A stretch of 64,000 nucleotides of DNA from Patescibacteria group bacterium. Lineage in GTDB: Bacteria > Patescibacteriota > Patescibacteriia > JBAZBY01. This document shows, piece by piece, positions 1 through 64,000 of this stretch (position 1 is its first letter; every line of letters starts with the position of its first letter). The translations under genes were made by a program, and so were the position numbers. Under the pieces are notes generated by a model. It was not told where the DNA came from. It worked only from the letters and a program-made list of their open reading frames with translations, and ran no database searches. The stretch spans positions 30,338-94,337 of the forward strand of contig JBAZBY010000001.1 of the NCBI GenBank assembly GCA_041671225.1, given 5' to 3'.

Positions 1-2054
1 CCGACATTTTCAAGCACAGAAGCAAGATCAAGCACAACCAGAACGATATTCTTTGGCAATTTGAATTGCAGATGATAATCTGCGCTTGGGATGCTTACTT
101 TGCCCACTTTTATACCGTTCATGAATATGGGCTGCTGTGTTACCTGTGTATCGCCAAAAGTGACTGCTGCACCCAACGCGCTACCCATCGCCTCTACCAT
201 CCCCTTTGCAACACGAACGGCATTTCCGGCAGAGCCGGATCCCGCTCCGCGGGGCTTCTCAACAACCAACATACCAAGCTTCTCTTTCTCGATGAACCCC
301 TTGTCCGCGCGGCAATATGTCTTGCCGAACTCAAACATACGAAACGCATCAAAGCGCTTTGCGTTCTTCTCTGCAACGGCAAGAAGGCCTGGCGTCATGC
401 AGGTACGCATGAATTCCTGATCCTTGGAAAGCGGATTCGCTATCTGCACCGCCTTCTCTTTGTGGCAAGTGATATAGCTCTCCGGAACATACGCATACCC
501 AACATGCTCATGCGCTCCCAGGCGTACAAGCGTTTCGCGCATCATCCTCACAAGTTGCGTGCTCTTTGGAAGGCCTTGCGGAATCCCCGACGCATTCGGA
601 ATCGTACGGATGATATTGTCATAACCATACAGACGCGCAACCTCCTCATGCACATCCTCTGCAATAAGAATGTCATGCCGCCAGCTTGGCGGTGTGACCT
701 TGATGCTGTCACCGGACCCGCTCACGCCGCAACCAAGAACCTTGAGACTCTTCGCTGCTTCTTGCCGGGTGATGCGAGTGCCAAGATGTGCATTCAAATT
801 CTTAAGGCTTACGTTGACCGCTGCGTGCTTCTCTTTTTGCTCGCCAACAATCACCGGATCGCCAACTGGCTTTGCGTCTGCACATTCCATCAGGAGTTCT
901 GTTGCGCGCGTAAGACCCGTGAGCGTCATATCGCGGTCCACGCCTTTTGCAAAGCGTTGTGAGCTTTCTGAAACAAGCTTCAGCTCATGCGATGTATCAT
1001 AAATCATTTGCTTATCCCAGACCGCTGCTTCAAGCAACACCTCCGTGGTCTGCTGTGTGATTTCACTCTCTTTGCCGCCCATCACTCCCGCAAGAGAAAG
1101 TACGCCGTTCGTATCTGCAACCACATGCATGTCTTTGGTGAGTTTGTGCATCTTCCCATCAAGCGTCATAAGCTTCTCACCCGGCTTTGCATAACGAACT
1201 GTGAATGCATGATTCGCGATCTTTGCCGCATCAAAAGAGTGCAACGGCCGACCAAGTTCCAATAATATATAATTCGTAATATCAACAACATTATTAATAG
1301 GCCGCTCCCCTGCTGCGCGCAAACGCTCCTGCATCCATTGTGGCGATGGCTTGATCTTCACGTTCGTGAGGTACTGCATCATAAAGAGCGGGCAAGCCTT
1401 TTTATCTTCTACCTTTACCTTCACATCGCTTTTGCCGCCCTCAGCCGTAGACCGGCCACGGGCGAGGCTCCACTTCTTTGTTCGCTTCACGACTGGCAGT
1501 GCATGGCCTTCTGCAGCGGCAATCTCGCGCGCAAGGCCGATCACAGAAAGACAATCAGGGCGGTTTGGCATGACATCCACGGTATACACCGTATCCTTCC
1601 CTTTCAAGAACTGCGCTGCGGGCTTCCCCACGATTGCATCCTGCGCAAGTTCAATAATACCGTTGTGATCGCTGCCCAAGCCAAGCTCATCTTCAGCACA
1701 GAGCATTCCTTGGGATACCTCGCCGCGAATTTTTGCCTTTTCAATTGTTGTACCATTGGGCAAAACAGTGCCAACTTGCGCAACCGCGACCTTGAGCCCT
1801 GCTTTGCAATTTGCTGCGCCGCACACAATGGGCTGCGGCTCGCCCGTGCCAATATCAACGGTTGTCACTTTAAGACGGTCCGCATTCGGATGCTTTGCAG
1901 CGGTGATCACTTCACCAACAATCACACTGTCAGGAATGGCCACGCCAGCATGGACTGCATCAACGGGCAAACCAGCGTTGTTAAAAATTTCCACAACACG
2001 CTTTGCTGGCGGCATTTTTACGTAGTCTCCTGCCCAGGAGTGCGAGAGTTCCAT
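1..2054 (-). CDS. pheT: phenylalanine--tRNA ligase beta subunit, 3'-truncated by window edge
   Basis: Hand translation of the minus strand from ATG 2054..2052 (1 nt after the pheS stop) runs without a stop to position 1 (MELSHSWAGDYVKMPPAKRVVEIF... with tRNA-binding and B3/B4 regions). It is absent from the ORF track because it runs off the edge. Plus-strand ORFs 66..962, 987..1265 and 1338..2132 are antisense artefacts of this gene. Confidence 0.85.
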   Translation of the reverse strand, partial: MELSHSWAGDYVKMPPAKRVVEIFNNAGLPVDAVHAGVAIPDSVIVGEVITAAKHPNADRLKVTTVDIGTGEPQPIVCGAANCKAGLKVAVAQVGTVLPNGTTIEKAKIRGEVSQGMLCAEDELGLGSDHNGIIELAQDAIVGKPAAQFLKGKDTVYTVDVMPNRPDCLSVIGLAREIAAAEGHALPVVKRTKKWSLARGRSTAEGGKSDVKVKVEDKKACPLFMMQYLTNVKIKPSPQWMQERLRAAGERPINNVVDITNYILLELGRPLHSFDAAKIANHAFTVRYAKPGEKLMTLDGKMHKLTKDMHVVADTNGVLSLAGVMGGKESEITQQTTEVLLEAAVWDKQMIYDTSHELKLVSESSQRFAKGVDRDMTLTGLTRATELLMECADAKPVGDPVIVGEQKEKHAAVNVSLKNLNAHLGTRITRQEAAKSLKVLGCGVSGSGDSIKVTPPSWRHDILIAEDVHEEVARLYGYDNIIRTIPNASGIPQGLPKSTQLVRMMRETLVRLGAHEHVGYAYVPESYITCHKEKAVQIANPLSKDQEFMRTCMTPGLLAVAEKNAKRFDAFRMFEFGKTYCRADKGFIEKEKLGMLVVEKPRGAGSGSAGNAVRVAKGMVEAMGSALGAAVTFGDTQVTQQPIFMNGIKVGKVSIPSADYHLQFKLPKNIVLVVLDLASVLENV

Positions 2055-2055
2055 A

Positions 2056-3072
2056 TTAAAATTGCTTCAAAAAACGAAGATCGCCTTGGTAACTTGAACG
2101 GATATCACGAACATCATTGTAATACATCATGAGACGATCAATACCCATGCCAAAAGCAAAACCGGAATATTCCTTTGGATCCACGCCCATGTTCTTCAAG
2201 ACTTTTGGATGCACCATTCCGCAACCGAGCATTTCCATCCAACCCTTGCTGCCCTTCATAAGCACTTCCGCGCCTGGTTCCACAAATGGGAAGAAGCTCG
2301 GCTGTGCGCGCGTTTCAACATCATCGCCAAACAACGCCTTAAAGAAAACATCCAAGGTACCGAGCATATCGCCAAAGCTGATGCCTTTTTCAATCACAAG
2401 ACCTTCATTGTAGAAATAATTCGCCTCATGCGTTGCGTCCGTCGCTTCATGGCGAAACACGCGGCCTGGTGAGATAAAACGAATAGGCGGTTTGCGCTCC
2501 TCCATGACCCGAATCTGCATGGGCGAAATATGCGTACGGAGCAGGGGGGTTTCTGGTCCACTTTTTTTTGCAGCACCTTGTCCGCCGGAGCCCGAAGGGG
2601 CGGGGGCGGAAACATAAAATGTATCCCACACGTCGCGTGAAGGATGCTTTTCTGGAATATTCAGCAGATCAAAGTTGTACTTTGCCTTTTCTATCTCCGG
2701 GCCGTACAGGATCTCATACCCCATCTGCAAAAAAATATCCTCGATGCGCTGCTGCATGGCCATAAGCGGATGCACAGAACCTTTTTCTTGTTTCAGGGCT
2801 GGCAAAGAGAGATCGGCAGCTGCACCACTGCCTTCTGCGAGTACGCGACGCTGTACGCTCAAAAGCTGCTCCAGTTCCTTTTGCAGCTCATTCGCCTGCT
2901 TGCCCATGGTTCGCTTTTCCTCAGCAGAAAGATCCTTCACTTGCTTGAGTACCAGTGTGAGTTCACCTTTGCGGCCAAGATATTTCTTTTCGACGTTAAA
3001 AAGCTGCTGCGCATCTTTTGCGGCGCTGATATCTTTTTGCGCGCGTAGTTTTATATCTTCAAGGGATTTCAT
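2056..3072 (-). CDS. pheS: phenylalanine--tRNA ligase alpha subunit
   Basis: 338-aa product with class II aaRS core (FRHEATDATHEANYFYNEG, GFAFGMGIDRLMM). It sits upstream of pheT in the canonical pheST arrangement. Confidence 0.93.
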   Translation of the reverse strand: MKSLEDIKLRAQKDISAAKDAQQLFNVEKKYLGRKGELTLVLKQVKDLSAEEKRTMGKQANELQKELEQLLSVQRRVLAEGSGAAADLSLPALKQEKGSVHPLMAMQQRIEDIFLQMGYEILYGPEIEKAKYNFDLLNIPEKHPSRDVWDTFYVSAPAPSGSGGQGAAKKSGPETPLLRTHISPMQIRVMEERKPPIRFISPGRVFRHEATDATHEANYFYNEGLVIEKGISFGDMLGTLDVFFKALFGDDVETRAQPSFFPFVEPGAEVLMKGSKGWMEMLGCGMVHPKVLKNMGVDPKEYSGFAFGMGIDRLMMYYNDVRDIRSSYQGDLRFLKQF

Positions 3073-3446
3073 TGTGTACTTGCTGCGAGGAAAAAATATT
3101 CAATAGCCCCGGTAAAGAGAAGCAAGAGCGGCACGTGCCACCAGGCGAAGAAGCCGGTGCCGAGCAGCAGGAAGAGTACCACCACCAGCAGGCCAAAGAG
3201 TACGGCTTGCCGCGCTGCCACGCCGATCTGGCGCACCGGAAGTGTTTCCCGGTCGATCAAGCGCCGTATGCCAAAACCCACGAGCGTGAGCGTTGTGACG
3301 CTTGCAAGGAACAATGACGCATAAAACAGAAACAGCGCAATGCTTCCTCCGGTATCCGGGTTCATGCGGAAGAGCACAAGTACCAAGCCGACCCATGCAA
3401 GCAGCCCGGCGATTGCGATTACGGTAAGATACTGCGAAAGGGTCAT
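3069..3446 (-). CDS. small hypothetical membrane protein (3-4 predicted TM helices)
   Basis: 125-aa hydrophobic ORF that overlaps the pheS start by 4 nt (ATGA-type coupling). No recognisable domain. Confidence 0.5.
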   Translation of the reverse strand: MTLSQYLTVIAIAGLLAWVGLVLVLFRMNPDTGGSIALFLFYASLFLASVTTLTLVGFGIRRLIDRETLPVRQIGVAARQAVLFGLLVVVLFLLLGTGFFAWWHVPLLLLFTGAIEYFFLAASTQ

Positions 3447-3499
3447 AAGGTGTGCTTACGGTACCACTTTTGCTGGTGATTTTCAAGCGAATATTTTTT

Positions 3500-3547
3500 C
3501 GTCACAAAGCGAAAACGGGCGATATCCTCCTGGATATGTCGCCCGTT
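3500..3547 (-). terminator. intrinsic terminator downstream of CDS 3578..4189
   Basis: Imperfect GC-rich stem 3514-3527 / 3532-3547 (AACGGGCGATATCC ... GGATATGTCGCCCGTT), followed on the minus strand by UUUUCGCUUU. Confidence 0.55.
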
Positions 3548-3577
3548 CTACCCCACGATGTGGGGGAAAAAGATCGG

Positions 3578-4189
3578 TCAGCCAACACCCGGGATGGGGG
3601 TGTCGCCGAGGTAGAGATACCCCGGCGGGATGACTAGGTATTGGCGCTCGCTGCGAGACAGCTGCGTCGGGATGCGGATGCGCATACCCTGATGCAGGAG
3701 CCCCACAACGGAAGCCACGGAAGGAAAGTGCGCATTGCTTGCCCAATTCATGACGTTCCACTGCTGGGAGCTCATCGCACATGTTGTTGGAATCTCCGCA
3801 TCGTCAGCGACCACGACGCGGACGGTGTCTCCCTCGGTGCTGTAGACCACCATCAGGAGTTTACCCTTTGGGATCACGGTGATTGCCGAGGCGACTTTTC
3901 CGTCATCAGCTCCGGCGATCGCCCCAATGGCAGCACCGGGCCATCCGAAGAAGAGCCCACCAATGATGGCGCCACCGGCGGCACCATCTGACCCACCGCC
4001 GCCTTGAGACTGGGCTGTGAACAAGGTGTCGGCGCCAGGCATGTAGGCAAAGCCCAGCAAGGTGGCGTCGATGGTGTTCTCCGCCATCAAAACACTTCCT
4101 TGCTCCCTTCCCTCCCCAACCGAGAGAATCACCACCACAAACGCCGCGAGGAGTACAAAGATCACCAGAGAAGCAACCAAACGACTCAT
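3578..4189 (-). CDS. hypothetical glycine-zipper-like membrane-anchored protein
   Basis: 203 aa with an N-terminal TM/signal anchor and a Gly-rich segment (GGGGSDGAAGGAIIGGLFFGWPGAAIGAIAG). GGAGGG Shine-Dalgarno 7 nt upstream of the ATG. Confidence 0.55.
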   Translation of the reverse strand: MSRLVASLVIFVLLAAFVVVILSVGEGREQGSVLMAENTIDATLLGFAYMPGADTLFTAQSQGGGGSDGAAGGAIIGGLFFGWPGAAIGAIAGADDGKVASAITVIPKGKLLMVVYSTEGDTVRVVVADDAEIPTTCAMSSQQWNVMNWASNAHFPSVASVVGLLHQGMRIRIPTQLSRSERQYLVIPPGYLYLGDTPIPGVG

Positions 4190-4316
4190 GACAAAACCCT
4201 CCTGTGTATGAGACGCGTCAGCTCTCGCATCGGGACTATCCCGTTGTAAAGAGCGACAGCATACCCTACGCCAAAACTACCCTTTTGTCAAGGATACGCT
4301 GACCGCACTGCGTTAT

Positions 4317-4946
4317 TTACTCCGACTTTTTTCCCCAAATACTGATCCAATCAACTCCCTTGCGTCCAAGCTCATCTTCATACCGTTCTGAACGCTCAAT
4401 CGTAAATCCTGCCTCCTGTAATTCTGCCTCAAGTTCTTCCTGTGTTATATAAGAAAAGAACCGATTCTCACCGCTTGAGAGCGCATCGCTCTTTGTGTCG
4501 CTTCCTTGTCCCTCTTTCATGCGGACATGAAGCAAGCCTCCGGCGAGCATGACGCGAAAACATTCTCTCAAAACCTTCTTTCGATCGTCTTTCTCAAGAT
4601 GGAGCAATACTGCATTCGCCCATATGGCATTGAAGCTTGCATCCGCAAAAGAAAGCTTCCGCGCATCCATAGTGAGAAAGTCTCCCTTTGGAACGCGCTT
4701 TCTTGCCTCATCAATAAATTCTTCAACGAGATCAATGCCGGTTACACGATGTCCATGGGCAATAAAATAAGCGCTGTCACGTCCACCCGCGCAACCTATA
4801 TCAAGAATGTGTGAACCTGGTGCAAGTCGCTTTTCAAATTCCTCCCGTTCCTCGACGATAATATCTGCTATATCTTCAATATATTTCGCGCCAATGCGCC
4901 TATAGACGTTGAGTGTTTCTTGAAACTTTTTTTCGCTGTCGTCCAT
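4317..4946 (-). CDS. class I SAM-dependent methyltransferase (small-molecule type)
   Basis: Motif I LDIGCAGGRDS and overall Rossmann-fold MTase layout. 209 aa. Ends 1 nt before the start of the helicase-nuclease gene. Confidence 0.8.
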   Translation of the reverse strand: MDDSEKKFQETLNVYRRIGAKYIEDIADIIVEEREEFEKRLAPGSHILDIGCAGGRDSAYFIAHGHRVTGIDLVEEFIDEARKRVPKGDFLTMDARKLSFADASFNAIWANAVLLHLEKDDRKKVLRECFRVMLAGGLLHVRMKEGQGSDTKSDALSSGENRFFSYITQEELEAELQEAGFTIERSERYEDELGRKGVDWISIWGKKSE

Positions 4947-4947
4947 A

Positions 4948-7900
4948 TTATGCGTTCACATCCGCAAAATCGCAGATGTCTTTATATTCGCAGAACCTGC
5001 ACATGCGGCCGGGCGTTGGCGTGAAGTCGCCGGATTCAATGTGTGCCGCAGTTTCCCCCACCCACTCCGTCACGTCTTCATAATCCTCCGGCTGCGGTTC
5101 CAAAGAAAGCATGGAACCGTCTTCCAAATAATAATAAGTGACCTTTGCCACATCTGCATCCAACACGTGCGGATCGCGCGCAGCCGCGGCATAGAGCATC
5201 AATTGCCGCTTGTCTTCTTTCTCAAGCTTGTCTTTTGATTTTCCGGTTTTGTAATCAATGATATGCACCTTCTCCCCTTCCTTGTCGATACGGTCCATGC
5301 TGCCGCCAACGATTCGCTCCGCGATCTTCACGGTGAACCGCTGCTCCAATGCGAGGTGCCCCACCGGCATCTTTGCATACTGCTCATAAAAATCCTTCAG
5401 CGCATGCTTTCCTTTTTGAAAGTATTCCATGCGCTGCTTTTTGCTCACATACCAATCGTCAATGAAATTTTTTTCGTACATCGCAATCAGTTCATCAAAG
5501 CTCACTGGCAGACCCTCTTGCTGCTTTTCTTCCTGCGTGCCAAAGAGATCACCCTGCTGCGCACTGCGCCGCTCCTGCACCTGCGTGAGAAACTGATACA
5601 GCGTGTGGTGCACAGAATTCCCAAACGAAAAATGATGGCTTCCGCGCGCCGGCACCTTGAGCACGAACGCAAACTTGTACTTCAAGGGGCAGTCATCATA
5701 CTTTGCGAGCGATGAGAAGCTGTGCTTTTTGACCGCAGTGGTAAGCGGCTGCCCGGCATAGCCGGGTTCGGCTTTGCCGGAAGGCACCACATCAATTTTC
5801 TTTGCCGGTTTCTTCTGCGTTTTCTTCTTTGCAACAGCTTCCTCCTTCTCCACAAGCCCAAGCTCATGCAAGAATTGCGATGGCCGCTTCATGCGGCTTC
5901 CGCCGTAATCCTTTGCTGATGTGAAGAACACTCCCTCCTGTGCGCGCGTGATACCAACATAGAACAACCGCCGTTCTTCTTCTGTGTGAATGTCCCCTTT
6001 TGGCACGGTCTCCCGCACCAGCGCATCCGGCACAGCAATGGCGTCGCGCCGTTCCATGGTCGGGAAACGCTGCTCAACGAGGTTTACTAAAAAGACGAAC
6101 GGGAACTCCAACCCCTTTGCGGTGTGCACGGTCATCACGCGCACGGCATCCGGACCGGTCTCCAGGTCCACGGCCATCTTGCCGCTCTCGCCGGCGTTCT
6201 TCTCCAGCTCGATCTGCCGCATGAAGCTCCTCACGGACGTGTCTTCGCTGCCGCGCTCAAAATCCTGAATGACACGGAAGAACTGGTTGATGGCGTCTAT
6301 TTTTGCCTGCGTCGCCTGATCTTTAACTCGGCCGCCCTGCGTCAGCACGTTCATATACCCGGAGTCCTCAAGAAACCCGATGGCCACCTCATGCGCGCTG
6401 CCGCGGCGGGCAAGAGCCGTATGTTTCTCCACCAAACTCACGAACCGCGCAAGCGCTGTCTTTGCTGTTTCTGAAACGTTGTAGACTCCCGCAAGCCGGG
6501 CGGTCTCATAGAGCGACTGGCTCTTGCGCTTGGCGACTTCGTTCAAGGTGATGAGGTCGCTGTCCGGAATGGCGAATGCCCGGGATGTGAGCACGCGCCA
6601 CACGGCCGTGCTCTCATGATAATTGTCCACCAGCTTCAGATAATTCAAGATGTCCAAGACCTCCGGCTTGCGGTACAAACCGCGGCTCGTGACGGATTGG
6701 TACGGCACGCCTGCGCGTTCCAGCGCCAGAATGAACGCCTGCGCATGGTCATTGGCGCGCACAAGGATCGCAAAATCCGACCAGACGCGCCCGGTCTTTT
6801 TTTCCTTCAGCTCGATGATCTTCTTCACCACCGCACTCGCCTCTCCTGCCTCTGTTTTTTCTTCAATGTGTTCAATAATGCCAACGCCCTTTTTAGCGGC
6901 CTGCAGTTTTTTGGAAACACTGCTTTCTGCACTTCCATTTGTCAGTTGTACTTCTAGACGATTTGGATTATTGAGCTGAATGAATCGGTATGCCAGATCC
7001 AAAATGTTCTGCTTGGAACGGTAATTTTCCGTGAGCACCACCTGCTCCGCATTCGGGTAATCTTTCTTGAACGCAAGAATGTTGGAAATGCTTGCTCCAC
7101 GGAACTTATAGATTGACTGGTCATCATCGCCAACAACGGTAAGGTTATTTTTTGGCGCGGAGAGCATCTTCACCATTTCATATTGCGCCCAGTTGGTATC
7201 CTGAAACTCATCCACCAAGATGAATTTGAACTGCTCCCGATATTTTTTAAGCAAGTTCGGGCGCTGCGTGAAAAGGTCCAGCGTAGCGGTGATGAGGCTC
7301 CCAAAGTCCAACGCGCCCTCCCCGGCAGAGCCGGGTCCGGCTCCGCCGGATTTTGCCAAGAGTTGTTCATAGACATGATAGGCATTCGCCACTTCTTCAA
7401 TGCGCTTGGCCTCAATCAGCTCCGGGTCGTTCTCCGCTTCCCGCTTGGTGAATTCCTGCTGGTCGCGGTTCAGGCGCAGGCTTTCCGCATATGCCAGGTA
7501 CTCTGCCGGCGTGATGTGTTCATCTTTGAGGCGCGAAAAATGCGTGATCAATGCATGGATGAACTTGGTGGGATTGCCGAGCGGACGGTAATAATCCAGA
7601 TCAAAATCATCAAGATGCTCGTGGATGAACATCCATTGTTCGGTTTGCGTGAGGAGGCGGAACTCCGTTGGTAGGCCGATGTCTATGCCATGCGTCTGCA
7701 AAATGCGCTCGCCAAAACTGTGGAATGTTGAGATCCACATGTCCAAGTATCCATACGGCAGAAGCTGGTCCACGCGCTCCTGCATTTCGCCAGCTGCTTT
7801 GTCCGTGAACGTGAGCGCCAGAATTTCATGCGGCTCGGCCAGGCCTTCTTTGATAAGCCAGCCGATGCGCTCCGTGATGACGGTGGTCTTACCCGTGCCG

Positions 7901-7983
7901 GCTCCGGCCACGATCAAAAGCGGCCCTTCGCGGTGCTGGACTGCTTGTTTTTGAGCTGAGTTGAGGACGTCAGTGAAGGGCAT
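4948..7983 (-). CDS. UvrD/PcrA-family helicase fused to a C-terminal PD-(D/E)XK Cas4-like nuclease domain (AddA-like helicase-nuclease)
   Basis: Walker A GAGTGKT and DEFQDT helicase motifs. C-terminal IIDYKTGKS plus a 4-Cys cluster (DCPLKY ... CRFCEYKDIC) typical of RecB/Cas4-like Fe-S nucleases. Confidence 0.85.
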   Translation of the reverse strand: MPFTDVLNSAQKQAVQHREGPLLIVAGAGTGKTTVITERIGWLIKEGLAEPHEILALTFTDKAAGEMQERVDQLLPYGYLDMWISTFHSFGERILQTHGIDIGLPTEFRLLTQTEQWMFIHEHLDDFDLDYYRPLGNPTKFIHALITHFSRLKDEHITPAEYLAYAESLRLNRDQQEFTKREAENDPELIEAKRIEEVANAYHVYEQLLAKSGGAGPGSAGEGALDFGSLITATLDLFTQRPNLLKKYREQFKFILVDEFQDTNWAQYEMVKMLSAPKNNLTVVGDDDQSIYKFRGASISNILAFKKDYPNAEQVVLTENYRSKQNILDLAYRFIQLNNPNRLEVQLTNGSAESSVSKKLQAAKKGVGIIEHIEEKTEAGEASAVVKKIIELKEKKTGRVWSDFAILVRANDHAQAFILALERAGVPYQSVTSRGLYRKPEVLDILNYLKLVDNYHESTAVWRVLTSRAFAIPDSDLITLNEVAKRKSQSLYETARLAGVYNVSETAKTALARFVSLVEKHTALARRGSAHEVAIGFLEDSGYMNVLTQGGRVKDQATQAKIDAINQFFRVIQDFERGSEDTSVRSFMRQIELEKNAGESGKMAVDLETGPDAVRVMTVHTAKGLEFPFVFLVNLVEQRFPTMERRDAIAVPDALVRETVPKGDIHTEEERRLFYVGITRAQEGVFFTSAKDYGGSRMKRPSQFLHELGLVEKEEAVAKKKTQKKPAKKIDVVPSGKAEPGYAGQPLTTAVKKHSFSSLAKYDDCPLKYKFAFVLKVPARGSHHFSFGNSVHHTLYQFLTQVQERRSAQQGDLFGTQEEKQQEGLPVSFDELIAMYEKNFIDDWYVSKKQRMEYFQKGKHALKDFYEQYAKMPVGHLALEQRFTVKIAERIVGGSMDRIDKEGEKVHIIDYKTGKSKDKLEKEDKRQLMLYAAAARDPHVLDADVAKVTYYYLEDGSMLSLEPQPEDYEDVTEWVGETAAHIESGDFTPTPGRMCRFCEYKDICDFADVNA

Positions 7984-8009
7984 GAGGACTTCAGTATACC
8001 ACGCCTTAC

Positions 8010-8555
8010 CTACCCAAAGCGCTCTTTGAGTACTTCTAAAAGCTTATCAAATTCCTGTCCATGAGGCGGCAGTGAATCTCTATTATTCTGAAGCAGATCA
8101 ACGAATGCTGTATAAGGAATAAATCTAATCGCCGAAATCTCCTCCTCAGGAAAAGTAATATCATGCCTCGTGATATCTCGTTGAAAAAGATACACATCAC
8201 TCACACTTACCTCTCGCCAGCCGTTATTCCCTATTGGAATATCTTCATGGTAAGTCAATAGATGCTCAAGATCTTTTGGCCCAATACGCAGGCCGAGTTC
8301 CTCCTGCACTTCACGCATCGCCGCCGTCTGAGTATTCTCCCCTGCATCAATATGTCCGGCACAAGAAATATCCCAATACCCAGGATATGAATAACATGAT
8401 GCACTCCGCTTTTGCATAAGAACTTCACCTTTTGGGGTCACGGCCCACACATGCACATTCCGATGCAAAAGCCCCTTGCGGTGTACCGTATCCTTGTCCG
8501 CGGTTTTTCCCGTTGGATTCCCTTGCTCATCAATGATATCAACCTTATTCTCCAT
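8010..8555 (-). CDS. NUDIX hydrolase
   Basis: Canonical Nudix box GHIDAGENTQTAAMREVQEELG (Gx5Ex7REVxEELG). Confidence 0.85.
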   Translation of the reverse strand: MENKVDIIDEQGNPTGKTADKDTVHRKGLLHRNVHVWAVTPKGEVLMQKRSASCYSYPGYWDISCAGHIDAGENTQTAAMREVQEELGLRIGPKDLEHLLTYHEDIPIGNNGWREVSVSDVYLFQRDITRHDITFPEEEISAIRFIPYTAFVDLLQNNRDSLPPHGQEFDKLLEVLKERFG

Positions 8556-8707
8556 AAAATCATCTCTGCCATTGCACTCAGTATAGCATCCGCCTTCGTT
8601 AGAATCTACGGCAGATTATTTTTTATATGTCATGCCCGCCCCGGGTATTGGGCGTCAAGAAAAATCCGAGATTACCAGCCAAGGGACTTTCCGGCATCAA
8701 TATTCTC

Positions 8708-8736
8708 TTGACAAAATGACACATGTGGGGTAACGT
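8708..8736 (+). promoter_or_regulatory. candidate sigma70-like promoter for CDS 8842..9534
   Basis: TTGACA at 8708-8713, 17-nt spacer, TAACGT at 8731-8736. By eye only. Confidence 0.3.
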
Positions 8737-8841
8737 CGTTCGTTGCTCTTTTAATGCCAAAGTGGCGAGAGAAGGGCAACGCGGCACTCCAAAGAAAGGA
8801 CGGCGATGGCACTGGAAGTTGTTTTGAGGGAGGGAACCTAC

Positions 8842-9534
8842 ATGGTAAATGTAGAGTTCCGCCTTCGCACACGATTGCATGGTCGATGGGACCGGAGGCA
8901 AGTCAGAGCCTATACTCTATCGGAGAAGCTGGACTTCCCCTGCATACTGAGGGGCGATCTGGTGATCCACCCCCGCGGCTCGCTGCGGTCCCTGCGCCAC
9001 CGCGGACAGGAAAAGCTCCTCCCGCTTCTGCAGGAACTCGTGAAACGGCTGGATGTGCAGCTCGCCACGTTGCCGGAGCAGAAGGATCCCCGCTGGTGGG
9101 AAATCTTCTACCTCTGTGTGCGCTTCCCTGAGGAACTGCCGATGATGAGCGAACCGTGGGTGGTGCACTACCCCAAGGACGGTGTGATGGATCTTACCAT
9201 CGCATCATTCGGGCCCCTGGTTCCGCAGTTTGCGCCGCACCTTTCGGCGATGGCGCAGACCATGGAGGCGTGCATCCTCGCAAGAGGGTACGCATCTGTG
9301 GCGGATGCGCGCGATACGATCATCCGGGCGATAGACGCCGCTCCGCATGGGCGTCCACAGAAAGCGCTTCGGATGTTCTTTGGCATCGAGCCAGAGGGCA
9401 GAAACAGCACTCGCTGGATCGGCGACGTCATCGGTGTGCGCGAGGCGACGATTCGCATCTATATTCACGACGCGCTCCGTCCGCTGAACCTCACCCTGAA
9501 CGAGGCCAAGTACGCGCTCGGCCTCGTCGTGTGA
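8842..9534 (+). CDS. hypothetical protein with C-terminal sigma-70 region-4-like HTH
   Basis: ORF track gives 8806..9534. An internal ATG at 8842 is preceded by GAGGGAGGG with 8-nt spacing, so 8842 is the likelier start. C-terminus WIGDVIGVREATIRIYIHDALRPL resembles an HTH. The gene lies in a GC-rich (about 62%) block. Confidence 0.55.
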   Translation: MVNVEFRLRTRLHGRWDRRQVRAYTLSEKLDFPCILRGDLVIHPRGSLRSLRHRGQEKLLPLLQELVKRLDVQLATLPEQKDPRWWEIFYLCVRFPEELPMMSEPWVVHYPKDGVMDLTIASFGPLVPQFAPHLSAMAQTMEACILARGYASVADARDTIIRAIDAAPHGRPQKALRMFFGIEPEGRNSTRWIGDVIGVREATIRIYIHDALRPLNLTLNEAKYALGLVV

Positions 9535-9596
9535 CCACATGTGCACACCCCATTGTCCTCACGGACCGCCACGAAGCGCGCGAAGCCGCTTCCGCA

Positions 9597-9640
9597 GACC
9601 CTATTTGTCCATGACAAATGCGATACCGGGGTCTTTTTTT
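9597..9640 (+). terminator. intrinsic terminator after CDS 8842..9534
   Basis: GACCC / GGGTC outer stem enclosing an inner ATTTGTC-cat-GACAAAT hairpin, followed by TTTTTTT at 9634-9640. Confidence 0.5.
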
Positions 9641-9677
9641 ATACCAAAAACCACCGCGAGGGCGCGATAGGTATACT

Positions 9678-9720
9678 AAAAAATGAGTGAGTGGTCCGCC
9701 GCGCGTTCGCAACGGACCAC
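9678..9720 (-). terminator. intrinsic terminator after HIT gene
   Basis: 8-bp stem GTGGTCCG (9691-9698) / CGGACCAC (9713-9720), followed on the minus strand by UCACUCAUUUUUU. Confidence 0.6.
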
Positions 9721-9730
9721 TCGCATACTC

Positions 9731-10189
9731 TCAGAGAAGTCCGGGGAACGCACTCCGCGCCTCCGCACACCAGCGCGTCACGAGTGACGCATCGGCGGCA
9801 GGATACTGATCCTTGCCACCGGCAAGCGCGAAGATGCGGCTTCCGCGCAGTTCCTTCGGGACGTCGGGCGTCACCGGAATGACGTGCCAGTGCACGTGGT
9901 GGAAGCCCTTGGCGGCGTTGAGAGACAGCACATACTGGCTCTCGCAGCTAAACACGTACTCCTTCACCAGCCGAACCGCGGCCGGGAGCAGCACACCGAA
10001 CTCCGCCCATTCCGGCGGCGTCAACTCGGCAATGGTCTCCTTGTGCTCCTTGAGCACGAGAACGACCCAACCGACGAGAGCCACTGGATAGGCGTGTTCC
10101 AACGCCCAGTGCTTGCCCGTGTAAATGGGCGGCCCGGGCGAGATACGATCCTCACCTGAAATCGACTTGCACGAACGACACGCGTCCAT
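9731..10189 (-). CDS. HIT (histidine triad) family hydrolase
   Basis: Histidine triad HHVHWHVIP. GGGAGG Shine-Dalgarno 6 nt upstream of the ATG. Confidence 0.8.
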   Translation of the reverse strand: MDACRSCKSISGEDRISPGPPIYTGKHWALEHAYPVALVGWVVLVLKEHKETIAELTPPEWAEFGVLLPAAVRLVKEYVFSCESQYVLSLNAAKGFHHVHWHVIPVTPDVPKELRGSRIFALAGGKDQYPAADASLVTRWCAEARSAFPGLL

Positions 10190-10320
10190 GCGGTACCTCC
10201 CTTGAAAGAGCCTACGGCTTTCCGGCCGCCCGGGTCGGTCCTTCCTGTATCAAAAACCAACAGCGCAATCTATCAGAAAAACGGTCGCCTGTCAATGAGA
10301 CAGCTCAAAGAACCCCCATT

Positions 10321-10353
10321 TTCTAACAACAAGATTCCCGCCTTCGCGGGAAT
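10321..10353 (-). terminator. intrinsic terminator ending the atp operon
   Basis: Perfect 8-bp stem ATTCCCGC / GCGGGAAT with a CTTC loop (10334-10353), followed on the minus strand by CUUGUUGUU. Confidence 0.6.
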
Positions 10354-10383
10354 GACAGGTGAAGTGCGCGAAGCTTTACCGGC

Positions 10384-10797
10384 CTATCGCTTCTTCCGCT
10401 TCCTCGCCACCCTGAGCCGCGCCATATGCTTCTGAAGGTCAAGCTGTGCCGCAATATAGCGCTCTTCTGATTCCACTTCCTTGCTCATCACTTCTTCTGC
10501 GCGCTTCCGTGCTTCTTCTGCTTTTGCTTCGTCAATCTCATCCGCATGCTCTGCGGCATCTGCCAGCACCGTGACACCTTGTTCAGACACCTCAATGAAC
10601 CCGCCGGCAACGGCATAGAGTTCTTCTTTACCGTTGCGGATAACGCGCATCTCGCCAGGCCGCAAAAGCGAAACTAGCGGAATGTGGTGCGGCAATATGG
10701 TGATCTCGCCCATTTCCGTAGGCAAAGAAACCTGCTCAATCTCTTCCGAGAGGAGCGTTCTTTCTGGCGTGGTGATGGTGAATTTGAATGTTTTCAT
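10384..10797 (-). CDS. atpC: F1 ATP synthase epsilon subunit
   Basis: 137 aa; ITILPHHIPLVSLLRPGEMRV is typical of epsilon. Last gene of the atp cluster. Confidence 0.9.
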   Translation of the reverse strand: MKTFKFTITTPERTLLSEEIEQVSLPTEMGEITILPHHIPLVSLLRPGEMRVIRNGKEELYAVAGGFIEVSEQGVTVLADAAEHADEIDEAKAEEARKRAEEVMSKEVESEERYIAAQLDLQKHMARLRVARKRKKR

Positions 10798-11225
10798 TCG
10801 TGCTTTTGTGATGTGAGGAAAATATTGGAACAGGCTGATCCCTCTGCTGCAGACTTCTCAATCTCTGATGTATCATCTGTCCATTTCAGTTCCGTGTACT
10901 GTGTCATTCCGAGAACATCCTGCGGAACAGTGGGTTGGCCTTCGATAATCTTTACTTCGTAATCCCGTAACGTGAGCTCATATTCCCCGCGATCCTTTGT
11001 CTCCTCACCGAGGAGCTTTAGAATCTCAACCTCCACGCCGAGCTTCTCTTTTGCAGCGCGTGCAACAGTGGCTTCCCACGGCTCATCCTCCGTCTTCTTG
11101 GTTGCTGCCGGGAATCCCCAGTAACCAGGGAAACGATCGTCATCCATTGGTCGCTTCACCAACAGAAACTGTGTCCGTTCCAGATTGTAAATGACAAGTG
11201 CCGCTGAATGCTTCTGCGGTTTCAT
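10794..11225 (-). CDS. Nudix-fold-like protein with degenerate Nudix box, embedded in the atp operon
   Basis: 143 aa. Box-like segment GFPAATKKTEDEPWEATVARAAKEKLG has REUxEE replaced by RAAKEK. There is a 4-nt ATGA overlap with the atpC start. Confidence 0.6.
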   Translation of the reverse strand: MKPQKHSAALVIYNLERTQFLLVKRPMDDDRFPGYWGFPAATKKTEDEPWEATVARAAKEKLGVEVEILKLLGEETKDRGEYELTLRDYEVKIIEGQPTVPQDVLGMTQYTELKWTDDTSEIEKSAAEGSACSNIFLTSQKHE

Positions 11226-11232
11226 TCGCCGT

Positions 11233-13525
<2,293 letters not shown>

Positions 13526-13533
13526 GGGGAATG

Positions 13534-15039
13534 TTACGCTCGGGTCTTCCCGAAGTCTTCAATAATCTTTTTGATCTTTGCTTCAAGCTCCTCAGTGAGT
13601 TCACCGGACGTATTCAATGCGGTCACCCAATCACGCTCGCTTGCGAGCATGTATTGCTCAAATGATTCCTTCCATGCGTTGATGTCATCCACCTTGATCT
13701 CATCAAGAAAGCCGTTGATTCCTGCGTAGATCACCGCGACCTGTACGGCAACGTCCATCGGGCGGTACTGCGGCTGCTTCAAGAGTTCTGACATGCGCTT
13801 CCCGCGTTCGATCTGCGTGCGGGTTGCTTCATCAAGATCGCTCCCGAACTGCGCGAATGCGGCCAAGTCGCGGTACTGGGAAAGGTCCAAGCGGAGTTTG
13901 CCCGCGACCTTCTTCATGGCCTTGATCTGCGCGCTGGAGCCCACGCGTGAAACAGAGAGTCCAACATTCAAGGCTGGACGCTGACCCTGGTTGAAGAGGT
14001 CTGCTTCCAAGAAGATCTGCCCGTCCGTAATGGAGATAACGTTTGTTGGAATGTACGCAGAGATGTCACCAGCCTGCGTCTCGATCACCGGCAATGCCGT
14101 GAGAGAACCGCCGCCGTTGGCGTCGCTCATCTTTGCTGCGCGTTCCAGCAGGCGTGAGTGAAGATAAAAAATGTCTCCAGGGTATGCTTCGCGGCCTGGC
14201 GGACGCTTGAGTAAGAGCGAAACCTGACGATATGCCCATGCGTGCTTTGAAAGGTCATCATAAATCAGCAAGGAATGCTTGCCCGCATCGCGGAAAAATT
14301 CACCCATCGCGCAACCTGCGTATGGAGCGATGAACGAAAGCGCTGCTGGGTCAGACGCGCCAGCAACCACCACAATGGTGTGCTCCATGGCGCCGTTCTT
14401 CTCCAGTTCAGCAACGATCTTTGCAACCTTACTTTCTTTTTGCCCAATGGCAACATAAATACAGATAAGGTCTTTGCCTTTCTGGTTGATAATCGTATCG
14501 ATGGCGATAGCGGTCTTCCCTGTCTGGCGGTCGCCGATGATGAGTTCGCGCTGACCGCGGCCGATCGGGATCATCGCATCAATAGCGACGATGCCGGTCT
14601 GTACCGGCTCTTTCACGCCTTGACGCTCGATAACGCCAGGGGCGATTTTTTCGACAGGAGAAAACGTCTTCGTATGTAAAGGACCCTTGCCATCAATCGG
14701 TTCTCCAAGCGGGCTGACCACGCGGCCCACGAGCTCTTCTCCAACCGGCACCTGGAGAATATTACCTGTGGCTTCCACTTCGTCGCCTTCTTGAATACCT
14801 TTGTCTGCGCCAAGAATCATGGCACCAATGGAGTCATCCTCCAGGTTCAATACCACGCCGAACACGCCGTTCGGAAACTTCACCATTTCTTGTGAGCGCA
14901 CCTGAGAAAGCCCAGAGATACGCGCGACACCGTCCCCGATCTCCATCACGCGACCAACATGCTTCTCCGTTGTATCTTTTGTGAAGCCTTCAAGTCGTTT
15001 TTTGAGATCTTGGACGAATGTTTCTGATTGTTCTGCCAT
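13534..15039 (-). CDS. atpA: F1 ATP synthase alpha subunit
   Basis: [10 protein letters not shown]-loop; 501 aa. Confidence 0.97.
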
Positions 15040-15049
15040 AGTTGCCGGT

Positions 15050-15445
15050 TTACTTCGTAAGTGTTTCCTGAATCTGCTTCAGGGTTTCGCGCGCAGTTGC
15101 GTTCACGCTTGTATCTGCGTAGCGGAGTTTTGCGCCTCCGAGGACTGCTGCATCAACATCCACGGTCAGCGCAATTTTTTTGCCAAGGGTATCTGCAAGC
15201 TCTTTTTTGATATGGGTCTCTGCGCTTTCAGAAAGATGTTTACCTGTGCTCATGCGCACGCGGATCACGCCATGCGCTTCATCATCCAACTTTTGCATCT
15301 TTTCAAGAATGCGCGGGAGCTCACGCATCTTGCGCGCTTTACGGAGCTCCGCTACAAAATGCGTGAGTACGGCGCCTTCTTCCGCTTTTTTTTCTTTAAG
15401 GGCGGCGTAGAGTGCTGTCGCGTACTGTGCATTCGTATACTTCAT
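15050..15445 (-). CDS. atpH: ATP synthase delta (OSCP) subunit, short form
   Basis: Position between atpF and atpA. 131 aa with an OSCP-like C-terminus. Confidence 0.75.
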
Positions 15446-15447
15446 AC

Positions 15448-15947
15448 CTATTTCTTTGCCAATGCTTCGAGCGTGTGCTCAATGAGCTTGGCGTTCTCTT
15501 TCTCGTCTACTTCATGTTCCAGCACCTTGCTCGCACACGCGATGACAAGAGCGGATATCTCTTCACGTGCCTGCGCAAGCATTTGGTCGCGCGCTGCGTT
15601 GATCTGCTCATGCGCGTCTGAAACGATCTTTTCGACGTCCTTGCGCGCCTGCGCGGTCATTTCTTCCTGCAGCTTCTTGCCCTGTTCAGTTGCCTTCACA
15701 ATAAGCGCCTGGGCTTCTGTTCGCGTTTCTGCGAGAAGCTGCTCCCGCTGCTGCTGGCTCTGCGCGAGATTCTTTTCTACCTGCTCCGCATTTTTTTCTG
15801 CCTGAACAATGCGGTCCTTGCGCTTATGCAACGCTTCGAGAATCGGACCGTACGCGAACTTCTTCAAAATCAAAAGGAGAATGAAGAAGTTCACTATTTG
15901 CGCCAGCAAGAGGCGCCAGTCCAGCCCAAGTTGTTCAATGAGTTCCA

Positions 15948-15948
<1 letters not shown>
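15448..15948 (-). CDS. atpF: ATP synthase Fo subunit b
   Basis: Single N-terminal TM helix followed by a long charged helix. Operon position. Confidence 0.85.
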
Positions 15949-16199
<251 letters not shown>

Positions 16200-16216
16200 T
16201 TAACTGATAAGTGAAA

Positions 16217-16960
16217 TTAATGAGCCTCTGCCAGCGTTGCAACCTTGAAAAACACGAGGGTCAGAAGGGCAAAGACAAATGCCTGAATGAATCCAACGAA
16301 CAATTCCAAAAAGAAGAAAGGAAGCGGTGCGATGTATGGCACCAAAAACGCGACCACCACGAGCAGGACTTCTCCGGCAAAAACGTTGCCAAACAACCGG
16401 AACGAGAATGAGATGAACTTTGCGAATTCAGAAATGAGTTCCAGGATGCCGACAAAGGTGTTGACCGGATTCTTGCTTGGGTTAAAGAACTTCTTCGCAT
16501 ACTTCCAACCACCAACGGCCATAATGCCCACAACCTGCGTTGCAAGGACTGCAACAATGGCGAGTGCGAGCGTGGTATTCAAATCCGCGTTGATGGGACG
16601 GAAGATAGGAACAAAAACATGTTCACCATGCTCCACCACCTCCAGACCAATAGTACCAATACCCGGCAGTAAACCAAAATAGTTGCCGAAGAGTATGAAG
16701 AAGAAGAGTGTTGCGACGATCGGGAAGAACTGCTCGCTCTGCTTGCGGCTGCCGGTGACTGAATCAGCGATCGAAAGCATGCCCTCAAAAAAGGCTTCGG
16801 TGACATTTTGAATACCTGTTGGGATCGTGGCCATGCCGCGCTTGATAAGGAAGGCGACCACAATCAAGATGACCACAACGATCCAACTCGTAAAAAGAGC
16901 ATTCGTGACGTGTACTCCGAAGATCGTGAAGAGTTCTTCTGCTGCGAGTGATATATGCAA
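16217..16960 (-). CDS. atpB: ATP synthase Fo subunit a
   Basis: SFRLFGN arginine motif and multi-TM protein. Starts with TTG. The ORF-track coordinates appear to be offset by 1 nt here in my hand count. Confidence 0.9.
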   Translation of the reverse strand: MHISLAAEELFTIFGVHVTNALFTSWIVVVILIVVAFLIKRGMATIPTGIQNVTEAFFEGMLSIADSVTGSRKQSEQFFPIVATLFFFILFGNYFGLLPGIGTIGLEVVEHGEHVFVPIFRPINADLNTTLALAIVAVLATQVVGIMAVGGWKYAKKFFNPSKNPVNTFVGILELISEFAKFISFSFRLFGNVFAGEVLLVVVAFLVPYIAPLPFFFLELFVGFIQAFVFALLTLVFFKVATLAEAH

Positions 16961-16992
16961 GGTCTGTGTGTTAGAGAGTTAGAGATGTTTGA

Positions 16993-17262
16993 TTATTTTT
17001 TTTCTCCATCGCCCCTTTTATCTTTCTCTGAATCCTGATTCGATGTCACATCCTTCATCAACTTGAATGCCTTCCAAACAACAAGGATGGAGCTTACCAC
17101 CATGGAAACAACAATGCCGGTAATGAGGAGCCATGGATGCGTATCAAAACGATTGTCCAAAACTCTGCCGAGCAAGGCCAACGCCACTAATGGTACAGAA
17201 ATCGTGAACCCGAGTTGCATGGCCATCTGGAATGCCGAAAGCTGTTGTTCTCTTTCATTCAT
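16993..17262 (-). CDS. atpI: AtpZ/AtpI-family small membrane protein
   Basis: 89 aa with two TM helices, located directly upstream of atpB. Confidence 0.7.
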   Translation of the reverse strand: MNEREQQLSAFQMAMQLGFTISVPLVALALLGRVLDNRFDTHPWLLITGIVVSMVVSSILVVWKAFKLMKDVTSNQDSEKDKRGDGEKK

Positions 17263-17439
17263 ATGCGTCTGCCGTATCCCATGTATTCTATCAGAAAATA
17301 GCGTGTTCCATTTTTGGAGCGGCTACATACTAGGCTCTTTTAAGAAAAAAAGCAAGGGTGGTGGTTTTCAAAAGGGGTATCATGGATAATCAGACGAAAA
17401 ATGGGCTTTTTAGGCAATATTTTGTAGCAAACATATAAA

Positions 17440-18340
17440 CCTATGCATTTCCCAGTGGAAAACCAAGGTTTGCATATTTTTATTGCGAGAGGTAGGCTCC
17501 AAGCTAGTTCACGGCTCACTTCCCGCTTGTGGGGAAGGAAGGCCCCTGCGCACCTGGAAATGCGCTTGTATCGGCCAAAGGCTGGCGTTCTCTATGGAGG
17601 AATCCTCTATGAACGCTCTCAGCATCACCATGAAGAAGACGGAGGCCAACAAGGCGTGACCCGACAAGCAGGACTACCCGCATGGACGGGACTGTTAACC
17701 CCGTAATCCACGCACACCGCCCACTTCTCCTGCGAAGGTCGCAGGGAACGAAGGCACCGTGCGTCATATACGTACGGAAATCAACTGCGTCTGCGTGTGA
17801 CTGCAACCGCCGGCCACCCCGCGTGGAAGACGGGTCGTAGGACATACATACCATGGCGAGGCAGAACGTTCGTTAGACACCGCGGACAACCCTAGCCGGT
17901 CCGGGGGTTCCGTTGCGGGAATCCCTGTAAAGGCTCTTACGAGAGCTGACCGCGGCCACATGGCCAATGCCACATCCGTGGCAGGAGGGCGCATGGTCTT
18001 CTTCCTCGATCTGCTAGTGCCGGACCTCTCCGGCACATCGACGATCGCGGTGGAACCATCGTTTCACCGGAAATTCCCCTCTTACCGTCGGCGGACGTAA
18101 AGACGCAAACGTCGGCGGACGTACAAACACGCATGCTCCTAGTCCCATTTGGTGGGCACTCCACTGATGCATCACACGCTACCGGTATTCCCGGTCTATC
18201 CTCCGCGTGCTGACACGCATCCTGGAAACCCACAACAACGGGGCGCGCCGGTAAACGGCAGGCAAGGCTCCGCAGGAGAACCCACGATCTCATTCGATTG
18301 ACAGTAAGCGGCCTACGAGATCACTCCTGCGGAGCCGCTT
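17440..18340. other. GC-rich non-coding block with structured-RNA-like features (identity unresolved)
   Basis: No credible ORF on either strand; only Arg/Pro/Cys-rich wrong-frame ORFs. Contains a 13-bp perfect long-range stem (GGCTCCGCAGGAG / CTCCTGCGGAGCC), several local hairpins and a tandem near-palindromic repeat at 18088-18134. Confidence 0.4.
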
Positions 18341-18373
18341 TACTATTGGGCTTTTCTCTCTACAACCTTCTTC

Positions 18374-20203
18374 TCACTCCCACTCTATCGTGCCCGGCGG
18401 CTTGTCCGTAATATCGTAGAAAATCCCGGCAATGGGCAGTGACGCTGCCTCAATTGTCTGTACGAGCTCTTCTGCCATTTTCTGCGTGAGCTTGAATGGC
18501 GTGACCGTCATTGCCTCGCGTGACACCACAGGGCGAATCACCACACTCGGACGTAAGCCAAACCCAAAAGGAATAAGTACGACCGGCGTCTGCCAAATCT
18601 CTGCGGCAACGCCATTGGTGATAAAAAAATCTTGCACAATCGCATCCACGTTGCGCAACAAATCCAAACGCTCTTCACTCACATCCAATGATACCGGCTC
18701 GCCTTTTTCCAACACACCGCTCTGTGGATTCAATAAAACAACTACGCGATTGATTGCTTTGAAAGAGGTAAGGAGTTTGCGCGAGACAGCGCGTAATGGT
18801 TCCCAATCGATCATTGTGGAAATCGCAAGCGGATGCGCATACGTGCGCTGATCCCCTTGCACGCCCACGCTTTGCACGGGAAGGATCGCAAACTGTGCAT
18901 TCTCTGTAAAAAACGCGTCAATATCTTTTGCGGTAATACGCATGCGCTCCTCAAGATCGCGGAGTGGCTTTGCTTGTTGCGTGATAATGCGGATGGCAAG
19001 TCCCGGTCCTGGGAATGGTTGGCGGTGAATGAGCTCATCTGGAAGCCCAAGCCGTTCGCCGAGTTCACGCACTTCGTCTTTATACAAATCAACAACTGGC
19101 TCAATAAGCTCTTTGTTTGCGATCATCTCTTGCGCTTCTCCCACGCGATTGTGATGGGTCTTGATCACCTCAGCCTGCTGCGTGCCACCGGATTCTATGG
19201 TGTCCGGATAAATGGTGCCCTGTGCCAAAACCCACTCCGGCGCAACATAACCGCGTTCTGTACGGATACGCTCTGCAACATCCAAAAACATCTTGCCAAT
19301 GCGTTTTCTTTTCTCTTCCGGGTCATGAATACCGCGCACCGCGTCGACAAAATCTTTCTGCGCATCAATGATCTCAATATTGTCATAACCCATTTCCTTA
19401 AACTGCCCGGCGATCTCTTCCACTTCATTCAGCCGCATGAAGCCAGTATCAATAAACAGACCGCGGACGCGCTCTTTGCCGAGCACGCGGGTGAGAAAGG
19501 CAAATGCCACCGTGGAATCCACTCCACCAGAAACAAGAAGAAACACCTTGCGCTCACCCACTTCCGCCTTCACCTTTTCTGTCAGAATATGTTCGCGCTC
19601 TGCTGCGTTCCAGCTGGGTTGGGCTCCGCAAATACCAAACACAAAATTCTGCAGCATGTGCATACCGTGTTCCGTATGCGTCACTTCCGGGTGGAACTGC
19701 AGACCATAGATCTGCTCCGCAAAATTCTCCATGACGGCAACAGGGCATGTTGGGGTATGTGCAAGCACGCGGAATCCGTCTGGCACGCGTTCAACAGAAT
19801 CACCGTGACTCATCCAAACAATCTCCTCCGCATCTAAGCCCTCAAGCAACGGTGATGTTTTTCTGCTGTCTAGTGAAAGCGCAAGTGCGGCCTCGCCATA
19901 TTCCCGTTCCTTACTTTGATGAAGCTTGCCGCCAAAATGCTGCGCAAGGAGCTGATGACCAAAACACAGTCCAAGTATCGGGATAGCGAGCGTATATATC
20001 TTTTCATCAGGGCGAAGGTTGCTCTCCGCGACGCTTTGCGGACCACCAGAAAGAATGATCCCTTTTGCGGTTTTGAGATCCGTTGCGGAAACGTCATGCG
20101 GAAGGATTTCTGAATACACCCCAAGCTCTCGCACGCGGCGTGCAATGAGATGTGTATATTGTGAGCCAAAATCCAGAATGGCAATCCAATCGCGTTGTTG
20201 CAT
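18374..20203 (-). CDS. guaA: GMP synthase (glutamine-hydrolysing)
   Basis: N-terminal GATase (ILDFGSQYTHLIARRVRE, LGLCFGHQ) followed by ATP-pyrophosphatase (LLVSGGVDSTV) and a dimerisation domain. The ORF track extends the start to a GTG at 20290 that overlaps guaB; the ATG about 29 codons in (MQQRDW) is the conserved start. Confidence 0.93.
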   Translation of the reverse strand: MQQRDWIAILDFGSQYTHLIARRVRELGVYSEILPHDVSATDLKTAKGIILSGGPQSVAESNLRPDEKIYTLAIPILGLCFGHQLLAQHFGGKLHQSKEREYGEAALALSLDSRKTSPLLEGLDAEEIVWMSHGDSVERVPDGFRVLAHTPTCPVAVMENFAEQIYGLQFHPEVTHTEHGMHMLQNFVFGICGAQPSWNAAEREHILTEKVKAEVGERKVFLLVSGGVDSTVAFAFLTRVLGKERVRGLFIDTGFMRLNEVEEIAGQFKEMGYDNIEIIDAQKDFVDAVRGIHDPEEKRKRIGKMFLDVAERIRTERGYVAPEWVLAQGTIYPDTIESGGTQQAEVIKTHHNRVGEAQEMIANKELIEPVVDLYKDEVRELGERLGLPDELIHRQPFPGPGLAIRIITQQAKPLRDLEERMRITAKDIDAFFTENAQFAILPVQSVGVQGDQRTYAHPLAISTMIDWEPLRAVSRKLLTSFKAINRVVVLLNPQSGVLEKGEPVSLDVSEERLDLLRNVDAIVQDFFITNGVAAEIWQTPVVLIPFGFGLRPSVVIRPVVSREAMTVTPFKLTQKMAEELVQTIEAASLPIAGIFYDITDKPPGTIEWE

Positions 20204-20246
20204 GAATGTAGTATAGCAGGCTCTTGCACCTGCGTTCCAGTTTGCT

Positions 20247-21725
20247 ATGCTACCTTTTACTATGAAGCAACCAATGAACGAGGCTCTCACCTATGATGAC
20301 GTCCTCGTGGTGCCTGCATACTCGGAAGTCCGCCCGAAGCAGGTGGACACGAGCACGCGCCTCACTCGCAATATTATTCTGCAGGTTCCTCTTCTTTCCG
20401 CACCCATGGACACGGTGACGGAACATCGCCTTGCCATTGCCATCGCATTACACGGCGGTTTTGGATTTATCCATAAGAACATGTCTCCGGAAGCACAGGC
20501 AGAAGAAGTGCGCTTGGTGAAGCGGTATGAAAACGGCTTCATTGAAGACCCCGTGACAGTGCAACCAGAAGACAAGATTAGTGACGTAAATGAGATTCGC
20601 GAAACAAAGGGTTATAAGAAAGTACCGGTGGTGGATGCAAACGGCGTGCTTGTTGGACTTGTTACCGAGCAGGATTACTTTTTGCCGGATGATCTGGATG
20701 TACCCGTGAAGTTCAAAATGAAGCCGGTGGACGAGATCACCATTGAACACCACGGCATTGACCTCAAACAGGCAAACAGGATCATCCGTGAAAAAAAGCT
20801 TTCGGTACTCCCGATTGTTGATGGGCAAGGTCGGCTCATGGCGTTGGTGACGCGCAAAGACTTAGAGAAGAATGAGCTCTTCCCGCTTGCGACAAAAGAC
20901 GAACATAAATCACTGCGCGTCGGCGGGGCGATCTCCGTTGGTGAAGCAGCAGTTGAACGGGCAATGCTCCTTGCGGAAGCAGGGGTGGACGCATTGGTTG
21001 TGGATGTTGCACATGGCCATTCAAAAGGCGTGCTCCAGACGATTCACGTGCTTAAAAAAGAACTCCCGAACGTGGATGTGATCGGCGGCAACATTGCAAC
21101 CGTCGAAGGTGCCAAAGCTCTTATTCAGGCAGGAGCGGACGCGGTGAAGGTAGGCGTAGGTCCAGGTTCCATCTGCACGACGCGCATTGTGGCAGGCATC
21201 GGCATGCCACAGCTCACCGCAGTTATGGAAGCGGTGAAAGGCCGCAGCAAGAAGGACGTGCCGATCATCGCAGACGGCGGCATTCGCTATTCCGGAGATA
21301 TTGTGAAGGCATTGGTTGCCGGTGCAGAAACCGTTATGCTTGGCGGCTTATTTGCAGGAACCGATGAGGCTCCCGGCGATGTGGCACATGAGGACGGCAA
21401 AATGTTCAAAAGCTACCGCGGCATGGGTTCTGCAGAAGCCATGAAGGCTGGCAGCAAAGATCGCTACGGTCAAGGTGACGTGGAAGACGAAAACGATTTT
21501 ATCCCAGAAGGCGTCCCTGCTCGCGTACCATACCGCGGCCCCGTAGAGCGGCAAATGCATCAGTTGGTTGGCGGTCTCCGCGCTGGCATGGCATACATTG
21601 GCGCCGAGACAATTCCTGAGCTTGCTGTGAAGGGTGAATTCGTCCGCATCACGAGTGCGGGTATTACGGAAAGCCACCCACACTCACTCGGGGGGTTCAC
21701 CGCAACGTCAAACTACAAGGGCTAA
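20247..21725 (+). CDS. guaB: IMP dehydrogenase
   Basis: TIM-barrel IMPDH with a CBS pair insert; catalytic loop [13 protein letters not shown]. Confidence 0.95.
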
Positions 21726-21727
21726 CG

Positions 21728-23140
21728 TTACGTTGCGCGTTTGCGCAAATCTTCATGCACTTCCTGAATATTCTCCAGGAGGCTGCTTTCGTCAATGTAG
21801 TTGTGCATGCGGTTGGAAATCACAAACTTCCCCCCGACCATAAGGTCGCGGATGTTGCGGCCGCCATGCGTGATCATATTCGCGATGAGCGTTGACGGGT
21901 CCTTGCGGTCAAACGGTAGAAAACCGCGGTCTTTGAGCTTCCAGAATGCAAGATCAGCTTTGAACCCTACGGCAACACGGCCAACGTCCGCATAGCCCAA
22001 AAGGCGCGCACCCTGACTTGTCATCATCTTGAAAAGATTTGCATACGAGACTTCAAACGTCTCTTGATGCAATGTTTTCATTTGCAACGCTTCTGTGAGC
22101 ATATCCAAACGGTTCTTACTCACCACGCTGTCTGTTCCCAATGCGATCTGCTGCTCTGCGCCAAGCTCCACAAACAATGGATATTTAAAGTGGCCGGAAC
22201 GATGGAGTAAATTGGATGTTGGCAAATGTACCACGGCGGTTTTTGTATCGCGCAGAAGTTCAATTTCTTCACGGTCCAGATGCACTGCATGTGAAAGAAT
22301 AAGCTGCGGGCCAAGCACGCCAAAAGCCTTCAATGCGTAAATCGGACGCTTGCCATGCACGCGCATGCAATCATCAACGCTTTGTTGGTTCTCTGACGTA
22401 TGCATGGTGAACCTCACGCCATACTCATCCATCATCTTGCGCAGCTTTGCAAAAACAACGGCATCGGCCTTATGCGGATAATGAATGGCAATTGCCGGCT
22501 CCGTGAAATAGCCCCCTTGCTTCACAATCCTTTCAACGAACTCCGGCGTATTCTCCGGATGTGAATTTGAAACAGCGGACACCGCATTGATCACGCGCAT
22601 CTGTGCGTCCTTTGCTGCGCGTTCAATTGGGTCAAAAACACCATAATGTGAAAGCGCCGTGGTAATACCAGCGCGCTGCTGTTCAGTGAGGTCACCCACG
22701 GCACCAAGATAAAATTCTTCATCCGTCATCTTCCCCTCAATGGCTGCCATACCCGCGAGTGAGTGCGAAAGGTCTGCCTCACGATCCACCAATGTCCCGC
22801 GCAACATATACATGGGCGGGTGCGCATGGGCATTGACGAACCCCGGCGTGATCACGATACCGCCGCGCTGTTCTGCGTCGTAGATGAGATCAAACTCGTC
22901 AAAATTCAGCTTGCGCGCCTCCTCCTTTGGGAATAAACCGGTGATAACGCCGTCTTCAATAACAATACTCTGCCCTTGAACGGCCTCAATGTCTCCGTGA
23001 TTGTTCTCTGTGAGGGTATATGGACTACCATGAATAAGAATCTTCTTTGGTTGCTTTTCATTCCGCAGGACGGAATAGCGCGAGCGATTCTTGCGTCGCG
23101 GCTCATACGCGCTGCCTTTGAGGATAATACTTTTGATCAT
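21728..23140 (-). CDS. amidohydrolase-family metal-dependent deaminase-like protein (guanine deaminase / MtaD subgroup)
   Basis: HxH metal site VNAHAHPP, plus HTSE, SHAVHL and GTDS motifs. Convergent with guaB with a 2-nt gap. Confidence 0.75.
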   Translation of the reverse strand: MIKSIILKGSAYEPRRKNRSRYSVLRNEKQPKKILIHGSPYTLTENNHGDIEAVQGQSIVIEDGVITGLFPKEEARKLNFDEFDLIYDAEQRGGIVITPGFVNAHAHPPMYMLRGTLVDREADLSHSLAGMAAIEGKMTDEEFYLGAVGDLTEQQRAGITTALSHYGVFDPIERAAKDAQMRVINAVSAVSNSHPENTPEFVERIVKQGGYFTEPAIAIHYPHKADAVVFAKLRKMMDEYGVRFTMHTSENQQSVDDCMRVHGKRPIYALKAFGVLGPQLILSHAVHLDREEIELLRDTKTAVVHLPTSNLLHRSGHFKYPLFVELGAEQQIALGTDSVVSKNRLDMLTEALQMKTLHQETFEVSYANLFKMMTSQGARLLGYADVGRVAVGFKADLAFWKLKDRGFLPFDRKDPSTLIANMITHGGRNIRDLMVGGKFVISNRMHNYIDESSLLENIQEVHEDLRKRAT

Positions 23141-23328
23141 AAAATCTGCTGGCCAAATACTGCTTCATCAAAGAAAATAAGAAATAACAGAAGGAAAACA
23201 AACGCAAAAATCATCCAGAATGCGATGATGCCCCTGCCCACGGCCTTTATCTTGCGCTCAATGGGGTTGGCCGGATTTCCGGTCATGTGTTTGACGTATT
23301 CCTGATAGCGCTTGCGGTCGTCGTCCAT
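23137..23328 (-). CDS. small hypothetical membrane protein
   Basis: 63 aa with a C-terminal TM helix. 4-nt overlap with the downstream amidohydrolase start and 1-nt overlap with the rmuC stop. Confidence 0.45.
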   Translation of the reverse strand: MDDDRKRYQEYVKHMTGNPANPIERKIKAVGRGIIAFWMIFAFVFLLLFLIFFDEAVFGQQIL

Positions 23329-24365
23329 TAGTCGTCTTTTTTGGGAGCTTCAAGCGCGATCGTCTCATGTTCGCCGCCGCTGCCGGTGATCTTGTACAGA
23401 TCCTTGTCAATCTTCGCGAATTCTTTGTTGGAGGAATTGTACGTGTTCACCACGGTACCGATCTGATTGCCGAGCTTTTCCTGATAGCTTTGGTAATTGA
23501 GTAGGCGTCGCTGCAACTGCTCCACGTTCTTGCGGATCTCCTTTGCACTCTCTTCGATCTGCAATGCGCGCAATCCCTGCAGCACGGTCTGCAAATATGC
23601 ATGGAAAGACGTTGGCGATACGATAATAACGCGCCGCTCCTTGAATGCGTATTCGATGAGATCCCGCGTGGAGATCTTGATGGCGCCGACCTTGTTCACG
23701 AGCAAGTCATAATAAATCGCTTCTGCCGGAATGAACATGAACGCGAAGTCCAAGGTCCCCTCCTTCGGCCGGATATACTTGGACGTTTCATCAATGCGGT
23801 TCTTGAGGTCTTGCTTGAACGCCTTTTCCAATTCCAAACGTCGCACATCATCCCGCTCATCCAGAATGCGCTCATAATTCTCCAGTGAGAACTTGGCGTC
23901 GATCGGGACGATCTGGTCCTTCAAGAAGATGACCGCATCAACGATCTCCCCATCCTTGAACTTGTACTGCATCTGGTATGATGACGGCGGCAAAATATTC
24001 TTCAGGATCTCCTCAAGATAAAATTCACCGAGAATACCCCGCTGCTTCGGGTTCTTCAGAATGTCCTGCAAGTCCTTGAGCTGGTCCGCAAACCCCACAA
24101 CCTGGCGGTTGGTCTCATCCAGCTTGGTGAGTTTCTCCGTGACGCCTTCAATGATCTTGATGCTGTCTCTCATTTGATTTTGTACGCTTTCCCGCGTTTC
24201 TTTGTTCGCAGAATCCAAGCGCTGCTGAATGGCCTGCACGTTCTGGTTCAAAAGCTGCATGCCGGCGCCGTCTTCCTGCGTTTTCTTGGGACGGGAAACC
24301 AGCCAAGCAATGATGCCTATGCCGGCGATAAGGATGATAGCGATGATGATGGTGTCGGAACTCAT
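23328..24365 (-). CDS. rmuC: DNA recombination protein RmuC
   Basis: N-terminal TM, a long coiled coil, and an RmuC C-terminal domain (FAFMFIPAEAIYYDL ... VIIVSPTSFHAYLQ). Confidence 0.85.
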   Translation of the reverse strand: MSSDTIIIAIILIAGIGIIAWLVSRPKKTQEDGAGMQLLNQNVQAIQQRLDSANKETRESVQNQMRDSIKIIEGVTEKLTKLDETNRQVVGFADQLKDLQDILKNPKQRGILGEFYLEEILKNILPPSSYQMQYKFKDGEIVDAVIFLKDQIVPIDAKFSLENYERILDERDDVRRLELEKAFKQDLKNRIDETSKYIRPKEGTLDFAFMFIPAEAIYYDLLVNKVGAIKISTRDLIEYAFKERRVIIVSPTSFHAYLQTVLQGLRALQIEESAKEIRKNVEQLQRRLLNYQSYQEKLGNQIGTVVNTYNSSNKEFAKIDKDLYKITGSGGEHETIALEAPKKDD

Positions 24366-25159
24366 GTAGGGAGTTTAAAAAACGCGATGGCATTATCAAT
24401 AGTCTGCTTTCTAACCTCATCGTATTCTATCCCCCGCAGTTCGGCAACCTTTCTGCCCACAAACTCCACCCACAGCGGCTCATTGCGCTCGCCGCGGTGC
24501 GGAACGGACGCAAGGTATGGCGCATCGGTTTCAATCATCAGCCGCTCCATGGGCATCTTTTGAATAACCTCATGCATGTGCTCCGCCTTCTGATATGTGA
24601 TATTGCCGGTGAAGGAAATGGAACCGCCGAGCTCCAAGAATTGCCCGGCTTCTTCCCAGCGTCCGGAAAAACAATGGCACACGAATTTTGGCCGCTCCTT
24701 TTTATAGATTTCCAGCACGCGCTGGTACGCATCATACTTCCCTTTTTCATCCCGGATATGCGTGATGATGGGCAGGTCCAATTCCTTTGCAAGCTTGATG
24801 TGCTGCAGAAATACTTCTTCCTGCGCCGCAAGGTCGGTTGTGCGATCCCCCTGAATGCGAAAGTAATCAATGCCGCATTCACCGATTGCAACGGTCTCCG
24901 GTTCTTTTGCAAGCCGCTCAAAAACATCATATGCAAAACCGAACTCCTGCGCATGCGTCGGGTGCACCGCAACGGCGGCAAACAATTTTCCTTTGTGCTC
25001 CTTTGCGAGTTGCACGGCAAACTCGCTCGTTGGCTGTTGCGAAGACGGCACGATCATCCACATGCCTGCATCCAGCGACCGCTTGATGACATCCTCGCGG
25101 TCTTCATCAAAACCCTGGAACTGCAGGTGGCTGTGGATGTCGATGAGGGAAGGCAACAT
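24362..25159 (-). CDS. tatD: TatD-family metal-dependent DNase/hydrolase
   Basis: N-terminal IDIHSHL, plus GECGIDY and HCFSG motifs. Confidence 0.88.
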   Translation of the reverse strand: MLPSLIDIHSHLQFQGFDEDREDVIKRSLDAGMWMIVPSSQQPTSEFAVQLAKEHKGKLFAAVAVHPTHAQEFGFAYDVFERLAKEPETVAIGECGIDYFRIQGDRTTDLAAQEEVFLQHIKLAKELDLPIITHIRDEKGKYDAYQRVLEIYKKERPKFVCHCFSGRWEEAGQFLELGGSISFTGNITYQKAEHMHEVIQKMPMERLMIETDAPYLASVPHRGERNEPLWVEFVGRKVAELRGIEYDEVRKQTIDNAIAFFKLPT

Positions 25160-25671
25160 TAGAGCACCGCGTCCTTCAGTTTCTCAATGGCCTCCGGAAA
25201 CAGCGGCGTAAGCCAGCTCGATGCTGCACCGAGCCAATCTGCTGCCCAGGAATTTTCCAATGCATTGACCCCGTCGGGTGTGAGCGGAAGGTATCCGGCA
25301 AAGTTTGATGCAATGCCGAGAATCAACACCGCCTGAATTGCTCCGAATCCTGCGCCGCCGATTCGGTTCAACAATTTAAGGCCCGGCACGATGGCGATGA
25401 TGTTAAAGACCTTGTTGATGGCCCACAGGATGATGCCAAAGCCTTTGCTCACCACGATGAGGATGAGCACGAATCCGACGATGTCCTGCGCGTTCTCGTT
25501 CTGTATCATCCATGCCAATGCATTTCCTGCCTGCGCGTAGTAATGCGTTGCAAGGAAAATGGCAACGAAGAAACCGAGCAAACCGCCGACTGCCATGATG
25601 AGCCCCTCACGGAAGCCGGAAAAAACGAATAGTGCAAAGAAGATGATGATGACCCAATCGATGATGTTCAT
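25159..25671 (-). CDS. cvpA: CvpA-family membrane protein
   Basis: N-terminus MNIIDWVIIIFFALFVFSGFREG is typical of CvpA; 4 TM helices. Confidence 0.8.
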   Translation of the reverse strand: MNIIDWVIIIFFALFVFSGFREGLIMAVGGLLGFFVAIFLATHYYAQAGNALAWMIQNENAQDIVGFVLILIVVSKGFGIILWAINKVFNIIAIVPGLKLLNRIGGAGFGAIQAVLILGIASNFAGYLPLTPDGVNALENSWAADWLGAASSWLTPLFPEAIEKLKDAVL

Positions 25672-25723
25672 AAGAGAGGAGTGTTAGAGAGTTTAGAGAT
25701 ATTAGAGAGCTGGGGTTAAGAAA

Positions 25724-26161
25724 CTAGGCGGCCAATTTTAATAATTGAGAAACAGTAAAAACAAGAAGAAAGTTTAGAAAAAGAAGGCTCAAAAAACCGA
25801 TAAGCCATCGTTTCGGTTTTGCCAAAAATCCAAGCAAGAGACTTAGCAGGCCGTTGCCGTATGTTAAAAATATGAATCCATAAAGAGCAAACAGACCTAC
25901 GCCCAAAAATTCGAAGTCATCCAGTACAGAAATTTCAGTGAGTGTACTTTGTACGATAATACCAGCGAATCCAAAACCAACAATGAGCATAAGGAGCGGT
26001 GCATAGACAAAGCGAAACACGCGTAAGAGTCTTCCATCATCCCTCTTTGGCAACATCCACCATAATAAAAGAAGTGCAATGAATGCAGGGACGGCAAAAT
26101 AGAGAGCAACCGGGTAAAACTGCAACGGGCTGAGAAAGATTGAAAGAAAGAAATCACCCAT
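25724..26161 (-). CDS. hypothetical polytopic membrane protein
   Basis: 145 aa, mostly hydrophobic, with no recognisable motif. Confidence 0.5.
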   Translation of the reverse strand: MGDFFLSIFLSPLQFYPVALYFAVPAFIALLLLWWMLPKRDDGRLLRVFRFVYAPLLMLIVGFGFAGIIVQSTLTEISVLDDFEFLGVGLFALYGFIFLTYGNGLLSLLLGFLAKPKRWLIGFLSLLFLNFLLVFTVSQLLKLAA

Positions 26162-26162
26162 A

Positions 26163-27623
26163 CTAGAGTTTCATTCTTGGAAAAAGCGGCTCGGCTTTTT
26201 CAATTTTCTCTGCAGTGACTGCTGCAACGATCTTCTCCCCTTTCTCCGGCATGAAGGGCGTGACGGAAGCCCCGATCTCCTCAACGCGCGCACGAAGATC
26301 CGCAAGAACGTCTGCGATTTTTTTCTTTGCCTCATCACTGCCTTCTTTTGCAAGCACCCATGGTTTCTCAACATCAATAATGCCGTTCGCTTCCGCGATC
26401 GCGGACCAAATCGCCAATAGCGCCTCATCAAGCGCAATGCGTTCCATGCATGCGCCAATCGATTTTTGTAGATTGCCAGATGGCACTCTGCGCTCAACCT
26501 CGCCGTTGCAATACTGGGCGATCATATTGGTCGTCCTGCTCACCAAGTTCCCCAGTCCATTCGCCAGATCCGCATTATATTTTTCTGCAAACCGCTCTTC
26601 CTGGATGTCGCCATCATTGCCGAAAGGGAATTGCGAGAGCAACAGATAGCGCGTGGCGTCTGCGCCGTATTGCTCCACCATTGCCAAGGGGTCGATCACG
26701 TTGCCAAGCGACTTGCTCATCTTCTTGCCGTTGAGCGAGAAGAAACCGTGTGCAAAGACCTTCTTGGGGAGCGGGACGCCTGCAGCAAGCAACATCGCCG
26801 GCCAATGCACCGCATGAAACTTGATGATGTCCTTTGCCATGAGCTGCACATCTGCCGGCCAGAATTTCTTGAAGCGCTCACCGTCCGGATACCCCAATGC
26901 GGAAATGTAATTCTGCAACGCTTCCACCCACACATAGACCTTCTGCGACGGGTCAACCACAAAATCCACGCCCCAGGTCGCGCGCTCACGCGTCACGGAA
27001 AAATCCGCCTTGCTGCCGATCTTCCGCAGCTCTTTGATGAGCCCAAGCGTTTCATTGCGACGCGAGTCCGGCCCCACCTGCAGCGTTCCATCCGTGATCG
27101 CCTGTTCCACTTTGTCCAAATACGCCGTGAGCTTGAAGAACCAGTTCTTCTCTTTCAATACTTCCGGCTTGGTCCCATGAATGGGGCACAAGCCATCCTG
27201 CAAATCTTTCTCTGTATAAAAATCCTCGCATCCTTTGCAATAAAGGCCCTCATAAGACCCTTCATACAGCGCACCGGCGTCATACAGTTTTTGCATGAAC
27301 ACATCCACGCTCTTCTTATGGAACGGTGCTGTAGTGCGCATGAAGATATCGTTGGAGATATTGAGCGCCGCGAATGCCTTCTGAAAATTCGCTGCATTCA
27401 GGTCGATGAACTCCTGCGTCTCCATGCCGTGTTCCTTGGCGCTGTCCACGTTCTTCTGCGCGTGCTCATCCGTGCCCGTCAAAAAAAAGACGTTCTCTGC
27501 GCCGATCTCCTTGCGCCAATACCGCGCCAAAACATCCGCTGCGATGGTCGTGTACGCATGGCCGATATGCGGCTTGTCGTTCACGTAATAGATCGGTGTC
27601 GTGATGTAGAACCGTTGCGCCAT
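26163..27623 (-). CDS. metG: methionine--tRNA ligase
   Basis: Class I HIGH (PHIGHAYT) and KMSKS (KMSKSLGN) motifs. The ORF track starts at a TTG 12 codons upstream (27659); the ATG at 27623 (MAQRFYITTPIYY) matches the conserved N-terminus. Confidence 0.93.
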   Translation of the reverse strand: MAQRFYITTPIYYVNDKPHIGHAYTTIAADVLARYWRKEIGAENVFFLTGTDEHAQKNVDSAKEHGMETQEFIDLNAANFQKAFAALNISNDIFMRTTAPFHKKSVDVFMQKLYDAGALYEGSYEGLYCKGCEDFYTEKDLQDGLCPIHGTKPEVLKEKNWFFKLTAYLDKVEQAITDGTLQVGPDSRRNETLGLIKELRKIGSKADFSVTRERATWGVDFVVDPSQKVYVWVEALQNYISALGYPDGERFKKFWPADVQLMAKDIIKFHAVHWPAMLLAAGVPLPKKVFAHGFFSLNGKKMSKSLGNVIDPLAMVEQYGADATRYLLLSQFPFGNDGDIQEERFAEKYNADLANGLGNLVSRTTNMIAQYCNGEVERRVPSGNLQKSIGACMERIALDEALLAIWSAIAEANGIIDVEKPWVLAKEGSDEAKKKIADVLADLRARVEEIGASVTPFMPEKGEKIVAAVTAEKIEKAEPLFPRMKL

Positions 27624-27719
27624 ATGTTCAAATAAAGAAGCCGGCGGCCCGTTCGCCAAAATACGAACGAGACTCGCAAAGATCAGCGGCCTCCGAGGTA
27701 GTACTGTATACGAAACACG

Positions 27720-28763
27720 CTAGTCAACGTTAGGTTCCACCACGCCGCCATTGGCATACACCTTGAAGATGGTGTCAGCAATAATCACCATAGGAATCGC
27801 AAGAATAATTCCTGCGAGACCTCCCAGCTTTGCGCCCGCGAGCATGACGATGATGATGATGACCGCATTAAGACCGGTGACGCGCGCCATAATCTTCGGC
27901 TGGATGATGGTGTTCTCAAGCTGCTGGATGACGATGTAGAGAATGATGACGAACAATGCCTTGAGCGGCGAATCCGCAAACGCGAGGAGTACGGCGGGAA
28001 CGGCGCCGATGATGGGCCCTGCATACGGAATGAATTCCGTGAGCCCGGCGATGAGCGCGAGCAAAAGCGCATATTTCACGCCGAGGATGGAAAGCCCGAT
28101 GAACGAGAGCGCGCCAATAATCACACCGAGCAAAAGCTGGCCACGCAACCAATTGCCAAGCCTGCTCTGAATGCGTGAAAGAAGCTGACCGAGCATGTCA
28201 TGGTACTGCGCAGGGCTCACCGCGCGAATGAACCGGCGGAGCCCGCGCTCTTCAAGAGCAAAATAGAAGGTCAGCACGAGAATACCAACAAAGGAGAAAA
28301 GTCCGCCAAAGGCAGCGGCAAGTCCACTAAACACCCCATTGGTGATTTTGCCGAGTGAAGAATTGACGGTGTTAAGGAATTCCTGAATGCTCTGCGTGAG
28401 ACCCGTATCGTTCGTATCAATACCCGCGACAATGCGGTCATATAAATTTGGTAGTGAACTTGAAAACTGCTGGATCTGATCGGTGAGGAGCGGAACAAGC
28501 AAAGCAACAACAAGACTCACGACGCTGATCAATGCTGCATAAATGATGAGGATGGCAAAAACGCGAGGAATCTTGCGCTTCTGCAGTGAATCCACCATTG
28601 GATCAATAGCCGAGGCAAGAACGAGGGCAATAAAAACAATGCCAACGACCTGCACAAGCTGAATAATCAGCCAGATAAGAAAAAGGACGACAACGATTTT
28701 CGCTATCGTGCGTAAACTGATTGTCAGCTCGAATTTTCCGTTTTCTGAAGCCACTAAAGCCAT
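27720..28763 (-). CDS. AI-2E family transporter (PerM-like)
   Basis: 347-aa, 8-TM protein with the AI-2E family layout. Confidence 0.8.
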   Translation of the reverse strand: MALVASENGKFELTISLRTIAKIVVVLFLIWLIIQLVQVVGIVFIALVLASAIDPMVDSLQKRKIPRVFAILIIYAALISVVSLVVALLVPLLTDQIQQFSSSLPNLYDRIVAGIDTNDTGLTQSIQEFLNTVNSSLGKITNGVFSGLAAAFGGLFSFVGILVLTFYFALEERGLRRFIRAVSPAQYHDMLGQLLSRIQSRLGNWLRGQLLLGVIIGALSFIGLSILGVKYALLLALIAGLTEFIPYAGPIIGAVPAVLLAFADSPLKALFVIILYIVIQQLENTIIQPKIMARVTGLNAVIIIIVMLAGAKLGGLAGIILAIPMVIIADTIFKVYANGGVVEPNVD

Positions 28764-28802
28764 AAATGATGACTGTAGTATACTGAAAAACCGTTTCTGT
28801 GG

Positions 28803-30071
28803 CTAGCGCGAGAGAAGTTTAATGAAATGCGCCTTATCTTTGTATGGTCCAATGATCGCAAGCGTCAGCCTACTCATCTTCATGATATCTTTTGCCACGC
28901 GCAGCACATCTGCGCGGGTCACGCGTTCCACCTCACGCTCACGTTCATGTGGAGTTTTGATTGAGGGTTGGAACAATGCTTGCTGACCATAATAATTCGC
29001 CGCATTACGGGAATCCTCCATCTGCAGCACCAACTGACCCTTCAGGAACTCTTTTGCGCGGCCGAGCTCGATGGCGGTGATACCCTTCTGCTGGATGAGC
29101 TTTAATTCCTGAAAAATAACCTTCAAGGCTTCATCCACGCGGTCATGCGCTAAACCGGACTGAACCATGAAATTGCCAGTATCCTCATACATAGAAACAC
29201 CCGCACGCACGGAATACGCGAGGCCGCGCCGCTCGCGCACCTGGATGAACAGGCGTGAGCTCATGTTGCCCCCAAGAACTGCCGCAAGGACATGAAGCGC
29301 AATAAGATTCTTGTGATTATACGGGTACGCAGGATACCCAAGCGCCATCTGCACCTGCTCGGTTTCTTTGTACGACAACGCGATAGTCGGCTTCTTCTGC
29401 GTGATGGTCTTCTTCTTTGGTTTTGGCAATGCCTTTGATTTCTTGTTCGTCTCAAATGCAAAACGAATCTGGTCAAAGATTGTTTTCTCATTCACGCGGC
29501 CGGCAACAATCACATTTGTGTTATTTGGCTGGTAAAAGGTATTTTTGTATGCAACGAGTTTGGCGCGAGAAACGGTGCGGATGATCTTTCGCGGGCCGGC
29601 AATATCCCAACCAAGCGGATGGTCGCCATACATCGCGCCCTCAAAAACGTCATCAATATACATGAGCGGGTTGTCGCGATACATATTGATCTCTTCAATA
29701 ATCACGCCCCGCTCGCGTTCGATTTCCTTGGGATCAAACTTGGAGTTGTAGAGCATGTCAGAGAGAATATCCAAAAGTAACGGCAGCTTCTCCGCATTCG
29801 CTTTGATGTAATAACCGGTGTAGTCCTTGCTTGTGAACGCGTTATATTCCGCGCCAATGCCGTCCAACTCTTTTGAGATGGAAAGCGTTGTTGGGCGCTT
29901 CTTTGTCCCCTTGAACATCAAGTGCTCAATGAAGTGCGAAACGCCATTGATGTCCTTTGTCTCGTTGCGCGAGCCGACTTTGAATAACACGAGTGCGGTG
30001 ACCGCTTCTGTCTCATGCCGCGGGGCGACGATCATGCGGAGTCCGTTCTTGAGCTTTGCTTGTTGTATCAT
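28803..30071 (-). CDS. M16-family zinc metallopeptidase (pitrilysin-like)
   Basis: Inverted zinc motif HFIEHLMFKGT (HxxEH). Confidence 0.88.
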   Translation of the reverse strand: MIQQAKLKNGLRMIVAPRHETEAVTALVLFKVGSRNETKDINGVSHFIEHLMFKGTKKRPTTLSISKELDGIGAEYNAFTSKDYTGYYIKANAEKLPLLLDILSDMLYNSKFDPKEIERERGVIIEEINMYRDNPLMYIDDVFEGAMYGDHPLGWDIAGPRKIIRTVSRAKLVAYKNTFYQPNNTNVIVAGRVNEKTIFDQIRFAFETNKKSKALPKPKKKTITQKKPTIALSYKETEQVQMALGYPAYPYNHKNLIALHVLAAVLGGNMSSRLFIQVRERRGLAYSVRAGVSMYEDTGNFMVQSGLAHDRVDEALKVIFQELKLIQQKGITAIELGRAKEFLKGQLVLQMEDSRNAANYYGQQALFQPSIKTPHEREREVERVTRADVLRVAKDIMKMSRLTLAIIGPYKDKAHFIKLLSR

Positions 30072-31405
30072 GAAAATTTTTCTGTGAAGTAATGAATGAG
30101 ATCATCAATAGGAATGCGCTCCTGCTCCATGGTATCCCGGTCGCGCACCGTCACCTGGCTGTCCGTGAGCGTGTCAAAATCCACGGTCACGCAATAGGGC
30201 GTTCCCGCTTCATCTTGACGGCGGTACCTGCGGCCGATGGATGCCGTCTCGTCATAGCTTGTTGTCCAGTGCTTCTGTAATTTTGTTTGCAGCTCTTTTG
30301 CCGGACCTGCAAGTTCCTCTTTTTTCGAAAGTGGCAAAATCGCTATTTGGATTGGCGCAAGATGTTTGGGGAACTGCAATACCAACTCTTCATCCTTTGT
30401 TGCCTCGGTTGTTTTGGTACGGCCACCTTCGATCATGCGGTAACTCTCGAGCATCACGGCAAGAAAAAGCCGTCCAATGCCACCCGTTGGCTCAATCACA
30501 TAAGGAAGATATTCCTCATTCGTCTTTGGATCGCGATACATAAAATTTTTGCCAGAAGCTTCCATGTGCCGCTTCAAATCATAGTCGGTTCGGTTTGCGA
30601 GACCCCACAGCTCATCCCATCCCCATGGAAACTTATAATGAATATCAACCGTGCGCTTACTGTAATGCGCGAGCTCATCCTTTGGAGTCTCATAGCGCTT
30701 GAGATTTTCCTTCTTCAAACCGAAGCGTTCAATAAGCGCGTTTTCCATGAAGACCAGCCAGTCATCAAAAGCTTTTTCATCCTCACCTGGTTTCACAAAG
30801 TATTCCAACTCGGCAATATCAAACTCACGGACGCGAAAAATGAAGTTGCGATAGGTGATCTCGTTGCGAAAACTCTTTCCGATCTGCGCGATACCAAACG
30901 GCACCTTTGCGCGCATGGAATCCATCACATTCATATAATTCGTGAACATCCCCTGTGCTGTTTCCGGGCGCAGATATGCAACGTTCGCATCTTCCTCAAC
31001 GGGACCGGCAAATGTTTTGAACATTGTGTTAAACTGCTTCACTTCTGTGAAGTCCTGATGCTTGTGCTCTTTGATGTCATCTTCTTTATCTGCGCGTATA
31101 CGCTCATTGCACACTTTGCATTCCACCATCGGGTCAGTGAAATGTGCTAAGTGTCCACTCGCCGCAAAGACGGCCGGTGGCGCAATAATACTACTCTCAA
31201 TGCCATAGACATCATCACGCTCTTCAACGAATACCTTCCACCAGAGCGCTTCAAGATTCCGCTTGAGCTGCACACCCAAGGGGCCAAAATCATAAAAACC
31301 TCCAAGTCCACCATAGAGCTCAGCGGATGGGTGCACAAACCCGCGTCGCTTTGCGAGGGAGACTATCGCTTCCATTGTTTTTACGTCTGTGGCTGGCTTT
31401 GCCAT
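30068..31405 (-). CDS. glyQS: glycine--tRNA ligase (alpha2 dimeric type)
   Basis: Class II aaRS core with the N-terminal GlyRS signature GFVHPSAELYGGLGGFYDFGPLG. Confidence 0.93.
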   Translation of the reverse strand: MAKPATDVKTMEAIVSLAKRRGFVHPSAELYGGLGGFYDFGPLGVQLKRNLEALWWKVFVEERDDVYGIESSIIAPPAVFAASGHLAHFTDPMVECKVCNERIRADKEDDIKEHKHQDFTEVKQFNTMFKTFAGPVEEDANVAYLRPETAQGMFTNYMNVMDSMRAKVPFGIAQIGKSFRNEITYRNFIFRVREFDIAELEYFVKPGEDEKAFDDWLVFMENALIERFGLKKENLKRYETPKDELAHYSKRTVDIHYKFPWGWDELWGLANRTDYDLKRHMEASGKNFMYRDPKTNEEYLPYVIEPTGGIGRLFLAVMLESYRMIEGGRTKTTEATKDEELVLQFPKHLAPIQIAILPLSKKEELAGPAKELQTKLQKHWTTSYDETASIGRRYRRQDEAGTPYCVTVDFDTLTDSQVTVRDRDTMEQERIPIDDLIHYFTEKFS

Positions 31406-31452
31406 AACAAATGGAAGTATAGCGGGGAATGCTGCTTTGGCGCAAGAACTCT

Positions 31453-34125
31453 CTACAGCTCTTCCGCGTGCTTCACGCTTACCTGTCCGCCTTTTTCTAG
31501 CACCGCAATATCGCGGCGACCAAGATTCCCGGTGAGTAAAAATTTTGCAAGCGCATCATCCACCTCATCTTGAATCAAACGCCGCAACGGACGTGCTCCA
31601 AACGCAGGATCAAAACCGCGTTCAGCAAGATCGACAAGCGCTTCATCGGTCACTTCTAATGTTATTCCACGATCAGCAAGCTGAGCCTGCACCTTGCCAA
31701 TAAGCAATCGAGCAACCTGCACAATATGCTCCGGTGAAAGCGGCGTGAAAACAACGATATTATCAAAACGGTTGAGGAATTCCGGTCGGTAATACTTGCC
31801 GAGCACAACATTCATGAGCTCTTCTTTAATTGCATCAGCTCCAATACCCTCTTTTACCCGTTGCTGGATCACCGGCGTGCCGGCATTTGACGTTGCAATA
31901 ATAATCACATTGGTAAAATCCACGGTACGCCCAGTTCCGTCAGTAAGGCGACCATCATCCATCACCTGCAGGAAAAGATTCAAAATATCTGGATGTGCCT
32001 TCTCAAGTTCATCAAGCAATACGAGTGAAAATGGTTTTGCGCGCACCGCCTGTGTGAGTTGGCCTTCCCCCGCTCCGGCATACCCCGTTGGGGCACCAAG
32101 CAACCGCGCAATGCTGCTCACGTCCTGATACTCCGACATATCCAATCGCGTCATGTTTTCTTCTGAACCAAAGTACACCTCGGCGAGTGTCTTTGCGAGT
32201 TCTGTTTTCCCGACACCGGTTGGTCCAAGAAAAAGCAGGGATGCGATGGGGCGTTTTTCATCACGCAGCTCTGTGCGTGCGCGGCGGAGCGCTTTTGCAA
32301 CTGCGCTCACCGCTTCTTCCTGATTAATTAAGCGGCTGTGAATTTCATCTTCTAAATGCAGCAGCTTCTCGCGCTCATCCTTCGTCACCTCGGCAACCTG
32401 TACCTTTGTCTTTTTTGAAATAACCTTTGCGACGTCCTCGCCAGAAACGATCATATCCTGACCACGCTCACGGCGAACGAATTGCGCAACATCCTCCGTG
32501 AGACGGATGGCCTTTTCCGGCATAAGATGATCATGAATGTAACGAATAGAGAGTTCAACGATTTTTTCAACGGCGTCATAGGAAAAGAACACCCGATACT
32601 TCGCTTCGATGGGAAGAGTGCGCGCCTGCACGATACGAATAGCAAGGTCAGTATCCGGCTCACCGACAAGAATCCGCTCAAAGACGCCTTCGAGCGCGTG
32701 GCCTTCGATCACGCGACGGTAATCTGTTGGCGTTGTCGTTCCAATAACAATCTGCCCATACCGCTGCACATGATTAGAAAGCAGTTCAGCCACATCCAAA
32801 CTTGAGCCGCCCGCAGAAGAAAGCCCGACGATATTCTGCATGTTCTCAATGATCAGTATGATGTTCCCTGAGCGCGTTGCTTCAAAAAGAATGGACTCCA
32901 TGCGTTGTTCAAGTTCACCCATGGCGGCAGCGCCTGAAACAAGTTTTGCAACCGAAAGTGAAATAAGCCGCATGTCCCGCAAAAACTCCGGAACTTCCTC
33001 CGCGGCCATGCGCTGCGCAAGTCCTTCAAGAATCGCCTGTTTGCCCACGCCAGGGTCGCCAACAAGCAGTGGCATGGCTTGTCTCTGCGAAAGAACTTCG
33101 AAGATATGCTGAAATTCATCATCGCGACCAACCATGGCACTCAGCATGCCGCGACGCGCGAGGTCGGTCATGTCATTGCCAAAGCGGTCAAGAAGCGGCG
33201 TGGCGATTGCGGTCATCGCTTTGTTCATGCCGCTTTTGGAGCGATGAGATGCCTTAAGTCGTGAAGAACTCAAATGACTTGTATGCCTATGCGCAAGATA
33301 CATCCATTCAATGACATTATGCAGCTTACGCGTATCAACGCTCAGATCAAAGAGTACTTCACTCGCAATGGATTCTGTTTCTGATATGGCGAGGATGATT
33401 TCTTCGGTCTGCACGTGATCCTGACGGAACATCAGCGTTTCCAAAAAGGAGTGCACCAACAAACGCTGCGTAATCACGCTCAACACAGGCCGATGCTCTC
33501 CACGTGGAAACTTCTCAAGTTGGCGACCAATCTTTTCAACAAGTTGTTGCTGGGAGATGCCAAGTCGGGTCATGACAAAACTGCCATTCTTTGTTTGCAA
33601 TGATGCCGCAAGAAGATGTAATGGCATGACCTCCACATGATGAAAACGCTTTGCCAAAAGCCATGCCTCCTCCACCATATCATGAGCGGGCTGTGAGAAA
33701 TACTGTTCAATATGAATCAAATTCTTATCTTTTGCGATCTCCTCACGCGTCAGCGGTTCGCCAACCGTAAACTGCGCGTATGAAAAGGCATCAAGCCGTT
33801 TGATGCGATGCATCTCTCTATCAAAGCGGTAGATCAAATAGAGATCGGTAAAAAGTGAAAGCCAGAACACGCTCATCGGTCCATTCTTAAGGTCAAACCA
33901 CTCTTGAAGCGTGCCGCCTATATTGACGCTCTCATAGAACTGCCAAAACCCTAAACCAAGTCCCACAATACCAAAAGCGAGCAATGTACCGTTCACGACG
34001 GTCAGTACCATGCGTTCTAACTTTGCCTCGTGACGAGAGCGGTCACTGGGAACACGGCCCCAGAGCAAACCATTGCCGTGTTTACCAACAACAACTGTTA
34101 TGCCATGAGCGTCTTTTCGCTCCAT
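31453..34125 (-). CDS. membrane-anchored ClpC/ClpB-like AAA+ ATPase with catalytically degenerate D1 module
   Basis: Two AAA+ modules. D2 is intact (GPTGVGKTE, LLDELEKAHPD). D1 has GDPGVGKQA (Thr replaced by Gln) and IIENMQ in place of IDELH. Clp_N domain present, preceded by two TM helices. The ORF track starts at 34203, overlapping the upstream gene; an internal ATG at 34125 is proposed. Confidence 0.85.
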   Translation of the reverse strand: MERKDAHGITVVVGKHGNGLLWGRVPSDRSRHEAKLERMVLTVVNGTLLAFGIVGLGLGFWQFYESVNIGGTLQEWFDLKNGPMSVFWLSLFTDLYLIYRFDREMHRIKRLDAFSYAQFTVGEPLTREEIAKDKNLIHIEQYFSQPAHDMVEEAWLLAKRFHHVEVMPLHLLAASLQTKNGSFVMTRLGISQQQLVEKIGRQLEKFPRGEHRPVLSVITQRLLVHSFLETLMFRQDHVQTEEIILAISETESIASEVLFDLSVDTRKLHNVIEWMYLAHRHTSHLSSSRLKASHRSKSGMNKAMTAIATPLLDRFGNDMTDLARRGMLSAMVGRDDEFQHIFEVLSQRQAMPLLVGDPGVGKQAILEGLAQRMAAEEVPEFLRDMRLISLSVAKLVSGAAAMGELEQRMESILFEATRSGNIILIIENMQNIVGLSSAGGSSLDVAELLSNHVQRYGQIVIGTTTPTDYRRVIEGHALEGVFERILVGEPDTDLAIRIVQARTLPIEAKYRVFFSYDAVEKIVELSIRYIHDHLMPEKAIRLTEDVAQFVRRERGQDMIVSGEDVAKVISKKTKVQVAEVTKDEREKLLHLEDEIHSRLINQEEAVSAVAKALRRARTELRDEKRPIASLLFLGPTGVGKTELAKTLAEVYFGSEENMTRLDMSEYQDVSSIARLLGAPTGYAGAGEGQLTQAVRAKPFSLVLLDELEKAHPDILNLFLQVMDDGRLTDGTGRTVDFTNVIIIATSNAGTPVIQQRVKEGIGADAIKEELMNVVLGKYYRPEFLNRFDNIVVFTPLSPEHIVQVARLLIGKVQAQLADRGITLEVTDEALVDLAERGFDPAFGARPLRRLIQDEVDDALAKFLLTGNLGRRDIAVLEKGGQVSVKHAEEL

Positions 34126-34156
34126 GACAGAAGGATGGGCAAGATGTTTTTCAAAA

Positions 34157-34531
34157 TTAGCCAACGTGAAATACTGAACGAATAAAAAGATACGCAGTGC
34201 CAATAGGCAACGCGAGCCACAGAAGAACGAAAAGTACTAAAATCAGAAGCCACAACACATACATCACAATACGAACGCCAAACAATATCAAACGCAGCAC
34301 CAGGGAAATGGCACGGCCAGATTTTGTATAATCGCCGTACATCGGCTTCAAGAGATTCTTGAAAAGTACGACAATGGAAAGATTCCGAATCCCCTGCAAT
34401 GCTTCTTGCCCAAAAAACTGCAAGGCACGCCATGTACCAGTGGTATACCACCAGACAGGAAAACGTAATACATCAAAGAGCAGTGTCGTCAGCAGAAAAA
34501 TAATTGCCCGTTTAGTAACAGATGTTGCCAT
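34157..34531 (-). CDS. hypothetical membrane protein
   Basis: Hydrophobic ORF. The ORF-track start (34603) is Cys/Phe-rich junk; the ATG at 34531 (MATSVTKRAIIFLL) is the likelier start. Confidence 0.5.
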   Translation of the reverse strand: MATSVTKRAIIFLLTTLLFDVLRFPVWWYTTGTWRALQFFGQEALQGIRNLSIVVLFKNLLKPMYGDYTKSGRAISLVLRLILFGVRIVMYVLWLLILVLFVLLWLALPIGTAYLFIRSVFHVG

Positions 34532-34626
34532 AAAGGTATTACAACAGAAAAATGCTTTTGCAGCAACGTAAAAGCACCTCCAGCATACCGAGGAACCGCG
34601 CAAATAACGTATTCGAGATTATTCCC

Positions 34627-36504
34627 TTATTCTTCAAGAATCACAATGCCCTGGCCTGCTGCGCGTGTATCATGCAACAAATCTGTGGTCATTGTCGCGA
34701 TAGATGATGAAAGTGCTTCACCCGTATGCACGTCAGTTGCGGTAACAGTGGCGGCATCGACCAACACTGGTGTACTACCAATCTGATTTGTGGTTGGGGT
34801 AATACGCACGGTAAACTGGGCTGAAAGGATTGCCGAAAGCGTCCCAGTGCCTGCGGGGATGGTATTCACCTCCCAGCGCACCTCGCGGGTTACAGAATCA
34901 AAAGCAATCGTACCGGCGGTTGCGTTAAAATCCATTCCAGGCCAAAAAACATCTCGCGGTATGGTCGCAACAACAGAAAACGTGTCTGCATTGTTCGTGG
35001 TATTTGATGCAAACCATTGAATGACATACGTTGTTGATTGCCCTGCTTCTGGCGGAATAGGACCATCACCGATCGGGATCCCCTCTTCATCGTAGTACCG
35101 CGCTTCTCCGGTAACATTCAAAGTAGTGGCGACAGGAAGCACCAATGTGCGTTCTGTTCCTGCGAGTGTGGGATCATCCAGACCACTGATACTACCAACA
35201 TTCGAACGCGCAGTAAGAGAAACATTCTGCAAAAAATCATCTTCGCTTGCCGGCGTAAGTGGCTGCTGCACGGTCAATGAAAGCGTCACATCTCCCTTTG
35301 CTCCAGGTTTCAATTGTTCGAGACTCGAAATTTCATCCTTCGTCCATATAAACGTCAAGCCATCAACGCGTGCCTCAGGAATCGTTGAAAGATTCGATGC
35401 CACAAGCGGACTCTTGTCATCCACGACCATCGTGAGCGTCACATCAGTGAGTGCAAGTTCAGAGGTATTCTCATACGAGAGCTTCACGGGAATGCGATCC
35501 CCTGGTTTGATGGGAATCGTTGTGTCTTCATCCGCGCGTTCAAGCGTAAGAAAAAGTTCAGGCTTCACAAGTAAGATAAGCACGCTTGCCCTTCCTTGCG
35601 TGTCCTCAATGCCGTTGCGATTCAACGAAGAGACAATGCTCAATTCAACGAACTCCTGCTCACTTGCCGCAAACACTCCAGAAAACGTCAACTCCTTTTC
35701 TTCATCGGGTGCGATAGAATCAATGCTCCACCGTTGTCCATCTGAAATTTCTGGGGTACTGCTTGTAAGCGTAAAGTCCTCTGGTGTGCCTATGGTCAGG
35801 CGCAAGGCAGAAAGCGCATCGCTACTCGTATTCGTTACCACAACCTTCCAGGTTCCCTCGCTCCCCGGTGCGATCTCCTGCGGACCCTCGATATCCATCA
35901 TAAGCGCCGAGGCCCCAATACGAACATTGACGCGATCCGTTTCATGAAACTGATAATTAAAATTCTCTGGTTGAAAGGTAAAGGTAAAGCCAAATTCCTT
36001 TTCCTCACCCACGGCACCAATGAGATTACCAGTCAACGTTAGACTATTTTCTTCACCCGGAGAAAGCGTGCCGAGGGTATATGCGTTCTTTGCTTCATTA
36101 TCCGCAGAACGGCTTGCGTTCTTTACGGTATACCCCGAAGGAAATTGAATGGTCATCACAAAATCCTTCAACGCGACATCCTCCACATTCGTCATTGTCA
36201 ACGTAATGGAAAAATCCTCACCAGCAGCAACGCGTTCTGGTATCTGGGCCTCTACACGTACGCTCTTGCCGCTATATTCCGCATCCTGCGCAATAAAAAG
36301 GAAAAAACCTGCTGTTGCGGCACCAAGAAGAACGACCGTAACAATGAGAACGATGTAAAATATCTTCCGAGGATTCCGCTTCTTGCGCTCAAAACGCGTC
36401 ATGTCCACACGCCGTCCCTCTTCTTTGAATATTTCAGAAAGCTGCGACTTCGGTTTGCGAATGCCAGAGGTTCTACGGATGCTTTCTGTTGTTCTATTTT
36501 CCAT
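34627..36504 (-). CDS. large membrane-anchored surface protein with repeated beta-sandwich (DUF11/CARDB-like) domains
   Basis: 625 aa with an N-terminal basic segment plus TM anchor, then Thr/Ser/Val-rich repeated modules with recurring G-x-x-L-T-x-T and TxTN motifs. Confidence 0.6.
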   Translation of the reverse strand: MENRTTESIRRTSGIRKPKSQLSEIFKEEGRRVDMTRFERKKRNPRKIFYIVLIVTVVLLGAATAGFFLFIAQDAEYSGKSVRVEAQIPERVAAGEDFSITLTMTNVEDVALKDFVMTIQFPSGYTVKNASRSADNEAKNAYTLGTLSPGEENSLTLTGNLIGAVGEEKEFGFTFTFQPENFNYQFHETDRVNVRIGASALMMDIEGPQEIAPGSEGTWKVVVTNTSSDALSALRLTIGTPEDFTLTSSTPEISDGQRWSIDSIAPDEEKELTFSGVFAASEQEFVELSIVSSLNRNGIEDTQGRASVLILLVKPELFLTLERADEDTTIPIKPGDRIPVKLSYENTSELALTDVTLTMVVDDKSPLVASNLSTIPEARVDGLTFIWTKDEISSLEQLKPGAKGDVTLSLTVQQPLTPASEDDFLQNVSLTARSNVGSISGLDDPTLAGTERTLVLPVATTLNVTGEARYYDEEGIPIGDGPIPPEAGQSTTYVIQWFASNTTNNADTFSVVATIPRDVFWPGMDFNATAGTIAFDSVTREVRWEVNTIPAGTGTLSAILSAQFTVRITPTTNQIGSTPVLVDAATVTATDVHTGEALSSSIATMTTDLLHDTRAAGQGIVILEE

Positions 36505-36516
36505 ACATACAGTATA

Positions 36517-37254
36517 TCACGCTTCGCTCTGAAGCACGGAGGTCAGAAAAGCATCAGAGCGCAATGGATGGTCTAATTTACTATAAATAAAGGTGCGCAA
36601 AGCACGATAGAGTTCCGGCGCAAAGCCCGGATCGCTCGCTGGCGGTTCATCGGATGCGAGCAATGCTTCAAGCGTTCCACGCTCCTGCCGTGTTATGCGC
36701 GGGAGGTCGCTTATACTCGCCTCTTCCGCAAGAACAAAACCGCCATGAGAAGGATCAAACACGCCATCATCTGCATCGCGACCGCTGACGACACTCTGCA
36801 CAAAAGCTGCCTCATAACCTAACGCGGCAAGTAACTGCAGATGGACAAGATCCACAAAGCCGCGAAAAATGGGTTGTGGATTCTCCAGGCGTTCCAATGC
36901 CTTCTCAACAAGAGTAAAAATACGCTCATCAGGATGATACGGCTTCACAAGTTGATCCAATAACTCTGTGATACTATGCGCAGCACCAAAGCGAGGCAGA
37001 CTTTCTGTTAACGTGCGGAATCGCTTCTCCACAACAGCACCAATAACCTGATCATTCCGCGGACCATGCGCAATGGAAAGCTTAATGATGAGAAGCGGCT
37101 CAAGGGAGCCCGCGAGCTTGGACGTAATGCGCTGGGTGCCCCGCGCCATGCCATCCACCTTGCCAAGATCGCGCGTATAAAAAATAACCCTCCGGTCAAA
37201 TGACCGATACGGGTACCACCGGAGTACGATTGCGTCTGTGGTACGCGAATTCAT
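36517..37254 (-). CDS. recO: DNA repair protein RecO
   Basis: N-terminal OB-fold segment DAIVLRWYPYRSFDRRVIFYTRDLGKV and RecO overall length. 4-nt overlap with ileS. Confidence 0.8.
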   Translation of the reverse strand: MNSRTTDAIVLRWYPYRSFDRRVIFYTRDLGKVDGMARGTQRITSKLAGSLEPLLIIKLSIAHGPRNDQVIGAVVEKRFRTLTESLPRFGAAHSITELLDQLVKPYHPDERIFTLVEKALERLENPQPIFRGFVDLVHLQLLAALGYEAAFVQSVVSGRDADDGVFDPSHGGFVLAEEASISDLPRITRQERGTLEALLASDEPPASDPGFAPELYRALRTFIYSKLDHPLRSDAFLTSVLQSEA

Positions 37255-40109
37255 GTTTTTTTGAGCGTGAAGCGCACTGTCATCTCACCAAGCTTCACCT
37301 CAACATCTCCTTCGCTCCCCTTTTTGATTGCCGTTGCCCGCGTTGTCTCCATGATCTGCTTGCCATACGTCGCAAAGAAGGCATCCGCATCATCGCCCGC
37401 ATACGTTATGTGTACGGTATCCTCTGGAGTGAATTGCTGCTTTTTGCGCTCAGCATTCACGGCACGCGTGAATTCACGGACCCAGCCGAATTCCTTCAGC
37501 TCATCAGTGAGGGTTATATCGAGACCAACGTGAATCTCACCTTCGGAAACGCGCACCCAATCATCGCCATGCGGCACAGGCGCAACCAGCACTTCCTGCA
37601 CATTCATCTCTGCGGCAAGGATCCCTTTCATCTTCTCATCCAGCTTCACACCGGCAATCGCAAGTTGCGCAAGCGGCTGACGCACCTTCATTTTTGCCTG
37701 TTCACGCGCGGCATGCCCCATCACGACAATTCTTCGCACGGCAGCCATCTGCGTGAGAAGCTCCTCATCGCTTTTCTCTCCTTTTGGCCAATCCTCAAGA
37801 TGCACAGAATCCTTCTCACCGCCGACCGCCGCATACATATGCTCAGCAAAAAATGGTGCAAAGGGCGCCATGAGTTTTGCAAGCGTGCCAAGCGCCATAC
37901 CGAGCGTCTGAGTTGCCGCGGCATTCCCTGCACGGAAGCGGTCTCGCGAACGACGCACATACCACGTTGAAAGATCCTGAATATACTCATCAATGGCCCG
38001 CACTGCGCGTGTAATATTCAATTCGTCCAGCTCCTTTGTCACATAGATGACAAGCGCATTTGTACGCGCAATAAGCCATTCATCAAGGATATGCTTTTCA
38101 TCACTGCCCACAGCGCTATCTTTATTGAGCACATAAAACTTCACAACATTATCAAGGATAAGGAATGTCTTTTTAATAACCGTCTGCACAGCTTGCGGGT
38201 CCATGTTCTTCCCCTCACCCGGATCATTCACAATATAAAAATACCAACGTACGGCATCGGCGGAGCTTTCTTGAATGACGTCCCAGGGGCTCACCACGTT
38301 CCCAATATGCTTGGACATTTTCTTACCATGCTTGTCATTCACGTGCCCGAGTGAGATCACATTTTTGAACGGCGGTTCCTTATACCCCATGGCCGTTGCG
38401 ACCGCGAGCAACGTATAAAACCAGCCGCGGGTCTGATCAATCGCCTCACAAATGAAATCCGCAGGGAAGTTTATGCCCTTCTCAATGCGCTCCGTATTTT
38501 CAAATGGATAATGCCATTGTGCAAACGGCATGGATCCGGAATCGAACCACGTATCCATCACTTCTGGAACGCGGCGCATTACTCCATCACATTTCCCACA
38601 TTTCCATGCGAGTTCATCCACGAACGGCTTGTGCGGATCGAATTGCACATTATCCGCTCGAATGCTGGAATCCCCGGTTTTCTCCGCAAGCTCGCTGAAA
38701 CTGCCGATGCATTCCTGGTTCCCGCACTTTTCGCACTGCCAGATGGGTATGGGCGTTCCCCAATACCGGCTGCGGGAAATTGCCCAGTCCACCACGTTAT
38801 TCAGCCATTCACCAAAACGACCGTCCTTGAGATGCGCGGGGATCCAGTTGATCTGGCTGTTGTTTGCCAGCAACTCTTTCTTCACCTTGCTCATGGCAAT
38901 GAACCACGAGGATTTTGCATAATAGAGGAGCGCAGTATCGCAACGCCAACAGAACGGATAGGTATGCGTGTAATTCTCCTGTTTGTACAGTTTGCCATGC
39001 GCATCAAGCCACTGAATAATCTCTCCATCCGTTTCCTTCACGCGCTTTCCAGTGAACGGGCCGGCGTCCTGCGTGAAGAATCCGCGTTCATCAACGGTAT
39101 GATATTTTGGCAGATCCAACTGCTCACCAAGCGCATAGTCATCCGCGCCGTACATCACGGCGGTATGCACCACGCCTGTGCCGTCTGCCGTTGTTACAAA
39201 ATCTGCAGCCGCAACATAATACGCATCCTTGCCGGTCTTTTCTTTGAGGTTCACGCCTTCCACAAGTGGAGCGTACCGTTTGCCAACCAGATCACTGCCC
39301 GAAAGTTTTTCGACTACTTCATACTCACCATCCAGTGCAACAAGTCGTGCTTTTGCAAGATAATAGAAATCATTTCCCTGCTTCGCTTTCACATACTCAA
39401 TATCTTCTCCAACAGCAAGCGCAACATTTCCCGGCAGCGTCCACGGCGTTGTGGTCCACGCAAGGATGTATGTGTTCTCTTCGTCTTCTACTTTGAACTT
39501 CACATACACCGCCGGCTCGGTCACCTCTTCATACCCCTGCGCAACCTCGTGATCAGAAAGCGTGGTGCCGCAGCGCGGGCAATACGGCAGCACTTTGTGT
39601 CCGGTGATGAACAACCCGCGGTCATAGATCTTTTTCACGATGGCCCACAATGATTCGATGTACGGATTCTCATACGTCACATACGGATGCTCCATGTCCA
39701 GCCAGAACCCCACGCGCTCAGTGAGCTGCTCCCATTCCTCTTTGTACTTCCACACGCTCTTGCGGCACTCGGCATTGAACTTTTCCACGCCAAATTTCTC
39801 GATATCTTGTTTTCCAGACACGCCGATCTGTTTTTCTACCTCAAGTTCCACGGGCAAGCCTTGCGTGTCCCAACCCGCTTTGCGCTCAACAAAAAAACCC
39901 TGCATGGTCTTGTAACGCGGGATGACATCTTTATACGCACGCGTAATCACGTGGCCGATGTGCGGCTTGCCATTAGCGGTCGGTGGGCCCTCAAAAAACA
40001 CGTACGGCGTACCGTCCTTGGTCTTTTCTAGTGTCTGCTCAAAAATATGCTGCTTTTTCCAGCGCGCGAGAACCTCTTCTTCACGTTCCTGCAAGGATTT
40101 TTCACCCAT
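37251..40109 (-). CDS. ileS: isoleucine--tRNA ligase
   Basis: HIGH (PHIGHVITR) and KMSKS (KMSKHIGN) motifs, a CP1 editing domain and a C-terminal zinc-binding region; 952 aa. Confidence 0.97.
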   Translation of the reverse strand: MGEKSLQEREEEVLARWKKQHIFEQTLEKTKDGTPYVFFEGPPTANGKPHIGHVITRAYKDVIPRYKTMQGFFVERKAGWDTQGLPVELEVEKQIGVSGKQDIEKFGVEKFNAECRKSVWKYKEEWEQLTERVGFWLDMEHPYVTYENPYIESLWAIVKKIYDRGLFITGHKVLPYCPRCGTTLSDHEVAQGYEEVTEPAVYVKFKVEDEENTYILAWTTTPWTLPGNVALAVGEDIEYVKAKQGNDFYYLAKARLVALDGEYEVVEKLSGSDLVGKRYAPLVEGVNLKEKTGKDAYYVAAADFVTTADGTGVVHTAVMYGADDYALGEQLDLPKYHTVDERGFFTQDAGPFTGKRVKETDGEIIQWLDAHGKLYKQENYTHTYPFCWRCDTALLYYAKSSWFIAMSKVKKELLANNSQINWIPAHLKDGRFGEWLNNVVDWAISRSRYWGTPIPIWQCEKCGNQECIGSFSELAEKTGDSSIRADNVQFDPHKPFVDELAWKCGKCDGVMRRVPEVMDTWFDSGSMPFAQWHYPFENTERIEKGINFPADFICEAIDQTRGWFYTLLAVATAMGYKEPPFKNVISLGHVNDKHGKKMSKHIGNVVSPWDVIQESSADAVRWYFYIVNDPGEGKNMDPQAVQTVIKKTFLILDNVVKFYVLNKDSAVGSDEKHILDEWLIARTNALVIYVTKELDELNITRAVRAIDEYIQDLSTWYVRRSRDRFRAGNAAATQTLGMALGTLAKLMAPFAPFFAEHMYAAVGGEKDSVHLEDWPKGEKSDEELLTQMAAVRRIVVMGHAAREQAKMKVRQPLAQLAIAGVKLDEKMKGILAAEMNVQEVLVAPVPHGDDWVRVSEGEIHVGLDITLTDELKEFGWVREFTRAVNAERKKQQFTPEDTVHITYAGDDADAFFATYGKQIMETTRATAIKKGSEGDVEVKLGEMTVRFTLKKT

Positions 40110-40166
40110 ACTGTGGAGCCAGTGTACTGGTTTTTCTGTTCTTTTTCAAGATGATTCGTACGCCTT

Positions 40167-40400
40167 TCAAGCGTCCGCAGCAGTTGTGAACTTCTTGAGC
40201 CTGCTCTTCTTACCCCTCACGAGCGTCAGCGTACTTGGTGCAACATCGAGCTCCTCCGCAAGGAGTTTGGTTATCGCTTCATTTGCCTTGTTCTTTTCTG
40301 AAGGCTCGGTCGTAAAAATACGGAACGTCGTGTCGTCCACTCGCTCTACTTTATTCATCTGTGCTGACGCTTTTGCAAGAACCGTAATGACTCTTCCCAT
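40167..40400 (-). CDS. DUF167 (YggU-like) family protein
   Basis: C-terminal part matches the DUF167 pattern (KANEAITKLLAEELDVAPSTLTLVRGKKSRLKKF). The ORF track extends to 40508 through the inverted-repeat element; the ATG at 40400 is proposed. Confidence 0.6.
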   Translation of the reverse strand: MGRVITVLAKASAQMNKVERVDDTTFRIFTTEPSEKNKANEAITKLLAEELDVAPSTLTLVRGKKSRLKKFTTAADA

Positions 40401-40414
40401 TTTTTTAACTAAAG

Positions 40415-40519
40415 ACGAAGATATGTGCGGAGCTAAGCCGACGAGGACTGTTTGACGATCCTGAGCTTGTCGAAGGGGAGGAGTTCCGCAGTCGGCGCAG
40501 CGACGCACATATCTTCGTC
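40415..40519. repeat. perfect 16-bp inverted repeat (GACGAAGATATGTGCG / CGCACATATCTTCGTC) flanking a 73-nt spacer
   Basis: Arms at 40415-40430 and 40504-40519 are exact reverse complements. Located in the 123-nt intergenic space between the GT4 and DUF167 genes. Confidence 0.7.
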
Positions 40520-40523
40520 ACCC

Positions 40524-41681
40524 TCATGCACCATGCTTTATGGTGCGTTCAACCCGCTGGTATACCTTGAGCGTCTCACGTGCGGTTCGCTCCCATGAAA
40601 ACTGTTGCGCTTTGCGCTTTCCTCGGCGCGCGAGCTCGATGCGGAATTTTGGATTCACTAACATAGAACCCATGGCTCGAGTCATTGCGCTGACATCCTC
40701 CGCATTCACAAGCATGCCGGAACGGCCGATGATCTCTGAAAGGCTCGAGGTGTCGCTTGCAATCACTGGCGTGCCGAGCTGCATTGCTTCCAAAACGGGC
40801 AGACCAAAGCCTTCATACAGTGATGGGAAGACAAACGCAATGGCGCCTTTCATCAGTTCCACTTTTTCTTCCTGAGAAACATAACCAAGAAGTCGCACGT
40901 GCCGTTGCATCTTCTCTTGTTTGATCATCGCAGTCACATCTTCATGGCGATACCCCTTTGCCCCGACAATCAAAAACTCTGTCTCACTCGCGAGCTCGCC
41001 CTCTCGACGCACAAAACGTGCGTATGCTTGAATCGCATGCGGAAGATTCTTGCGCGGCTCCAACGTTCCCACAAAAAGAAAATAGGGTTTTGTGAGTTTG
41101 CACTTCTTCTTCACGCGCTCTGCTCCACCGCGTTTGCGCTTGAATTCTTCAACGCCTTCATAGATCACGCTGATCTTCTTACTCGGAATATTGAAGAGCA
41201 TTTGAATATCATCTGCGGTTGATTCAGAAACAGCAATAATGCGATCTGCCTCCCTGAGACTGCGCGGCACTAAGACGCTCGTTGAAAGGACCTGACGCGG
41301 AAACCATGTTGGTTCCCGATAAATGGCAAGGTCATGAATGGTGATGACAGATGGTTTGTGGTATGACAGGGGCAAAATATTTGCTGGCGCGTGAAACACA
41401 TCCAACTGGGCGTTTGAAAGTACCTTGGGCACCACGCCATGCGCATAGGTTATCGGAAGAAATTTCTTATACCGTGAAAACGGAAAGCGTCGAATCTCTA
41501 CATTGGAATATTGCGCAAACAACTGTGTATCCTTCACCCGATGATCAAAAAAAAGTACGTACGTATTCTTCGTATCATACTGCAAAAGATGTTGCACAAG
41601 ATAGGCAGTGTAATGCCCAATTCCTGCCTGCTCCCCGAGCTCGGGACTTAAAATATTGCGACAATCAATCCCAATGCGCAT
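40524..41681 (-). CDS. GT4-family glycosyltransferase
   Basis: C-terminal GT-B signature EGFGLPVLEAMQLGTPVIASD. Confidence 0.88.
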   Translation of the reverse strand: MRIGIDCRNILSPELGEQAGIGHYTAYLVQHLLQYDTKNTYVLFFDHRVKDTQLFAQYSNVEIRRFPFSRYKKFLPITYAHGVVPKVLSNAQLDVFHAPANILPLSYHKPSVITIHDLAIYREPTWFPRQVLSTSVLVPRSLREADRIIAVSESTADDIQMLFNIPSKKISVIYEGVEEFKRKRGGAERVKKKCKLTKPYFLFVGTLEPRKNLPHAIQAYARFVRREGELASETEFLIVGAKGYRHEDVTAMIKQEKMQRHVRLLGYVSQEEKVELMKGAIAFVFPSLYEGFGLPVLEAMQLGTPVIASDTSSLSEIIGRSGMLVNAEDVSAMTRAMGSMLVNPKFRIELARRGKRKAQQFSWERTARETLKVYQRVERTIKHGA

Positions 41682-41690
41682 GTGTCTGCG

Positions 41691-42011
41691 TTATGCAACT
41701 GCAACGTTGCCGATTGCCCAAAACACAAACAGGAGCTCCAGAATACCAAACCCAAAACCAAAGTACGCATAGACTGCTCCGCCAACATCGGCATTATGGC
41801 GAACATGTGCTATGCCTATCGCGCCGGTGATAAGTGCAGAGAGTGCAAGGGCAATAGTGCCATAAAAATACACAACGACTGGCCCGTTTTCCTCTGGCAA
41901 AACAAATGCCATACTCATTGCACATAATGCGAGCAACGTCGAAAGCACGGCTACTTTTGAACGTCGCTGCGTTGGAATCATTGACTGTTCTTGTTGTGAT
42001 ACGTTTTCCAT
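41691..42011 (-). CDS. hypothetical small membrane protein
   Basis: Two or three TM helices. Start chosen at an internal ATG (MENVSQQEQ) to avoid overlap with the argS 3' end. Confidence 0.45.
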   Translation of the reverse strand: MENVSQQEQSMIPTQRRSKVAVLSTLLALCAMSMAFVLPEENGPVVVYFYGTIALALSALITGAIGIAHVRHNADVGGAVYAYFGFGFGILELLFVFWAIGNVAVA

Positions 42012-42030
42012 ACTTCCCCTTTTAATACCT

Positions 42031-43719
42031 TTACATTTTTTTTGGCTTAGAAAGACCAAGAAGGTCTAAGATGCCTGTGAGTATTGTATCTGACATCTGG
42101 ACGATCTCCAAACGCCGTGGATCATACGAGACATCATTCTCAATGATGCGCTCGGTGTCATAAAAAAGATGGAATGCTTCAGCATATTCCAATGCAAAGT
42201 TTGCAAGACGATGCACTTCATAGGTGCGGCCCACGTCATCCAGTATTTCAGGAAATCGAAGAGAAAGCACAACGAGCCTGCGGGCGCGCTCAGAAAGCTC
42301 CCCCGGCTTCTGCTTTTTAAGCGGTGCGGCCTTACGTTTTGAAAGTGTTGCAAATGTAGAAAGCAAACTCTGCACGCGCGTGTATGCATATTGTAAATAA
42401 TACACCGGGTTCTCTTTGCTTTGTTTCTTTGCAAGATCAAGATCAAAATCCATGTGCCGGTCAGCGGTATACATAAGAAAAAAGAAACGCGCGGCATCGG
42501 GGCCAACTTCCTCCATAACTTCTTCCAATGTAATAAACGTTCCCTGACGCTTGGACATGCGCACTTCCTTGCCGTCCTGAAGAATCCGCACCAGCTGAAA
42601 AATCAATACATCAAGCGGTTGCGTGAGATCCAATGCCTGCCGGGCTGCCTGAAGCCGTGGAACAAACCCATGATGATCCGCGCCAAGTAAAAGAATTGCG
42701 CGGTCAAAGCGGCGGATCTTAAACTTCTCCCAGAGATACGCAATGTCCGCATAAAAATATGTGGTCGTACCATCGCTCTTCACAACAACACGATCTTTAT
42801 CATCGCCAAAGCGCGTGGTGCGAACCCAGGTTGCGCCGTCCTTCTCATACACCATACCATTCTCTCCAAGGCGCTTGAGCATCTTTTCAAGCAGATCGCG
42901 GTCATGTAATTCTGATTCAGAAAAATAACGATCGAACACGATGCCAACCATCTTCAATGAGTGTTTGATTCGCGTCATCATCTTACGCACTGCCCGTCCG
43001 CGAATTTTATTCCGCAGTCTTTTGGTGTCATCAAGGCGTTCATGGTCCAAATCCAAATCCTCTGCAAGCTCACGGATGTACTCTCCTTGATAGAGCTCAT
43101 CGGTAAAGGCAACCGGGATGCCGCGCTTCTCCAAATAGCGCCGGATAACCGACTCCGCCAGTGTATCAATTTGCTTTCCGGCATCATTGAAGTAATACTC
43201 GCGATGCACCTTTTTGCCGAGTGCAGTGAGCACGCGCGCAATCACATCACCCATAAATCCACCGCGACCATTTCCTGCGGTAAGCGGACCGGTAGGGTTC
43301 GCGGAAATATATTCAAGATGAACCCGCTCCGCGGGCTTTTCTTTCAATTCCCAAACTGCCTTTTTCTCCTTAATAGCCTTCTTGATAAAACGCGTCAGCC
43401 ATTCACGATCAAGTGAAACATTGATGTACCCCGGATGCACCACATCAACACGTGCAACAAATGCGCCAGGCTTGGGGCCGGCGGCCAATTTTTGCGCAAT
43501 GTCCATTGGACTCATTTTGAGAATGGGCGCGAGTTGCATTGCGATACTGAGGGCATACTCTCCATACCGCGAATCCGCAGGATACGAAACATCCGCCTTT
43601 GGAAGGTGTTCCGCATGCTCTGGAAAAAGCCGTCGCATGCGGGCGGTGAATTCTTCCTCAAGTCTATCGCGAAGTCGTTGCATAAAAGCAGTATATCCTG
43701 CCCGCACTCGTCTCCACAA
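42031..43719 (-). CDS. argS: arginine--tRNA ligase
   Basis: Class I aaRS with a KMSK-type motif (KMSKRQGTF) and a C-terminal DALR anticodon-binding region. The start may be the internal ATG at 43683. Confidence 0.92.
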   Translation of the reverse strand: MWRRVRAGYTAFMQRLRDRLEEEFTARMRRLFPEHAEHLPKADVSYPADSRYGEYALSIAMQLAPILKMSPMDIAQKLAAGPKPGAFVARVDVVHPGYINVSLDREWLTRFIKKAIKEKKAVWELKEKPAERVHLEYISANPTGPLTAGNGRGGFMGDVIARVLTALGKKVHREYYFNDAGKQIDTLAESVIRRYLEKRGIPVAFTDELYQGEYIRELAEDLDLDHERLDDTKRLRNKIRGRAVRKMMTRIKHSLKMVGIVFDRYFSESELHDRDLLEKMLKRLGENGMVYEKDGATWVRTTRFGDDKDRVVVKSDGTTTYFYADIAYLWEKFKIRRFDRAILLLGADHHGFVPRLQAARQALDLTQPLDVLIFQLVRILQDGKEVRMSKRQGTFITLEEVMEEVGPDAARFFFLMYTADRHMDFDLDLAKKQSKENPVYYLQYAYTRVQSLLSTFATLSKRKAAPLKKQKPGELSERARRLVVLSLRFPEILDDVGRTYEVHRLANFALEYAEAFHLFYDTERIIENDVSYDPRRLEIVQMSDTILTGILDLLGLSKPKKM

Positions 43720-43742
43720 GCAAATCCTGCTAGGATTGCCTC

Positions 43743-44192
43743 ATGCCGAATCTCACCACAAACAAGCGTGTCCTCTTCGACTATACCGTTATTCAGAAGA
43801 TTGAGGCGGGTATCAAGCTCACAGGCGCAGAAGTGAAGTCAGCAAAGATGGGACAAATGAAACTCCAGGGTGCGTACGTCGCGATTCGTGATGAAAAACC
43901 CTGGCTTGTTGGTGCGCGTATTGCCCACTACCATAAAGCCTCACATGACCAGCAGCATTTTGACCCAGAACGTGATAGAATCCTTCTGCTCTCAAAAAAG
44001 GAAATTAGGCAACTTATCGGTAAAATAAGTGCTGAGGGCTTGACAATTATCCCTATTTCTGCTTATACTAAGGTAGGATTAATAAAGATCGAGCTTGGAC
44101 TCGCCCGCGGAAAACGCAAGGCAGACAAACGAGAATCAATTAAAAAGCGAGATGTTGAACGGCGCATTAAGCAGCGCCTACGGCAACACTAG
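43743..44192 (+). CDS. smpB: SsrA-binding protein
   Basis: 149 aa with SmpB core and a basic C-terminal tail (ARGKRKADKRESIKKRDVERRIKQRLRQH). Confidence 0.93.
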   Translation: MPNLTTNKRVLFDYTVIQKIEAGIKLTGAEVKSAKMGQMKLQGAYVAIRDEKPWLVGARIAHYHKASHDQQHFDPERDRILLLSKKEIRQLIGKISAEGLTIIPISAYTKVGLIKIELGLARGKRKADKRESIKKRDVERRIKQRLRQH

Positions 44193-44294
44193 GTGGACAA
44201 CCGCCCAGCACCTTCTACAAGAATCATTCTGCATATAGTCGCAAACAGCTGATCATCGGAAGATCATCAGAGCAGAGTAGAATGAAGGTGCCGG

Positions 44295-44691
44295 GGGGAT
44301 GTTCAAAAGTCGCAAGTTCATTACAAGACGTTAGCGCGAATCGGAGGTGCTTTATACTCCGTAACCCATAAAGCAAACAGAAGTGCAAACTTCATTACAA
44401 AGGTGAAGAATACTGTCGCGAATGCTTTCAGCGTTCCACAGCTCTCACCTATTGCTGTCGCCTAAACGCGATAGCCATCCGCTTCAGGATTCCTGATACT
44501 GAAATCCGGGTGCCATTCATCAGGATCGGTAGTCGGTTGTCTCGACTGAGTACCTAAAATTCCGAGACGATGTGAGAAGGGGCTTTTGGTTGTTTCTTAC
44601 CTTTCTCACTTACTTTTAAAACAGCCTACATTCGTAGATGCAGACGTCCGAAATGAGTTTCACGCGGGTGAAAGACCCGCCATCTCCACCA
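44295..44691 (+). ncRNA. ssrA: transfer-messenger RNA (tmRNA, ssrA)
   Basis: Immediately downstream of smpB in a 400-nt stretch with no ORF of 60 aa or more. The 5' GGGGAUG (44295-44301) pairs with the 3' CAUCUCC (44681-44687) to give a 7-bp acceptor stem with a G3.U wobble. Discriminator A plus encoded CCA at 44688-44691. T-arm GCGGG-UGAAAGA-CCCGC. In-frame tag candidates begin with Ala-Asn at 44373 or 44418 and share a TAA at 44463-44465 (for example ANAFSVPQLSPIAVA). Confidence 0.75.
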
Positions 44692-44716
44692 GTCTTCGCC
44701 CGCTAGGGCGAAGACT
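44691..44716 (+). terminator. hairpin immediately 3' of tmRNA
   Basis: 11-bp perfect stem AGTCTTCGCCC-gcta-GGGCGAAGACT with no U-tract. Could be a terminator or a processing structure. Confidence 0.45.
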
Positions 44717-44792
44717 GTCCGTCGAAACTTCGAGCATTGCGAGGAGTGAGGGCGGACACATCAGGCTACGACTGGCACAGCCAGTTCTCAAG

Positions 44793-45362
44793 ATTATTAT
44801 TGTCACGACAATTCGTAGATCACCGAACCGCCAGAGGCAGGCATTCAAACCCACGCAACCACAGCATCGGCTGAATGACGCTATCCGCGCACCTGAAGTC
44901 CGTGTCCAGGACAATCAAGGTGAACAACTTGGAATCATGCCAATCGCAGAAGCCCTGCGCATAGCGCAAGAGCAGGGTTTTGATTTGATTGAGATTGCTC
45001 CACAGGCACAGCCCCCTGTGGTGCGTATTGCTGATTACGGTGCCTGGAAGTTCCGTCAAGAAAAGATGGAGCGAAAACAGAAGGCCCACCAAAAAAAGTC
45101 AGAAGTAAAGGGAATTCGCCTTTCTTTCACTATTGGAGAGCATGATTTGGAGGTTCGAAGAAGCCAGGCCTTGAAATTTCTTGAACAAGGAGATAAAGTG
45201 AAGCCCGAAATTATCTTGCGCGGACGGCAGATTATCCACCAAGATAAGGCGCGAGGCTACCTCATCGCCTTTGCAAAGGATCTCGGAGAGGGCGTCTTTA
45301 TTGAACAGCCCATCAGCAGGCAGGGTAAAAAATTCTTTATGGTTATCGCTAAGAAAAAATAA
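44793..45362 (+). CDS. infC: translation initiation factor IF-3 (non-AUG start, probably ATT)
   Basis: C-terminal 170 aa of ORF 44586..45362 align to IF-3 (NDAIRAPEVRV, GEQLGIMP, KKQKAHQKKSEVKGIRL, DLEVRRSQALKFLEQGDKVK). The N-terminal 69 codons of the ORF cover the tmRNA and its hairpin and contain no ATG, GTG or TTG. In-frame ATT codons at 44793, 44796, 44799 and 44811 are candidate starts. Confidence 0.75.
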   Translation: MIIVTTIRRSPNRQRQAFKPTQPQHRLNDAIRAPEVRVQDNQGEQLGIMPIAEALRIAQEQGFDLIEIAPQAQPPVVRIADYGAWKFRQEKMERKQKAHQKKSEVKGIRLSFTIGEHDLEVRRSQALKFLEQGDKVKPEIILRGRQIIHQDKARGYLIAFAKDLGEGVFIEQPISRQGKKFFMVIAKKK

Positions 45363-45562
45363 TGGCAAAACTCAAGACACGAAAGGCAATATCAAAGCGC
45401 GTCAAAGTCACCGGCACAAAGAAGCTCCGCACCCGCCACGGCGGTCAGGATCACTTTAATGCTCGTCAGACGGGTAAGATGAAACGCAATAAGCGTATGA
45501 ATAATACTATCCATAAGACGCTTCGAAAATCAGTAAAACGGCAGTTGCCGTATAACAACTAA
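45362..45562 (+). CDS. rpmI: 50S ribosomal protein L35
   Basis: 66-aa basic protein starting MAKLKTRKAISKRVKVTGTKK; TAATG stop/start overlap with infC. Confidence 0.93.
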   Translation: MAKLKTRKAISKRVKVTGTKKLRTRHGGQDHFNARQTGKMKRNKRMNNTIHKTLRKSVKRQLPYNN

Positions 45563-45566
45563 CGAT

Positions 45567-45908
45567 ATGCGCGTTAAACGAGGTACGAGTCATGTAAAGC
45601 GACGTCGAAATCTCCTGAAGAAGGCGAAAGGTTTTAGTTGGGGTCGCAAAAGTCACATCAAGAAGGCAAAGACCGCCGTTACAAAAGCAGGCGTTCATGC
45701 CTATCGCGACCGCCGACGCAAAAAGCGCGAGAAGCGTGCGCTCTGGCAGATTCGCTTGAATGCAGCCGCGCGTCAGGAAGGCATGACCTACTCACAGTTC
45801 ATCCACGCACTTAAAATCAAAGAGATCGCGCTCAATCGGAAGGTTCTCTCTGAGATCGCAATGGACGAACCAGCGGTATTCGCTGAGATCGTCAAAAAAG
45901 TCAAATAA
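45567..45908 (+). CDS. rplT: 50S ribosomal protein L20
   Basis: N-terminus MRVKRGTSHVKRRRNLLKKAKGF is diagnostic; completes the infC-rpmI-rplT operon. Confidence 0.95.
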   Translation: MRVKRGTSHVKRRRNLLKKAKGFSWGRKSHIKKAKTAVTKAGVHAYRDRRRKKREKRALWQIRLNAAARQEGMTYSQFIHALKIKEIALNRKVLSEIAMDEPAVFAEIVKKVK

Positions 45909-45920
45909 ATTTTCTACAAA

Positions 45921-45950
45921 AAAGACCCCCCGCGTTCCGGGGGGTTTTTG
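45921..45950. terminator. bidirectional intrinsic terminator (rplT on plus, VanZ-like gene on minus)
   Basis: AAAAAAGA, then CCCCCCG-cgttc-CGGGGGG, then TTTTTGG. Confidence 0.7.
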
Positions 45951-45959
45951 GTATCTTAT

Positions 45960-46319
45960 TTATTCCTGCCAGGGAGATTTTTCTGTACGGCCGGCAAGAA
46001 ATGTTCCAAGAAGCACGCCGAGGGTATCAATCCCCAGATCAACAAAATTACCATTGCGACCTTGTACAAATGATTGATGCCACTCATCACTTGCCGCATA
46101 AAGAATACCAATCACGAGCGTTGGCCAAAGCTTATTACGAAATCCAAGTGCCTTATGAATCAGCAACGCAAGAATAACAAACTCCATAATATGCGCTCCC
46201 TTGCGCAAGATAAGATCCGCGGTTGAGGAGAGATCCGTCGCAAGATCAGGAAAGCTCGATAGCAAAAAAATCACACTGGCCCAGAGAAGTGCTGCAATGC
46301 TATAAAATAATCGAGACAT
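45960..46319 (-). CDS. VanZ-family membrane protein
   Basis: VanZ-like 4-TM layout (MSRLFYSIAALLWASVIFLLSS ... ASDEWHQSFV). The ORF-track N-terminal extension to 46406 is the antisense of tRNA-Asp. Confidence 0.7.
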   Translation of the reverse strand: MSRLFYSIAALLWASVIFLLSSFPDLATDLSSTADLILRKGAHIMEFVILALLIHKALGFRNKLWPTLVIGILYAASDEWHQSFVQGRNGNFVDLGIDTLGVLLGTFLAGRTEKSPWQE

Positions 46320-46326
46320 AATATAC

Positions 46327-46404
46327 TGGCGGACCCGACCGGATTCGAACCGGCGATCTCCTCCGTGACAGGGAGGCGTGTTAACCAGGCTACACCACAG
46401 GTCC
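46327..46404 (-). tRNA. tRNA-Asp (anticodon GUC), CCA encoded
   Basis: Hand-folded cloverleaf: acceptor GGACCTG / CGGGTCC (one G.U); D-stem GTGT / ACAC; anticodon stem CCTCC / GGAGG with loop CUGUCAC; variable loop 5 nt; T-arm GCCGG-TTCGAAT-CCGGT; discriminator G; CCA. Confidence 0.9.
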
Positions 46405-46609
46405 ACGTTTGCTTACTAAAAATGCAGAGCGCAGCATAGCATGCGAAACGAAGTCTGTCCAGAGAAGTCAAAATAAGCATATATGCATCCGTTCCCGTGG
46501 CCGGCCAATCCTGACACACAAAGATTGCCGCTGATTCTATAAAGTGTAAGCTTGCTGTGAAAACAGAAATCGCCCTTTGACATGCCTGGTAACAACTAAC
46601 CCAAATCAT

Positions 46610-46792
46610 ATGAACATCGCGCCACAATATAGCGAGGTGCTCAACTTCTTGCTCGATCACGGGCCACTCATCTTCGGGGCTTTCCTCGTACTCTCGGCCA
46701 CTGACGGCAAGCGGTTCGGACCAGTCCGATTTCTTGCACTCGTAGTAGGGTTAGCACTTGTTGTATCAGGTATGTCCGAATTTGTTGGCTAA
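46610..46792 (+). CDS. possible small 2-TM membrane protein (weak)
   Basis: 60-aa hydrophobic ORF (MNIAPQYSEVLNFLLDHGPLIFGAFLVLSATDGKRFGPVRFLALVVGLALVVSGMSEFVG). It ends just before a bidirectional terminator, which supports plus-strand transcription, but no Shine-Dalgarno sequence is visible. Confidence 0.3.
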   Translation: MNIAPQYSEVLNFLLDHGPLIFGAFLVLSATDGKRFGPVRFLALVVGLALVVSGMSEFVG

Positions 46793-46825
46793 GTGACAAA
46801 CGTCGCTTGCCAACACACCCTACTT

Positions 46826-46859
46826 AAAAGGAACCGCCCTCGGGTTCCTTTTCGCTTTT
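46826..46859. terminator. bidirectional intrinsic terminator
   Basis: AAAA, then GGAACCGCCC-tc-GGGTTCC, then TTTTCGCTTTT. Ends the plus-strand small ORF and the minus-strand 1110-aa gene. Confidence 0.65.
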
Positions 46860-49800
46860 ACTGTATCACAATCCCGCTCGCAGAGAATGGAATGACATTT
46901 GCAATGCCAGAGAGCGGGCCGGTGACGATGTCATCCACGCCATCACCATTCACATCACCAGAAGCCACGCTTGTGCCATACCGCGTGGTTTTGCCGTAGG
47001 CAAAGAACTGCGCGTCAACATTCCCAAATGCATCAAGTGAGCGTACATGCGGACCGCCAACCGCCGCCGGTACGACAATAATCTCATCAAAACCGTCCGC
47101 ATCCACGTCCCCTGCTGCCACAGAGAGCCCAATGCGGAACTCCTTGGGGTAAGCGAAGAACTGGCCTTCCAAGGTGCCACGCCCGTCAAAAATGCGTACA
47201 TGCGGACCGCCAACATTCAAGGGAACAATGATGATCTTATCCCGATTCGTGTCATCAATATGCCCCACCGCAACAGAAAGCCCGAGCCGATACCAAGCGG
47301 GATATGCAAAGAATTGCCCGAGTACATTCCCATTGCCGTCGAAGACGCGCACTTGCGGACCTCCGCGCTCACGGGGCGTCACGACAATCTCGTCTTTGCC
47401 ATCGCCATCCACATCGCCGGCGGCAACCGACGCCCCAACGCGAATATTTGATGCGAACGCGTAGAATTCACGCTGAAGATTTCCGCGAGAATCAAAGATA
47501 CGAATAAGCGGATAGTTCCCCACTTCCGTTCCGGTGATGATTTCAGCAATACCATCACCATCAATATCGCCAGCCGCGATGGTTGTTCCACCCCGGTACG
47601 TTGAATCATATGCAAAAAATTGACCCTTCACGCTTCCCTCTTTTGAAAACACGCGAACCTGCGGGCCACCAGAACCTTTTGGCACAGTAATAAGATCATC
47701 AATGCCATCGCCGTCGACATCACCAACGGCAACATTCACACCACCCTGAAAAAAAGTGGGGTACGAAAGAAAACCATCGACCACATCAAGGGTAAAGGTT
47801 CGTGTTGGTATGCTTCCGTCTGCCTCCTGCAGCGTAAACGAAACAGGAAAGATATCTGTCTGCCCGTCCACATTTGTTACCTTCACGTCATACCACCCTG
47901 TTGGCATCTGCGCGATAGGGATCACAATCGTCGCACTGGTATCGCTCTTGATATACACCGTTGCCGGGTACGGGCCGAACTGGGCCTGCATCCCATGACG
48001 AAAGCCAGTGCCACTCATATCCAAATAGGCCTCCGAAGCGGTATGACTTGCCTTCTTGATAGTATTTGGCCCAATGCCGCTCACTTCTGGTGCGTCTTCT
48101 GCAAACGGTGCAGGACCAGTGATATCCACGCGACGAATAAGATCGCTCCATTGATCTGCAACATAAAGCGTGCGGCCAGTGTGGTCTACTGCCAGTCCAG
48201 AAAGATTATTGAACTCCGCCGTACTCGGGGCGCCGTTCTCAAAACCACGCACACCCTCACCGCTGATCAGCTTAGAAACATTTGCCGTCAAATCATACAG
48301 CCGGATACGATGCGAACCATTGTCAGTGATATAAAGGATATTGTCATCAAACTCCACATAGAGTGGAAAGGAAAAAACGGCATTGTCGCGTACGCCCTCT
48401 AAATAACCTGCACTACCACGGCCTGCAATGGTGACAACGTCCTGCGTGGCGATCTCAATACGACGAATGGTGTGATTATTGCGATCAGCAACGTAGAGAT
48501 AGTTCCCGTTACGGTCGATGGTGATGCCCCACGGCGCATTAAACTTTGCATTGCTGCCCGTGGCATCCGCATTCCCCTTGCTTCCGCCTGCAACAAGTGT
48601 CGTTACGCCGGTGGAGATGCGAATCTTACGAATGCGATTGTTTGACGTGTCCGTAATATACAACCACGCATCATCTGGGCTAATGGCGATATCCGTAGGA
48701 TTATCAAAACGCGCCGCTGAACCCGTACCCTCTGCATACCCATTCCCCGGACCACCGGTGTTGAAATCCCCACCTCCTGCCACAAGCGAGGTCATCTTAC
48801 TCGCAATGTTTACCTTACGGATGCGATTATTCCAATGGTCAACCACATAAAGATTCTCCCCCGCTGAATCAATCGTGATACCGGATATATTTGAAAAACG
48901 GGCATCCTCGCCAGAGAATCCCTCGCCAATATAATCATCAATACTGCTGCCAACAATCCAGCTCCCATCAACGCTTCCTGTTGCGCGCGTCATCCGACGA
49001 ATTTTATTATTTTCAGCAAGATAGATATACGTCCGATCCGGGCTTATCACCATATCATGTGGCCGACCAAGAAGCGCACCGGTTCCTGTGCCGCTCGTAA
49101 ATCCAAAACGATCGTTGCCGGCAAAACGAACATCATCACCATCTGACGTTGCAAACTGCACAACCGTTGAGAGCCCTGCCATGGCAACGTAAAGCTTATT
49201 ATTATATGCAGCAATGCCTGCAGGATAATTCACAACCCTCATTCTTGCATCACTCACAAAAAGCTCCGTTGCACCGGTGCTTGTATTCACTTTACGGATA
49301 TAATCCGTGAGTCCATTACCATCACTCACATAAAGCGTACTCCCAACCTTCGCAATACCCCAGAGATTTTGAAACCGTGCCGTGCTCGCAGCGCCTTCTT
49401 TGTATCCCTTCGTGCCAGAACCAGAAAGCGTGCTCTTGATACCGCTCCGACGATCAACCTTCATGACCTTGTAGAGTCCTGCATCCGCAACATAAATAGT
49501 CACGTCAGTCACAACGAGCTTCTTTGGTTCACTAAGCCCTGTTGTGAGCGTTGTGACGGAACCACCATTCGTGCTGACGAAAAGTATCTTCCCGCTGCCG
49601 GTCTCCGCGATATACAGCGTCGTGTTGTAGACAGCAAGCCCCTCCGGCCCAGAAAGATTTGAAAGGAGCGTTGAAACAGAACCGCTTGGCGTGATCTTCC
49701 GGATGGCATTGTTGCCGGTATCCGCAACATAGATGTTGCCGGAGCTATCGCGGGCGATGCCGCGTGGCAAACCAAACTCCGCGCTGTCTGCCGCGCCGTT

Positions 49801-50190
49801 GCGCTCACCAAACGCGCCCGTGCCGGCATACGTGGAAATCTTTCCATTTGTCCCAACTTTACGAATAACATTATTGTAGGTATCTGCGATGTAAAAATTG
49901 CCACTGCCGTCAGAAAGCACGTCCTCAGAAAAATCCAAAAGCGCAGACGTTGCCGCCTGCCCGTCGCCGCTATATATTTTTCCAACATAGGTCTCAGCTT
50001 CACCATATGCATGCGCTGTTCCCCCAAAAACAAAAAATGCCATGAAAGTGATGGCTATGATAGGAATGATGCGCTGCGATTGAGTGAAATACACCCCCAT
50101 TGCCATTACACTATAGCGCATTCTGAGACATTTTTCAAGCAAAAAAAATCGGGAGGACATTCGCTTAGCAGCGAAGCCTCCCGAGTTCAA
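46858..50190 (-). CDS. giant secreted/surface protein with NHL repeats and C-terminal FG-GAP/VCBS repeats
   Basis: At least 8 NHL-type repeats (GNFYIADTYNNVIRKV, GNIYVADTGNNAIRKI, LYVADRNNHTIRRI and others) and 6 FG-GAP-like Ca-binding repeats (VGDVDGDGIDDLI, AAGDIDGDGIAEII, AAGDVDADGFDEII and others). Signal-peptide-like segment MAMGVYFTQSQRIIPIIAITFMAFFVFGGTAHA; the true start is probably internal to the ORF-track start. Confidence 0.8.
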   Translation of the reverse strand: MNSGGFAAKRMSSRFFLLEKCLRMRYSVMAMGVYFTQSQRIIPIIAITFMAFFVFGGTAHAYGEAETYVGKIYSGDGQAATSALLDFSEDVLSDGSGNFYIADTYNNVIRKVGTNGKISTYAGTGAFGERNGAADSAEFGLPRGIARDSSGNIYVADTGNNAIRKITPSGSVSTLLSNLSGPEGLAVYNTTLYIAETGSGKILFVSTNGGSVTTLTTGLSEPKKLVVTDVTIYVADAGLYKVMKVDRRSGIKSTLSGSGTKGYKEGAASTARFQNLWGIAKVGSTLYVSDGNGLTDYIRKVNTSTGATELFVSDARMRVVNYPAGIAAYNNKLYVAMAGLSTVVQFATSDGDDVRFAGNDRFGFTSGTGTGALLGRPHDMVISPDRTYIYLAENNKIRRMTRATGSVDGSWIVGSSIDDYIGEGFSGEDARFSNISGITIDSAGENLYVVDHWNNRIRKVNIASKMTSLVAGGGDFNTGGPGNGYAEGTGSAARFDNPTDIAISPDDAWLYITDTSNNRIRKIRISTGVTTLVAGGSKGNADATGSNAKFNAPWGITIDRNGNYLYVADRNNHTIRRIEIATQDVVTIAGRGSAGYLEGVRDNAVFSFPLYVEFDDNILYITDNGSHRIRLYDLTANVSKLISGEGVRGFENGAPSTAEFNNLSGLAVDHTGRTLYVADQWSDLIRRVDITGPAPFAEDAPEVSGIGPNTIKKASHTASEAYLDMSGTGFRHGMQAQFGPYPATVYIKSDTSATIVIPIAQMPTGWYDVKVTNVDGQTDIFPVSFTLQEADGSIPTRTFTLDVVDGFLSYPTFFQGGVNVAVGDVDGDGIDDLITVPKGSGGPQVRVFSKEGSVKGQFFAYDSTYRGGTTIAAGDIDGDGIAEIITGTEVGNYPLIRIFDSRGNLQREFYAFASNIRVGASVAAGDVDGDGKDEIVVTPRERGGPQVRVFDGNGNVLGQFFAYPAWYRLGLSVAVGHIDDTNRDKIIIVPLNVGGPHVRIFDGRGTLEGQFFAYPKEFRIGLSVAAGDVDADGFDEIIVVPAAVGGPHVRSLDAFGNVDAQFFAYGKTTRYGTSVASGDVNGDGVDDIVTGPLSGIANVIPFSASGIVIQ

Positions 50191-50211
50191 GAATGATCTT
50201 ACGGAACCTCC

Positions 50212-50922
50212 TCATGACGTTCGCCGTGCGTAGATGCGCAACGTCCCTTTATGCCCCCCTTGGTTCGAGATCGTCCGGCCATTGAAGATGCGGCCGGCGG
50301 ACCAGTCTATCTTCATATCCTGGTCGTAGTTGGGTCCCATCATGACAGGACCCGACGCGGTTGCGATGCACCTCCCTTTTTCCCCTCTCACAGGAGAGGC
50401 GGTTTTGTTCCAGGGCTTCCCCGGTTGCTTGATGCTGAGCATCAAGAAACCGCGAGCCTCGCCTGGGTCAGGGTACCACTCGTTGCGGTACGACCCCTCC
50501 GAGTTGGGCATGAACGCCCGCGGGTCACTGGGATCGGTGGTCGGCGTGGTAGGCCAGAACATCCACCCGGCGTATCCGGGCTTTTTGAGCTGCCAGCTCT
50601 TTGCGACCTGGTGAGCCTCCCAGGGCAAGCAGAAGCCCCTATTGCCCACCCACTCGGCGACCCATCCTATCTCGATGTGTGGATACGACTGCACCCACGG
50701 TAGATCCCCGTAGTAGACCACGGGGACATCGTACTCAACCTCATCGAAGAGCACGAAGTTCGCTGCGAACAGTGAATCTGATCCCTCGAAGGACACAAAC
50801 CCGGGTTCAGTGATCTCGGCCGTTCCCCTTGCGAAGAACAAGATGGCCAAGACCGTGAGCGTGATCACCCCAAAGGCGGCTGCCTTTGGGTATCTGACGA
50901 AGAGGCGCTCTCCTTTCTTCAT
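50212..50922 (-). CDS. hypothetical membrane-anchored Trp/Tyr-rich extracytoplasmic protein (GC-rich island gene D)
   Basis: Start set at the internal ATG (MKKGERLFVRYPKAAAFGVITLTVLAILFF), which is preceded by GGAAGGGG. The ORF-track N-terminus overlaps gene C. No known domain. Confidence 0.55.
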   Translation of the reverse strand: MKKGERLFVRYPKAAAFGVITLTVLAILFFARGTAEITEPGFVSFEGSDSLFAANFVLFDEVEYDVPVVYYGDLPWVQSYPHIEIGWVAEWVGNRGFCLPWEAHQVAKSWQLKKPGYAGWMFWPTTPTTDPSDPRAFMPNSEGSYRNEWYPDPGEARGFLMLSIKQPGKPWNKTASPVRGEKGRCIATASGPVMMGPNYDQDMKIDWSAGRIFNGRTISNQGGHKGTLRIYARRTS

Positions 50923-50935
50923 TTTGCGCCCCTTC

Positions 50936-52036
50936 CTATGCTGCATGCTGCAGGACAAAGTGCCAGAGGCCGCTGCCCAACACGACCACCACGACCACCG
51001 CAGCGAGAAGCCGCAGTGGGTCCTTTGGGTTCTTCTGCGCGATGGCAATGCCTATCGCCAGAATGCCAACCGAGGCCGCCCCCACAAACGCGTTGAAGGG
51101 ATTGGCCGGGTTGGGGGCTGTGGGTGCAGTGATGGTAGTACCGGTATGAAGCGCTGCATCCGTACCAGACGCAACCACTCCAGACGCGATGAGAAAAAGC
51201 AGGACGATGATCGCCGTGCAGATTCCCAGGCTGATGAGTGCAGCCCGGCGCGCGAACTGAAGGGTAAGTGCCCCCATCTTCTTGAAGGAGAGTGCTCCCG
51301 CAATGAATGAGACCCACCAAACGGTTCGCACGATCAGGTAGATCAATCCGAGGCCTGGCATCTTGAGCAGGGCGTTGTTCAACACCCAGAATTGCCCAGA
51401 TGCTTCCGCGCTTGCCCGGAGGTCTTCAGACGCACCCATCGCCCCTACCTCATGCATGTAGGGATTGACGAGTTTGATCGTGAAGACGATCCCAGCAACT
51501 ATCATGAGCCAGGCCATGATCTTGTACGGAACCTCGCTCGTCCAGCCTCGCAAGTAGCCGATGCCAAAACCTCCGCAGAAAGCGAGGATCGCGAACCAGA
51601 AGGCCACAGAGTTGTTCTCCGCGTTGAACAGATGGCTGATCACGTGAAAGAACAACATACCCGTCACGAACGCGACGACCAGCCGGATCACCTTATCTGC
51701 CACGTTCCTGGCATCTTCCGGAACCTTGTCCCGTAGGATGCCGTTCGCGAAATCCATGCCCTTGGCAAAGGGGATGCAGATCGCCAAAGCCAGAATGGCC
51801 AAGACAAAATGCACGCCCACGAGGCCGAGGGAGAGATTCTGCAGGCCATGGTTCACCGTGTAGAGGTTCACCATGGCGTCGATCATGAGAAGCGCGAACA
51901 CGACGAAGAGCAGCCTGCCGCTCATCACCGTTCGGACGCCGTCGTAGAGCCACATAAACATGGCCTCTACGGCATCCCAGAGAATTTTCGTTACCGTAGC
52001 GCGGTCTTCGGTAACCGCAGCGTTCTCTTCTGTCAT
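50936..52036 (-). CDS. hypothetical polytopic membrane protein, about 9 TM (GC-rich island gene C)
   Basis: 366 aa with strongly hydrophobic segments throughout and no recognisable motif. Confidence 0.6.
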   Translation of the reverse strand: MTEENAAVTEDRATVTKILWDAVEAMFMWLYDGVRTVMSGRLLFVVFALLMIDAMVNLYTVNHGLQNLSLGLVGVHFVLAILALAICIPFAKGMDFANGILRDKVPEDARNVADKVIRLVVAFVTGMLFFHVISHLFNAENNSVAFWFAILAFCGGFGIGYLRGWTSEVPYKIMAWLMIVAGIVFTIKLVNPYMHEVGAMGASEDLRASAEASGQFWVLNNALLKMPGLGLIYLIVRTVWWVSFIAGALSFKKMGALTLQFARRAALISLGICTAIIVLLFLIASGVVASGTDAALHTGTTITAPTAPNPANPFNAFVGAASVGILAIGIAIAQKNPKDPLRLLAAVVVVVVLGSGLWHFVLQHAA

Positions 52037-52071
52037 TGGACGTTCCTTTCTTGCCCACCAACGGTGGGACG

Positions 52072-52674
52072 CTAGCGAACCGGTGCCCGACGACGCTTTG
52101 CCGCCAGGATCCGCTGGTGGAAGGTTTCCCTTCCGCGCGTGTGACGCTCGTGGAATACCACAAGACGCTCACGGCGAACCGGAGGAGCGGAAAAGAATGA
52201 GCGAGCGGATCGAATGATTTTCATCTTGATCGAGAAGGGCACGTTCTTGCCGTGCTCCTTTGCGACCAAAACAAATTTCTCTCTTGCCGCCTTCATCTCT
52301 TCCTTGCTAATGGTGCGACCGAGTTCAGCCTCGGGAATCTCCTCGCGAACGAGGATTTCCGCCATCTTCTCGGGCATGCGGCCTATTGTCTGTTCGAGGA
52401 GGAGCTCGAGTGTTTTGCCCTCAGAAAAGAATCTACTGGACTTGACCAGTACGAAATGGAGAATGTTCTCCAATCCAACTCCTCCGAGGAGCATTTCCGT
52501 CTCAAACTCTCGTCTATCCTGGTTGGCCCTGATGGCCAGCGTGCGATACGCACCAGGCGCAAAGCCCCGGAGGAGCCCCAACAGGAACTCACTCACGGGC
52601 CTCGCAATCATTCCTGCGACCGCAGGAATACCGGCATCGAAACGCCGGAGAAACTGCGATGAAGACAACGGCAT
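52072..52674 (-). CDS. hypothetical soluble protein (GC-rich island gene B)
   Basis: 200 aa, charged, Arg-rich C-terminus, no recognisable motif. First gene after the candidate promoter. Confidence 0.5.
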   Translation of the reverse strand: MPLSSSQFLRRFDAGIPAVAGMIARPVSEFLLGLLRGFAPGAYRTLAIRANQDRREFETEMLLGGVGLENILHFVLVKSSRFFSEGKTLELLLEQTIGRMPEKMAEILVREEIPEAELGRTISKEEMKAAREKFVLVAKEHGKNVPFSIKMKIIRSARSFFSAPPVRRERLVVFHERHTRGRETFHQRILAAKRRRAPVR

Positions 52675-52793
52675 GGCCGTTTCCTTTCTCTGTGCGGTGC
52701 ACAGGTTTGAGGTGTAGATAGGTAGAACGAGAACGCGTATGATCCGATTTCAATTGCTTAAGTTGTCAAACAGCGAGCAAAAACCGGACACCG

Positions 52794-52822
52794 GAACATA
52801 CCAAAGAAATACATTTTTGTCA
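52794..52822 (-). promoter_or_regulatory. candidate sigma70-like promoter for genes B-C-D (and possibly the NHL gene)
   Basis: Minus-strand TTGACA (reverse complement of 52817-52822), 17-nt spacer, TATGTT (reverse complement of 52794-52799). Confidence 0.4.
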
Positions 52823-52831
52823 AGTATTGAA

Positions 52832-52869
52832 AGAAAAAAAGAAGAGGGGTTCGCGCGAGCCAAACCCCT
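52832..52869 (-). terminator. intrinsic terminator after gene A
   Basis: Stem GAGGGGTT (52843-52850) / AACCCCTC (52862-52869) with a 10-nt loop, followed on the minus strand by UUCUUUUUUUCUUUC. Confidence 0.7.
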
Positions 52870-52919
52870 CTTGCCGCATGCTGAGTACAGCAGCGGGAAT
52901 GAGATGTGCAATCCCTCCC

Positions 52920-54395
52920 TCAACGGGAGCGGGTGGAAGAAGAGTCCTCCTGTGCGTGAAGCCAGCCCTCCTGCTGACCCAGCTTCTCCCACGCCTTCCG
53001 AAGGTCGGATGGCGCGGAATCCGCCGAAACTGCCTGGCCTCTGCCAGCCTCCATGTCCATCCGGGCAGTGCCGGGTCCGCGCTGCACGCGGAGCGTGACA
53101 TGATGTCCAGTGGACTTCATGAAACCCTCACGGCGCCCGAGCTCCTCCCAGGCCTTCCGGAGATCCGTGGTCATCCCCCCCTTGCGGAAGGGATTCTCGG
53201 TTTCCTCACGTTCCCTCGTAAGACGCGCGATGTCTTCAGCGGGATCATAAGCCCCGCCGCCGACCACGCGCGCCGCGATCCATACCGATTCATCGTGGAT
53301 CGCATCCTGCTTTTCCTGCGGCATCTCCGAATGGAAAACGCCGAGCAGGTGGTTCACCGGATGCGCGAGCAGAACTGCGAGCAGAGCGCACGCAGTGGCG
53401 ACGGTTGACCAGCGCACGTAGCGCCGGCGCCAGAACGTGCTGGCCAGCCAGTACGTGAGGCCCACGACGACAGAACGCCAGAACGAACGCGGCAGGGGTG
53501 GATCCTCGCCTTCAGGGAGCGGACGCTCTACGGGTTCGCCGGAACCGGCGAGCCACGCGGCGCGTACGTCACCCCAAAAGGACTCCACCGGACGCGGCAT
53601 GGGCTGCGGATCGAGGTCACCGAGTCCGCCAGCCAACCACTCGCGGTGGATGTGTCCGGGATAGCCCTTGAGAGAAATGATGATGTCACGTTCCCTCTCG
53701 GTCTTCGCCAGCCGGATGGTTTGGAACGGCGGTTCGCCAAAGCGATCTGTCGTTCCTTCGTGGCGATCCTCCGTCTCCGCGTTCGCGTCGACGATCTCCA
53801 CCACGATCCCCTCGAGCGGCTCATTGGTCTCACTGTTGGAGACCTGAATGATCGGGACAAACCTGCGCTGTCCCTGCTCAAAGGACACCCAGAGCTTAGG
53901 GATGATGGCCTGGCGAGGCCCGATCACTCCCTTGATGTTAAGGTCCGGATCGCTCTCCAGGCTGATCATCACGGGGATGTTCATGGCCTCGGAGACCGGA
54001 ACGCTCACCGAGAACATCGCCTTTCCTTCGACATCAAGGACGCTCGTGTTCCCGTACGGGAACGTCACGCCCGGATCGCGAAGGTCCATCTGCGCCGTAC
54101 CACGCATAGGCTCGTCGCCCAGCATGAACGTGGCGCAGATGTCGACGAGAACCACGCCGGGGCGGTTCTCGCTTTCCGTCCTCCGCAGCACCTCAAAGTG
54201 GATGCTGGGACGGCTGGTGCGGGGGGGTGCGGGTTGGGGAGCGCGCGGAGGCGGGGTATCGCGACGATCGTCGCGAGGCTCCGCTCTCCTCGGTTGGTCG
54301 CGGCGCGGGCCACGACCTCCTCTGCGTCCTCCCTCACGGGCGGGCGCTTCTCCTCCTGCTGCGCCGGGCGTACCGGCGGGGCTGTCTTCGGGCAT
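52920..54395 (-). CDS. hypothetical protein with Arg/Pro-rich disordered N-terminus, two TM helices and C-terminal tandem DLRKAWE(E/K)LG repeats (GC-rich island gene A)
   Basis: 491 aa; AAAGGAG Shine-Dalgarno upstream; about 70% GC; long antisense ORFs 53646..54542 and 53848..54711 are artefacts of the high GC content. Confidence 0.6.
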   Translation of the reverse strand: MPEDSPAGTPGAAGGEAPAREGGRRGGRGPRRDQPRRAEPRDDRRDTPPPRAPQPAPPRTSRPSIHFEVLRRTESENRPGVVLVDICATFMLGDEPMRGTAQMDLRDPGVTFPYGNTSVLDVEGKAMFSVSVPVSEAMNIPVMISLESDPDLNIKGVIGPRQAIIPKLWVSFEQGQRRFVPIIQVSNSETNEPLEGIVVEIVDANAETEDRHEGTTDRFGEPPFQTIRLAKTERERDIIISLKGYPGHIHREWLAGGLGDLDPQPMPRPVESFWGDVRAAWLAGSGEPVERPLPEGEDPPLPRSFWRSVVVGLTYWLASTFWRRRYVRWSTVATACALLAVLLAHPVNHLLGVFHSEMPQEKQDAIHDESVWIAARVVGGGAYDPAEDIARLTREREETENPFRKGGMTTDLRKAWEELGRREGFMKSTGHHVTLRVQRGPGTARMDMEAGRGQAVSADSAPSDLRKAWEKLGQQEGWLHAQEDSSSTRSR

Positions 54396-54440
54396 GCCGA
54401 ACTCCTTTCGCCGGAACTCCGGCTGGGTTGGAGAGTGCGC

Positions 54441-54470
54441 AAAAAAGAAAGCCTTCTCTGCGCGGCTTCA
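54441..54470 (-). terminator. intrinsic terminator after the comEC MBL gene
   Basis: Minus-strand hairpin GAAGCC-gcgcagagaa-GGCUUUC followed by UUUUUUGCG. Confidence 0.5.
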
Positions 54471-54538
54471 GAAACTTCTTCCAAATTGTTCAAGGTGCCT
54501 GCAATGCAACAAGAACAAGACATCAAGAACATCACAAC

Positions 54539-55381
54539 CTAACAGAAAAGGCAGGCTTTGTCAAGGTGAACAGGCTGTAATGGCGCATCGAGAAAAAAGA
54601 GAATACTTCCAAAATGATCAGTACGGAGGTATGGAATGCCCTGATGATGTAATATATCCAGCACTTCCTGATGTGGATGCCCAAAACGATTCTCTGCGCC
54701 ACAGGAAATAATGGCGAGCTCAGGAGCAATGTTTTTAATAAATGCAGGGTCAGAAGATGTGTGCGAACCATGATGGCCAAGCCGCAAAATATCAGCATGT
54801 ATATCTGGATTCCTTGCGAGTATCTGCTGCTCCACTGTAATCGACGCATCGCCTGTCAAAAAAAATGATGCATCACCTGTCAAAAATTGCAGAACAATAC
54901 TCATCTCATTTGAGTCTTCACTATCGTTCTCCAAAGGCCACAGCACAACAATCGATGCACCATCAAAAAATTGCAATCTCCTTCCGGGTACGGGTCGCTC
55001 AATGGCAATGCCGCGTTCCTGAATGTTTTGTCTGAATGTCTCCCACGCCCCGGGTTTGTCCGATGCGATCCAAAACTGATCGAAGGTGTACCGCTCCATA
55101 AGCTCTCCAAATCCAGCATAGTGATCCGTATCCGGATGCGTCACCACGGCAAGTTCAATAGTCCGGTCAAAATAAGGAAGCACGCGATCCAACTGCTCAA
55201 CAACGCTGCGGTCTGGCCCGGCATCAATGAGAATAGTCGTGTTGTCCGCAAGTTGAATAACTGTTGCGTCACCCTGCCCCACATCAAGAAAGGCAATGAA
55301 GGCCGCGGGGCGCCCAAGTTGCTTGCTACCAAGTGTGATAAAGATAGCAAGCACGATTGAAAGTGCTACAAACTTACGCAT
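54539..55381 (-). CDS. ComEC C-terminal-type metallo-beta-lactamase-fold hydrolase (separate ORF)
   Basis: DVGQGDA signature and HxHxDH-like HPDTDHYAG. Begins with its own signal/TM segment MRKFVALSIVLAIFITLG. The ORF-track N-terminal 41 aa overlap the upstream gene in another frame. Confidence 0.8.
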   Translation of the reverse strand: MRKFVALSIVLAIFITLGSKQLGRPAAFIAFLDVGQGDATVIQLADNTTILIDAGPDRSVVEQLDRVLPYFDRTIELAVVTHPDTDHYAGFGELMERYTFDQFWIASDKPGAWETFRQNIQERGIAIERPVPGRRLQFFDGASIVVLWPLENDSEDSNEMSIVLQFLTGDASFFLTGDASITVEQQILARNPDIHADILRLGHHGSHTSSDPAFIKNIAPELAIISCGAENRFGHPHQEVLDILHHQGIPYLRTDHFGSILFFLDAPLQPVHLDKACLFC

Positions 55382-56819
55382 GGCGCCTCCATCGCAACAG
55401 TTGAAATGCGTACACCGGCACCACCATAGCCACAACAAGCACCCAGGCGGAAAATCCGGGAACAAGCACGAGTGCATGCGGCACATGCGCAAAGCCTTCG
55501 GCAACGCGTGTCACAAAAAAGAGCATACCCTGCGCAATGCTCCCTACGGCACTACCGAGCATAGGATGGATGAGCCCAAGCAACGCCGCCACGCCTCCAA
55601 AAAGACTTGCAAGTGGTAACAACGGAACGGTGAGAATGTTTGCAAGGAGTGCAAACAGTGGAAAGGTGCCAAACGTCCAAAGGCTGATGGGGAGTGTAAA
55701 AAGAATCGCAACGATACTTGCCGCGACGGTATCGCGAAGCTCAAAAACACTCGGTAGAAACTGTATTCGTTCTGCGAGTGGCGTGCTGGCAACAACAAGC
55801 CCGACGGTTGCCAAAACAGAAAGCTGAAACCCCACATCAAAAAGCAACCAATACGGCCGGATGACAATCATCACAAACGCCGCGCACAGCAGAATATTCA
55901 TGGTATCCCCTTGCCTGCCAAACGCGCGCCCAACAACAACGAGCGCGCCCATAATCGCCGCGCGTATGACCGACCCTTCTGCACCAACAAGCAGCACATA
56001 CAGCAACACACAACCCAGTACAAGTGGTAGTGCGAGGCGGCGCTTCATCACCTTCAAAAGACCGGCTTCAACAAGCACAATCACCATAGTGATATTCCAA
56101 CCGGAAACCGCAACAATGTGTGAAAGACCTGTCTGAGAAAAAGATGTGCGGATACTTGTTTCCTGTGCGGATGCCCTGCCAAGCAGAATACCGGTAAGCA
56201 AACTTCCTTCCGGTTCCGGAAAAATGCGTTTGATGGATCCGAGAAACTGCTGCTTCACCGCAAAAAGAGGCGCGCGGATATCATCAACCGCACCGAGTTT
56301 TGTAAAAGCATACGGCCGCGAGCACGTTGCATGTACGTTCTGTCCAGCCAAAAACCATTGATAATAAAAAATCCGGCCGTTGTCCTCAATGGACTCAGGT
56401 TTGCGTATCGTACACGTTATTTTTATCTCATCAAAAACAACAACGCTTGGGAGCACAGGAAGCGAGAGGACAATCTGACCCTGCGCCTCCTGTCCGTTGA
56501 TCTGGAGTCGCCCGAGTGTTACGCGTTGCGCATCCACGCGTTGTTCCACATCCCGTGAAATCACACCCTGCACCTCAGCACGTTCATCAAACAAAAAATG
56601 CGCGGTGACACTCTCATGTGTATGAATACAGTATTGCGTCCACATGAATCCGCCAAAAAAGGCAACCGCGCCAAAAATCAAAAACATATCCACGCGGTGG
56701 CGCATAAAAGACACTGCCAACATAAAAAAACCAACTGCAAAGGGCAGCCCTGCTTCACCAAAAGCCAGGCTCACGCCGGCAAAAAAACAAAGGATGCTAA
56801 AACGAAATCGGTGGCTCAT
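55374..56819 (-). CDS. comEC: ComEC/Rec2 competence channel membrane domain (DUF4131 + Competence domain), lacking the MBL domain
   Basis: 481-aa polytopic membrane protein with the ComEC N-terminal architecture. 8-nt overlap with the MBL ORF. Confidence 0.8.
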   Translation of the reverse strand: MSHRFRFSILCFFAGVSLAFGEAGLPFAVGFFMLAVSFMRHRVDMFLIFGAVAFFGGFMWTQYCIHTHESVTAHFLFDERAEVQGVISRDVEQRVDAQRVTLGRLQINGQEAQGQIVLSLPVLPSVVVFDEIKITCTIRKPESIEDNGRIFYYQWFLAGQNVHATCSRPYAFTKLGAVDDIRAPLFAVKQQFLGSIKRIFPEPEGSLLTGILLGRASAQETSIRTSFSQTGLSHIVAVSGWNITMVIVLVEAGLLKVMKRRLALPLVLGCVLLYVLLVGAEGSVIRAAIMGALVVVGRAFGRQGDTMNILLCAAFVMIVIRPYWLLFDVGFQLSVLATVGLVVASTPLAERIQFLPSVFELRDTVAASIVAILFTLPISLWTFGTFPLFALLANILTVPLLPLASLFGGVAALLGLIHPMLGSAVGSIAQGMLFFVTRVAEGFAHVPHALVLVPGFSAWVLVVAMVVPVYAFQLLRWRRHA

Positions 56820-56874
56820 AGAAGTGCCACCGGTTATATGTCTACACTACAGCGTCGGATTGCTGTGCGTCAAG

Positions 56875-57976
56875 CTATTGCTTCTCGCGCGTTGCTGCTT
56901 GTCGACGAAGCTCTGCCTCAATAAATGGCAGAAGTGCGCCATTTAAAACCGTATCCGGATCGTTGCTTTCAAACTTCGTTCGATGATCCTTCACAAGTTT
57001 ATATGGATGCAATACGTAACTGCGTATCTGGTTTCCCCATGCCGCTTCGTGATATTCACCACGCAACTTTTCTTTTTCTGCCTGCTGCTTTTGCAACTCG
57101 ATCTGATGAAGTTTAACACGAAGAATCTTCATCGCTGTTTCTTTATTCTGTTTTTGTGAACGTTCGTTCTGTACGCTCACCGTAATATTCGTTGGGATGT
57201 GAACGATGCGCACCGCAGAATATGTCGTGTTCACGGACTGGCCGCCATGCCCAGAGGCCATAAATGTATCAATACGAAGTTCTTTCTCATCAATGGGAAT
57301 CTCAGCATCCAACTCCTCCAATTCCGGCAGTACCTCGCACAGCGCAAATGACGTGTGACGCAAATTGTCCGCGTTAAAGGGTGAGATGCGCACAAGTCGA
57401 TGTACGCCGGCTTCGTTTTTTAGATACCCATAGGCATAGCGTCCCTCTACCTGCACCATCACGGACTTTATACCCGCTTCTTCACCGCGCGATTCATCCA
57501 AAATCTTTGTGCGCCACCCTTGCTGCTCGGCAAAACGCAAGAACATCCGGAGTAATATTTCTGTCCAATCCTGCGCATCCACGCCTCCTGCGCCAGCATG
57601 AAGGGCGAGGATGGCATTATGCTCATCATACGATTCAGAAAGCAACACAATGAACTCAAAAGTCTCAAAACGCTTCTCAAGATCCGTCAATTGTGCTTCC
57701 AATTCATCGATGAGTGACGCATCATGTGATTCTGCAAAGGTCACCAAATCCGCGGCATCCTTCTCAAGCGCGGTAAATGCTTCGATCTCCTTTTTGAGAT
57801 CACTCAGTTGTTGCGAAACTTTTCGCGCGTGCTCTTGGTCGTTCCAAAACGCAGGCTCAGAAACCTGATCTTCCAACTCTAACAGTTTTTGCTTCTTGCC
57901 AGGAAGGTCAAAGATACCTCCCAGTCTTCTGCATTTTCTGTGTTAATTCTTTTGTACGTGTGTTGAGGTCTGCCAT
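56875..57976 (-). CDS. prfB: peptide chain release factor 2, with programmed +1 ribosomal frameshift
   Basis: The ORF track has only the post-shift frame (SPF and GGQ motifs). Upstream in the 0 frame, ATG 57976..57974 encodes MADLNTRTKELTQKMQKTGRYL and ends at TGA 57910..57908, inside the canonical shift site GGGAGG-TAT-CTT-TGA-C. A +1 shift at CTT restores the RF2 frame. Confidence 0.93.
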
Positions 57977-57983
57977 GAAAGAG

Positions 57984-59198
57984 TTATTCGGCCCGCTCAG
58001 CAAGTTCAATATCTTTGGTAAGGGTTTCACCATCGTGTATATACTGTATGGTCACCACGTCACTAGGCGCGTATTGCGCGAGGATGCTCGAAAGCGAATG
58101 CTCGTTGGTAATCTTTTCTCCGTTAATTTCAAGAATAATATCATTCTCCACAAGACCAGCGAGATCCGCTGGAGAACCCGGCACAATGGCAAGTTGATCA
58201 TCGGTACGACCCTTCACGATCACGGCGCCATAATCAACAGGAAGGTCATTCAATTTTTGCACCTGTTCATCAACAACCGTATACCGCACGCCAAGGAACG
58301 GCAATATGATGCGGCCGGTCTCTTGAACACTCTCAATTGCCTGCTTTGCTTGGTTGATGGGAAAGGCAAACCCAACAAGCTGCCCTTCTGATGATACTGC
58401 GGTATTCACGCCGATCACCTGACCGGCAATATTCATCAGCGGACCACCGGAATTACCTGAATTAATGGCGGCATCAGTTTGAATGACGTCCTCGAGCGTT
58501 TCATAATTTCCTTGCCCGTCTCCCGCGGTAATGGTGCGCCCAAGCCCAGAAATAATGCCACGCGTTACCGTGTTGCGGAACTGTCCAAGCGCATTACCAA
58601 TAGCAATGACCGTCTGCCCGATCTTTATGGATTCTGATTCGCCAAGTTCAAGATAAGAAAGCTCTCCTTCTGCCTCAATCTGCACAATTGCAAGATCATA
58701 CACAGGATGACGCGCAAGAACCGTTGCAGTGTATTCATCGCCGGTATTCATAATAACGGTATACTCCGCTGATTCTTCTGAAACAACATGTCGGTTCGTC
58801 AAAATAAGACCATCGCTGGAAATGACAAAACCAGTACCACGCCCTGTTTCTCGACGCTGCCCGTCTTCTGTGCTTTGTGGTGTCTGCGGAACGCCAAAAA
58901 ATGAATCAAATGGTGACGTGCCCCCAAAAACTTCTGGTATGGCCTGTGTTTCAATGATACTCACAACGGCTGGTGATGCTGCCTCCACCACATCAACGGT
59001 TGCTGATTCTTCTTCCAGTGCAATTGCCTGCGTATTCACGCTTTGCGCAGACTCCTGAACATCAAACCCGGGCAGTACCGCTACCCAATCTTCGAGTGTG
59101 CCATTGCCTGCGAGTACGCCAAAAACACCACCTGAGAGTGCTCCGACGATAAGACTAATGAAAATAACGATTGTGAGTGATGATTTTTGTTCTGCCAT
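57984..59198 (-). CDS. htrA: HtrA/DegP-family trypsin-like serine protease with PDZ domain
   Basis: Catalytic GNSGGPL motif and a C-terminal PDZ domain; N-terminal TM anchor. Confidence 0.9.
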   Translation of the reverse strand: MAEQKSSLTIVIFISLIVGALSGGVFGVLAGNGTLEDWVAVLPGFDVQESAQSVNTQAIALEEESATVDVVEAASPAVVSIIETQAIPEVFGGTSPFDSFFGVPQTPQSTEDGQRRETGRGTGFVISSDGLILTNRHVVSEESAEYTVIMNTGDEYTATVLARHPVYDLAIVQIEAEGELSYLELGESESIKIGQTVIAIGNALGQFRNTVTRGIISGLGRTITAGDGQGNYETLEDVIQTDAAINSGNSGGPLMNIAGQVIGVNTAVSSEGQLVGFAFPINQAKQAIESVQETGRIILPFLGVRYTVVDEQVQKLNDLPVDYGAVIVKGRTDDQLAIVPGSPADLAGLVENDIILEINGEKITNEHSLSSILAQYAPSDVVTIQYIHDGETLTKDIELAERAE

Positions 59199-59261
59199 AG
59201 TCTACTACAAAGTGTAGGAGATAGGCCATAAATGGTCAAGTGCTCCTAAAAATGACATATG

Positions 59262-60173
59262 TTACTGCGTGGTGACGAACTGCTCCAATGATACAAAACT
59301 CTTGCCATCATCACGCAGCAGGCGAATGATCTCCGGCAACGCATTAGGCGTCGGGTCTGACCCGATGTGAATCAGAATGAGTCCGTTGGTGATCACGGCG
59401 TCGGTAACGCGAGAAATCACATCAAAACTCGTCGCGCCTGCCTGCCAATCAAGCGCATCCACGCTCCAGAGAACCGGACAATAGCCAGCGCTCACCACTG
59501 CATCAAATGTCGCATCATCAATCGCTCCGAATGGTGGACGCATGAACGGCTGCGTCGATCGGCCCGTAATGCCAGAAATAGTCTCATTCCCCTGTTCCAG
59601 TTCTTGAAGAATCGCGTCTTCAGAAAGCTCAGTAAGGTCCTCCTGTGATTGCGTCTGATTGTAGATAGGAAAACCGGCATCGGTAATCGCCTGTATGACG
59701 TCGGTGTGATCCTCTGCCCAGTTACCAGCAACAAAAAAAGCAGCCGGAACATTCTCCGTCGTCAGCGTATTGAGTACTGTCTGATACCCATCAGCATTTT
59801 GACGAAGTCCAAAGGTGAGCAAAACCTCGTTTGCACCCGGCCGGGAAATGATCTGATCACATTGTTCGCTCGGCGTGTAGTCTGCAAGGACAGCATCAAT
59901 ACTTTCAAAAGACGCCGCAGTGGGTTCTGCCGGTGTCTCTTCGCTACTGTTTGTATTGCTATTCGTGTTGCTGTTCGTGTTCGTCTGCTCCTCTATGGCA
60001 GTCGCTTCTGTCGTCGTATTCACTTCCGGAGCTTTTTTATCGCCACCGGTGAATAAGGTAATGATAAAAATTCCCGCAATGATAATCACGGCCCACCCGA
60101 TCAATTTCTTGGGTGCGGTGTGTGATTCACGGCGGTTCACGCGATACCGTTGATAGTCCTGCATCGTCGCCAT
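59262..60173 (-). CDS. polysaccharide deacetylase (CE4/NodB-homology) with N-terminal TM anchor
   Basis: NodB-domain layout with a conserved His-containing C-terminal region (LILIHIGSD). Low-complexity TNTNSNTNSNTNS linker. Confidence 0.7.
   Translation of the reverse strand: MATMQDYQRYRVNRRESHTAPKKLIGWAVIIIAGIFIITLFTGGDKKAPEVNTTTEATAIEEQTNTNSNTNSNTNSSEETPAEPTAASFESIDAVLADYTPSEQCDQIISRPGANEVLLTFGLRQNADGYQTVLNTLTTENVPAAFFVAGNWAEDHTDVIQAITDAGFPIYNQTQSQEDLTELSEDAILQELEQGNETISGITGRSTQPFMRPPFGAIDDATFDAVVSAGYCPVLWSVDALDWQAGATSFDVISRVTDAVITNGLILIHIGSDPTPNALPEIIRLLRDDGKSFVSLEQFVTTQ
59953..59990. repeat. imperfect 12-nt tandem repeat encoding a (TNS)n linker
   Basis: ttgctattcgtg / ttgctgttcgtg / ttcgtc on the plus strand, inside CDS 59262..60173. 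Confidence 0.5.
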
Positions 60174-60215
60174 ACTATTCGAGTATAGTGAAAAGCTCGC
60201 CTGAGGGCAATGTCT

Positions 60216-60746
60216 TCAATTGCTGACGGTAAGCGCTACGCGCTTCTTTTGCAGCGCAAAAACAAGTTCAAAAACGCCAACAAGCGCGGCAGTATAGATA
60301 AGATCGCCAGTCAGCATAGTACGGAAGAACGGCAGCGCCATTTCATACGATAACAACAACCCGCTGAAATCCTTTGTATACATGACCGTAAACTGCCACA
60401 CGGCCCAGTTTGTCACGAGAAAAAATAATGTGGACCCCGCGAGCGCACCTCCAATAATCCGTGTAGAAATTTCTGTGCGGCGCAAAAAGACACCAATAAG
60501 CACTGCCGCGGCAAAAGAACCCCACGTAAAAAGCACAATGTTATGCCAGCCAAGAAACACGTCACTCACAACCATTGTCAGTACCGGCACAAGCGCCACC
60601 CACTTCCCGCGAAAGTACATTCCAGAAACGAGCGCAATCGCCGTCAGTGGCGTGAAGTTCGCTGGATGCGGAACCATTCGCATCACAACGCCAAAAACAA
60701 GAAGACTGAATGCAAGTAAGAGCGTTGTTTTAAATGAAAATCTCAT
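60216..60746 (-). CDS. hypothetical 5-6 TM membrane protein (possible small substrate-uptake component)
   Basis: 176 aa and hydrophobic. Located between the deacetylase and cobA genes. Confidence 0.45.
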   Translation of the reverse strand: MRFSFKTTLLLAFSLLVFGVVMRMVPHPANFTPLTAIALVSGMYFRGKWVALVPVLTMVVSDVFLGWHNIVLFTWGSFAAAVLIGVFLRRTEISTRIIGGALAGSTLFFLVTNWAVWQFTVMYTKDFSGLLLSYEMALPFFRTMLTGDLIYTAALVGVFELVFALQKKRVALTVSN

Positions 60747-60750
60747 ATCG

Positions 60751-61335
60751 TTAAAAGTCTATTCCTTTTTGCGCTAGGATACCCTGATAATAGGGATGCT
60801 TGATCATCTTCATTTCTGTGACGAGGTGTGCCTGTTTTTCAAGCGTAGGATAGCGGTCATGACCGGTAATGACAAGGGTCACGCGCTCTGGACGTACGCG
60901 CATAAGCCCTGCAACGTCGCGCACGCTCAGAAGGTTTGCCTCAACAGCAGAGACAGCCTCATCACAGACCACGACATCATACATCCCAGATGTCAGAAGT
61001 TTCTTTACCTTCGTGAGGCCATGTTTTGCTGCAGTAACATGCACACGGCGTGGCTTTGTGTCATCAAGAATGCCAACAAACCCTTCACCAACAGCCTCAA
61101 CCGTGATACCAGGAATCTTCACCAAGCTTTTGCGTTCGCCAGATGGCCATGTGCCCTTCATGAATTGAAAGTACAACACCTTGAGTCCATACGCGGCGGC
61201 GCGCACCGCAATGCCTATTGCTGCTGTGGTCTTTCCTTTTCCATCACCATAATAGTAAATGGCGAGGCCAGTTTTGCGATGCTTTCCTTTGGGAGCCTTT
61301 GTACGGCGACCCTTATCCGCACTTGGAGAAGCCAC
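60751..61335 (-). CDS. cobA: cob(I)alamin adenosyltransferase (CobA/BtuR type)
   Basis: P-loop YYYGDGKGKTTAAIG and overall CobA-family length. 23-nt overlap with the nrdJ 3' end. Confidence 0.85.
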   Translation of the reverse strand: MASPSADKGRRTKAPKGKHRKTGLAIYYYGDGKGKTTAAIGIAVRAAAYGLKVLYFQFMKGTWPSGERKSLVKIPGITVEAVGEGFVGILDDTKPRRVHVTAAKHGLTKVKKLLTSGMYDVVVCDEAVSAVEANLLSVRDVAGLMRVRPERVTLVITGHDRYPTLEKQAHLVTEMKMIKHPYYQGILAQKGIDF

Positions 61336-63886
61336 AGCTCATACACTTCATGCAACCCTCAGTAAAGTTCAAACGTGCACTGCAATCAGGACATACTGGT
61401 GCGTGACCAAGATCGGCAATGGAAATAGGCTTCTTTGTGTATGCAGTCGTTGGGTTCTCACTTCGTTCTGTTTTTGCAACTACCTCCTGAGAGGTGAATC
61501 CAAATTCTACCTTTGTCGCGGCTTCTGCTGTTCCTGCTGCTGACGGAGCTACCTTCTTTTGTTCTCCTACTCCGCTCTCATAGTGCAAATCAAGCTGCGG
61601 CTGATCACCCTTTATGTGACGCGCCAACACTTTTGCAATCGCGTCCGGCAAAGAGAGCACCTGTCCACCTTCATGCCAGAAGATATCTGGTCCACGAATG
61701 CCTTGCAGCTGCTTGATAATTTCCTCAGGCTTCACCCCGGTGGAGAGAGCTAATGAGATCAAACGACAAAGTGATTCGGTTTGTGTGGCAAAGAATCCTC
61801 CGGTCTTGCCGATGGTGGCAAACACTTCAAAGGGGCTGTTGTTTTCATCATTATTCACGGTGATGTAGAGGTTACCGTAGGGGGTTGGCATTTTGTATGT
61901 ACGACCGACCATAACGTCTGGCCGTGTACGCGGAGTGAGTGTTGGACTTCCTGCGAGCGCGGTACTTGCTGTTGCTTTTTCTTTTACCGTCTCTTTGGTC
62001 TTCGAATCATTGAGGTTCAAAACTTGCAGATCACGAGATTTGTCACGATACACCGTGCAACCCTTACAGCGGAGTTCCCATGCAAGCAGGTACCCCTGCA
62101 GTACATCTTCTTTTGTCGCATCCTGCTTAAAATTGATGGTCTTTGAAATGGAGTTATCGACGTGGCGCTGGAATGCTGCCTGCATCCGTGTGTGATCTTC
62201 TGGAGAAATATCCATGGCGACCGTAAAAACACGCTTGATATCCTCTGGGATCTCTTTGATATCCTGCAAGCTACCCTTCTCAATGATCTTATCCATGAGT
62301 TCCTTTGAATACACTCCGGCTTCTTCCAATGCGTCCTTCAAATGCTTGTTCACATATTGGAGCTCTGTTTTACCACCAAGAATGCCTTTGTAGTGATATG
62401 CCAATGCAAAGTACGGCTCTACCCCGCCTGAAACATCAAAGAACATAGCAATGGTGCCAGTCGGCGCAATGGTCGTGCGTGCAGCATTGCGCATCTTGAT
62501 GCCCTGCTCTTTGTAAATAGAAAGGTCGTAGTTTGGGAAACTGCACTTCTCTTCTGCAAGCTCCTGCGACATCTTGAAAGATTCTTCCTGAATAGTGCCC
62601 ATCACTTCTTCTGCGACCTGGCGACCTTCTGGTGAGTTATAGGGAATGCGAAGCTTGAGCAACATGTCGGCAAATCCCATAATGCCAAGTCCGAAACGAC
62701 GGTTCGATTTTGCGGTTTTGTTTACGCGCTCTGCTGGGAAGTTGGAGATATCGACAACATTATCGAGCAAGCGTGTCGCGGTACGCGTTACCTGGCGAAG
62801 ACGATCAAAATCAATGGTGCGATCCTTTGTCACGAATTGTTCAAGGACAATGGAACCAAGGTTGCAGACATCACTGTCATGAAGAAACTGCTCACCACAT
62901 GGGTTGCATGCCTCAATACGACCAAGCCCGGGAATGGGATTGGTCTTATTCACTTCATCAAGGAACACGCAGCCCGGCTCGCCATTGTTCCACGCCGCAT
63001 CCACGATCTCTTCAAAGAGTTCCCGAGCGGTCATGGTTACTTCCTCGATCTCAATGGCTGTTTCTCCTCCAGCGCGCGTAATACGTCGCGGCTTTATTTT
63101 TTGATCCTTCCATTCACAAAACCACGGATTTGGATCATTATCCTTTACTGCCTGCATGAATTTGTCCGTCAGGCCTACGGAAATATTGAAGTTCTTAATA
63201 TCGCCTTCTTTCTTCTTGCAATGCACGAACTCAAGTATGTCTGGATGGTCAACGCGCATCACCGCCATATTAGCGCCATGACGATTCTGTTGCTTAATCA
63301 CGCCAAACGCTTGATCAAATACCCGCAGGAAGGAGATCGGGCCAGATGCCTGCCCTTTGGAACGCTTTGTGTTGGAGCCTGCCGGACGCATGAGGTGCAG
63401 GGGAAAACCCAAACCAGAACCAGCCTGCTGGAGCAGTGATGCATCTTTAAGCGTGCCAAAAATAGATTCCATGGAATCCTGCACGTTCAATACAATGCAG
63501 TTTGCAACAACTGGCGTGTCCGCGCCTGCGTTTGTGAGGGTTCGCCCAGCTGGGGTGAACTCCTTGCGCATCATCACACTATAAAACTCATCCGCAATTT
63601 CCTTCACTTCCGCTTCCGATTTGCCATAATCCTTCTCAACACCGGCCAAAGCATCGGCCACGCGACGAAGCGCTTCCTCTGGTTCTTCTATTTCACCATT
63701 TTCTTTCTCAAGCGCATAGCGACGCTTAAAAACCTCCAACGCATTATCAGTAATAGCAAAACGTTCAGGGACACTCACCTTTTCTGTATGTTTACCATTA
63801 CTCCCGTTCCGAAATGAACGGGTTAAGATATCCTTCAGGCGTTCCTCAATGGATACGGAATCTACCTTCTGTGGTGCGTCGGACAT
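61313..63886 (-). CDS. nrdJ: adenosylcobalamin-dependent ribonucleotide reductase (class II) with C-terminal Cys4 zinc ribbon
   Basis: Class II RNR core (NPCGEQ active-site Cys loop; VDAAWNNGEPGCVF). C-terminal CPDCSARLNFTEGCMKCMSCGFSKCG. Start set at ATG 63886 (MSDAPQKV), preceded by a GGAGG Shine-Dalgarno; the ORF track starts at 63943. Confidence 0.92.
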   Translation of the reverse strand: MSDAPQKVDSVSIEERLKDILTRSFRNGSNGKHTEKVSVPERFAITDNALEVFKRRYALEKENGEIEEPEEALRRVADALAGVEKDYGKSEAEVKEIADEFYSVMMRKEFTPAGRTLTNAGADTPVVANCIVLNVQDSMESIFGTLKDASLLQQAGSGLGFPLHLMRPAGSNTKRSKGQASGPISFLRVFDQAFGVIKQQNRHGANMAVMRVDHPDILEFVHCKKKEGDIKNFNISVGLTDKFMQAVKDNDPNPWFCEWKDQKIKPRRITRAGGETAIEIEEVTMTARELFEEIVDAAWNNGEPGCVFLDEVNKTNPIPGLGRIEACNPCGEQFLHDSDVCNLGSIVLEQFVTKDRTIDFDRLRQVTRTATRLLDNVVDISNFPAERVNKTAKSNRRFGLGIMGFADMLLKLRIPYNSPEGRQVAEEVMGTIQEESFKMSQELAEEKCSFPNYDLSIYKEQGIKMRNAARTTIAPTGTIAMFFDVSGGVEPYFALAYHYKGILGGKTELQYVNKHLKDALEEAGVYSKELMDKIIEKGSLQDIKEIPEDIKRVFTVAMDISPEDHTRMQAAFQRHVDNSISKTINFKQDATKEDVLQGYLLAWELRCKGCTVYRDKSRDLQVLNLNDSKTKETVKEKATASTALAGSPTLTPRTRPDVMVGRTYKMPTPYGNLYITVNNDENNSPFEVFATIGKTGGFFATQTESLCRLISLALSTGVKPEEIIKQLQGIRGPDIFWHEGGQVLSLPDAIAKVLARHIKGDQPQLDLHYESGVGEQKKVAPSAAGTAEAATKVEFGFTSQEVVAKTERSENPTTAYTKKPISIADLGHAPVCPDCSARLNFTEGCMKCMSCGFSKCG

Positions 63887-64000
63887 AGTACCTCCAAAAA
63901 GATTAATCGGACAGAAGAAAAGCGTGAGATGCGTGCCGTGCACTCCCTCGCCCTTCCCCCGTCTTGTAAGTGATCAACGTTTACTTTTTGCCTTTCTTCC

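Follow-up and report, generated by a model that had tools for sequence, protein, structure and literature searches.

The 1111-nt gap between guaA and the atp operon (17263-18373) is most likely an independent plus-strand gene for a long structured RNA, oriented opposite to both neighbors, a reading that we favor with somewhat better than even confidence on the basis of sequence comparisons. Conservation, a structure signal, compensatory base pairs, and promoter-, terminator-, and ribosome-binding-site-like sequence signals are directly observable in the gap, and no known RNA or protein family is recognizable in it. Few bacterial genomes are as small and as densely packed as those of Patescibacteria, whose regulatory RNAs are almost unstudied. 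A 1.1-kb island in such a genome offers, for an uncultivated phylum, a testable candidate new RNA, either structured or dual-function.

Genomic setting and conservation of the gap

Within the window (the whole 64-kb stretch of DNA analyzed), the guaA-atp gap is by far the largest non-coding gap; the runner-up on a rough open reading frame (ORF) map, of ~390 nt, is a tmRNA gene. An earlier note on this DNA had described the gap as non-coding and GC-rich, with correct coordinates: GC content is 57 to 63% at 17500-18400 and 39 to 48% at 17300-17500, compared with a window mean of ~51%. Its statement that gaps in this genome measure 1 to 50 nt does not hold for all of them, as the tmRNA gap illustrates, but the 1111-nt gap is clearly an outlier. 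The AT-rich left end had been attributed to the atp promoter, and a promoter does lie there, ~60 nt upstream of the atpZ start at 17262 (Table 1). It reads TTGATT-17-TAGTAT in genome D (see below), and is present in four of four genomes; no other part of the gap is conserved in all of them.

The gap sequence is single-copy within the window, and the locus is fixed in synteny between housekeeping genes. The window is referred to here as genome A, its closest relative as B, and two further metagenome relatives as C and D; the locus is known from these four genomes, two of which are stitched from pairs of short contigs. The guaA-gap-atp order was found in A and in only these three related metagenome lineages, across which guaA proteins have diverged to 62% identity. 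More distant relatives (L009-L013) lack this order and have no sequence in common with the gap, and no close guaA relative was found among GTDB representative genomes. Patterns for the ORF2 C terminus and hairpin H3 had 0 matches in metagenome contigs, where the window's own sequence, which fits both, was likewise not retrieved. The literature yielded nothing on a structured RNA at a guaA-atp locus or in this clade.

At four-fold degenerate sites, guaA and atpB are 47 to 55% identical between A and B, which is near saturation, and ~41% identical between A and C. Flanking coding DNA is 60 to 90% identical per 100 nt between A and B; within the gap, identity is 90 to 94% at 17400-17599 and 96% at 18200-18299. 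BLAST aligned 17309-17665 at 89.8% and 18106-18358 at 92.2% identity, and a block with 94% identity begins at ~17398. Judged by these comparisons, the gap is under purifying selection at the nucleotide level, and parts of it are more conserved than the flanking essential genes. The conserved A-B blocks carry 1- and 2-nt indels, which no protein could tolerate and which fit a structured RNA, and unalignable stretches lie in between. Most of block 1 has no recognizable counterpart in C or D, so the constraint would be either young or shifting. Gap content also varies among the relatives: part of it is duplicated in A, and B has a deletion.

Folding and covariation

The strong secondary-structure signals reported in the earlier note were borne out. 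Folding of 17500-18345 gave z = -5.7 on the plus strand and -4.9 on the minus strand, with 0 of 20 shuffles as stable, compared with +0.51 and -0.34 for equal-length guaA and guaB mRNA controls. Pairing holds in 92% of the cells of the A/B/C alignment but in 34 to 46% once the partners are slid. Comparison with the homologous spacers, a check that the note had proposed, identified 10 pairs changed on both sides, versus 3.6 ± 1.5 in shuffles (0 of 500 reached 10), a count that comes from three sequences (A, B, and C), has low power, and is inflated by their relatedness. Both features generally expected of a structured RNA, i.e., compensatory helices and conservation above neutral, are present, with three sequences in the count.

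Most of the predicted structure consists of serial local hairpins. The local hairpins listed in the earlier note are all present (17531-17546, 17548-17565, and 18017-18036), and its 13-bp long-range stem is a perfect inverted repeat (18266-18278/18324-18336). Invariant loops include AACCCAC and UGACAGUAAGCGGCC, which are the internal loop and the conserved 25-nt apical loop of H3, and CUAUCCUCC. Switches from U-G to C-G occur in the Y stem, the ORF2 hairpins, and H3. A long-range pairing of ORF1a (GAAGAAGAC) with the ORF2 start (GUCUUCUUC), seen in A, is not kept in B and was rejected.

Table 1. Coordinates of genes, predicted signals, hairpins, and small reading frames in and beside the guaA-atp gap
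Feature	Position	Strand	Description
atpZ (PF09527)	16993-17262	-	Left border of gap
atp operon promoter	17327-17355	-	-35 TTGCTT (17355-17350), 17-nt spacer, -10 TAGTAT (17332-17327)
Candidate promoter P1'	17410-17439	+	TTAGGC-18-TATAAA, divergent from atp promoter
Candidate promoter P2	17470-17498	+	TTGCAT-17-TAGGCT
Y hairpin copy 1	17510-17546	+	CACGGCUCA-CUUCCC-loop-GGGAAG-GAAGGCC
Hairpin	17548-17565	+	GCGCA-CCUGGAAA-UGCGC
Shine-Dalgarno hairpin + mini-ORF1a	17586-17659	+	Hairpin pairs GGAGG (17596-17600) and AUG
Mini-ORF1a	17609-17659	+	16 codons, MNALSITMKKTEANKA
Mini-ORFx	17656-17706	+	16 codons, MTRQAGLPAWTGLLTP; GTG start overlaps ORF1a stop as GTGA
Hairpin X	17686-17704	+	Loop CUGUUAA; end of mini-ORFx
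Degenerate second module copy	17714-17842	+	Y hairpin copy 2 (17714-17758) through GCGUGGAAGACGGGUCG (17821-17837)
A-specific local hairpin run	17843-17983	+	CCGCGG pair, GGCUCU/AGAGCU, GGCC/GGCC, GCCAC/GUGGC (MFE)
Shine-Dalgarno GGAGGG + ORF2	17984-18100	+	Shine-Dalgarno 17984-17989
ORF2	17993-18100	+	35 aa, MVFFLDLLVPDLSGTSTIAVEPSFHRKFPSYRRRT
Two CGTCGGCGGACGTA copies	18086-18123	+	Each can form mini-hairpin ACGUC-GGCG-GACGU
H1	18142-18244	+	Long irregular hairpin, ~27 bp in six stacked helices
H2	18247-18259	+	Short hairpin GCCG-GUAAA-CGGC
H3	18266-18362	+	Terminator-like hairpin, 13-bp lower stem, 6-bp upper stem
guaA	Stop codon 18374-18376, true start 20203	-	Right border of gap

Candidate promoters, 5' hairpins, and the conserved 3' domain

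Two plus-strand promoter-like elements stand beside the atp promoter. At the position of P1', C has TTGACA-17-TATAAT (12/12 matches) and D has TTGACA-17-TATATT (11/12); C carries on its plus strand a 12/12 promoter, a small gene, and a canonical terminator. P1' in A, a weak match, may be the remnant of this strong promoter, which would drive the small gene ORF1c in C and D. P2 is identical in B, reads TTGCGT-17-TAGGCT in C, and has diverged to TTGCAT-17-TAAGTC in D. The P2-like element (TTGCRT-17-TAGGCT in A, B, and C; diverged in D) lies 8 to 11 nt before the Y hairpin, and transcription from P2 would start near 17505. Plus-strand promoter matches in A and B are weak, being conserved but below the threshold of the consensus scan; that scan found no minus-strand promoter inside the gap of A, B, C, or D.

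The first Y hairpin, which includes GGGGAAGGAAGGCCCC at 17531-17546, a hairpin named in the earlier note, probably forms the 5'-terminal stem-loop of the RNA. The Y motif was found only in these loci, twice in A and once each in B and C, with a Y-like form in D. Its inner stem UUCCC/GGGAA is kept, the apical part is variable, and one outer pair changes from U-G to C-G. The GCGCA/UGCGC hairpin that follows is identical in B and so offers no test of covariation.

Three hairpins make up the 3' domain. The H1 helix ACCGG/CCGGU of A is GCCGG/CCGGC in B, and C keeps the H1 architecture with a different sequence (GUGGG/CCCAC to GUGGC/GCCAC). A plus-strand 44-codon ORF overlapping H1 (18167-18301) was rejected as coding, being frameshifted by a 1-nt insertion in H1 of B. 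At the H2 position, C has GCC-UAUAC-GGC. The 19 pairs of H3 are paired in 97 to 100% of cells, with compensatory changes in C (U-A to C-G and A-U to G-C) and a G-U in B. GCUUUACUAUUGGGCUUUUCUCUC follows H3, whose end lies 11 nt short of the guaA stop codon. The U-tract after H3 on the plus strand is UUUUUU in C and UUUUU in D and is interrupted in A; it occurs on the plus strand only, in all four genomes, and on the minus strand in none. With no U-tract on the minus strand, guaA would lack an intrinsic terminator of its own. The terminator-like nature of the conserved 13-bp stem had been overlooked in the first reading of the sequence, as had the opposite-strand signals and the small Shine-Dalgarno-preceded ORFs.

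Small reading frames and the variable middle

Shine-Dalgarno sequences of the GGAGG type lie 4 to 9 nt before start codons in the locus, hairpins that sequester them recur, and only the plus strand has Shine-Dalgarno-preceded ORFs whose position is kept from genome to genome. Mini-ORF1a differs between A and B by one substitution over 51 nt, with zero synonymous changes, which points to constraint on the nucleotides themselves. Comparable tiny ORFs behind a Shine-Dalgarno sequence encode 17 aa in C and 8 aa in D, and the peptides of A, C, and D are unrelated. The ORFx region matches C at 85% over 34 nt, and C shares the GTGA overlap and the ending of ORFx with a 4-codon in-frame length difference (MISRRHDHPTGWKGSGLLTP); ORFx is not conserved in B. 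The second module copy resembles the single module of C and is missing from B, where the deletion lies inside one contig. The hairpin run at 17843-17983 has no counterpart in B, C, or D, so this part is presumably dispensable.

The ORF2 frame is open in A, B, and C, with its Shine-Dalgarno sequence, start, and stop conserved and a 3-nt indel in frame, and is reduced to 9 codons in D. Synonymous changes account for 9 of 20 changed codons between A and B and for 3 of 17 between A and C, and the mean BLOSUM62 score of the frame is 2.75, versus 2.3 to 2.7 in the other five frames (column shuffling, p ~0.05), a substitution pattern that looks weakly coding-like. The charge pattern is alike in the three genomes (N-terminal half, -3; C-terminal half, +5), and the best 19-residue Kyte-Doolittle means are 1.46 (A), 0.86 (B), and 0.44 (C). 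Two hairpins within ORF2, at 18017-18036 (GTGCCGGA-CCTC-TCCGGCAC) and 18047-18070, are both conserved with compensatory changes. The tandem repeat of the earlier note exists as two copies of CGTCGGCGGACGTA (18086 and 18110), but Tandem Repeats Finder reports no array. The first copy encodes the RRRT-stop end of ORF2; the repeat has 3 matches versus 0.34 expected by chance, and the motif also occurs twice in C, whose assembly breaks there. ORF2 had no homologue among 1.84 billion representative proteins, where the only two matches were repeat inflated and spurious, and the small ORFs gave nothing significant against Pfam and NCBIfam. A 214-aa gene called across the gap of D follows a frame rich in Arg, Pro, and Ser that resembles nothing in A, B, or C.

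The RNA might instead be chiefly an mRNA for small proteins (ORF2 and perhaps the coupled ORF1a and ORFx), its structure being that of untranslated regions controlling translation and stability. This is unlikely, even though it would account for the spacing of the Shine-Dalgarno sequences and the recurrent hairpins that bury them, for the open frame, in-frame indel, A-B synonymous changes, and shared charge pattern of ORF2, and for the GTGA overlap that ORF1a and ORFx share with their C counterparts, with lengths differing by whole codons. The ORFs cover only ~210 of roughly 850 nt, and frameshifting indels occur in the best-conserved blocks, which lie outside ORF2. The BLOSUM62 score separates ORF2 little from the other frames, few of its changed codons are synonymous between A and C, and its protein-changing parts keep RNA hairpins by compensatory changes. 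The lack of synonymous change in ORF1a, the unrelated mini-ORF peptides, the shortening of ORF2 in D, and the negative protein searches likewise speak against this reading.

Strand of the proposed RNA

Some measures fit the opposite strand as well. The minimum free energy is lower on the minus strand (-378 versus -348 kcal/mol on the plus strand), with more G-U pairs and a z of -4.9; the structure conservation index is 0.61 versus 0.65 for the two strands, nearly equal; and several single-sided helix changes that are A-C on the plus strand are G-U on the minus strand. Among the best-supported helices, 4 G-U cells fit the plus strand and 3 A-C cells fit the minus strand. Folding energy, structure conservation index, and G-U/A-C counts pick no strand. 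Since guaA lacks an intrinsic terminator, its transcripts probably enter the gap, and a functional minus-strand RNA could be a guaA 3' untranslated region or read-through product, or a small RNA derived from it, upstream of the atp promoter. We regard this as quite unlikely. Inside the gap the minus strand has no conserved promoter, Shine-Dalgarno-preceded ORF, or terminator signal, whereas the terminator, promoters, and ORFs point the opposite way in all four genomes. Beside atpZ, the atp operon has a conserved promoter of its own. Read on the minus strand, the two G-U pairs that are invariant in the Shine-Dalgarno hairpin, like the U-G of the Y stem, would become mismatches.

A plus-strand transcript could also belong to a type I toxin-antitoxin-like system, in which ORF2 would be a toxic peptide on a silent structured mRNA checked by an overlapping convergent transcript. 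The 35-codon ORF with its buried Shine-Dalgarno sequence, the stop-start-coupled leader mini-ORFs, the direct repeat at the ORF2 end, the terminator hairpin shared with convergent guaA, and the fast evolution of the peptide are reminiscent of such systems. ORF2 is not membrane-like, however, as its hydropathy maxima and the net charge of its N-terminal half (-3) indicate; the gaps of A, B, C, and D showed no promoter for a dedicated antisense RNA, although read-through from guaA could supply antisense transcripts; and the locus is single-copy, with a fixed place between housekeeping genes. A system of this type, which would leave the 250-nt, 92 to 96% conserved 3' domain unexplained, is very unlikely.

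Searches for known families and for a foreign origin

The earlier note had offered two origins for the gap, a large structured non-coding RNA or a decayed, horizontally acquired gene. Strong folding, conservation, compensatory changes, and 1- to 2-nt indels in conserved blocks support the former; the latter finds no support. Six-frame translations gave one 12.8-bit chance match to Pfam at an E value of ≤1 and none at ≤0.1, with no colinear cross-frame protein similarity, and gap ORFs of 87 to 118 aa had no Pfam match. A single 32-nt chance match was found among 50,697 phage records, none among 72,556 plasmid records, and 0 matches to the ORF2 C-terminus and H3 patterns among viral contigs. GC content above the genome mean and content that varies among relatives (duplication in A and deletion in B) might suggest what is left of a protein gene or mobile element gained by horizontal transfer. 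Such an origin is highly improbable given these negative searches, the lack of a reading frame kept across blocks and of a second copy in the window, conservation above that of flanking essential genes, which is incompatible with decay, and synteny in four lineages whose guaA proteins have drifted apart to 62% identity.

The Rfam comparison suggested in the earlier note matched no known family. At gathering score, Rfam release 15 detected just tmRNA and tRNA-Asp in the whole window, neither in the gap. At an E value of ≤10, 17000-18600 gave two noise matches of 16 bits each, and the orthologous loci of B, C, and D gave nothing at ≤1. These negative results cover RNase P, 6S, SRP, OLE, GOLLD, ROOL, HEARO, and raiA RNAs, riboswitches, and group I/II introns. 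RNase P motifs had not been matched by eye, and the covariance models exclude this RNA, with no RF00010, RF00011, or RF00373 match at an E value of ≤10; a CR-V-like string lies in a hairpin loop. Two strings, one toward the 5' end (GGAAGGAAGGCC) and the other toward the 3' end (GACAGUAAGCGGCC), are what we take to be faint look-alikes of RNase P conserved regions. ARAGORN found no tRNA in the gap or in the B, C, and D loci. Hairpin X is an isolated anticodon-arm look-alike. A very divergent member of a known family (RNase P RNA, 6S, OLE, GOLLD, or ROOL) missed by the models, which size and GC-richness would fit, is scarcely credible when nothing credible was found in the 1.6 kb of A or in the other three loci, the same models readily detected the window's tmRNA and tRNA, and the GACAG motif lies in the terminator-hairpin loop rather than in a P4-type long-range helix.

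Proposed explanation

We propose the following for the plus-strand structured RNA gene. (i) The RNA would run from ~17447 or 17505 to ~18350, roughly 0.85 kb, starting at one or both of the promoter-like elements that face away from the atp promoter and stopping at the conserved hairpin and U-tract that abut the guaA stop codon. (ii) It would open with the conserved Y hairpin, continue through a variable middle that is partly duplicated in A, and close with the conserved domain of H1, H2, and H3. (iii) Selection would act chiefly on RNA sequence and fold, and the tiny Shine-Dalgarno-preceded frames (16, 16, and 35 codons) would have ribosome-binding sites mostly buried in hairpins. The product may be non-coding, with a regulatory or structural role, or it may be dual-function, with a small peptide under tight translational control, like Staphylococcus aureus RNAIII. 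(iv) As the RNA converges on guaA, which lacks a terminator of its own, its 3' domain would be antisense to guaA read-through, and the gene may also separate guaA transcription from the atp operon. Transcription, its strand, translation of the ORFs, and any regulatory role are all inferred from sequence.

More tentatively, and as a possibility to which we give less than even weight, the RNA may represent an undescribed class of large (~0.6 to 0.9 kb) structured RNAs confined to one clade of Patescibacteria (CPR) with streamlined genomes of roughly 1 Mb. Its fold, and not a protein product, would then carry the function, for example in scaffolding or in antisense regulation where guaA meets atp. 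The guaA/atp junction is unusual, in that purine-nucleotide synthesis (guaA) and ATP synthase transcription would meet at a convergent RNA gene. Translation of the small ORFs would imply micro-proteins missed by public gene calls in every copy examined. The narrow distribution (four genomes) limits the value of the finding.

Comparison with known systems

Like intrinsic terminators between convergent genes, H3 is GC-rich, is followed by a U-tract on the plus strand, and stands beside the stop codon of a convergent gene, guaA. It is unusually large compared with ordinary intrinsic terminators (19 bp, with a 7-nt internal loop and a 25-nt apical loop), and its size and conserved loops suggest a role beyond termination.

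Dual-function RNAs that encode a small peptide include S. aureus RNAIII (hld), Bacillus subtilis SR1 (SR1P), and Escherichia coli SgrS (SgrT). The proposed RNA resembles them in being a stand-alone gene with its own (here predicted) promoter and intrinsic terminator, in its chain of hairpins, and in having a small Shine-Dalgarno-preceded ORF within an RNA whose non-coding parts are better conserved. It differs in having no sequence or Rfam relation to them, in its length (~0.85 kb, longer than any of them), and in its restriction to one small clade of Patescibacteria.

Type I toxin-antitoxin mRNAs are exemplified by par/Fst RNA I-RNA II and hok/mok/sok. A sequestered Shine-Dalgarno sequence, an overlapping leader ORF, a direct repeat, and convergent transcripts sharing a terminator hairpin are common to these systems and the locus studied here. 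In contrast to them, the ORF2 peptide is not hydrophobic, no antisense RNA gene was found, and the locus is chromosomal, single-copy, and syntenic.

OLE, GOLLD, ROOL, and raiA are large structured RNAs that were found as long GC-rich intergenic regions (PMC6429828, PMC8632094, PMC12286853). The gap shares with them this signature in a compact genome, a strongly structured length of hundreds of nucleotides, and a narrow distribution. Unlike these RNAs, it has no Rfam match, is predicted to consist mostly of serial local hairpins rather than multi-stem junctions or pseudoknots, has a dispensable and partly duplicated middle, contains small ORFs, and occurs in four genomes.

Genomic context and relatives of the gap

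The 1.1-kb gap at 17263-18373 in this patescibacterial (CPR) metagenome-assembled genome, referred to here as A, is flanked by atpZ and guaA, both on the minus strand. The earlier note had singled it out as anomalously long, and a rough ORF map bears this out: the next largest gap, of ∼390 nt, is the tmRNA gene, and none is bigger. GC content rises from 39 to 48% at 17300-17500 to 57 to 63% at 17500-18400 (window mean, 51%). The AT-rich left end does carry a promoter for the atp operon, as had been supposed.

GTDB representative genomes yielded no close relative, and two pattern scans of metagenome contigs gave zero matches; relatives were found by protein look-up with guaA and ATP synthase subunit a. 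The guaA-gap-atp arrangement occurred in exactly three further lineages in these look-ups: B (guaA 85% identical; contigs L005 and L007 from one sample, with a 17-nt overlap), C (62%; L006 and L008, 30-nt overlap), and D (68%; L004). Contigs L002 and L003 belong to the window's own genome and are 100% identical in the gap. The next relatives beyond B, C, and D lack the arrangement and have no gap sequence in common, and every comparative statement rests on these four genomes. Immediately 3′ of the guaA stop codon, B has an 88-nt insertion (L005 2020-2110) holding a short 7-nt repeat run (TCGTAGA, TCGTAGT, CTGTAGT, and TCGTAGG).

Coordinates of the flanking genes, promoters, and small ORFs (window positions; A to D are genomes)
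Feature	Position	Strand	Remarks
atpZ	16993-17262	-	PF09527; first gene of ATP synthase operon
atp promoter, TTGCTT-17-TAGTAT	17355-17327	-	Sole gap segment conserved in all four genomes
Candidate promoter remnant, TTAGGC-18-TATAAA	17410-17439	+	Weak; A and B
Second candidate promoter, TTGCRT-17-TAGGCT	17470-17498	+	Conserved in A, B, and C; diverged in D
ORF1a	17609-17659	+	Zero synonymous changes, A vs B
ORFx	17656-17706	+	GTGA stop-start overlap and ..GLLTP end common to C; lost in B
ORF2	17993-18100	+	35 aa; GGAGGG Shine-Dalgarno
guaA	Stop codon 18374-18376; actual start ATG at 20203	-	609 aa

Sequence conservation

At four-fold degenerate sites of guaA and atpB, identity is 47 to 55% for the A-B pair and about 41% for A-C, close to saturation. 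In the A-B comparison, flanking coding DNA ranges from 60 to 90% identity per 100 nt, whereas the gap reaches 94% (17400-17499), 90% (17500-17599), and 96% (18200-18299). BLAST aligned two blocks, 17309-17665 (89.8%) and 18106-18358 (92.2%); identity falls to 77% in the intervening ORF2 segment, and a deletion in B leaves 17666-17982 without an alignment. Indels of 1 and 2 nt lie inside the conserved blocks, and the 44-codon plus-strand ORF of the right-hand block is frameshifted in B, which indicates that the constraint acts on nucleotides, not on protein. The alternation of conserved blocks and fast-evolving stretches argues for purifying selection and against recent transfer of the whole segment.

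Predicted RNA fold

The gap is predicted to fold far beyond chance: z scores for 17500-18345 were −5.7 (plus strand) and −4.9 (minus strand), compared with +0.51 and −0.34 for equal-length mRNA controls from guaA and guaB. RNAalifold, applied to the A/B/C alignment spanning ORF2 through the gap end, predicted 80 pairs, with 92% of cells paired versus 34 to 46% with partners slid. Changes on both sides affected ten pairs versus 3.6 ± 1.5 in shuffles (0 of 500 reached ten), counts that, coming from three or four sequences, are suggestive and not proof. The best-supported helices are 18017-18036, 18047-18070, and both stems of H3, the terminator-like hairpin of the 3′ domain (18266-18336). All hairpins listed in the earlier note were located; in one of them, 18017-18036, GGA/UCC is swapped for UCC/GGA in C. 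The 13-bp stem described there is a perfect inverted repeat (18266-18278/18324-18336), and its tandem repeat amounts to two copies of CGTCGGCGGACGTA (18086 and 18110); Tandem Repeats Finder reports nothing. In C, hairpin H1 (18142-18244) differs in sequence but has the same architecture.

At the 5′ end, hairpin motif Y (CACYGCYCACUUC..GGGAASGAAGGC) is present in two copies in A, one each in B and C, and a diverged form in D, and is absent from the rest of the window. In A, the Y-to-ORFx module is partly duplicated in tandem (17714-17842), and a run of hairpins private to this genome follows (17843-17983); B has neither, so the middle of the RNA would be dispensable. The hairpin at 17686-17704 (ACGGG-ACUGUUAAC-CCCGU) includes CUGUUAA, the 7 nt that form the anticodon loop of tRNA-Asn(GUU). 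C shares the hairpin (85% match over 34 nt), which stands in a different order relative to Y because the module is duplicated in A; no tRNA is predicted there.

Functional strand

Neither folding energy nor the structure conservation index separates the strands, and single-sided changes to G-U and A-C are roughly equal in number. Nevertheless, several signals make the plus strand the probable functional one. In C, this strand carries a perfect TTGACA-17-TATAAT promoter, a 38-codon small gene (ORF1c), and a canonical terminator, and in D a TTGACA-17-TATATT promoter. A and B have lost ORF1c and kept a weak promoter remnant, just upstream of which their conserved block starts (∼17398). The second candidate promoter lies 8 to 11 nt before Y in every case, so that Y would be a 5′-terminal stem-loop. 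Only on the plus strand is H3 followed by a U-tract (UUUUUU in C, UUUUU in D, and UUUACUAUU in A and B), and in each of the four genomes H3 abuts the stop codon of guaA. Shine-Dalgarno-preceded ORFs holding position across genomes are likewise confined to this strand. In the Y stem, a pair switches from U-G to C-G, and two G-U pairs are invariant in the hairpin enclosing the ORF2 Shine-Dalgarno.

Small ORFs and other readings of the locus

The ORF2 frame stays open in A, B, and C. Its start and stop codons are shared, there is a 3-nt indel, and the charge pattern is conserved (N-terminal half −3, C-terminal half +5). Its substitution pattern is hardly coding-like: the BLOSUM62 mean is 2.75 versus 2.3 to 2.7 in other frames, and 3 of 17 changed codons between A and C are synonymous. 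The variable parts of the peptide coincide with RNA hairpins maintained by compensatory changes, D retains only 9 codons, and neither Pfam, NCBIfam, nor a set of 1.84 billion representative proteins contains a homologue. A type I toxin is less likely, because the predicted peptide is not membrane-like. At the ORF1a position, C and D encode unrelated peptides, and most Shine-Dalgarno sequences lie paired in predicted hairpins. Translation of small ORFs is thus possible, yet would not be the main constraint on the locus.

ORF1c, on the equivalent of the window's plus strand, is 38 aa in C (L008 321-555) and 41 aa in D (L004 12232-12433), with ...LEKIIQQIERAIEDLDHALGK and ...LIEQINRAFKELEKAIRPQKKG, respectively. 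Its sigma-70 promoter is near-perfect in both, and in C a clean terminator is present as well; it matches nothing in Pfam or NCBIfam and is absent from public gene calls, as are the Shine-Dalgarno-preceded small ORFs. Public calls across the gap are hypothetical proteins of 109 aa (17516-17854, minus strand) and 214 aa (L004 11847-12491). These Arg/Pro-rich frames have no family and are not conserved between relatives, and are therefore probably annotation artefacts.

The earlier note had offered a structured noncoding RNA or a decayed acquired gene; fold and conservation favor the former. Pseudogene and mobile-element readings are unsupported, since Pfam searches of six-frame translations and of the longer junk ORFs, and searches of phage and plasmid records and viral contigs, gave no match, and the gap sequence is single-copy within the window.

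Other features of the window

Within the ATP synthase operon, atpD (11233-12603) and atpC (10384-10797) are separated by a NUDIX hydrolase gene (10794-11225, minus strand). In D, beta is directly followed by epsilon (L004 17508-19383), indicating a lineage-specific insertion. The 609-aa GuaA is about 90 residues longer than a typical GuaA of roughly 520 aa, and its best Patescibacteria homologues are all about 600 aa. The mechanical guaA ORF (18374-20290, minus strand) begins at GTG, 29 codons too early; a TATACT box just 6 nt before the ATG suggests a leaderless mRNA or a very short leader. An orphan 491-aa ORF (52920-54395, minus strand) with an Arg/Pro/Gly-rich N terminus lies where the window is richest in GC (65 to 71%); neither it nor the neighboring 200-aa ORF (52072-52674) matched Pfam.

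Rfam release 15 found only the tmRNA (44295-44691, plus strand; 78 bits) and tRNA-Asp in the window. ARAGORN, which should report tmRNA as well as tRNA, lists tRNA-Asp alone. It found no tRNA in the gap or in the corresponding loci of B, C, and D.

A candidate RNA gene

The gap most likely holds an independent plus-strand gene whose product is a long RNA with extensive structure; we infer its expression, strand, and translation from sequence. The RNA would be ∼0.85 kb in A and shorter in B and C, either noncoding or dual-function, convergent with guaA, and terminated at the large conserved hairpin H3. An invariant internal loop (AACCCAC) and a conserved apical loop suggest a role for H3 beyond termination. 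Since guaA lacks its own terminator, transcripts reading through from it would run antisense to the 3′ domain, which could plausibly serve to regulate guaA or insulate the atp operon.

No Rfam family matched the gap, even at an E value of ≤10, or the orthologous loci of the three relatives at ≤1, and a literature search found no report of this guaA-atp locus; the RNA most likely represents a family not yet described. A long GC-rich intergenic region such as this is the signature used in published searches for structured RNAs (PMC6429828, PMC8632094, PMC11109978).

Follow-up and report, generated by a model that had tools for sequence, protein, structure and literature searches.

A Patescibacteria-wide subfamily of Clp/Hsp100-like ATPases with a predicted membrane hairpin, a degenerate first ATPase module and a small membrane-protein partner

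The inspection of a 64-kb window (the whole stretch of 64,000 nucleotides of Patescibacteria DNA that was analysed) identified a gene that, to judge from its sequence, belongs to a large subfamily of class-I Clp/Hsp100 AAA+ proteins that is Patescibacteria-wide and so far without a name. Its domains run from a zinc ribbon (lost in the clade of the present protein) through a two-helix transmembrane (TM) hairpin, a linker, a Clp_N domain and a pseudo-ATPase D1 to a fully canonical D2. This structural and family description, including the lack of an M-domain, the lack of a ClpP loop and the pairing with a partner gene, is put forward with high confidence. To our knowledge, the Hsp100/Clp proteins described so far are soluble machines with two rings, which either deliver substrates to ClpP or cooperate with Hsp70. 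The family departs from these norms in being, as predicted, integral to the membrane, and in having one dead ring and an obligate small partner. It also has neither the Hsp70-coupling domain nor the ClpP-coupling element, and most members are devoid of the pore-loop Tyr. No description of a membrane-anchored Clp/Hsp100 protein, this family included, was found in the literature searched. Conservation of the family extends over much of the Patescibacteria, whose genomes are tiny and whose retained genes tend to be important.

The gene and its predicted membrane hairpin

The maximal open reading frame spans positions 31453–34203 (minus strand, as for all features below) and comprises 916 codons counted from the first in-frame TTG (34203). 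Most likely, the true start is not this TTG but the ATG at 34125 (MERKDAHG), giving a coding sequence at 31453–34125 of 890 codons plus the stop. This start agrees with the NCBI model P0001 (890 aa, 100% identical) and with the N-termini of the relatives P0002–P0004 (72–83% identical). Pfam searches of the reading frame found Clp_N (weakly), AAA_lid_9, AAA_2 and ClpB_D2-small, and two tandem Hsp100-type AAA+ modules were recognized both by Pfam and by phmmer against the PDB (E 2e-146). The AlphaFold2 model had a mean pLDDT of 88, and in Foldseek comparisons with protomers of ClpC and ClpB the TM-score normalized to the target was 0.84. All motif coordinates were confirmed by translating the DNA of the window.

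The initial annotation had proposed two TM helices ahead of Clp_N, and these are indeed predicted within the reading frame. TM helix 1 (MVLTVVNGTLLAFGIVGLGLGFWQFY; 33934–34011) is indicated by hydropathy (Kyte-Doolittle peak 1.8–2.0), the AlphaFold2 model and the charge pattern. TM helix 2 (PMSVFWLSLFTDLYLIYRF; 33823–33879), for which homologues provide further evidence, is only moderately hydrophobic here (0.99) but strongly so in many relatives. Both appear as long helices with pLDDT >90, and the K+R counts fit the positive-inside rule for a hairpin with both ends inside. The protein carries the family motif fWlsl..D.yL.YR in this hairpin, ahead of Clp_N. The helices do not belong to the upstream gene, whose TAA stop (34157–34159) ends 31 nt before the ATG at 34125. 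Hydropathy detected an N-terminal hairpin in 116 of 121 sequences, and a profile search with the N-terminal module retrieved 410 clusters at 50% identity, every match lying at the N-terminus of its protein. The Clp_N-type domain (33247–33693) scored weakly in Pfam (21.8 bits; cut-off 20.7). It aligns, however, with the N-domains of ClpC and ClpA, and shows eight helices in the AlphaFold2 model.

D1 is degenerate while D2 is predicted to be active

The D1 module (large domain plus AAA_lid_9; 32365–33192) was delimited by Pfam, alignments and Foldseek, and has no M-domain insertion. Its motifs were placed by alignment to Bacillus subtilis ClpC and Thermus thermophilus ClpB (from the PDB) and to Escherichia coli ClpA and ClpB. 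Walker A reads GDPGVGKQA (33034–33060) in place of GEPGVGKTA, with the Lys kept and the Thr changed to Gln; Walker B reads IILIIENMQ (32836–32862) in place of ILFIDELH, with Asp changed to Glu and the catalytic Glu to Asn. The alignments with ClpA, ClpB and ClpC bear out the changes in both motifs noted in the initial annotation, and the motif assignment is not shifted. The pore-loop position reads GAAAMGE (32914–32934), KYRG having given way to AAMG. The substitution in ALEGVFE (32677–32697; ALERRFQ in the aligned proteins, RR changed to GV) is likewise real. It had, however, been labelled sensor-2, whereas in ClpB/ClpA nomenclature ALERRFQ contains the D1 arginine fingers, both of which are lost here.

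These changes extend through the family. The catalytic Glu of D1 was present in 2 of 120 homologues and the RR pair in 3 of 120, while the residue following the Walker A Lys was highly variable. In an independent sample of 64 sequences, the DE pair was found in D1 in two and in D2 in 63. Being common to close and distant relatives, the degenerate motifs do not reflect sequencing errors or chance. D1 is predicted to be catalytically dead. It is nevertheless retained as a domain, since over 93 distant members its identity to the present protein is still 42% (67% for D2). Whether it binds nucleotide is uncertain, as the Walker A Lys itself is missing in about 10% of members. Ahead of D1 lies a family motif, KPK.xMNRAMTA.ATP.LD.F..DLT, which here reads HRSKSGMNKAMTAIATPLLDRFGNDMT.

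The D2 module (AAA_2 plus ClpB_D2-small; 31519–32253), defined by Pfam and alignments, was reported as intact in the initial annotation and appears fully canonical; its activity is predicted from its motifs. Alignment and translation located Walker A (GPTGVGKTE; 32200–32226), the pore loop (GYAG, with its Tyr; 32074–32085), Walker B (LVLLDELEKA; 31996–32025), the arginine finger (FLNRFDN; 31759–31779) and sensor-2 (GARPLRR; 31579–31599); the sensor-1 Asn is also intact. Walker A, Walker B, sensor-1, arginine finger and sensor-2 were all present in the 120 homologues. The pore-loop aromatic behaves differently: only 21 of 120 members, and 14 of the 64 in the independent sample, have it in D2 (about 80% are without it), and virtually none has it in D1. 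GY[AS]G is also retained in D2 by the nearest relatives of the present protein, whose own GYAG may be an ancestral relic.

The region corresponding to the ClpP-docking loop (KSIGLIHQ in ClpA, YVGF in ClpC) reads QQRVKEGIGADAIKEE (31819–31866). As far as we know, all known ClpP partners use a helix-loop-helix with an IGF/IGL/VGF tripeptide. No such loop is present here: the region has the length seen in ClpB, forms a tight turn in the AlphaFold2 model, leaves a four-residue gap opposite ClpA KSIGLIHQ in BLASTP and is not conserved across the 120 homologues.

Relationship to known Clp/Hsp100 proteins

No NCBIfam Clp equivalog cut-off was reached. The best match was ClpB (TIGR03346, 620 bits, cut-off 1232). 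ClpA (TIGR02639) scored 555 bits against a cut-off of 993, and the ClpV, ClpK and ClpG models scored 490, 524 and 495 bits against cut-offs of 885, 1900 and 1900.

Relatives are named in the databases 'ATP-dependent Clp protease ATP-binding subunit (ClpC)' or 'AAA family ATPase', labels that probably misdescribe the function of the family; the initial annotation also saw a ClpC-like protein. ClpC (B. subtilis, Staphylococcus aureus, Mycobacterium tuberculosis ClpC1) is the best overall PDB match in both sequence (492 bits) and fold, sharing the Clp_N, D1 and D2 arrangement and, where D1 begins, the TP.LD...DLT motif. ClpC identity was nonetheless rejected. The M-domain, which in ClpC forms a short coiled coil within the small domain of D1 and serves control by MecA/McsB, is missing, overlapping HMMER domains revealing a deficit of about 57 residues at this point relative to ClpC, with no insertion relative to ClpA. 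The VGF loop is also missing, and D1 reads GKQ, EN, GV and AAMG at its key positions. The present protein adds, moreover, the TM hairpin (and, in most relatives, the zinc ribbon) and the gene for the obligate small membrane partner.

ClpA shares the domain order and the lack of an M-domain; the two proteins are colinear, BLASTP aligning query residues 186–910 with residues 18–733 of E. coli ClpA in one segment with 55 gap columns out of 748. They differ in that the IGL loop is absent here and that D1 is predicted to be dead, while both ClpA rings are active. D2 is closest to that of ClpB/Hsp104 (354 bits with the D2 of T. thermophilus ClpB), proteins that likewise lack a ClpP-docking loop and have the same length in that region. 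Unlike them, however, the present protein has no coiled-coil M-domain of about 120 aa (needed by ClpB for coupling to DnaK), and has an inactive D1 and a predicted membrane anchor.

About 180 relatives were examined, and every named one came from a Patescibacteria genome. All shared the TM hairpin, the degenerate D1, the lack of an M-domain and the lack of an IGF/VGF ClpP-docking loop. The architecture, called unusual in the initial annotation, is not peculiar to this gene but the rule throughout the family, which comprises hundreds of proteins from Patescibacteria. The core of the initial annotation is supported by sequence: the protein is a Clp/Hsp100 ATPase in which D1 is dead and D2 intact, and two N-terminal helices form the anchor. 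A class of membrane-anchored paralogues with D1 but no D2 also exists. Points that go beyond the initial annotation are the obligate upstream partner, the loss of an ancestral zinc ribbon and the absence of the D2 pore Tyr from most members.

A small membrane protein is encoded upstream

Directly upstream of the Clp-like gene lies a gene (34157–34531) for a predicted multi-pass membrane protein of 124 aa that belongs to no Pfam family and contains the motifs FPVWWYT.G and KNLxKPMYG.Y...GR.IS. It has at least 1358 relatives. In a profile search, a partner of about 125 aa was detected immediately upstream of the Clp-like gene in all eight metagenomic loci searched (E 1e-29 to 1e-59), and, when the search was begun from the partner, the pair was found in 75 of 77 species-representative loci.

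The pair remains constant while the other neighbours vary. A Glycos_transf_4 gene (WecA/MraY-type) lay within 6 kb of it in 22 of 80 loci, directly downstream in the case of L003 and L007, and MraZ-RsmH or FtsA-FtsZ were found nearby in some. Each of the glycosyltransferase, division-gene and YidC neighbourhoods occurs in a minority of loci, and none is present in the window. ClpP is frequent in the Patescibacteria lineages concerned. In L066, L068 and L092 its gene lies some 4 kb upstream of the pair and has the same orientation, with RNase Y, RnpA and YidC standing in between; the scan of the 80 species-representative loci found no ClpP in the other 77, nor is there one in the window. No adjacent clpX was seen at the ClpP loci inspected, and Pfam and tblastn found no clpS next to the Clp-like gene in the window.

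Possible modes of action

The reading we tentatively favour is that the protein acts with its upstream partner as a ClpP-independent, membrane-facing remodeller or extractor driven by D2. Twelve TM helices would hold the predicted hexamer with its N-domain/D1 face against the cytoplasmic side of the membrane. The N-domains of Hsp100 hexamers of known structure lie on the D1 entry face; since the N-terminus is tethered, this entry face would be at the membrane. D1 would form a non-hydrolysing structural or regulatory ring, and D2 would be the sole motor. The small membrane protein would be a stoichiometric partner serving as co-anchor, adaptor or client gate; that it shares a complex with the hairpin is suggested only by gene adjacency. 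Assembly into hexamers, insertion into the membrane and binding of the partner are all inferred. In the clade retaining GYAG, D2 might draw polypeptides that are embedded in the membrane, or associated with it, into the cytoplasm, starting at the membrane-proximal face, and release them without feeding ClpP. The protein would then resemble not a ClpC protease subunit but a ClpB-like or Msp1-like extractor or unfoldase acting on envelope proteins. The envelope-associated disaggregase or adaptor role suggested initially is plausible, but since most members lack the D2 pore-loop Tyr, a generic 'unfoldase/disaggregase' label for the family is weakened, even though the present protein keeps GYAG.

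Known systems offer partial parallels. FtsH, Msp1/ATAD1 and archaeal LonB also place an AAA+ ring at the cytoplasmic membrane face by means of N-terminal TM helices, and pulling clients from the membrane is a likely common logic. They belong, however, to other AAA+ clades, have a single ring and a non-homologous anchor, and FtsH and LonB contain a protease domain of their own. Here Pfam detected no peptidase, and in particular no C-terminal M41 metalloprotease domain, the protein ending with ClpB_D2-small. In Pex1/Pex6 D1, NSF D2 and p97 D1, one ring has similarly kept the fold and mostly the P-loop while losing catalytic residues, this non-hydrolysing ring serving assembly or regulation while the other works. 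These subfamilies are unrelated to the present one, in which nucleotide binding by D1 is uncertain.

With about 80% of members lacking the D2 aromatic and essentially all lacking that of D1, canonical hand-over-hand threading cannot be the conserved mechanism of the family. This observation speaks for a different reading, unlikely on balance, in which the protein serves as an ATP-driven switch or scaffold that does not thread. Hydrolysis in D2 would change the conformation of the assembly of TM hairpin and partner, with no translocation of polypeptides through the pore, and thereby regulate or assemble an envelope-biogenesis complex such as a polyprenyl-phosphate sugar transferase or the division machinery. 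The Glycos_transf_4, MraZ-RsmH and FtsA-FtsZ neighbours fit this reading, as does P0280, a representative of 1231 aa in which a Clp-like protein is fused to Glycos_transf_4. The D1-only paralogues point the same way, their existence suggesting that the N-terminal module and pseudo-D1 have a function of their own. These gene contexts are nevertheless confined to a minority of loci, the P0280 fusion is a single case that could be a gene-calling artefact, and GY[AS]G is retained in the present protein and its nearest relatives. A related and similarly doubtful proposal for the whole family is that the Clp-like protein and its partner form a Patescibacteria-specific, membrane-embedded AAA+ machine that does not thread by pore loops, its one ATPase ring acting through the pseudo-ATPase ring and a collar of TM helices on membrane or envelope components. 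If true, such a machine would represent a new functional class within Hsp100, with a possible tie to cell-envelope biogenesis or to the episymbiotic surface.

It is improbable that the protein is the ATP-binding subunit of a Clp protease with non-canonical ClpP docking, forming a membrane-bound protease analogous to FtsH. The database names, the frequency of ClpP in these lineages, its proximity in three loci and the lack of an adjacent clpX at the ClpP loci inspected would agree with this, but the docking helix-loop-helix is replaced by an unconserved tight turn of ClpB length, RNase Y, RnpA and YidC separate ClpP from the pair, and 77 of the 80 loci have no ClpP. Least probable is a general ClpB-type cytosolic disaggregase with an incidental membrane tether and a D1 decaying by drift in a reduced genome, as is typical of Patescibacteria: the ClpB-like D2, the best NCBIfam match and the missing ClpP loop would suit it, but the DnaK-coupling M-domain is missing, the ClpB score is far below its cut-off, and D1, hairpin and partner gene have been conserved over hundreds of species while the D1 pore loop and ATPase were lost, which indicates selection rather than drift.

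Characterization of the family could reveal how Patescibacteria carry out membrane-protein quality control or envelope assembly. It could also supply mechanistic work with a natural single-motor Hsp100, and provide a function for more than 1300 small membrane proteins of the partner family now called 'hypothetical'.

The N-terminal zinc ribbon

A remnant of a zinc ribbon is recognizable at the extreme N-terminus (34063–34122), where residues 2–21 form beta-strands in the AlphaFold2 model. The strands alone remain, the CxxCxG...CxxCxG cysteines being absent from the present protein and from P0002–P0004. Two CxxC motifs occur at the N-terminus of 79 of 120 relatives, and a zinc ribbon in 55 of the 64 sequences of the independent sample; given its absence from the present clade, the ribbon is common in the family, not universal. 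It is ancestral and has been lost in this clade. In starting with two CxxCxG motifs, most family members recall the zinc N-termini of ClpE and ClpX and the CxxCxGxG finger of DnaJ, although they have, after the ribbon, the TM hairpin and Clp_N, both missing in ClpE and ClpX. One family member gave a weak Pfam match to Anti-TRAP, a DnaJ-like zinc motif.

The Clp-like gene and its surroundings

The maximal open reading frame at window positions 31453..34203 (minus strand) is 916 codons long if the first TTG in frame is taken as its start. An identical database protein of 890 residues (P0001), deposited as 'MAG: ATP-dependent Clp protease ATP-binding subunit [Patescibacteria group bacterium]', corresponds to a gene model starting at the ATG at 34125 (MERKDAHG). 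The nearest relatives (P0002-P0004, 72-83% identical to the query protein) start at the same position, and the stop codon of the upstream gene (TAA, 34157-34159) lies 31 nt ahead of this ATG. In view of the P0001 model, the starts of the relatives and the position of the upstream TAA, the Clp-like gene was taken to span 31453..34125 (-). A scan of positions 31200-34800 for promoters and terminators gave a site count not above that of shuffled sequence.

Ordinary housekeeping DNA of a Patescibacteria (CPR) bacterium makes up the window, and the Clp-like gene is surrounded by genes for glycyl-tRNA synthetase (GlyRS), an M16 peptidase, an AI-2E transporter, MetRS, RecO, IleRS, F-type ATPase subunits, HtrA, ComEC and a DUF11 surface protein. 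Positions 46858-50190 (-) encode a protein of 1110 residues with NHL/FG-GAP repeats, which is probably a large protein of the cell surface. The segment at 50200-54400 has a G+C content of 0.57-0.59, compared with about 0.50 elsewhere, and contains four minus-strand ORFs (278, 366, 200 and 491 residues) with no Pfam match.

A degenerate D1 and a canonical D2

Pfam domains recognized in the query were Clp_N (weak), AAA_lid_9, AAA_2 and ClpB_D2-small. HMMER comparison with PDB sequences gave E-values of 2e-146 to both Bacillus subtilis ClpC and Thermus thermophilus ClpB, while BLASTP aligned query residues 186-910 to residues 18-733 of Escherichia coli ClpA in one segment. In the first ATPase module (D1), Walker A reads GDPGVGKQA (canonical GEPGVGKTA) and Walker B reads IILIIENMQ (canonical ILFIDELH), so that Asp is replaced by Glu and the catalytic Glu by Asn. 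ALEGVFE takes the place of ALERRFQ, and the pore loop is AAMG rather than KYRG. The loss of the pore loop adds to the changes listed in the initial annotation, whose placement of the other three motifs was borne out in every alignment; four independent alignments ruled out a shifted assignment, and all motif coordinates were confirmed by translation. The third change had been described as replacement of the sensor-2 arginine. The substitution is real but the label is wrong: in Hsp100 nomenclature, the arginines of ALERRFQ are the D1 arginine fingers. The second module (D2) is intact, as had been proposed, with canonical motifs throughout (GPTGVGKTE, GYAG, LLDELEKA, the sensor-1 Asn, NRFD and GARPLRR).

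The query belongs to a Patescibacteria family

This architecture had been regarded as unusual. The query is not a one-off, however, but belongs to a family: the D1 and D2 motif states recur in its 120 best matches (38-83% identical to it, mostly 860-945 residues long, a few truncated). All members of this set with a named source are Patescibacteria (Uhr-, Kerfeld-, Buchanan-, Nomura- and Parcubacteria). The D2 Walker A, Walker B, sensor-1, arginine finger and sensor-2 were present in all 120. In D1, the catalytic Glu was present in two and the RR pair in three; the Walker A Lys was found in 109, and a Thr or Ser after it in 39. Where the D1 pore-loop Tyr aligns, none of the 120 had an aromatic residue, and only 21 had an aromatic in the D2 pore loop; the query's clade is part of the minority that keeps the D2 tyrosine. 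An independent sample of 64 full-length proteins, from GTDB species representatives reached via the partner gene described below, contained the D1 'DE' in 2/64, the D1 RR pair in 7/64, the D2 'DE' in 63/64 and a D2 pore-loop aromatic in 14/64. Judged by these motifs, both sets give the same picture of a dead D1 and a live D2. D1 is conserved as a domain despite the loss of its motifs: 93 distant members were 42% identical to the query in D1 and 67% in the D2 large domain; the 42% identity, plus a high-confidence structural model, ruled out a pseudogene or a decaying D1.

All family members are colinear with ClpA and lack an M-domain. Most begin with a zinc ribbon of two CxxCxG motifs (DnaJ/Anti-TRAP-like), followed by a conserved LYW strand before the first transmembrane segment (TM1). 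The query's clade has lost the zinc-ribbon cysteines, although three beta strands are still modeled there by AlphaFold2; inspection of alternative frames and of the upstream ORF found no Cys-rich reading that could represent a hidden ribbon. A family motif, KPK.xMNRAMTA.ATP.LD.F..DLT, lies ahead of D1. A profile of the N-terminal module matched 410 clusters at 50% identity, 240 of them with E no greater than 1e-10, and in the best 150 of the 410 the match was located at the protein N-terminus. These clusters include a recurrent class of ∼600-631 residues (P0262, P0283, P0285, P0290, P0293, P0295 and P0302) that has the zinc ribbon, the TM hairpin, a Clp_N-like region and a degenerate D1 with its lid but lacks D2, and that ends in VPYTKILK in all cases; from its sequences it looks like a D2-less, wholly pseudo-ATPase, membrane-anchored paralogue. 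The zinc ribbon, the family motif, the minority status of the D2 tyrosine, the family size and the D2-less class had all escaped the initial annotation.

The N-terminal membrane hairpin

Two TM helices had been noticed ahead of Clp_N, and hydropathy, structural modeling and charge distribution agree in placing them there, inside the same ORF. TM1 (MVLTVVNGTLLAFGIVGLGLGFWQFY) is strong, with a Kyte-Doolittle hydropathy peak of 1.8-2.0. TM2 (PMSVFWLSLFTDLYLIYRF) is weaker (0.99), although its counterpart in homologues is frequently strongly hydrophobic, with values above 2.0. One or more hydrophobic segments were detected in 116 of the 121 sequences; in the other five, the N-terminal region is truncated in the alignment or absent from it. 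In the AlphaFold2 model of the query (97-sequence alignment, mean pLDDT 88.2), a short loop links two long helices, residues 28-68 and 82-105, both with pLDDT of about 90 or higher. Family-wide, the K+R count was 3.7 in the 20 residues preceding TM1, 1.5 in the 19 of the loop and 4.0 in the 18 that follow TM2, a positive-inside pattern that predicts an N-in/C-in hairpin and a cytoplasmic ATPase. An origin of the helices in the upstream gene, or by frameshift fusion of two genes, was ruled out, since that gene is read in a different frame and ends at 34157, P0002-P0004 begin at the same Met as the query, and the hairpin is found in 116/121 relatives.

A small membrane protein is encoded next to the Clp-like gene

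The ORF immediately upstream of the Clp-like gene (34157..34531, minus strand) codes for a 124-residue protein without a Pfam family. Its N-terminal helix is hydrophobic, as is a C-terminal stretch of 45 residues, and the protein carries the conserved motifs FPVWWYT.G and KNLxKPMYG.Y..GR.IS; AlphaFold2 modeled it as two long helices (pLDDT 89.5). In all seven other loci fetched, whose Clp-like proteins are 41-48% identical to the query, a homologue of this partner (profile E-values 1e-29 to 1e-59) abuts or overlaps the Clp-like start. The partner family has at least 1358 members, all annotated as 'hypothetical'. A search from the partner side, with one genome per species, yielded 261 relatives, and the analysis went on with the best 80 loci. 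A Clp-like ORF lay directly downstream of the partner in 72 of these 80 and within 650 nt in three more; three of the remaining loci run off the contig and two lack a Clp-like ORF. The pair was thus present in 75 of the 77 loci, among the best 80 of 261, with enough sequence to judge.

The other neighbors vary: a WecA-like glycosyltransferase was found in 22 of the best 80 loci, GlyRS in 25, a DUF11 protein in 30, RecO in 25, TGT in 24, MraZ/RsmH in 9 and YidC in 3. Since the pair is constant while these vary, the two genes were considered a unit. No conserved third partner emerged, the WecA-like glycosyltransferase, GlyRS-M16-AI-2E, DUF11, RecO, TGT, MraZ/RsmH and YidC-RnpA each occurring in 3-30 of 80 loci. 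The DUF11/CLIPPER-repeat protein of the window (34627-36504, minus strand; 625 residues, N-terminal TM segment) has a homologue within 6 kb of the pair in 30/80 species loci, and a similar protein of ∼620-640 residues lies upstream of the pair in the relatives' loci L003, L004 and L009; this is conserved synteny. A WecA/MraY-type Glycos_transf_4 gene directly follows the Clp-like gene in L003 (10775-11818) and L007 (8739-9800), is separated from it by one gene in L005 (11523-12608), and lies within 6 kb of the pair in 22/80 loci. One database protein, P0280 (1231 residues), the only one of its kind seen, is a fusion of the Clp-like and Glycos_transf_4 proteins; it may point to a functional link to envelope synthesis or be a gene-calling artefact.

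L005 also encodes (6433-7431, minus strand) a 332-residue protein, divergent from the adjoining pair, that has a single TM helix at its N-terminus and an Hsp100 D1 whose motifs are fully canonical (GEPGVGKTA, RYRG, FIDELH, DRRFQ; 336 bits to ClpB D1). It was found in this locus only, and was discarded as a regular neighbor. Many pair-carrying GTDB representative records (L010, L011, L019, L022, L061 and others) bear the titles 'uncultured Gammaproteobacteria bacterium', 'Acutalibacteraceae' or 'Kapaibacterium'. Default or incorrect MAG labels, or errors in contig binning, probably account for these titles, and no taxonomic conclusion was drawn from them.

Comparison with known systems

ClpC and ClpB are closest to the query in sequence and fold, and ClpA in domain order. 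In logic, the closest systems are FtsH and Msp1, as membrane-tethered AAA+ machines, and Pex1/6 and NSF, as proteins with one silent ring. The query missed the NCBIfam equivalog cut-offs for ClpB (620 versus 1232) and ClpA (555 versus 993), and likewise those for ClpV, ClpK and ClpG. Since it lacks defining features tested for ClpC, ClpB, ClpA and FtsH, it was assigned to none of them. A literature search of incomplete coverage brought up no account of this Patescibacteria family or of any membrane-anchored Clp/Hsp100 protein. The family is already in databases under misleading names and uncharacterized; an earlier description is possible.

Proposed function and relation to ClpP

The structural and family description (domain order, dead D1 and live D2, no M-domain or ClpP loop, hairpin, partner gene) is put forward with high confidence. 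The earlier view of a membrane-tethered Clp ATPase with a single active ring stands, D1 being dead by motif loss, D2 canonical and the hairpin present; the label 'ClpC-like' does not, as there is no M-domain and no ClpP-docking loop. The query would likely form a hexamer, since D2 retains its full set of inter-subunit and catalytic residues and the query model superposes on ClpC and ClpB hexamer protomers (TM-score normalized to the target, 0.84). Hsp100 N-domains sit on the D1 face; given the N-terminal tether, the N-domain/D1 face of the hexamer would be expected to lie toward the membrane. D1 is probably a structural or regulatory ring, as suggested by the analogy of Pex1/Pex6 D1 and NSF D2, and the small protein is probably an intramembrane partner of the ATPase.

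For the query's clade, which keeps GYAG, the most economical model, proposed tentatively, is a ClpP-independent, D2-driven extractor or unfoldase of membrane or envelope proteins. Aromatic pore loops are absent from most members, which makes a switch or scaffold that does not thread its clients, with a possible role in envelope biogenesis, a serious though less likely rival. Coupling of the ATPase to ClpP is quite improbable: ClpP is present in related Patescibacteria, but the docking loop is missing, the region equivalent to ClpA KSIGLIHQ and ClpC YVGF having ClpB length in the family and no conservation.

Neither a ClpP partner in the window nor an IGF/ClpP-binding loop in the query and its homologues was found, and tblastn detected no ClpP, ClpX, Lon, FtsH or ClpS in the 64 kb. 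In a search with a Patescibacteria ClpP, the 120 clusters listed included none from the contig to which the window belongs. ClpP does lie ∼4 kb upstream of the pair in L066 (1737-5684), L068 (1853-5669) and L092 (5001-8797), in the order ClpP, RNase Y, (L34), RnpA, (YidD), YidC, a short ORF, the small protein and the Clp-like gene. None of the ClpP loci inspected had a clpX adjoining ClpP. In L092, close to ClpP, a reverse transcriptase gene (RVT_1; 914-2269) adjoins a bAvd accessory gene, an arrangement that looks like a diversity-generating retroelement.

Follow-up and report, generated by a model that had tools for sequence, protein, structure and literature searches.

The smpB-ssrA-infC locus

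The window, by which we mean the whole 64-kb stretch of DNA that was analysed, carries the gene order argS (- strand, 42031-43719), smpB (+ strand, 43743-44192), tmRNA, infC, rpmI (45362-45562) and rplT (45567-45908). The smpB gene encodes a 149-residue SsrA-binding protein, the partner of tmRNA, which matches Pfam PF01668 with 157 bits and scores above the cutoff for the NCBIfam equivalogs NF003843 and TIGR00086. Its sequence is that of the NCBI protein 'MAG: SsrA-binding protein SmpB [Patescibacteria group bacterium]' (100% identity).

An earlier note on this DNA had proposed an unannotated tmRNA gene (ssrA) directly downstream of smpB, and had called for searches with ARAGORN and with the Rfam model RF00023. 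Rfam cmscan, run at gathering thresholds, gave RF00023 at 44295-44691 (+) as its only tmRNA match in the window, with 78.3 bits (E = 1e-28) against a gathering score of 47 bits. The model was matched over its full length, the alignment running colinearly and end to end from model position 1 to 374 of 374. The match starts 102 nt after the end of the intact smpB gene, as the proposal required, and its extent agrees with the proposed mature length of 397 nt, with the CCA encoded. The wider interval that had been marked, 44193-44716, does contain ssrA; it also takes in the 102 nt that separate it from smpB and, beyond the CCA, a hairpin of 24 nt. The fold of the whole tmRNA was better than that of 100 out of 100 shuffled sequences (minimum free energy z = -4.76). 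No second tmRNA was found by Rfam in the 64-kb window besides 44295-44691. A permuted or two-piece layout and a group I intron in the T-loop are likewise absent, since the standard Rfam model aligns colinearly and the 7-nt T-loop is uninterrupted.

Together with the covariation and the conserved tag frame described below, the RF00023 score and the neighbouring smpB bear out the proposed identity. We conclude that 44295-44691 is almost certainly a functional ssrA, encoding the standard one-piece tmRNA of a Patescibacteria (CPR) bacterium. Membership in the family, a secondary structure that covaries, a tag frame that is conserved and an intact SmpB next door are direct observations on this gene. 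It is an ordinary housekeeping gene of a known family and not a new kind of thing. The supplement of the 2025 tmRNA database lists 5,252 standard tmRNAs for 6,765 Patescibacteria genomes (PMC11915505), so the phylum is well covered overall and the window gene does not represent a novel type.

Relatives were collected as 80 genome loci from an SmpB alignment, together with the contigs of the closest SmpBs and a pattern scan of metagenomes. Rfam placed a tmRNA after smpB in nearly all of the roughly 70 related loci scanned, and adjacency of smpB and ssrA is the commonest smpB neighbourhood (PMC4131195). The three closest relatives have SmpBs of 65-74% identity, the same synteny and a gap of 650-800 nt between smpB and infC. 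The close set stayed small because the metagenome scan for this subfamily gave only two contigs, which carry one identical tmRNA sequence.

We also examined the flanks of ssrA. When 130 nt of upstream sequence were aligned by eye, a block common to the closest relatives emerged at 44205-44250 (+), reading 'CACCTTC...TAGTCGCAA' in the window, L081 and L082 and including a -10-like TATAGT (44234-44239). The block is a possible ssrA promoter. A promoter scan gave no convincing ssrA promoter and did not report 44205-44250. In L084 a perfect TTGACA-17-TATACT lies at a similar upstream distance. A 5' leader hairpin at 44249-44270 was considered and dropped, as it folded no better than shuffled sequence (z +0.5). 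Directly after the CCA, at 44692-44715 (+), is a hairpin with a 10-bp stem, GUCUUCGCCC-GCUA-GGGCGAAGAC (-20.3 kcal/mol, z -5.1), and the relatives each carry a hairpin of differing sequence at the same spot. It is probably a terminator or a 3'-processing stem; a terminator scan did not list it because it has no U tract. The tmRNA 3' end, a repeat of which could mark an island attachment site, occurs just once in the window, and hence there is no sign of an integrated island.

Secondary structure and covariation

The window sequence accommodates the full architecture (H1, H2a-c, PK1-4, H5 and the T-arm) with standard pairs throughout. We scored it on a MAFFT alignment of 25 related tmRNAs, in which the variable pseudoknots are misaligned in distant relatives: 73.8% of cells pair, versus 40-47% when the partners are slid, a control that is inflated for the window row by the derivation of the structure from the window sequence itself. 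The covariation score was 0.429 versus at most 0.195, and none of 500 shuffles attained the observed values. Among the five closest sequences pairing rose to 92% (about 40% slid), with 32 pairs altered on both sides and each helix 80-100% paired. The earlier note had read the nested inverted repeats of the interior as fitting pseudoknots; four pseudoknots could be drawn and are supported by covariation, PK3 being tentative in its detail.

The 5' strand of the acceptor stem, GGGGAUG (44295-44301, +), contains G3 of the G3·U alanine identity pair and pairs with CAUCUCC (44681-44687). The 3' element as a whole, defined by sequence and pairing, spans 44681-44691 (+) and includes the discriminator A (44688) and the CCA (44689-44691). 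All seven pairs (G-C, G-C, G·U, G-C, A-U, U-A, G-C) are kept in 25/25 relatives, and the G·U pair is invariant. The start, the 7-bp acceptor and its G3·U pair had been anticipated correctly, as had the 3' end GCGGG-UGAAAGA-CCCGC-CAUCUCC-A-CCA, which can be read in the sequence and terminates at 44691.

Helix 2 is paired in 76% (H2a), 64% (H2b) and 90% (H2c) of cells across the 25 sequences, and in 88-100% in the five closest, with many double changes. PK1 (44342-44375, +) consists of stem 1, CGGAG/CUCCG, and stem 2, UGCUUUAU/AUAAAGCA, and ends 9 nt before the resume codon; its stem 2 shows compensatory changes in L081, L082 and L083. The tag helix H5 (44454-44475, +), identified by folding and by pairing in relatives, has 8 bp and holds the stop codon in its loop, CUAAAC. 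It folds with -11.8 kcal/mol (z -4.9) and is paired in 84% of cells in the 25 sequences and in 100% in the five closest. PK1 and the tag helix were the elements whose ability to form had been named as decisive for the tmRNA assignment, and both form at these positions, with compensatory changes.

Three further pseudoknots follow. The helices of PK2 (44476-44525, +) are 76-90% paired in the 25 sequences and 96-100% in the five closest. PK3 (44528-44568, +) is 80-100% paired in the five closest and weakly supported in the 25-sequence MAFFT alignment; in L083 a compensation changes GGUA/UACC to GAUA/UAUC. Its exact pairing is tentative, because each of stems 1b and 2 could be lengthened at the other's expense, in competition for two base pairs. 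PK4 (44572-44625, +) is 80-86% paired in the closest relatives. The T-arm (44664-44680, +) has a 5-bp stem, GCGGG/CCCGC, closed by a 7-nt loop, UGAAAGA (44669-44675), of U-GNRA-NN type. Its stem is paired in 25/25 relatives and contains two covarying pairs (G-C/A-U and C-G/G-C swaps).

This layout is that of the standard tmRNA (RF00023; E. coli SsrA), with the 7-bp acceptor, G3·U, discriminator A and CCA, a stemless and reduced D-loop, a 5-bp T-stem with a 7-nt T-loop, a long helix 2, and PK1 closely followed by an Ala resume codon. The placement of the stop codon in the helix 5 loop, the pseudoknots PK2-PK4 after it, the neighbouring smpB and the hydrophobic, Ala-terminal end of the tag are also of the E. 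coli type.

Reading frames in and beside ssrA

Three in-frame Ala openings lead to the UAA at 44463. Two of them, GCA 44385 and GCG 44418, are the Ala-Asn candidates that the earlier note had put forward; both exist, and the longer one, of 26 residues, is the real tag. The third, at tmRNA position 79 (ANRSANF...), was rejected: it lies within PK1 stem 2 and is missing from relatives. We therefore place the tag frame at 44385-44465 (+), with resume codon GCA 44385 (tmRNA position 91), 26 codons (ANFITKVKNTVANAFSVPQLSPIAVA) and the stop UAA at 44463-44465, on the following grounds. A frame of identical length, 26 codons, is present in L081, L082 and L083 (ANFLTKVKNTVANAFRAPQLSPIAVA, ANFLTKVKTAVANAFRAPQLSPIAVA and ANILNKVKTSVAKLFATPQVSPIAVA, respectively). 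Pairwise differences between the tag frames of the closest relatives fall 25/16/53 on codon positions 1/2/3, a third-position bias. In other Patescibacteria ARAGORN, working independently, reported long tags homologous to this one, among them ANVFSRVKNVLANAFNVPALASAVA and ANIFSKVKASVASAFRVPALSMVTA. GCA 44385 itself lies 9 nt past PK1, is preceded by a conserved A-A-R-U, and is aligned by the Rfam model with the consensus resume codon.

Alternatively, in a tmRNA that is just as real, the second Ala-Asn opening could serve as the resume point, and the tag would then be 15 residues long, ANAFSVPQLSPIAVA. GCG-AAU at 44418 is in frame and shares its stop with the 44385 candidate, and 15 residues would be closer to the common tag length of about 10 (PMC11915505). 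The sequence upstream of 44418 nevertheless behaves as coding: codons 1-11, taken alone, are conserved in L081, L082 and L083 with differences of 11/7/18 by codon position. Moreover, the N-terminal motif AN(x)F(x)xKVK recurs in many ARAGORN-called Patescibacteria tags that start from the first Ala, an internal Ala-Asn or Ala-Lys is lacking at the counterpart of 44418 in several relatives (for example L050, ANSLISKVKTAFARLSLVPAVA), and the spacing from PK1, the A-A-R-U context and the Rfam alignment all single out the first GCA. We regard resumption at 44418 as very improbable.

A similar question of where a frame begins arises downstream of ssrA. A mechanically called open reading frame runs from TTG 44586 to 45362 (258 aa), and could be taken to mean that the 3' quarter of ssrA (44586-44691) and the following spacer encode a long N-terminal extension of IF3, the overlap being truly coding. 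The open frame is all that speaks for this reading. Within the 258-aa ORF the TIGR00168 match does not begin until residue 92, and IF3_N not until residue 96. Nor is the extension conserved as protein: L081 and L082 both retain 'ATTCGTAGATCACCG', and everything that precedes it has diverged completely. Conservation sets in exactly at ATT CGT AGA TCA CCG, window position 44811, and upstream of it the sequences have diverged, which leads us to start infC at AUU 44811 (44811-45362, +; 183 aa), in agreement with the domain positions. AUU is a usual start codon for infC. The gene call in L081 (198 aa) also stops short of the tmRNA. When an over-long coding call overlaps a t(m)RNA gene upstream of it, this is known to indicate that its start codon was placed too early (PMC4131195). 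The ORF from TTG 44586 is thus an artefact, and the chance that the overlap is coding is practically negligible. The inflated infC frame had been pointed out earlier and is there, but it was said to swallow the tmRNA, and it overlaps only its last 106 nt.

The tag starting at GCA 44385 ends in ...PIAVA, a hydrophobic and Ala-terminal sequence; its last residues are IAVA rather than the standard ALAA, as had been predicted, and its 26 residues compare with a commonest length of 10 in standard tmRNAs. By sequence, ANFITKVKNTVANAFSVPQLSPIAVA belongs to a tag family common to Patescibacteria. The length of 26 residues and the conservation of this family may indicate that proteases recognise tags by a different logic in this phylum.

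Processing, charging, rescue and degradation would be expected to follow established tmRNA biology. RNase P would trim the primary transcript at G1, and the 3' side would be trimmed back to the encoded CCA, before the stable hairpin. AlaRS would charge the tmRNA through G3·U and the discriminator A, and SmpB, encoded 102 nt upstream, would bind the tRNA-like domain. The tmRNA-SmpB complex would then enter the empty A site of a stalled ribosome, where translation would resume on GCA 44385, append ANFITKVKNTVANAFSVPQLSPIAVA and end at UAA 44463 in the helix 5 loop, and the hydrophobic ...IAVA would mark the product for proteolysis.

A divergent tRNA-like elbow and its effect on detection

The tRNA-like elbow of the window tmRNA departs from the standard form in both of its loops. 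The T-loop is UGAAAGA, whereas standard tmRNAs have UUCAACU or UUCGAAU; the D-loop analogue, UUCAAAAGUCGC (44302-44313, +), has AAAA where GG normally sits; and CAC replaces the conserved GAC as the triplet preceding the T-stem. The tRNA-type UUC and GG are therefore both missing. The only tRNA in the window, tRNA-Asp, has a canonical GG and UUCGAAU, indicating that the elbow change is specific to tmRNA.

We next compared the elbows of 67 distinct tmRNAs from the collected SmpB loci. Where the D-loop GG is present, 33 have UUC in the T-loop and 3 do not; where GG is absent, 1 has UUC and 30 do not. Fisher's test on these counts gives p = 1.6e-14, a value that ignores kinship and is not a count of independent events. 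Twenty of the GG-less tmRNAs have a U-G-N-R-A-N-N T-loop, with GAAA, GCAA, GUGA, GUAA or GCGA at loop positions 2-5, and the D-loops of this class are A/U-rich, for example UUCAAAAGUCG and UUUAUAAUCGA. The earlier note's unusual, UUC-less T-loop is thus real, but it is a class-wide trait in Patescibacteria and not peculiar to the window gene. In a neighbour-joining tree of SmpB most class members fall into a single cluster, a few being outliers; the tree is too weak for counting origins. Canonical Patescibacteria tmRNAs (L038, L055 and L025) resemble the window gene in following smpB, in their length of about 390-400 nt and in their tag family, AN(x)F(x)xKVK...AF.VP.L...VA; unlike the window class, which has neither, they keep the D-loop GG and the T-loop UUC. 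Every member of the window class encodes the CCA, compared with 11 of 33 canonical Patescibacteria tmRNAs.

The tmRNA T-loop is highly conserved, yet the residue equivalent to E. coli U342 (tRNA position 55) is changed to G in Caulobacter and a GG variant occurs in a mitochondrial tmRNA (PMC1168896). The window tmRNA shares this G with the two-piece tmRNA of Caulobacter crescentus and the mitochondrial tmRNA of Reclinomonas (PMC1168896), but those RNAs are permuted, two-piece or organellar and come from unrelated lineages. With U-G-N-R-A and then two bulged bases, the loop also fits the generic T-loop of rRNA, RNase P and riboswitches (a U·A handle plus a GNR turn, the 'G-clamp'; PMC2615604); this likeness is a structural analogy only. 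Single T-loop substitutions are already on record, and we found no description of a coupled loss of GG and UUC in the literature searched, the coverage of which is incomplete.

T-loops generally combine a U·A handle with a UNR or GNR turn (PMC2615604). Since U54 and A58 are invariant and a GNR turn is present, the loop most likely still adopts a generic T-loop fold in which U54 pairs with A58, and we infer that the tRNA-type contacts G18·Ψ55 and G19-C56 are lost from the window elbow. It is conceivable, and we put it forward tentatively, that a sizeable class of Patescibacteria has swapped the tRNA-type elbow (GG to Ψ55-C56) for a GNRA-type T-loop with an A/U-rich D-loop, perhaps accompanied by changes in the central loop of SmpB. 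If so, the contact between D- and T-loops that is reported to be required for SmpB binding in E. coli would be dispensable, or rebuilt, in nature. The coupled loss of GG and UUC offers a natural experiment on how much of a tRNA elbow the tmRNA-SmpB pair needs. Differences between the SmpBs of the classes are concentrated in the central loop, though without a clean separation, and L088 combines a longer central loop with a canonical elbow; these differences are no more than a lead.

The same sequences could be explained in two other ways. In one, which concerns the elbow only, the T-arm has no T-loop at all: a 6-bp stem, extended by U375-A381, would carry a GNRA-like pentaloop, and SmpB alone would hold the elbow. 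Loop positions 2-5 fit GNRA in 20/20 class members, pairing between loop bases 1 and 7 is feasible in the window as in many relatives, and ViennaRNA folds the T-arm with the 6-bp stem. In L011, L023, L024, L039, L041 and L050, however, those two bases are unpairable (U-U or U-C), and the invariant U and A at loop positions 1 and 5, respectively, fit the U54·A58 pair of a T-loop (PMC2615604). We therefore consider the extended stem doubtful. In the other, the locus is a decaying pseudogene, with the odd elbow and the failure of ARAGORN as signs of lost function. This would account for the absence of an ARAGORN call, for the missing UUC and GG, and for an Rfam score below that of canonical Patescibacteria tmRNAs (class median 77 versus 118 bits). 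Against it stand the compensatory changes that keep all helices across relatives, a tag frame under coding-type constraint and an intact smpB next to the gene. The elbow variant is moreover fixed in at least 20 divergent genomes with U54, G55, R57 and A58 conserved, which decay would not produce, and the 64-kb window holds no second tmRNA. A pseudogene is extremely improbable, and we retain the reading of a functional ssrA. Both the elbow variant and the long tag family are traits of the lineage; they are modestly interesting and leave the understood role of tmRNA unchanged.

The elbow does affect detection. With default settings, ARAGORN reported only the tRNA-Asp (46327-46404) in the window and no tmRNA, so this half of the proposed check failed to return the gene. 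At 70% thresholds it found the same ends, 44295-44691, with a wrong tag. ARAGORN found 25 of the 33 tmRNAs with GG and UUC and 2 of the 20 with no GG and a T-loop beginning UG, and the median Rfam scores of these two groups are 118 and 77 bits, respectively. Restoring in silico a canonical T-loop, a canonical D-loop, GGAC before the T-stem, or combinations of these did not lead to detection by ARAGORN at default settings, so the miss reflects cumulative divergence and not the T-loop alone. Divergence of the elbow is part of why gene finders score this ssrA poorly, and the failure of ARAGORN lies with the tool and not with the tmRNA family. ARAGORN alone would have led to the false refutation of a genuine tmRNA, as its default run finds none.

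Rfam is itself close to its limit in some relatives: L005 scores 47.3 bits and L083 53 bits, and in L087 a tmRNA at 1997-2383, with a GGGGAUG start, an end ...CAUCUCCACCA and the tag ANSFIAKVKTAFSQLAFVPAVA, falls below the gathering score. The main search behind the 2025 tmRNA database combined ARAGORN with BLASTN and used Rfam for under-represented taxa only, and 33,537 bacterial genomes were still without a tmRNA (PMC11915505). If the elbow swap holds for the class, searches based on ARAGORN or BLAST would under-count the tmRNAs that have neither GG nor UUC. For annotation, the window provides an example of a universal housekeeping RNA in a CPR genome that is invisible to ARAGORN and near the Rfam threshold, and of how, once the tmRNA is missed, the downstream AUU-start gene is mis-extended over the RNA.

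Traits compared across the elbow classes

We compared the encoded 3' ends of 67 tmRNAs, drawn from the related loci (L001-L089) and the window. CCA was encoded in all 20 tmRNAs of the no-GG/UG class (no D-loop GG, T-loop beginning UG; the class of the window), but in only 11 of the 33 canonical (GG/UUC) tmRNAs of Patescibacteria; canonical genes without it end in ACAA, ACTT, ACGT and other sequences.

Among the SmpB proteins of the window (smpB, 43743-44192) and related loci, the alignment columns that best distinguish one elbow class from the other are concentrated in the central loop (about residues 64-72 of the window's SmpB), which is described as contacting the tRNA-like domain. This loop is one residue longer in the window's cluster (RYHK-ASHDQQHFDP vs PYQP-KN-TPKDYDP). 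The correlation with elbow class is imperfect, L088 being an exception, and is confounded by phylogeny.

Immediately before the T-stem (44661-44663), the window's subfamily carries CAC in place of the conserved GAC. The change bears on the G·A pairs that have been described for E. coli tmRNA, where they lie at the base of helix 2a. ACAC or GCAC occurs at this site in several further tmRNAs of Patescibacteria, some from each elbow class.

Detection with the Rfam model

Rfam RF00023 did not report the gene at L087:1997-2383 at its gathering score (47 bits). This locus is clearly a tmRNA, given its GGGGAUG start, CAUCUCCACCA end and tag ANSFIAKVKTAFSQLAFVPAVA. Scores were borderline for the tmRNAs of L005 (47.3 bits) and L083, one of the window's three closest relatives (53 bits).

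Start of infC and neighboring ORFs

The most likely start codon of infC (44811-45362, + strand) is a non-canonical AUU. The sequence ATTCGTAGATCACCG at this start is kept in the close relatives L081 and L082, and what lies upstream of it diverges. Gene callers gave a 198-aa infC in L081 and truncated 141-aa versions in L082 and L083.

A mechanical GTG ORF of 148 aa (45960-46406, - strand) overruns the tRNA-Asp gene (46327-46404, - strand), a second instance of the artefact seen where the infC ORF runs over the tmRNA. Because relatives encode a VanZ-family protein of roughly 119 aa at this position, the internal Met (MSRLFYS...) is probably where the gene truly begins. Farther along, a very large ORF of 1110 aa (46858-50190, - strand) contains many repeated segments, NHL-like (‘YVAD..NN.IRK’) and then FG-GAP-like (‘GDVDGDG’).

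Follow-up and report, generated by a model that had tools for sequence, protein, structure and literature searches.

A fast-evolving candidate cell-envelope gene module in a variable slot between comEC and an NHL/FG-GAP gene of a Kerfeldbacteria-like Patescibacterium

Four co-directional open reading frames, here named A to D, lie on the minus strand between comEC and an NHL/FG-GAP gene in the window, i.e. the whole 64,000-nucleotide stretch of DNA that was analysed; the segment belongs to a Kerfeldbacteria-like Patescibacterium. The genes and their two neighbours, in window coordinates, are:

54539..55381, minus strand: C-terminal ORF of comEC with a metallo-beta-lactamase domain (Pfam Lactamase_B, 6e-17), the upstream anchor of the slot
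52920..54395, minus strand: gene A, 491 aa, from the ORF list and gene calls
52072..52674, minus strand: gene B, 200 aa
50936..52036, minus strand: gene C, 366 aa
50212..50922, minus strand: gene D, 236 aa
46858..50106, minus strand: NHL/TIG/FG-GAP secreted beta-propeller protein, 1082 aa (Pfam NHL 2.9e-35, FG-GAP 1.6e-23), the downstream anchor

The arrangement A-B-C-D-NHL recurs in two further contigs, L002 and L003, which derive from related, uncultured Patescibacteria and are independent assemblies from other samples; the order prfB-comEC-A-B-C-D-NHL is identical in all three. ORF frames, lengths, order and transmembrane (TM) patterns are kept in both contigs, and synonymous divergence of the flanking genes is saturated among the three lineages (pS 0.64-0.74). 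The dN/dS ratios against L002 are 0.38 for A, 0.51 for B, 0.25 for C and 0.39 for D, compared with 0.04-0.17 for prfB, comEC and NHL, a pattern of purifying but relaxed selection on A-D, whose evolution is much faster than that of the adjoining genes. The four ORFs are genuine protein-coding genes confined to one small clade, within which (window, L002, L003) their shared position indicates vertical inheritance. The NHL/FG-GAP product carries a signal peptide and is a conserved surface protein, 73-77% identical in L002 and L003 and with orthologs of 1070-1120 aa, at 40-52% identity, across Kerfeldbacteria-like Patescibacteria.

The original prediction had assigned none of the four genes to a recognised family and, indeed, A-D have no match in Pfam, NCBIfam, PHROGs or PADLOC and no relatives in PDB or IMG/VR, while neither a donor nor a viral relative was found in any collection searched. 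Searches of billions of proteins returned clade members alone: besides itself, gene C has one relative, P0002 (64% identical), among 5.8 billion proteins; the profile of gene D found only itself and the L003 D in the same number; and gene A has one real relative among 1.84 billion representatives.

The expectation that B is soluble, C has about nine TM segments and D is anchored with a Trp/Tyr-rich ectodomain agrees with analysis of TM segments and positive-inside patterns. Gene B is a basic protein (13% Arg) devoid of TM segments, and its C-terminus carries the conserved motif PPVRRER...H.RH.R.R..FHQR; it shares 35% identity with the L002 B, and its profile recruited a 225-aa protein of L003 (E 4.5e-86 after iteration; hhalign 90.8%). 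Gene C has nine predicted TM segments in a consistent positive-inside pattern, a predicted N-in/C-out orientation and an invariant motif, GFG.GYLRG.TSEVPYK, between TM4 and TM5; it is 33% identical to its L003 counterpart. Gene D has one N-terminal signal-anchor followed by an ectodomain of about 205 aa, rich in Trp, Tyr, Pro and Gly (4.2% W, 4.2% Y), with the conserved motifs CLPWEA.QVA, PTTP, FMP.S.G, W.YPDP, NYD.D..DW and SN.GG; it is 31% identical to the L002 D.

The architecture proposed for gene A was also recovered. An Arg/Pro/Gly-rich tail (residues 1-65) is followed by a beta-rich region (~66-277), two hydrophobic TM helices (~303-354) and finally a helical C-terminal part, in which DLRKAWE(E/K)LG occurs twice (residues 411-420 and 464-473), which coincide with the DNA repeat D1, a 41-nt direct repeat at 53125-53165 and 52966-53006 with a spacing of 159 nt. 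Gene A is 64% identical to its L002 ortholog. In L003 it is split into a soluble protein of 422 aa (P0004), which scores above the Pfam gathering thresholds of Big_1, CarboxypepD_reg and DUF7382, and a TM protein of 216 aa, whose region corresponding to the last ~100 codons of the window gene is barely similar to them (hhalign probability 5%). How A is oriented in the membrane is ambiguous: judging from the Arg-rich TM1-TM2 loop, both large domains would face outward, yet there is no signal peptide, and the N-terminal half exists in L003 as a protein of its own, devoid of an export signal. Structure prediction by AF2 gave pLDDT values of 40.7 for A, a low confidence for which secondary structure alone was used, and 29.7 for D, and comparison with profiles and PDB gave no matches.

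Three transcription units are predicted, namely A alone, B-C-D, and NHL/FG-GAP, which is outside the units of A-D. The leader of A and the signals of these units are:

54396..54538, minus strand: 143-nt leader between comEC and A, in which an RBS (AGGAG) stands 8 nt ahead of the start codon (ATG) of A
52832..52872, minus strand: intrinsic terminator after A, a 12-bp stem (52872-52842) and then a T-run; top terminator-like site in the scan
52795..52823, minus strand: promoter of B-C-D, TTGACA-17-TATGTT with an upstream TG, 10/12 consensus positions
50141..50183, minus strand: intrinsic terminator after D, a compound hairpin CGGGAGG...CCTCCCG (stem 50183-50150) and then T8 (50148-50141), from folding and conservation
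50098..50138, minus strand: NHL/FG-GAP own promoter TTGAAA-17-TATAGT (50138-50110) and conserved ATGGGG start at 50100, from the promoter scan and conserved in relatives

The terminator expected at 52832-52869 is thus present; it has a folding energy of -20.2 kcal/mol (z -2.4) and occurs in L002 and L003. The promoter anticipated ahead of B was likewise found (52823-52795), and its -35 block, ACTTGACAAA, is invariant in the three lineages. The terminator after D reaches -28.4 kcal/mol (z -3.4, none of 200 shuffles folding as well), and both L002 and L003 keep its stem and T-run. Co-transcription, which had been proposed for the whole block, therefore holds for B-C-D as one promoter-to-terminator unit, while A and NHL are separate; a conserved strong terminator and a separate conserved promoter stand between B-C-D and the NHL giant, into which these genes had been said to run directly. 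With 9 nt between its -10 box and its start codon, the NHL/FG-GAP gene probably gives a leaderless mRNA. A second terminator had been placed at 54441-54470, but what is found there, at ~54463-54437 in the leader of A, is an 11-bp hairpin with the T-run inside the stem, which the terminator scan did not call.

The leader itself is 92-98% identical to L002 despite the saturated synonymous sites around it, with partial conservation in L003 over the first ~85 nt. A motif within it, TGAACAATTTGGAAGAA at 54492-54476, is unique to this locus in all three genomes. The leader folds no better than shuffles (z -1.0) and gives no covariation, and the scan called neither a canonical promoter nor a terminator in it. 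Conservation at the nucleotide level extends from the leader into the coding sequence and recurs at the other end of the gene:

54202..54548, minus strand: 5' conserved tract, leader and first ~65 codons of A, with a 50-nt sliding identity to L002 of at least 88-98%
52893..53211, minus strand: 3' conserved tract, last ~100 codons of A and 27 nt past the stop, from the comparison with L002

The 3' tract includes both DLRKAWExLG motifs. The leader and both coding ends are ~92% identical to L002, whereas the centre has diverged. In codons 1-30 both pS and pN are ~0.08. The three codon positions differ by 0.08/0.13/0.19 over codons 1-65, compared with 0.29-0.35/0.19-0.30/0.34-0.59 for the centre. 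Tract borders coincide with gene borders, and a nucleotide-level function could be the alternative to recombination. GC3 is 0.63-0.72 at the conserved ends and 0.71-0.83 in the centre; GC-biased gene conversion is thus no simple explanation of the GC excess.

The block had been described as a foreign segment of 62-70% GC. This range applies to gene A only (64.8%, with a local maximum of 68.8%): genes B, C and D have 56.1, 57.6 and 59.1%, and the block overall has 59.7%, compared with 51.3% for the window. GC3 of A-D lies between 0.64 and 0.755, compared with a mean of 0.558 (sd 0.087), overlapping housekeeping genes such as RmuC (0.705) and MetRS (0.663). In windowed GC and k-mer analysis no other 4.2-kb stretch of the window deviates as strongly as the block, which has a tetranucleotide L1 distance of 0.365 (0.14-0.21 elsewhere) and the lowest normalised tetranucleotide correlation, 0.72 (0.81-0.95 elsewhere). 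The same offset is found in all three lineages, where block GC is ~0.60 and flanks are 0.50-0.57, GC3 being 0.64-0.82 in the block and 0.44-0.64 in the flanks. Since the excess is kept in lineages with saturated flanks, an unameliorated recent import is excluded, and the GC-rich composition is a stable property of these genes rather than the trace of such an import. Furthermore, three other GC-rich orphan ORFs are scattered in the window, which makes the GC-rich orphan a genome-wide pattern and not a peculiarity of the block. The block borders in the window were searched for integration scars, and integrases, transposases, flanking direct repeats and adjacent tRNA genes are all absent.

The slot was surveyed at 39 loci, from about 39 related genomes, in which comEC adjoins the NHL ortholog or is parted from it only by the slot. 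It is empty in six species, with the two genes 62-174 nt apart, while in 33 others it holds 1.9-8 kb of unrelated genes, including DsbA-like, Lgt, YdjM, SPFH and IS200-like genes and orphans; IS200-like Y1 transposase genes lie in or beside it in several lineages. Sister lineages, whose NHL is 49-52% identical, have two membrane proteins in the slot, an SPFH-type protein of ~490-640 aa and then a polytopic one of ~330-435 aa with a C-terminal beta domain; in L004, L006, L007 and L058 the slot genes have a GC content above that of the flanks. The sister-lineage slot genes are mutually unrecognisable by BLAST, suggesting that the slot evolves very fast. No link between A-D and these genes was obtained by BLAST, iterated HMM or hhalign, the last with low power (a Band_7 pair used as control scored below 1%). 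The variability of the slot across relatives suggests that, at the base of the small clade, A-D were gained by insertion or else became too divergent to be recognised.

We infer that A-D constitute a lineage-specific cell-envelope module, and the reading preferred here, with moderate confidence, is that of a fast-evolving cell-surface or envelope module, organised in two units (A; B-C-D), in a variable slot between conserved anchors. The envelope character, already proposed for these uncharacterised genes, is supported by the TM and positive-inside patterns and by the Ig-like domains in the L003 ortholog of A. Gene C, with its nine TM segments, would be the membrane core, the signal-anchored D would expose a binding or enzymatic ectodomain, and the basic, soluble B may be a cytoplasmic partner, while A, under separate control, would be a 2-TM protein for the display of one or more Ig-like beta-sandwich domains. 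As only three lineages are available, the co-inheritance of A-D is weak evidence for a functional complex. The mosaic of A and the fast divergence would fit host- or phage-facing surface proteins, reshuffled by recombination between related populations.

A possible but rather unlikely explanation is that the block is an islet acquired horizontally from a GC-richer donor. It draws on the strongest compositional deviation of the window, on a slot that is empty or differently filled in relatives and sometimes accompanied by IS200-like Y1 transposase genes, and on the failure to detect homologs of A-D among sister-lineage slot genes; genomic islands and transfers between Patescibacteria have also been reported for the phylum (PMC12455944). 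However, the block is syntenic in three lineages with dS-saturated flanks and a GC offset that has not ameliorated, its borders in the window have no mobility genes, repeats or tRNA, no donor or viral relative appeared in any collection searched, and high GC marks orphans generally here. Recent acquisition was rejected on these grounds, and the one version still tenable is that the insertion is old and took place at the base of the three lineages; of the horizontal origin originally predicted, the distinct composition and the variable slot stand, while recent import is unsupported.

It is distinctly improbable that A-D are instead ancestral slot genes, an SPFH-type scaffold and a polytopic protein, that diverged extremely and were remodelled by fission in a purely vertical history. 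Sister lineages do hold two membrane proteins at the same place, some of them likewise above their flanks in GC and unrecognisable to each other by BLAST, and gene A is already split differently in L003. Conversely, the three search methods gave no link (within the low power of hhalign noted above), Pfam Band_7 does not match gene A, and the order in A is beta domain, TM and helical tail, against TM, SPFH and coiled coil in SPFH proteins.

Very improbable is a role of A-D as accessory factors, either for export, anchoring or maturation of the NHL/FG-GAP protein or for comEC-mediated DNA uptake, in which, for instance, the Arg-rich disordered tail of A might bind DNA. Adjacency to both anchors is kept in all three lineages, and the comEC stop codon is followed immediately by the leader of A, neither a promoter nor a terminator being called between them. 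However, most related species keep NHL and comEC with an empty slot or with unrelated genes, so that neither needs A-D; moreover, NHL has its own conserved terminator-promoter boundary and signal peptide, and A-D evolve 2-10 times faster than either anchor. Finally, that the ORFs are artefacts, i.e. chance open frames in GC-rich DNA (long alternative-frame ORFs do occur, e.g. 54065-54535 and 53646-54542) or an assembly chimera, is effectively refuted by the conservation of frames, lengths and TM patterns in independent assemblies with dN/dS below 1, by RBS, promoters and terminators at the expected places, and by the presence of the identical block in Logan, NCBI and JGI contigs, of which the longest measures 1.03 Mb.

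The preferred reading, a fast-evolving envelope module, can be compared with four known systems. Like variable accessory-gene slots and genomic islets, including the islands of Patescibacteria (PMC12455944), the locus is a compositional outlier rich in orphans, its content varies at a fixed position between anchors and it is empty in some species; unlike them, it lacks mobility genes, att-like repeats and a neighbouring tRNA in the window, A-D have been passed on stably in three diverged lineages, and a donor could not be detected. With the SPFH/Band 7 scaffold and membrane-protein gene pair of the sister slots A-D share position, orientation, membrane association and a GC elevated relative to comEC (in L004, L006, L007 and L058), but there is no sequence or profile similarity, and gene number and domain order differ.

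The L003 ortholog of the N-terminal half of A passes Pfam Big_1 and CarboxypepD_reg, which relates it to bacterial Ig-like domains (Big_1, CarboxypepD_reg and MG domains; Cna-B-like repeats). The window gene A aligns to this region of P0004 and has the typical motif ..T.EPL.G..V.IVDA....TTD..GE..F..I.L; differently from these domains, it is below every Pfam threshold, has neither a signal peptide nor a sortase/LPXTG signal, and places the domain between the Arg/Pro/Gly-rich tail and the two TM helices. The fourth comparison is with surface-antigen genes whose ends are conserved and whose centre varies, such as alleles of flagellin or pilin that homologous recombination reshuffles. Gene A has no homology to flagellin or pilin, its conserved tract also spans the non-coding leader, the locus has no silent cassettes or repeats for programmed variation, and the comparison is between two sequences, the window A and its L002 ortholog; nevertheless, it resembles these genes in that its ends differ by ~8-19% at all codon positions, while its centre is 3-fold more diverged.

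Four orphan genes of envelope type, here called A, B, C and D, occupy the interval between comEC and the gene for an NHL/FG-GAP protein. In NCBI the source is listed as a "Patescibacteria group bacterium" MAG (locus tags WCV86_00415 and WCV86_00420), with 1.03 Mb for the longest contig. The arrangement of the locus is the following:

55374-56819, minus strand, Competence-domain ORF of comEC
54539-55381, minus strand, metallo-beta-lactamase ORF of comEC
143-nt spacer between comEC and gene A
52920-54395, minus strand, gene A, 491 aa
52072-52674, minus strand, gene B, 200 aa
50936-52036, minus strand, gene C, 366 aa
50212-50922, minus strand, gene D, 236 aa, with its start set at an ATG 13 nt past the stop of C (a longer frame from a TTG overlaps C)
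46858-50106, minus strand, NHL/TIG/FG-GAP protein

The features ascribed to the four proteins in the original prediction are present on analysis. The N-terminus of A is rich in Arg, Pro and Gly; the protein also contains a pair of hydrophobic helices (about residues 303-354) and two copies of the motif DLRKAWE(E/K)LG, which correspond to a 41-nt direct repeat with a spacing of 159 nt. The topology signals of A conflict, since the Arg-rich loop between the helices predicts an N-out orientation, yet no signal peptide is found. B contains 13% Arg and no TM segment, while C has nine predicted TM segments, whose loops fit the positive-inside rule with an N-in/C-out arrangement. In D, a single anchor at the N-terminus precedes a tail of 205 residues in which Trp, Tyr, Pro and Gly are abundant. 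The neighbouring comEC (54539-56819, minus) is made of two overlapping ORFs, one of 481 aa with DUF4131 and Competence domains and one of 280 aa with the metallo-beta-lactamase domain; the window shares this split with all relatives examined, and at L004, the locus of a further relative, an FBPase gene on the opposite strand lies between the two ORFs.

As had been proposed, A-D have no recognisable family: scans against Pfam, NCBIfam, PHROGs and PADLOC returned only sub-threshold noise (LNT_N, ARA70, DarT and DUF5325), and profile searches of PDB sequences with each of the four gave no match below E 0.1. Among 5.8 billion proteins, the only relative of C besides itself is P0002, which is 64% identical, and a three-sequence profile of D retrieves only D and its copy from L003, one of two related Patescibacteria contigs that carry A-D (L002, from SRR22388171, and L003, from SRR22387818). 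For A, a full HMMER pass over 1.84 billion representatives yielded one real relative, P0004 (E 5e-11), the 422-aa L003 ortholog of its N-terminal half, together with a marginal hit to a Cna-B-like repeat protein. No match to C came from pattern scans of GTDB species genomes and JGI metagenomes, and the L002 and L003 orthologs of A-D matched nothing in the family libraries except for Ig-like families in P0004. The A-D proteins are new families. A phage or prophage origin finds no support, as the sole PHROG match is noise (E 0.086) and four pattern scans for A-D in IMG/VR were all negative; likewise, A-D have no match at E<=0.1 among known anti-phage defence systems (PADLOC-DB), and no SPFH/Band 7 scaffold is recognised among them, none matching Pfam PF01145, unlike proteins found between comEC and NHL at four related loci (L004, L010, L030 and L033).

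Both related contigs share the gene order prfB, comEC (two ORFs), A, B, C, D, NHL; the order B-C-D-NHL, which was to be sought elsewhere, does recur. Identity between the window and L002 is 83% for prfB, 66-67% for comEC and 77% for NHL, against 64% for A, 64% for C, 35% for B and 31% for D. For L003 the values are 52-54% for comEC, 73% for NHL, 33% for C and 26-31% for D; its B is linked to the window protein by profile only, and its gene A is divided over two ORFs, which encode a soluble protein of 422 aa and a TM protein of 216 aa. The dN/dS ratios (Nei-Gojobori) are 0.38 for A, 0.51 for B, 0.25 for C and 0.39 for D, with values for the neighbours of 0.04 (prfB), 0.14-0.17 (comEC) and 0.10 (NHL), and the flanks are saturated (pS 0.64-0.74). 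Taken together, the conserved order, the dN/dS values and the saturated flanks indicate that A-D are real genes, subject to purifying but relaxed selection, which the ancestor shared by the three well-diverged lineages already carried. In prfB, a canonical RF2 programmed +1 frameshift site, GGGAGG TAT CTT TGA C, is located at 57907-57975 (minus); it accounts both for the late start of the listed ORF and for an identity to L002 of at least 90% over this stretch.

Analysis of transcription signals revealed a more divided locus than originally envisaged. Strong terminators had been placed on both sides of A: the one after A is confirmed, with a stem at 52872-52842 and a T-run (-20.2 kcal/mol, the top terminator-like site in 12 kb), while the site at 54441-54470 is non-canonical, being an 11-bp hairpin in which the T-run forms part of the stem. 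The promoter TTGACA-17-TATGTT expected before B-C-D is found at 52823-52795, and its -35 block, ACTTGACAAA, is invariant in L002 and L003. The gaps between the three genes are 35 nt (B-C) and 13 nt (C-D), with the same order in both relatives; with one upstream promoter, short gaps, one terminator and conserved order, B-C-D form a predicted operon. Conversely, the proposal that B-C-D run into NHL and are co-transcribed with it is contradicted by the sequence between D and NHL, where a compound hairpin at 50183-50150 (-28.4 kcal/mol, z -3.4) is followed by eight T, the whole terminator spanning 50183-50141, and NHL has its own promoter, TTGAAA-17-TATAGT, at 50138-50110. The hairpin, the T8, the promoter and the ATGGGG start of NHL are all kept in L002 and L003. 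This start lies 8-9 nt past the -10 box in all three lineages, and the mRNA for NHL/FG-GAP, a large secreted protein, is probably leaderless. Thus, given the terminators and promoters at the A|B and D|NHL junctions, the locus reads as three units, namely A, B-C-D and NHL.

The four genes differ from their surroundings in base composition. GC is 59.7% for the block versus 51.3% for the window, and 64.8, 56.1, 57.6 and 59.1% for A, B, C and D, respectively; of the 62-70% first reported, gene A falls in the range, but B-D (56.1-59.1%) and the block as a whole do not. GC3 of A-D is 0.64-0.755, compared to 0.558 +/- 0.087 for 39 other ORFs, an excess over the mean of 1 to 2.3 sd, at values that housekeeping genes also reach (RmuC 0.705, CvpA 0.673, MetRS 0.663). 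The distinctness is clearly recovered by k-mer analysis, where the block is the clearest tetranucleotide outlier among 4.2-kb windows, with an L1 distance of 0.365 versus 0.14-0.21 elsewhere and the lowest mononucleotide-normalised correlation (0.72, against 0.81-0.95 elsewhere). High GC is, on the other hand, a general property of orphan genes in the window, as three further ORFs without Pfam match are equally GC-rich (3578-4189, minus; 8806-9534, plus; 9731-10189, minus; 60-63% GC), and GC-rich orphans seem a genome-wide feature of the source organism. The GC3 of these three is 0.69-0.77; a TM helix at the N-terminus and a Gly-rich region are seen in one, and an HxHxH HIT-like motif in one. 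Two other ORFs without Pfam match, 66-962 (plus) and 1338-2132 (plus), are Cys/His/Arg-rich and un-protein-like, and are probably not genes, for example by being read in the wrong strand or frame.

The GC excess is retained in all three lineages, with block GC of 0.59-0.62 versus 0.50-0.57 in the comEC flanks, and block GC3 of 0.64-0.82 versus 0.44-0.64 in the flanks. Since it persists in L002 and L003 despite saturated flanks, a recent, unameliorated form of the import originally predicted is excluded, and the composition of the block is either maintained or re-supplied. At this locus, a compositional outlier should therefore not be equated with recent import. GC-biased gene conversion in its simple form is unsupported as a source of the excess, because the conserved ends of gene A have lower GC3 than its centre. 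The check for integration scars was also negative: no mobility gene was found in A-D by Pfam, PHROG or NCBIfam, a repeat search detected only short chance-level repeats and the internal repeat of A, with none flanking the block, and no tRNA target adjoins the block, the only tRNA (Asp, 46327-46404) lying beyond the conserved NHL gene. No donor of A-D was found in any collection searched. The tRNA-Asp(GTC), on the minus strand, reaches into the first part of a VanZ ORF that was listed mechanically, so that the VanZ start must be further downstream.

Full-length orthologs of the NHL/FG-GAP protein (1070-1120 aa, 40-52% identity) are found in numerous Patescibacteria, among which several bear the name Candidatus Kerfeldbacteria. 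The interval was surveyed in 39 loci where both comEC and NHL are visible (L007-L067 denote the 10 kb upstream of NHL orthologs). The distance from the metallo-beta-lactamase ORF to NHL is 62-174 nt in six species (L009, L011, L013, L014, L026 and L050) and 1.9-8 kb in the remaining loci, the window equivalent being 50107-54538; the contents belong to many unrelated families, including DsbA-like thioredoxins (up to three copies), Lgt, YdjM, Y1 transposase, SPFH/Band 7 and orphans. As both distance and contents vary, Kerfeldbacteria-like Patescibacteria have a variable slot between comEC and NHL, and A-D are the version of one small clade. Indeed, each of the three closest lineages carries A-D in this position, and A-D are absent or replaced where NHL is at most 52% identical; in the nearest outgroups, L004, L006 and L007 (NHL 49-52% identical), the slot holds two membrane proteins with GC above that of the comEC flanks and with no detectable similarity to A-D. 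IS200-like Y1 transposase genes, encoding 171-197 aa, occur immediately after comEC in several lineages, with one between prfB and comEC, and may contribute to slot turnover; none is present in the window. Their positions are:

L012:5070-5606, Y1 transposase gene
L015:3551-4066, Y1 transposase gene
L025:4116-4676, Y1 transposase gene
L030:4068-4583, Y1 transposase gene
L037:2012-2569, Y1 transposase gene
L063:3736-4260, Y1 transposase gene
L004:2894-3487, Y1 transposase gene between prfB and comEC

Two origins can be considered for A-D, either insertion or replacement at the base of the small clade or runaway divergence of genes already resident in the slot. Iterated HMM comparison of A-D with 160 slot ORFs from the 39 loci revealed no link, and neither did hhalign against 46 slot-cluster alignments; the latter negative is weak, as the Band_7 positive control also failed, and A-D may be extremely diverged.

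The most unusual element of the locus is the mosaic conservation of A and its leader. Two minus-strand tracts are at least 88-98% identical to L002 in 50-nt windows: 54548-54202, which comprises the spacer and the first ~65 codons of A, and 53211-52893, which includes its last ~100 codons; overall nucleotide identity of the leader and both coding ends is about 92%. Differences from L002 at the successive codon positions are 0.08/0.12-0.13/0.19 in the 5' tract and 0.08/0.11/0.18 in the 3' tract, while in the centre of A they are about 0.3/0.2-0.3/0.34-0.59; over the 30 codons nearest to either end of the gene, pS and pN alike amount to about 0.08-0.10. Divergence from L002 is far greater in the centre of A and in every flanking gene than at the ends of A. 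Identity to L002 also reaches at least 92% in two short stretches elsewhere, namely 46653-46727, in the spacer downstream of NHL, and 47100-47199, inside the FG-GAP repeat region.

A further gene that would overlap the start of A in another frame (54065-54535) was rejected: its product is junk-like, the frame is open in L002 too because the nucleotides are near-identical, and it is not needed, since the non-coding leader is equally conserved. A structured cis-regulatory RNA in the leader was rejected as well, with a folding z of -1.0, no better than shuffles, and no Rfam match; over the whole window Rfam finds only tRNA and the tmRNA gene (44295-44691, plus, 78 bits). Covarying pairs in the leader are 0, from two near-identical sequences with very low power. 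The identity of the ends could still reflect some nucleotide-level function, and the first ~85 nt of the spacer are partially conserved even in L003; the C-terminal region of A, in turn, is barely recognisable in L003, which makes deep constraint an unlikely cause of the identity of the 3' tract. Recent recombination between the window and L002 lineages could equally have produced the near-identical ends.

As to structure, AlphaFold2 gives a mean pLDDT of 29.7 for D (2-sequence alignment) and 40.7 for A (single sequence), both too low to assign a fold. P0004 passes the Pfam thresholds for Big_1 (37.9 bits, cut-off 34.9), CarboxypepD_reg (37.9 bits, cut-off 32.3) and DUF7382 at residues 198-250, and the window A, which has no Pfam match of its own at E<=0.1, aligns across this Ig-like region, suggesting that its beta-rich part probably consists of one or two Ig-like sandwiches. 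A-D may represent a lineage-specific envelope module: C would form its core in the membrane, D would expose a domain for binding or catalysis, B would be a partner on the cytoplasmic side, and A, under separate control, would serve as an Ig-like protein for display. In this respect the original prediction of an uncharacterised envelope module stands, detached from recent foreign acquisition and from a single operon with NHL. It is unlikely that A-D specifically serve NHL or ComEC, because most relatives have both of these but lack A-D, and because NHL is equipped with transcription signals of its own.

Rapid evolution, an architecture of surface type and a mosaic allele fit host- or phage-facing proteins of an episymbiont, although the functional significance of A-D is speculative. 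A joint scenario, to which we assign only a slim chance, is that of a surface-variation or host-recognition module: the central region of the Ig-like A would be exchanged between populations by recombination, with the near-identical leader, 5' end and 3' end of the gene as anchors, and A would work with a dedicated membrane complex formed by B-C-D. If true, the comEC-NHL slot would be a general hot spot for fast-evolving interface genes of episymbiotic Patescibacteria.

Patescibacteria are largely uncultured, with small genomes rich in orphan membrane proteins thought to mediate host attachment, and orphan membrane genes in a variable slot are a familiar phenomenon in streamlined, uncultured bacteria. 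A-D provide one such set that is real, clade-inherited and fast-evolving, in a defined variable slot between comEC and a conserved beta-propeller surface protein, and the slot offers a tangible place in the genome at which surface diversification of Patescibacteria can be studied by comparison and within populations.
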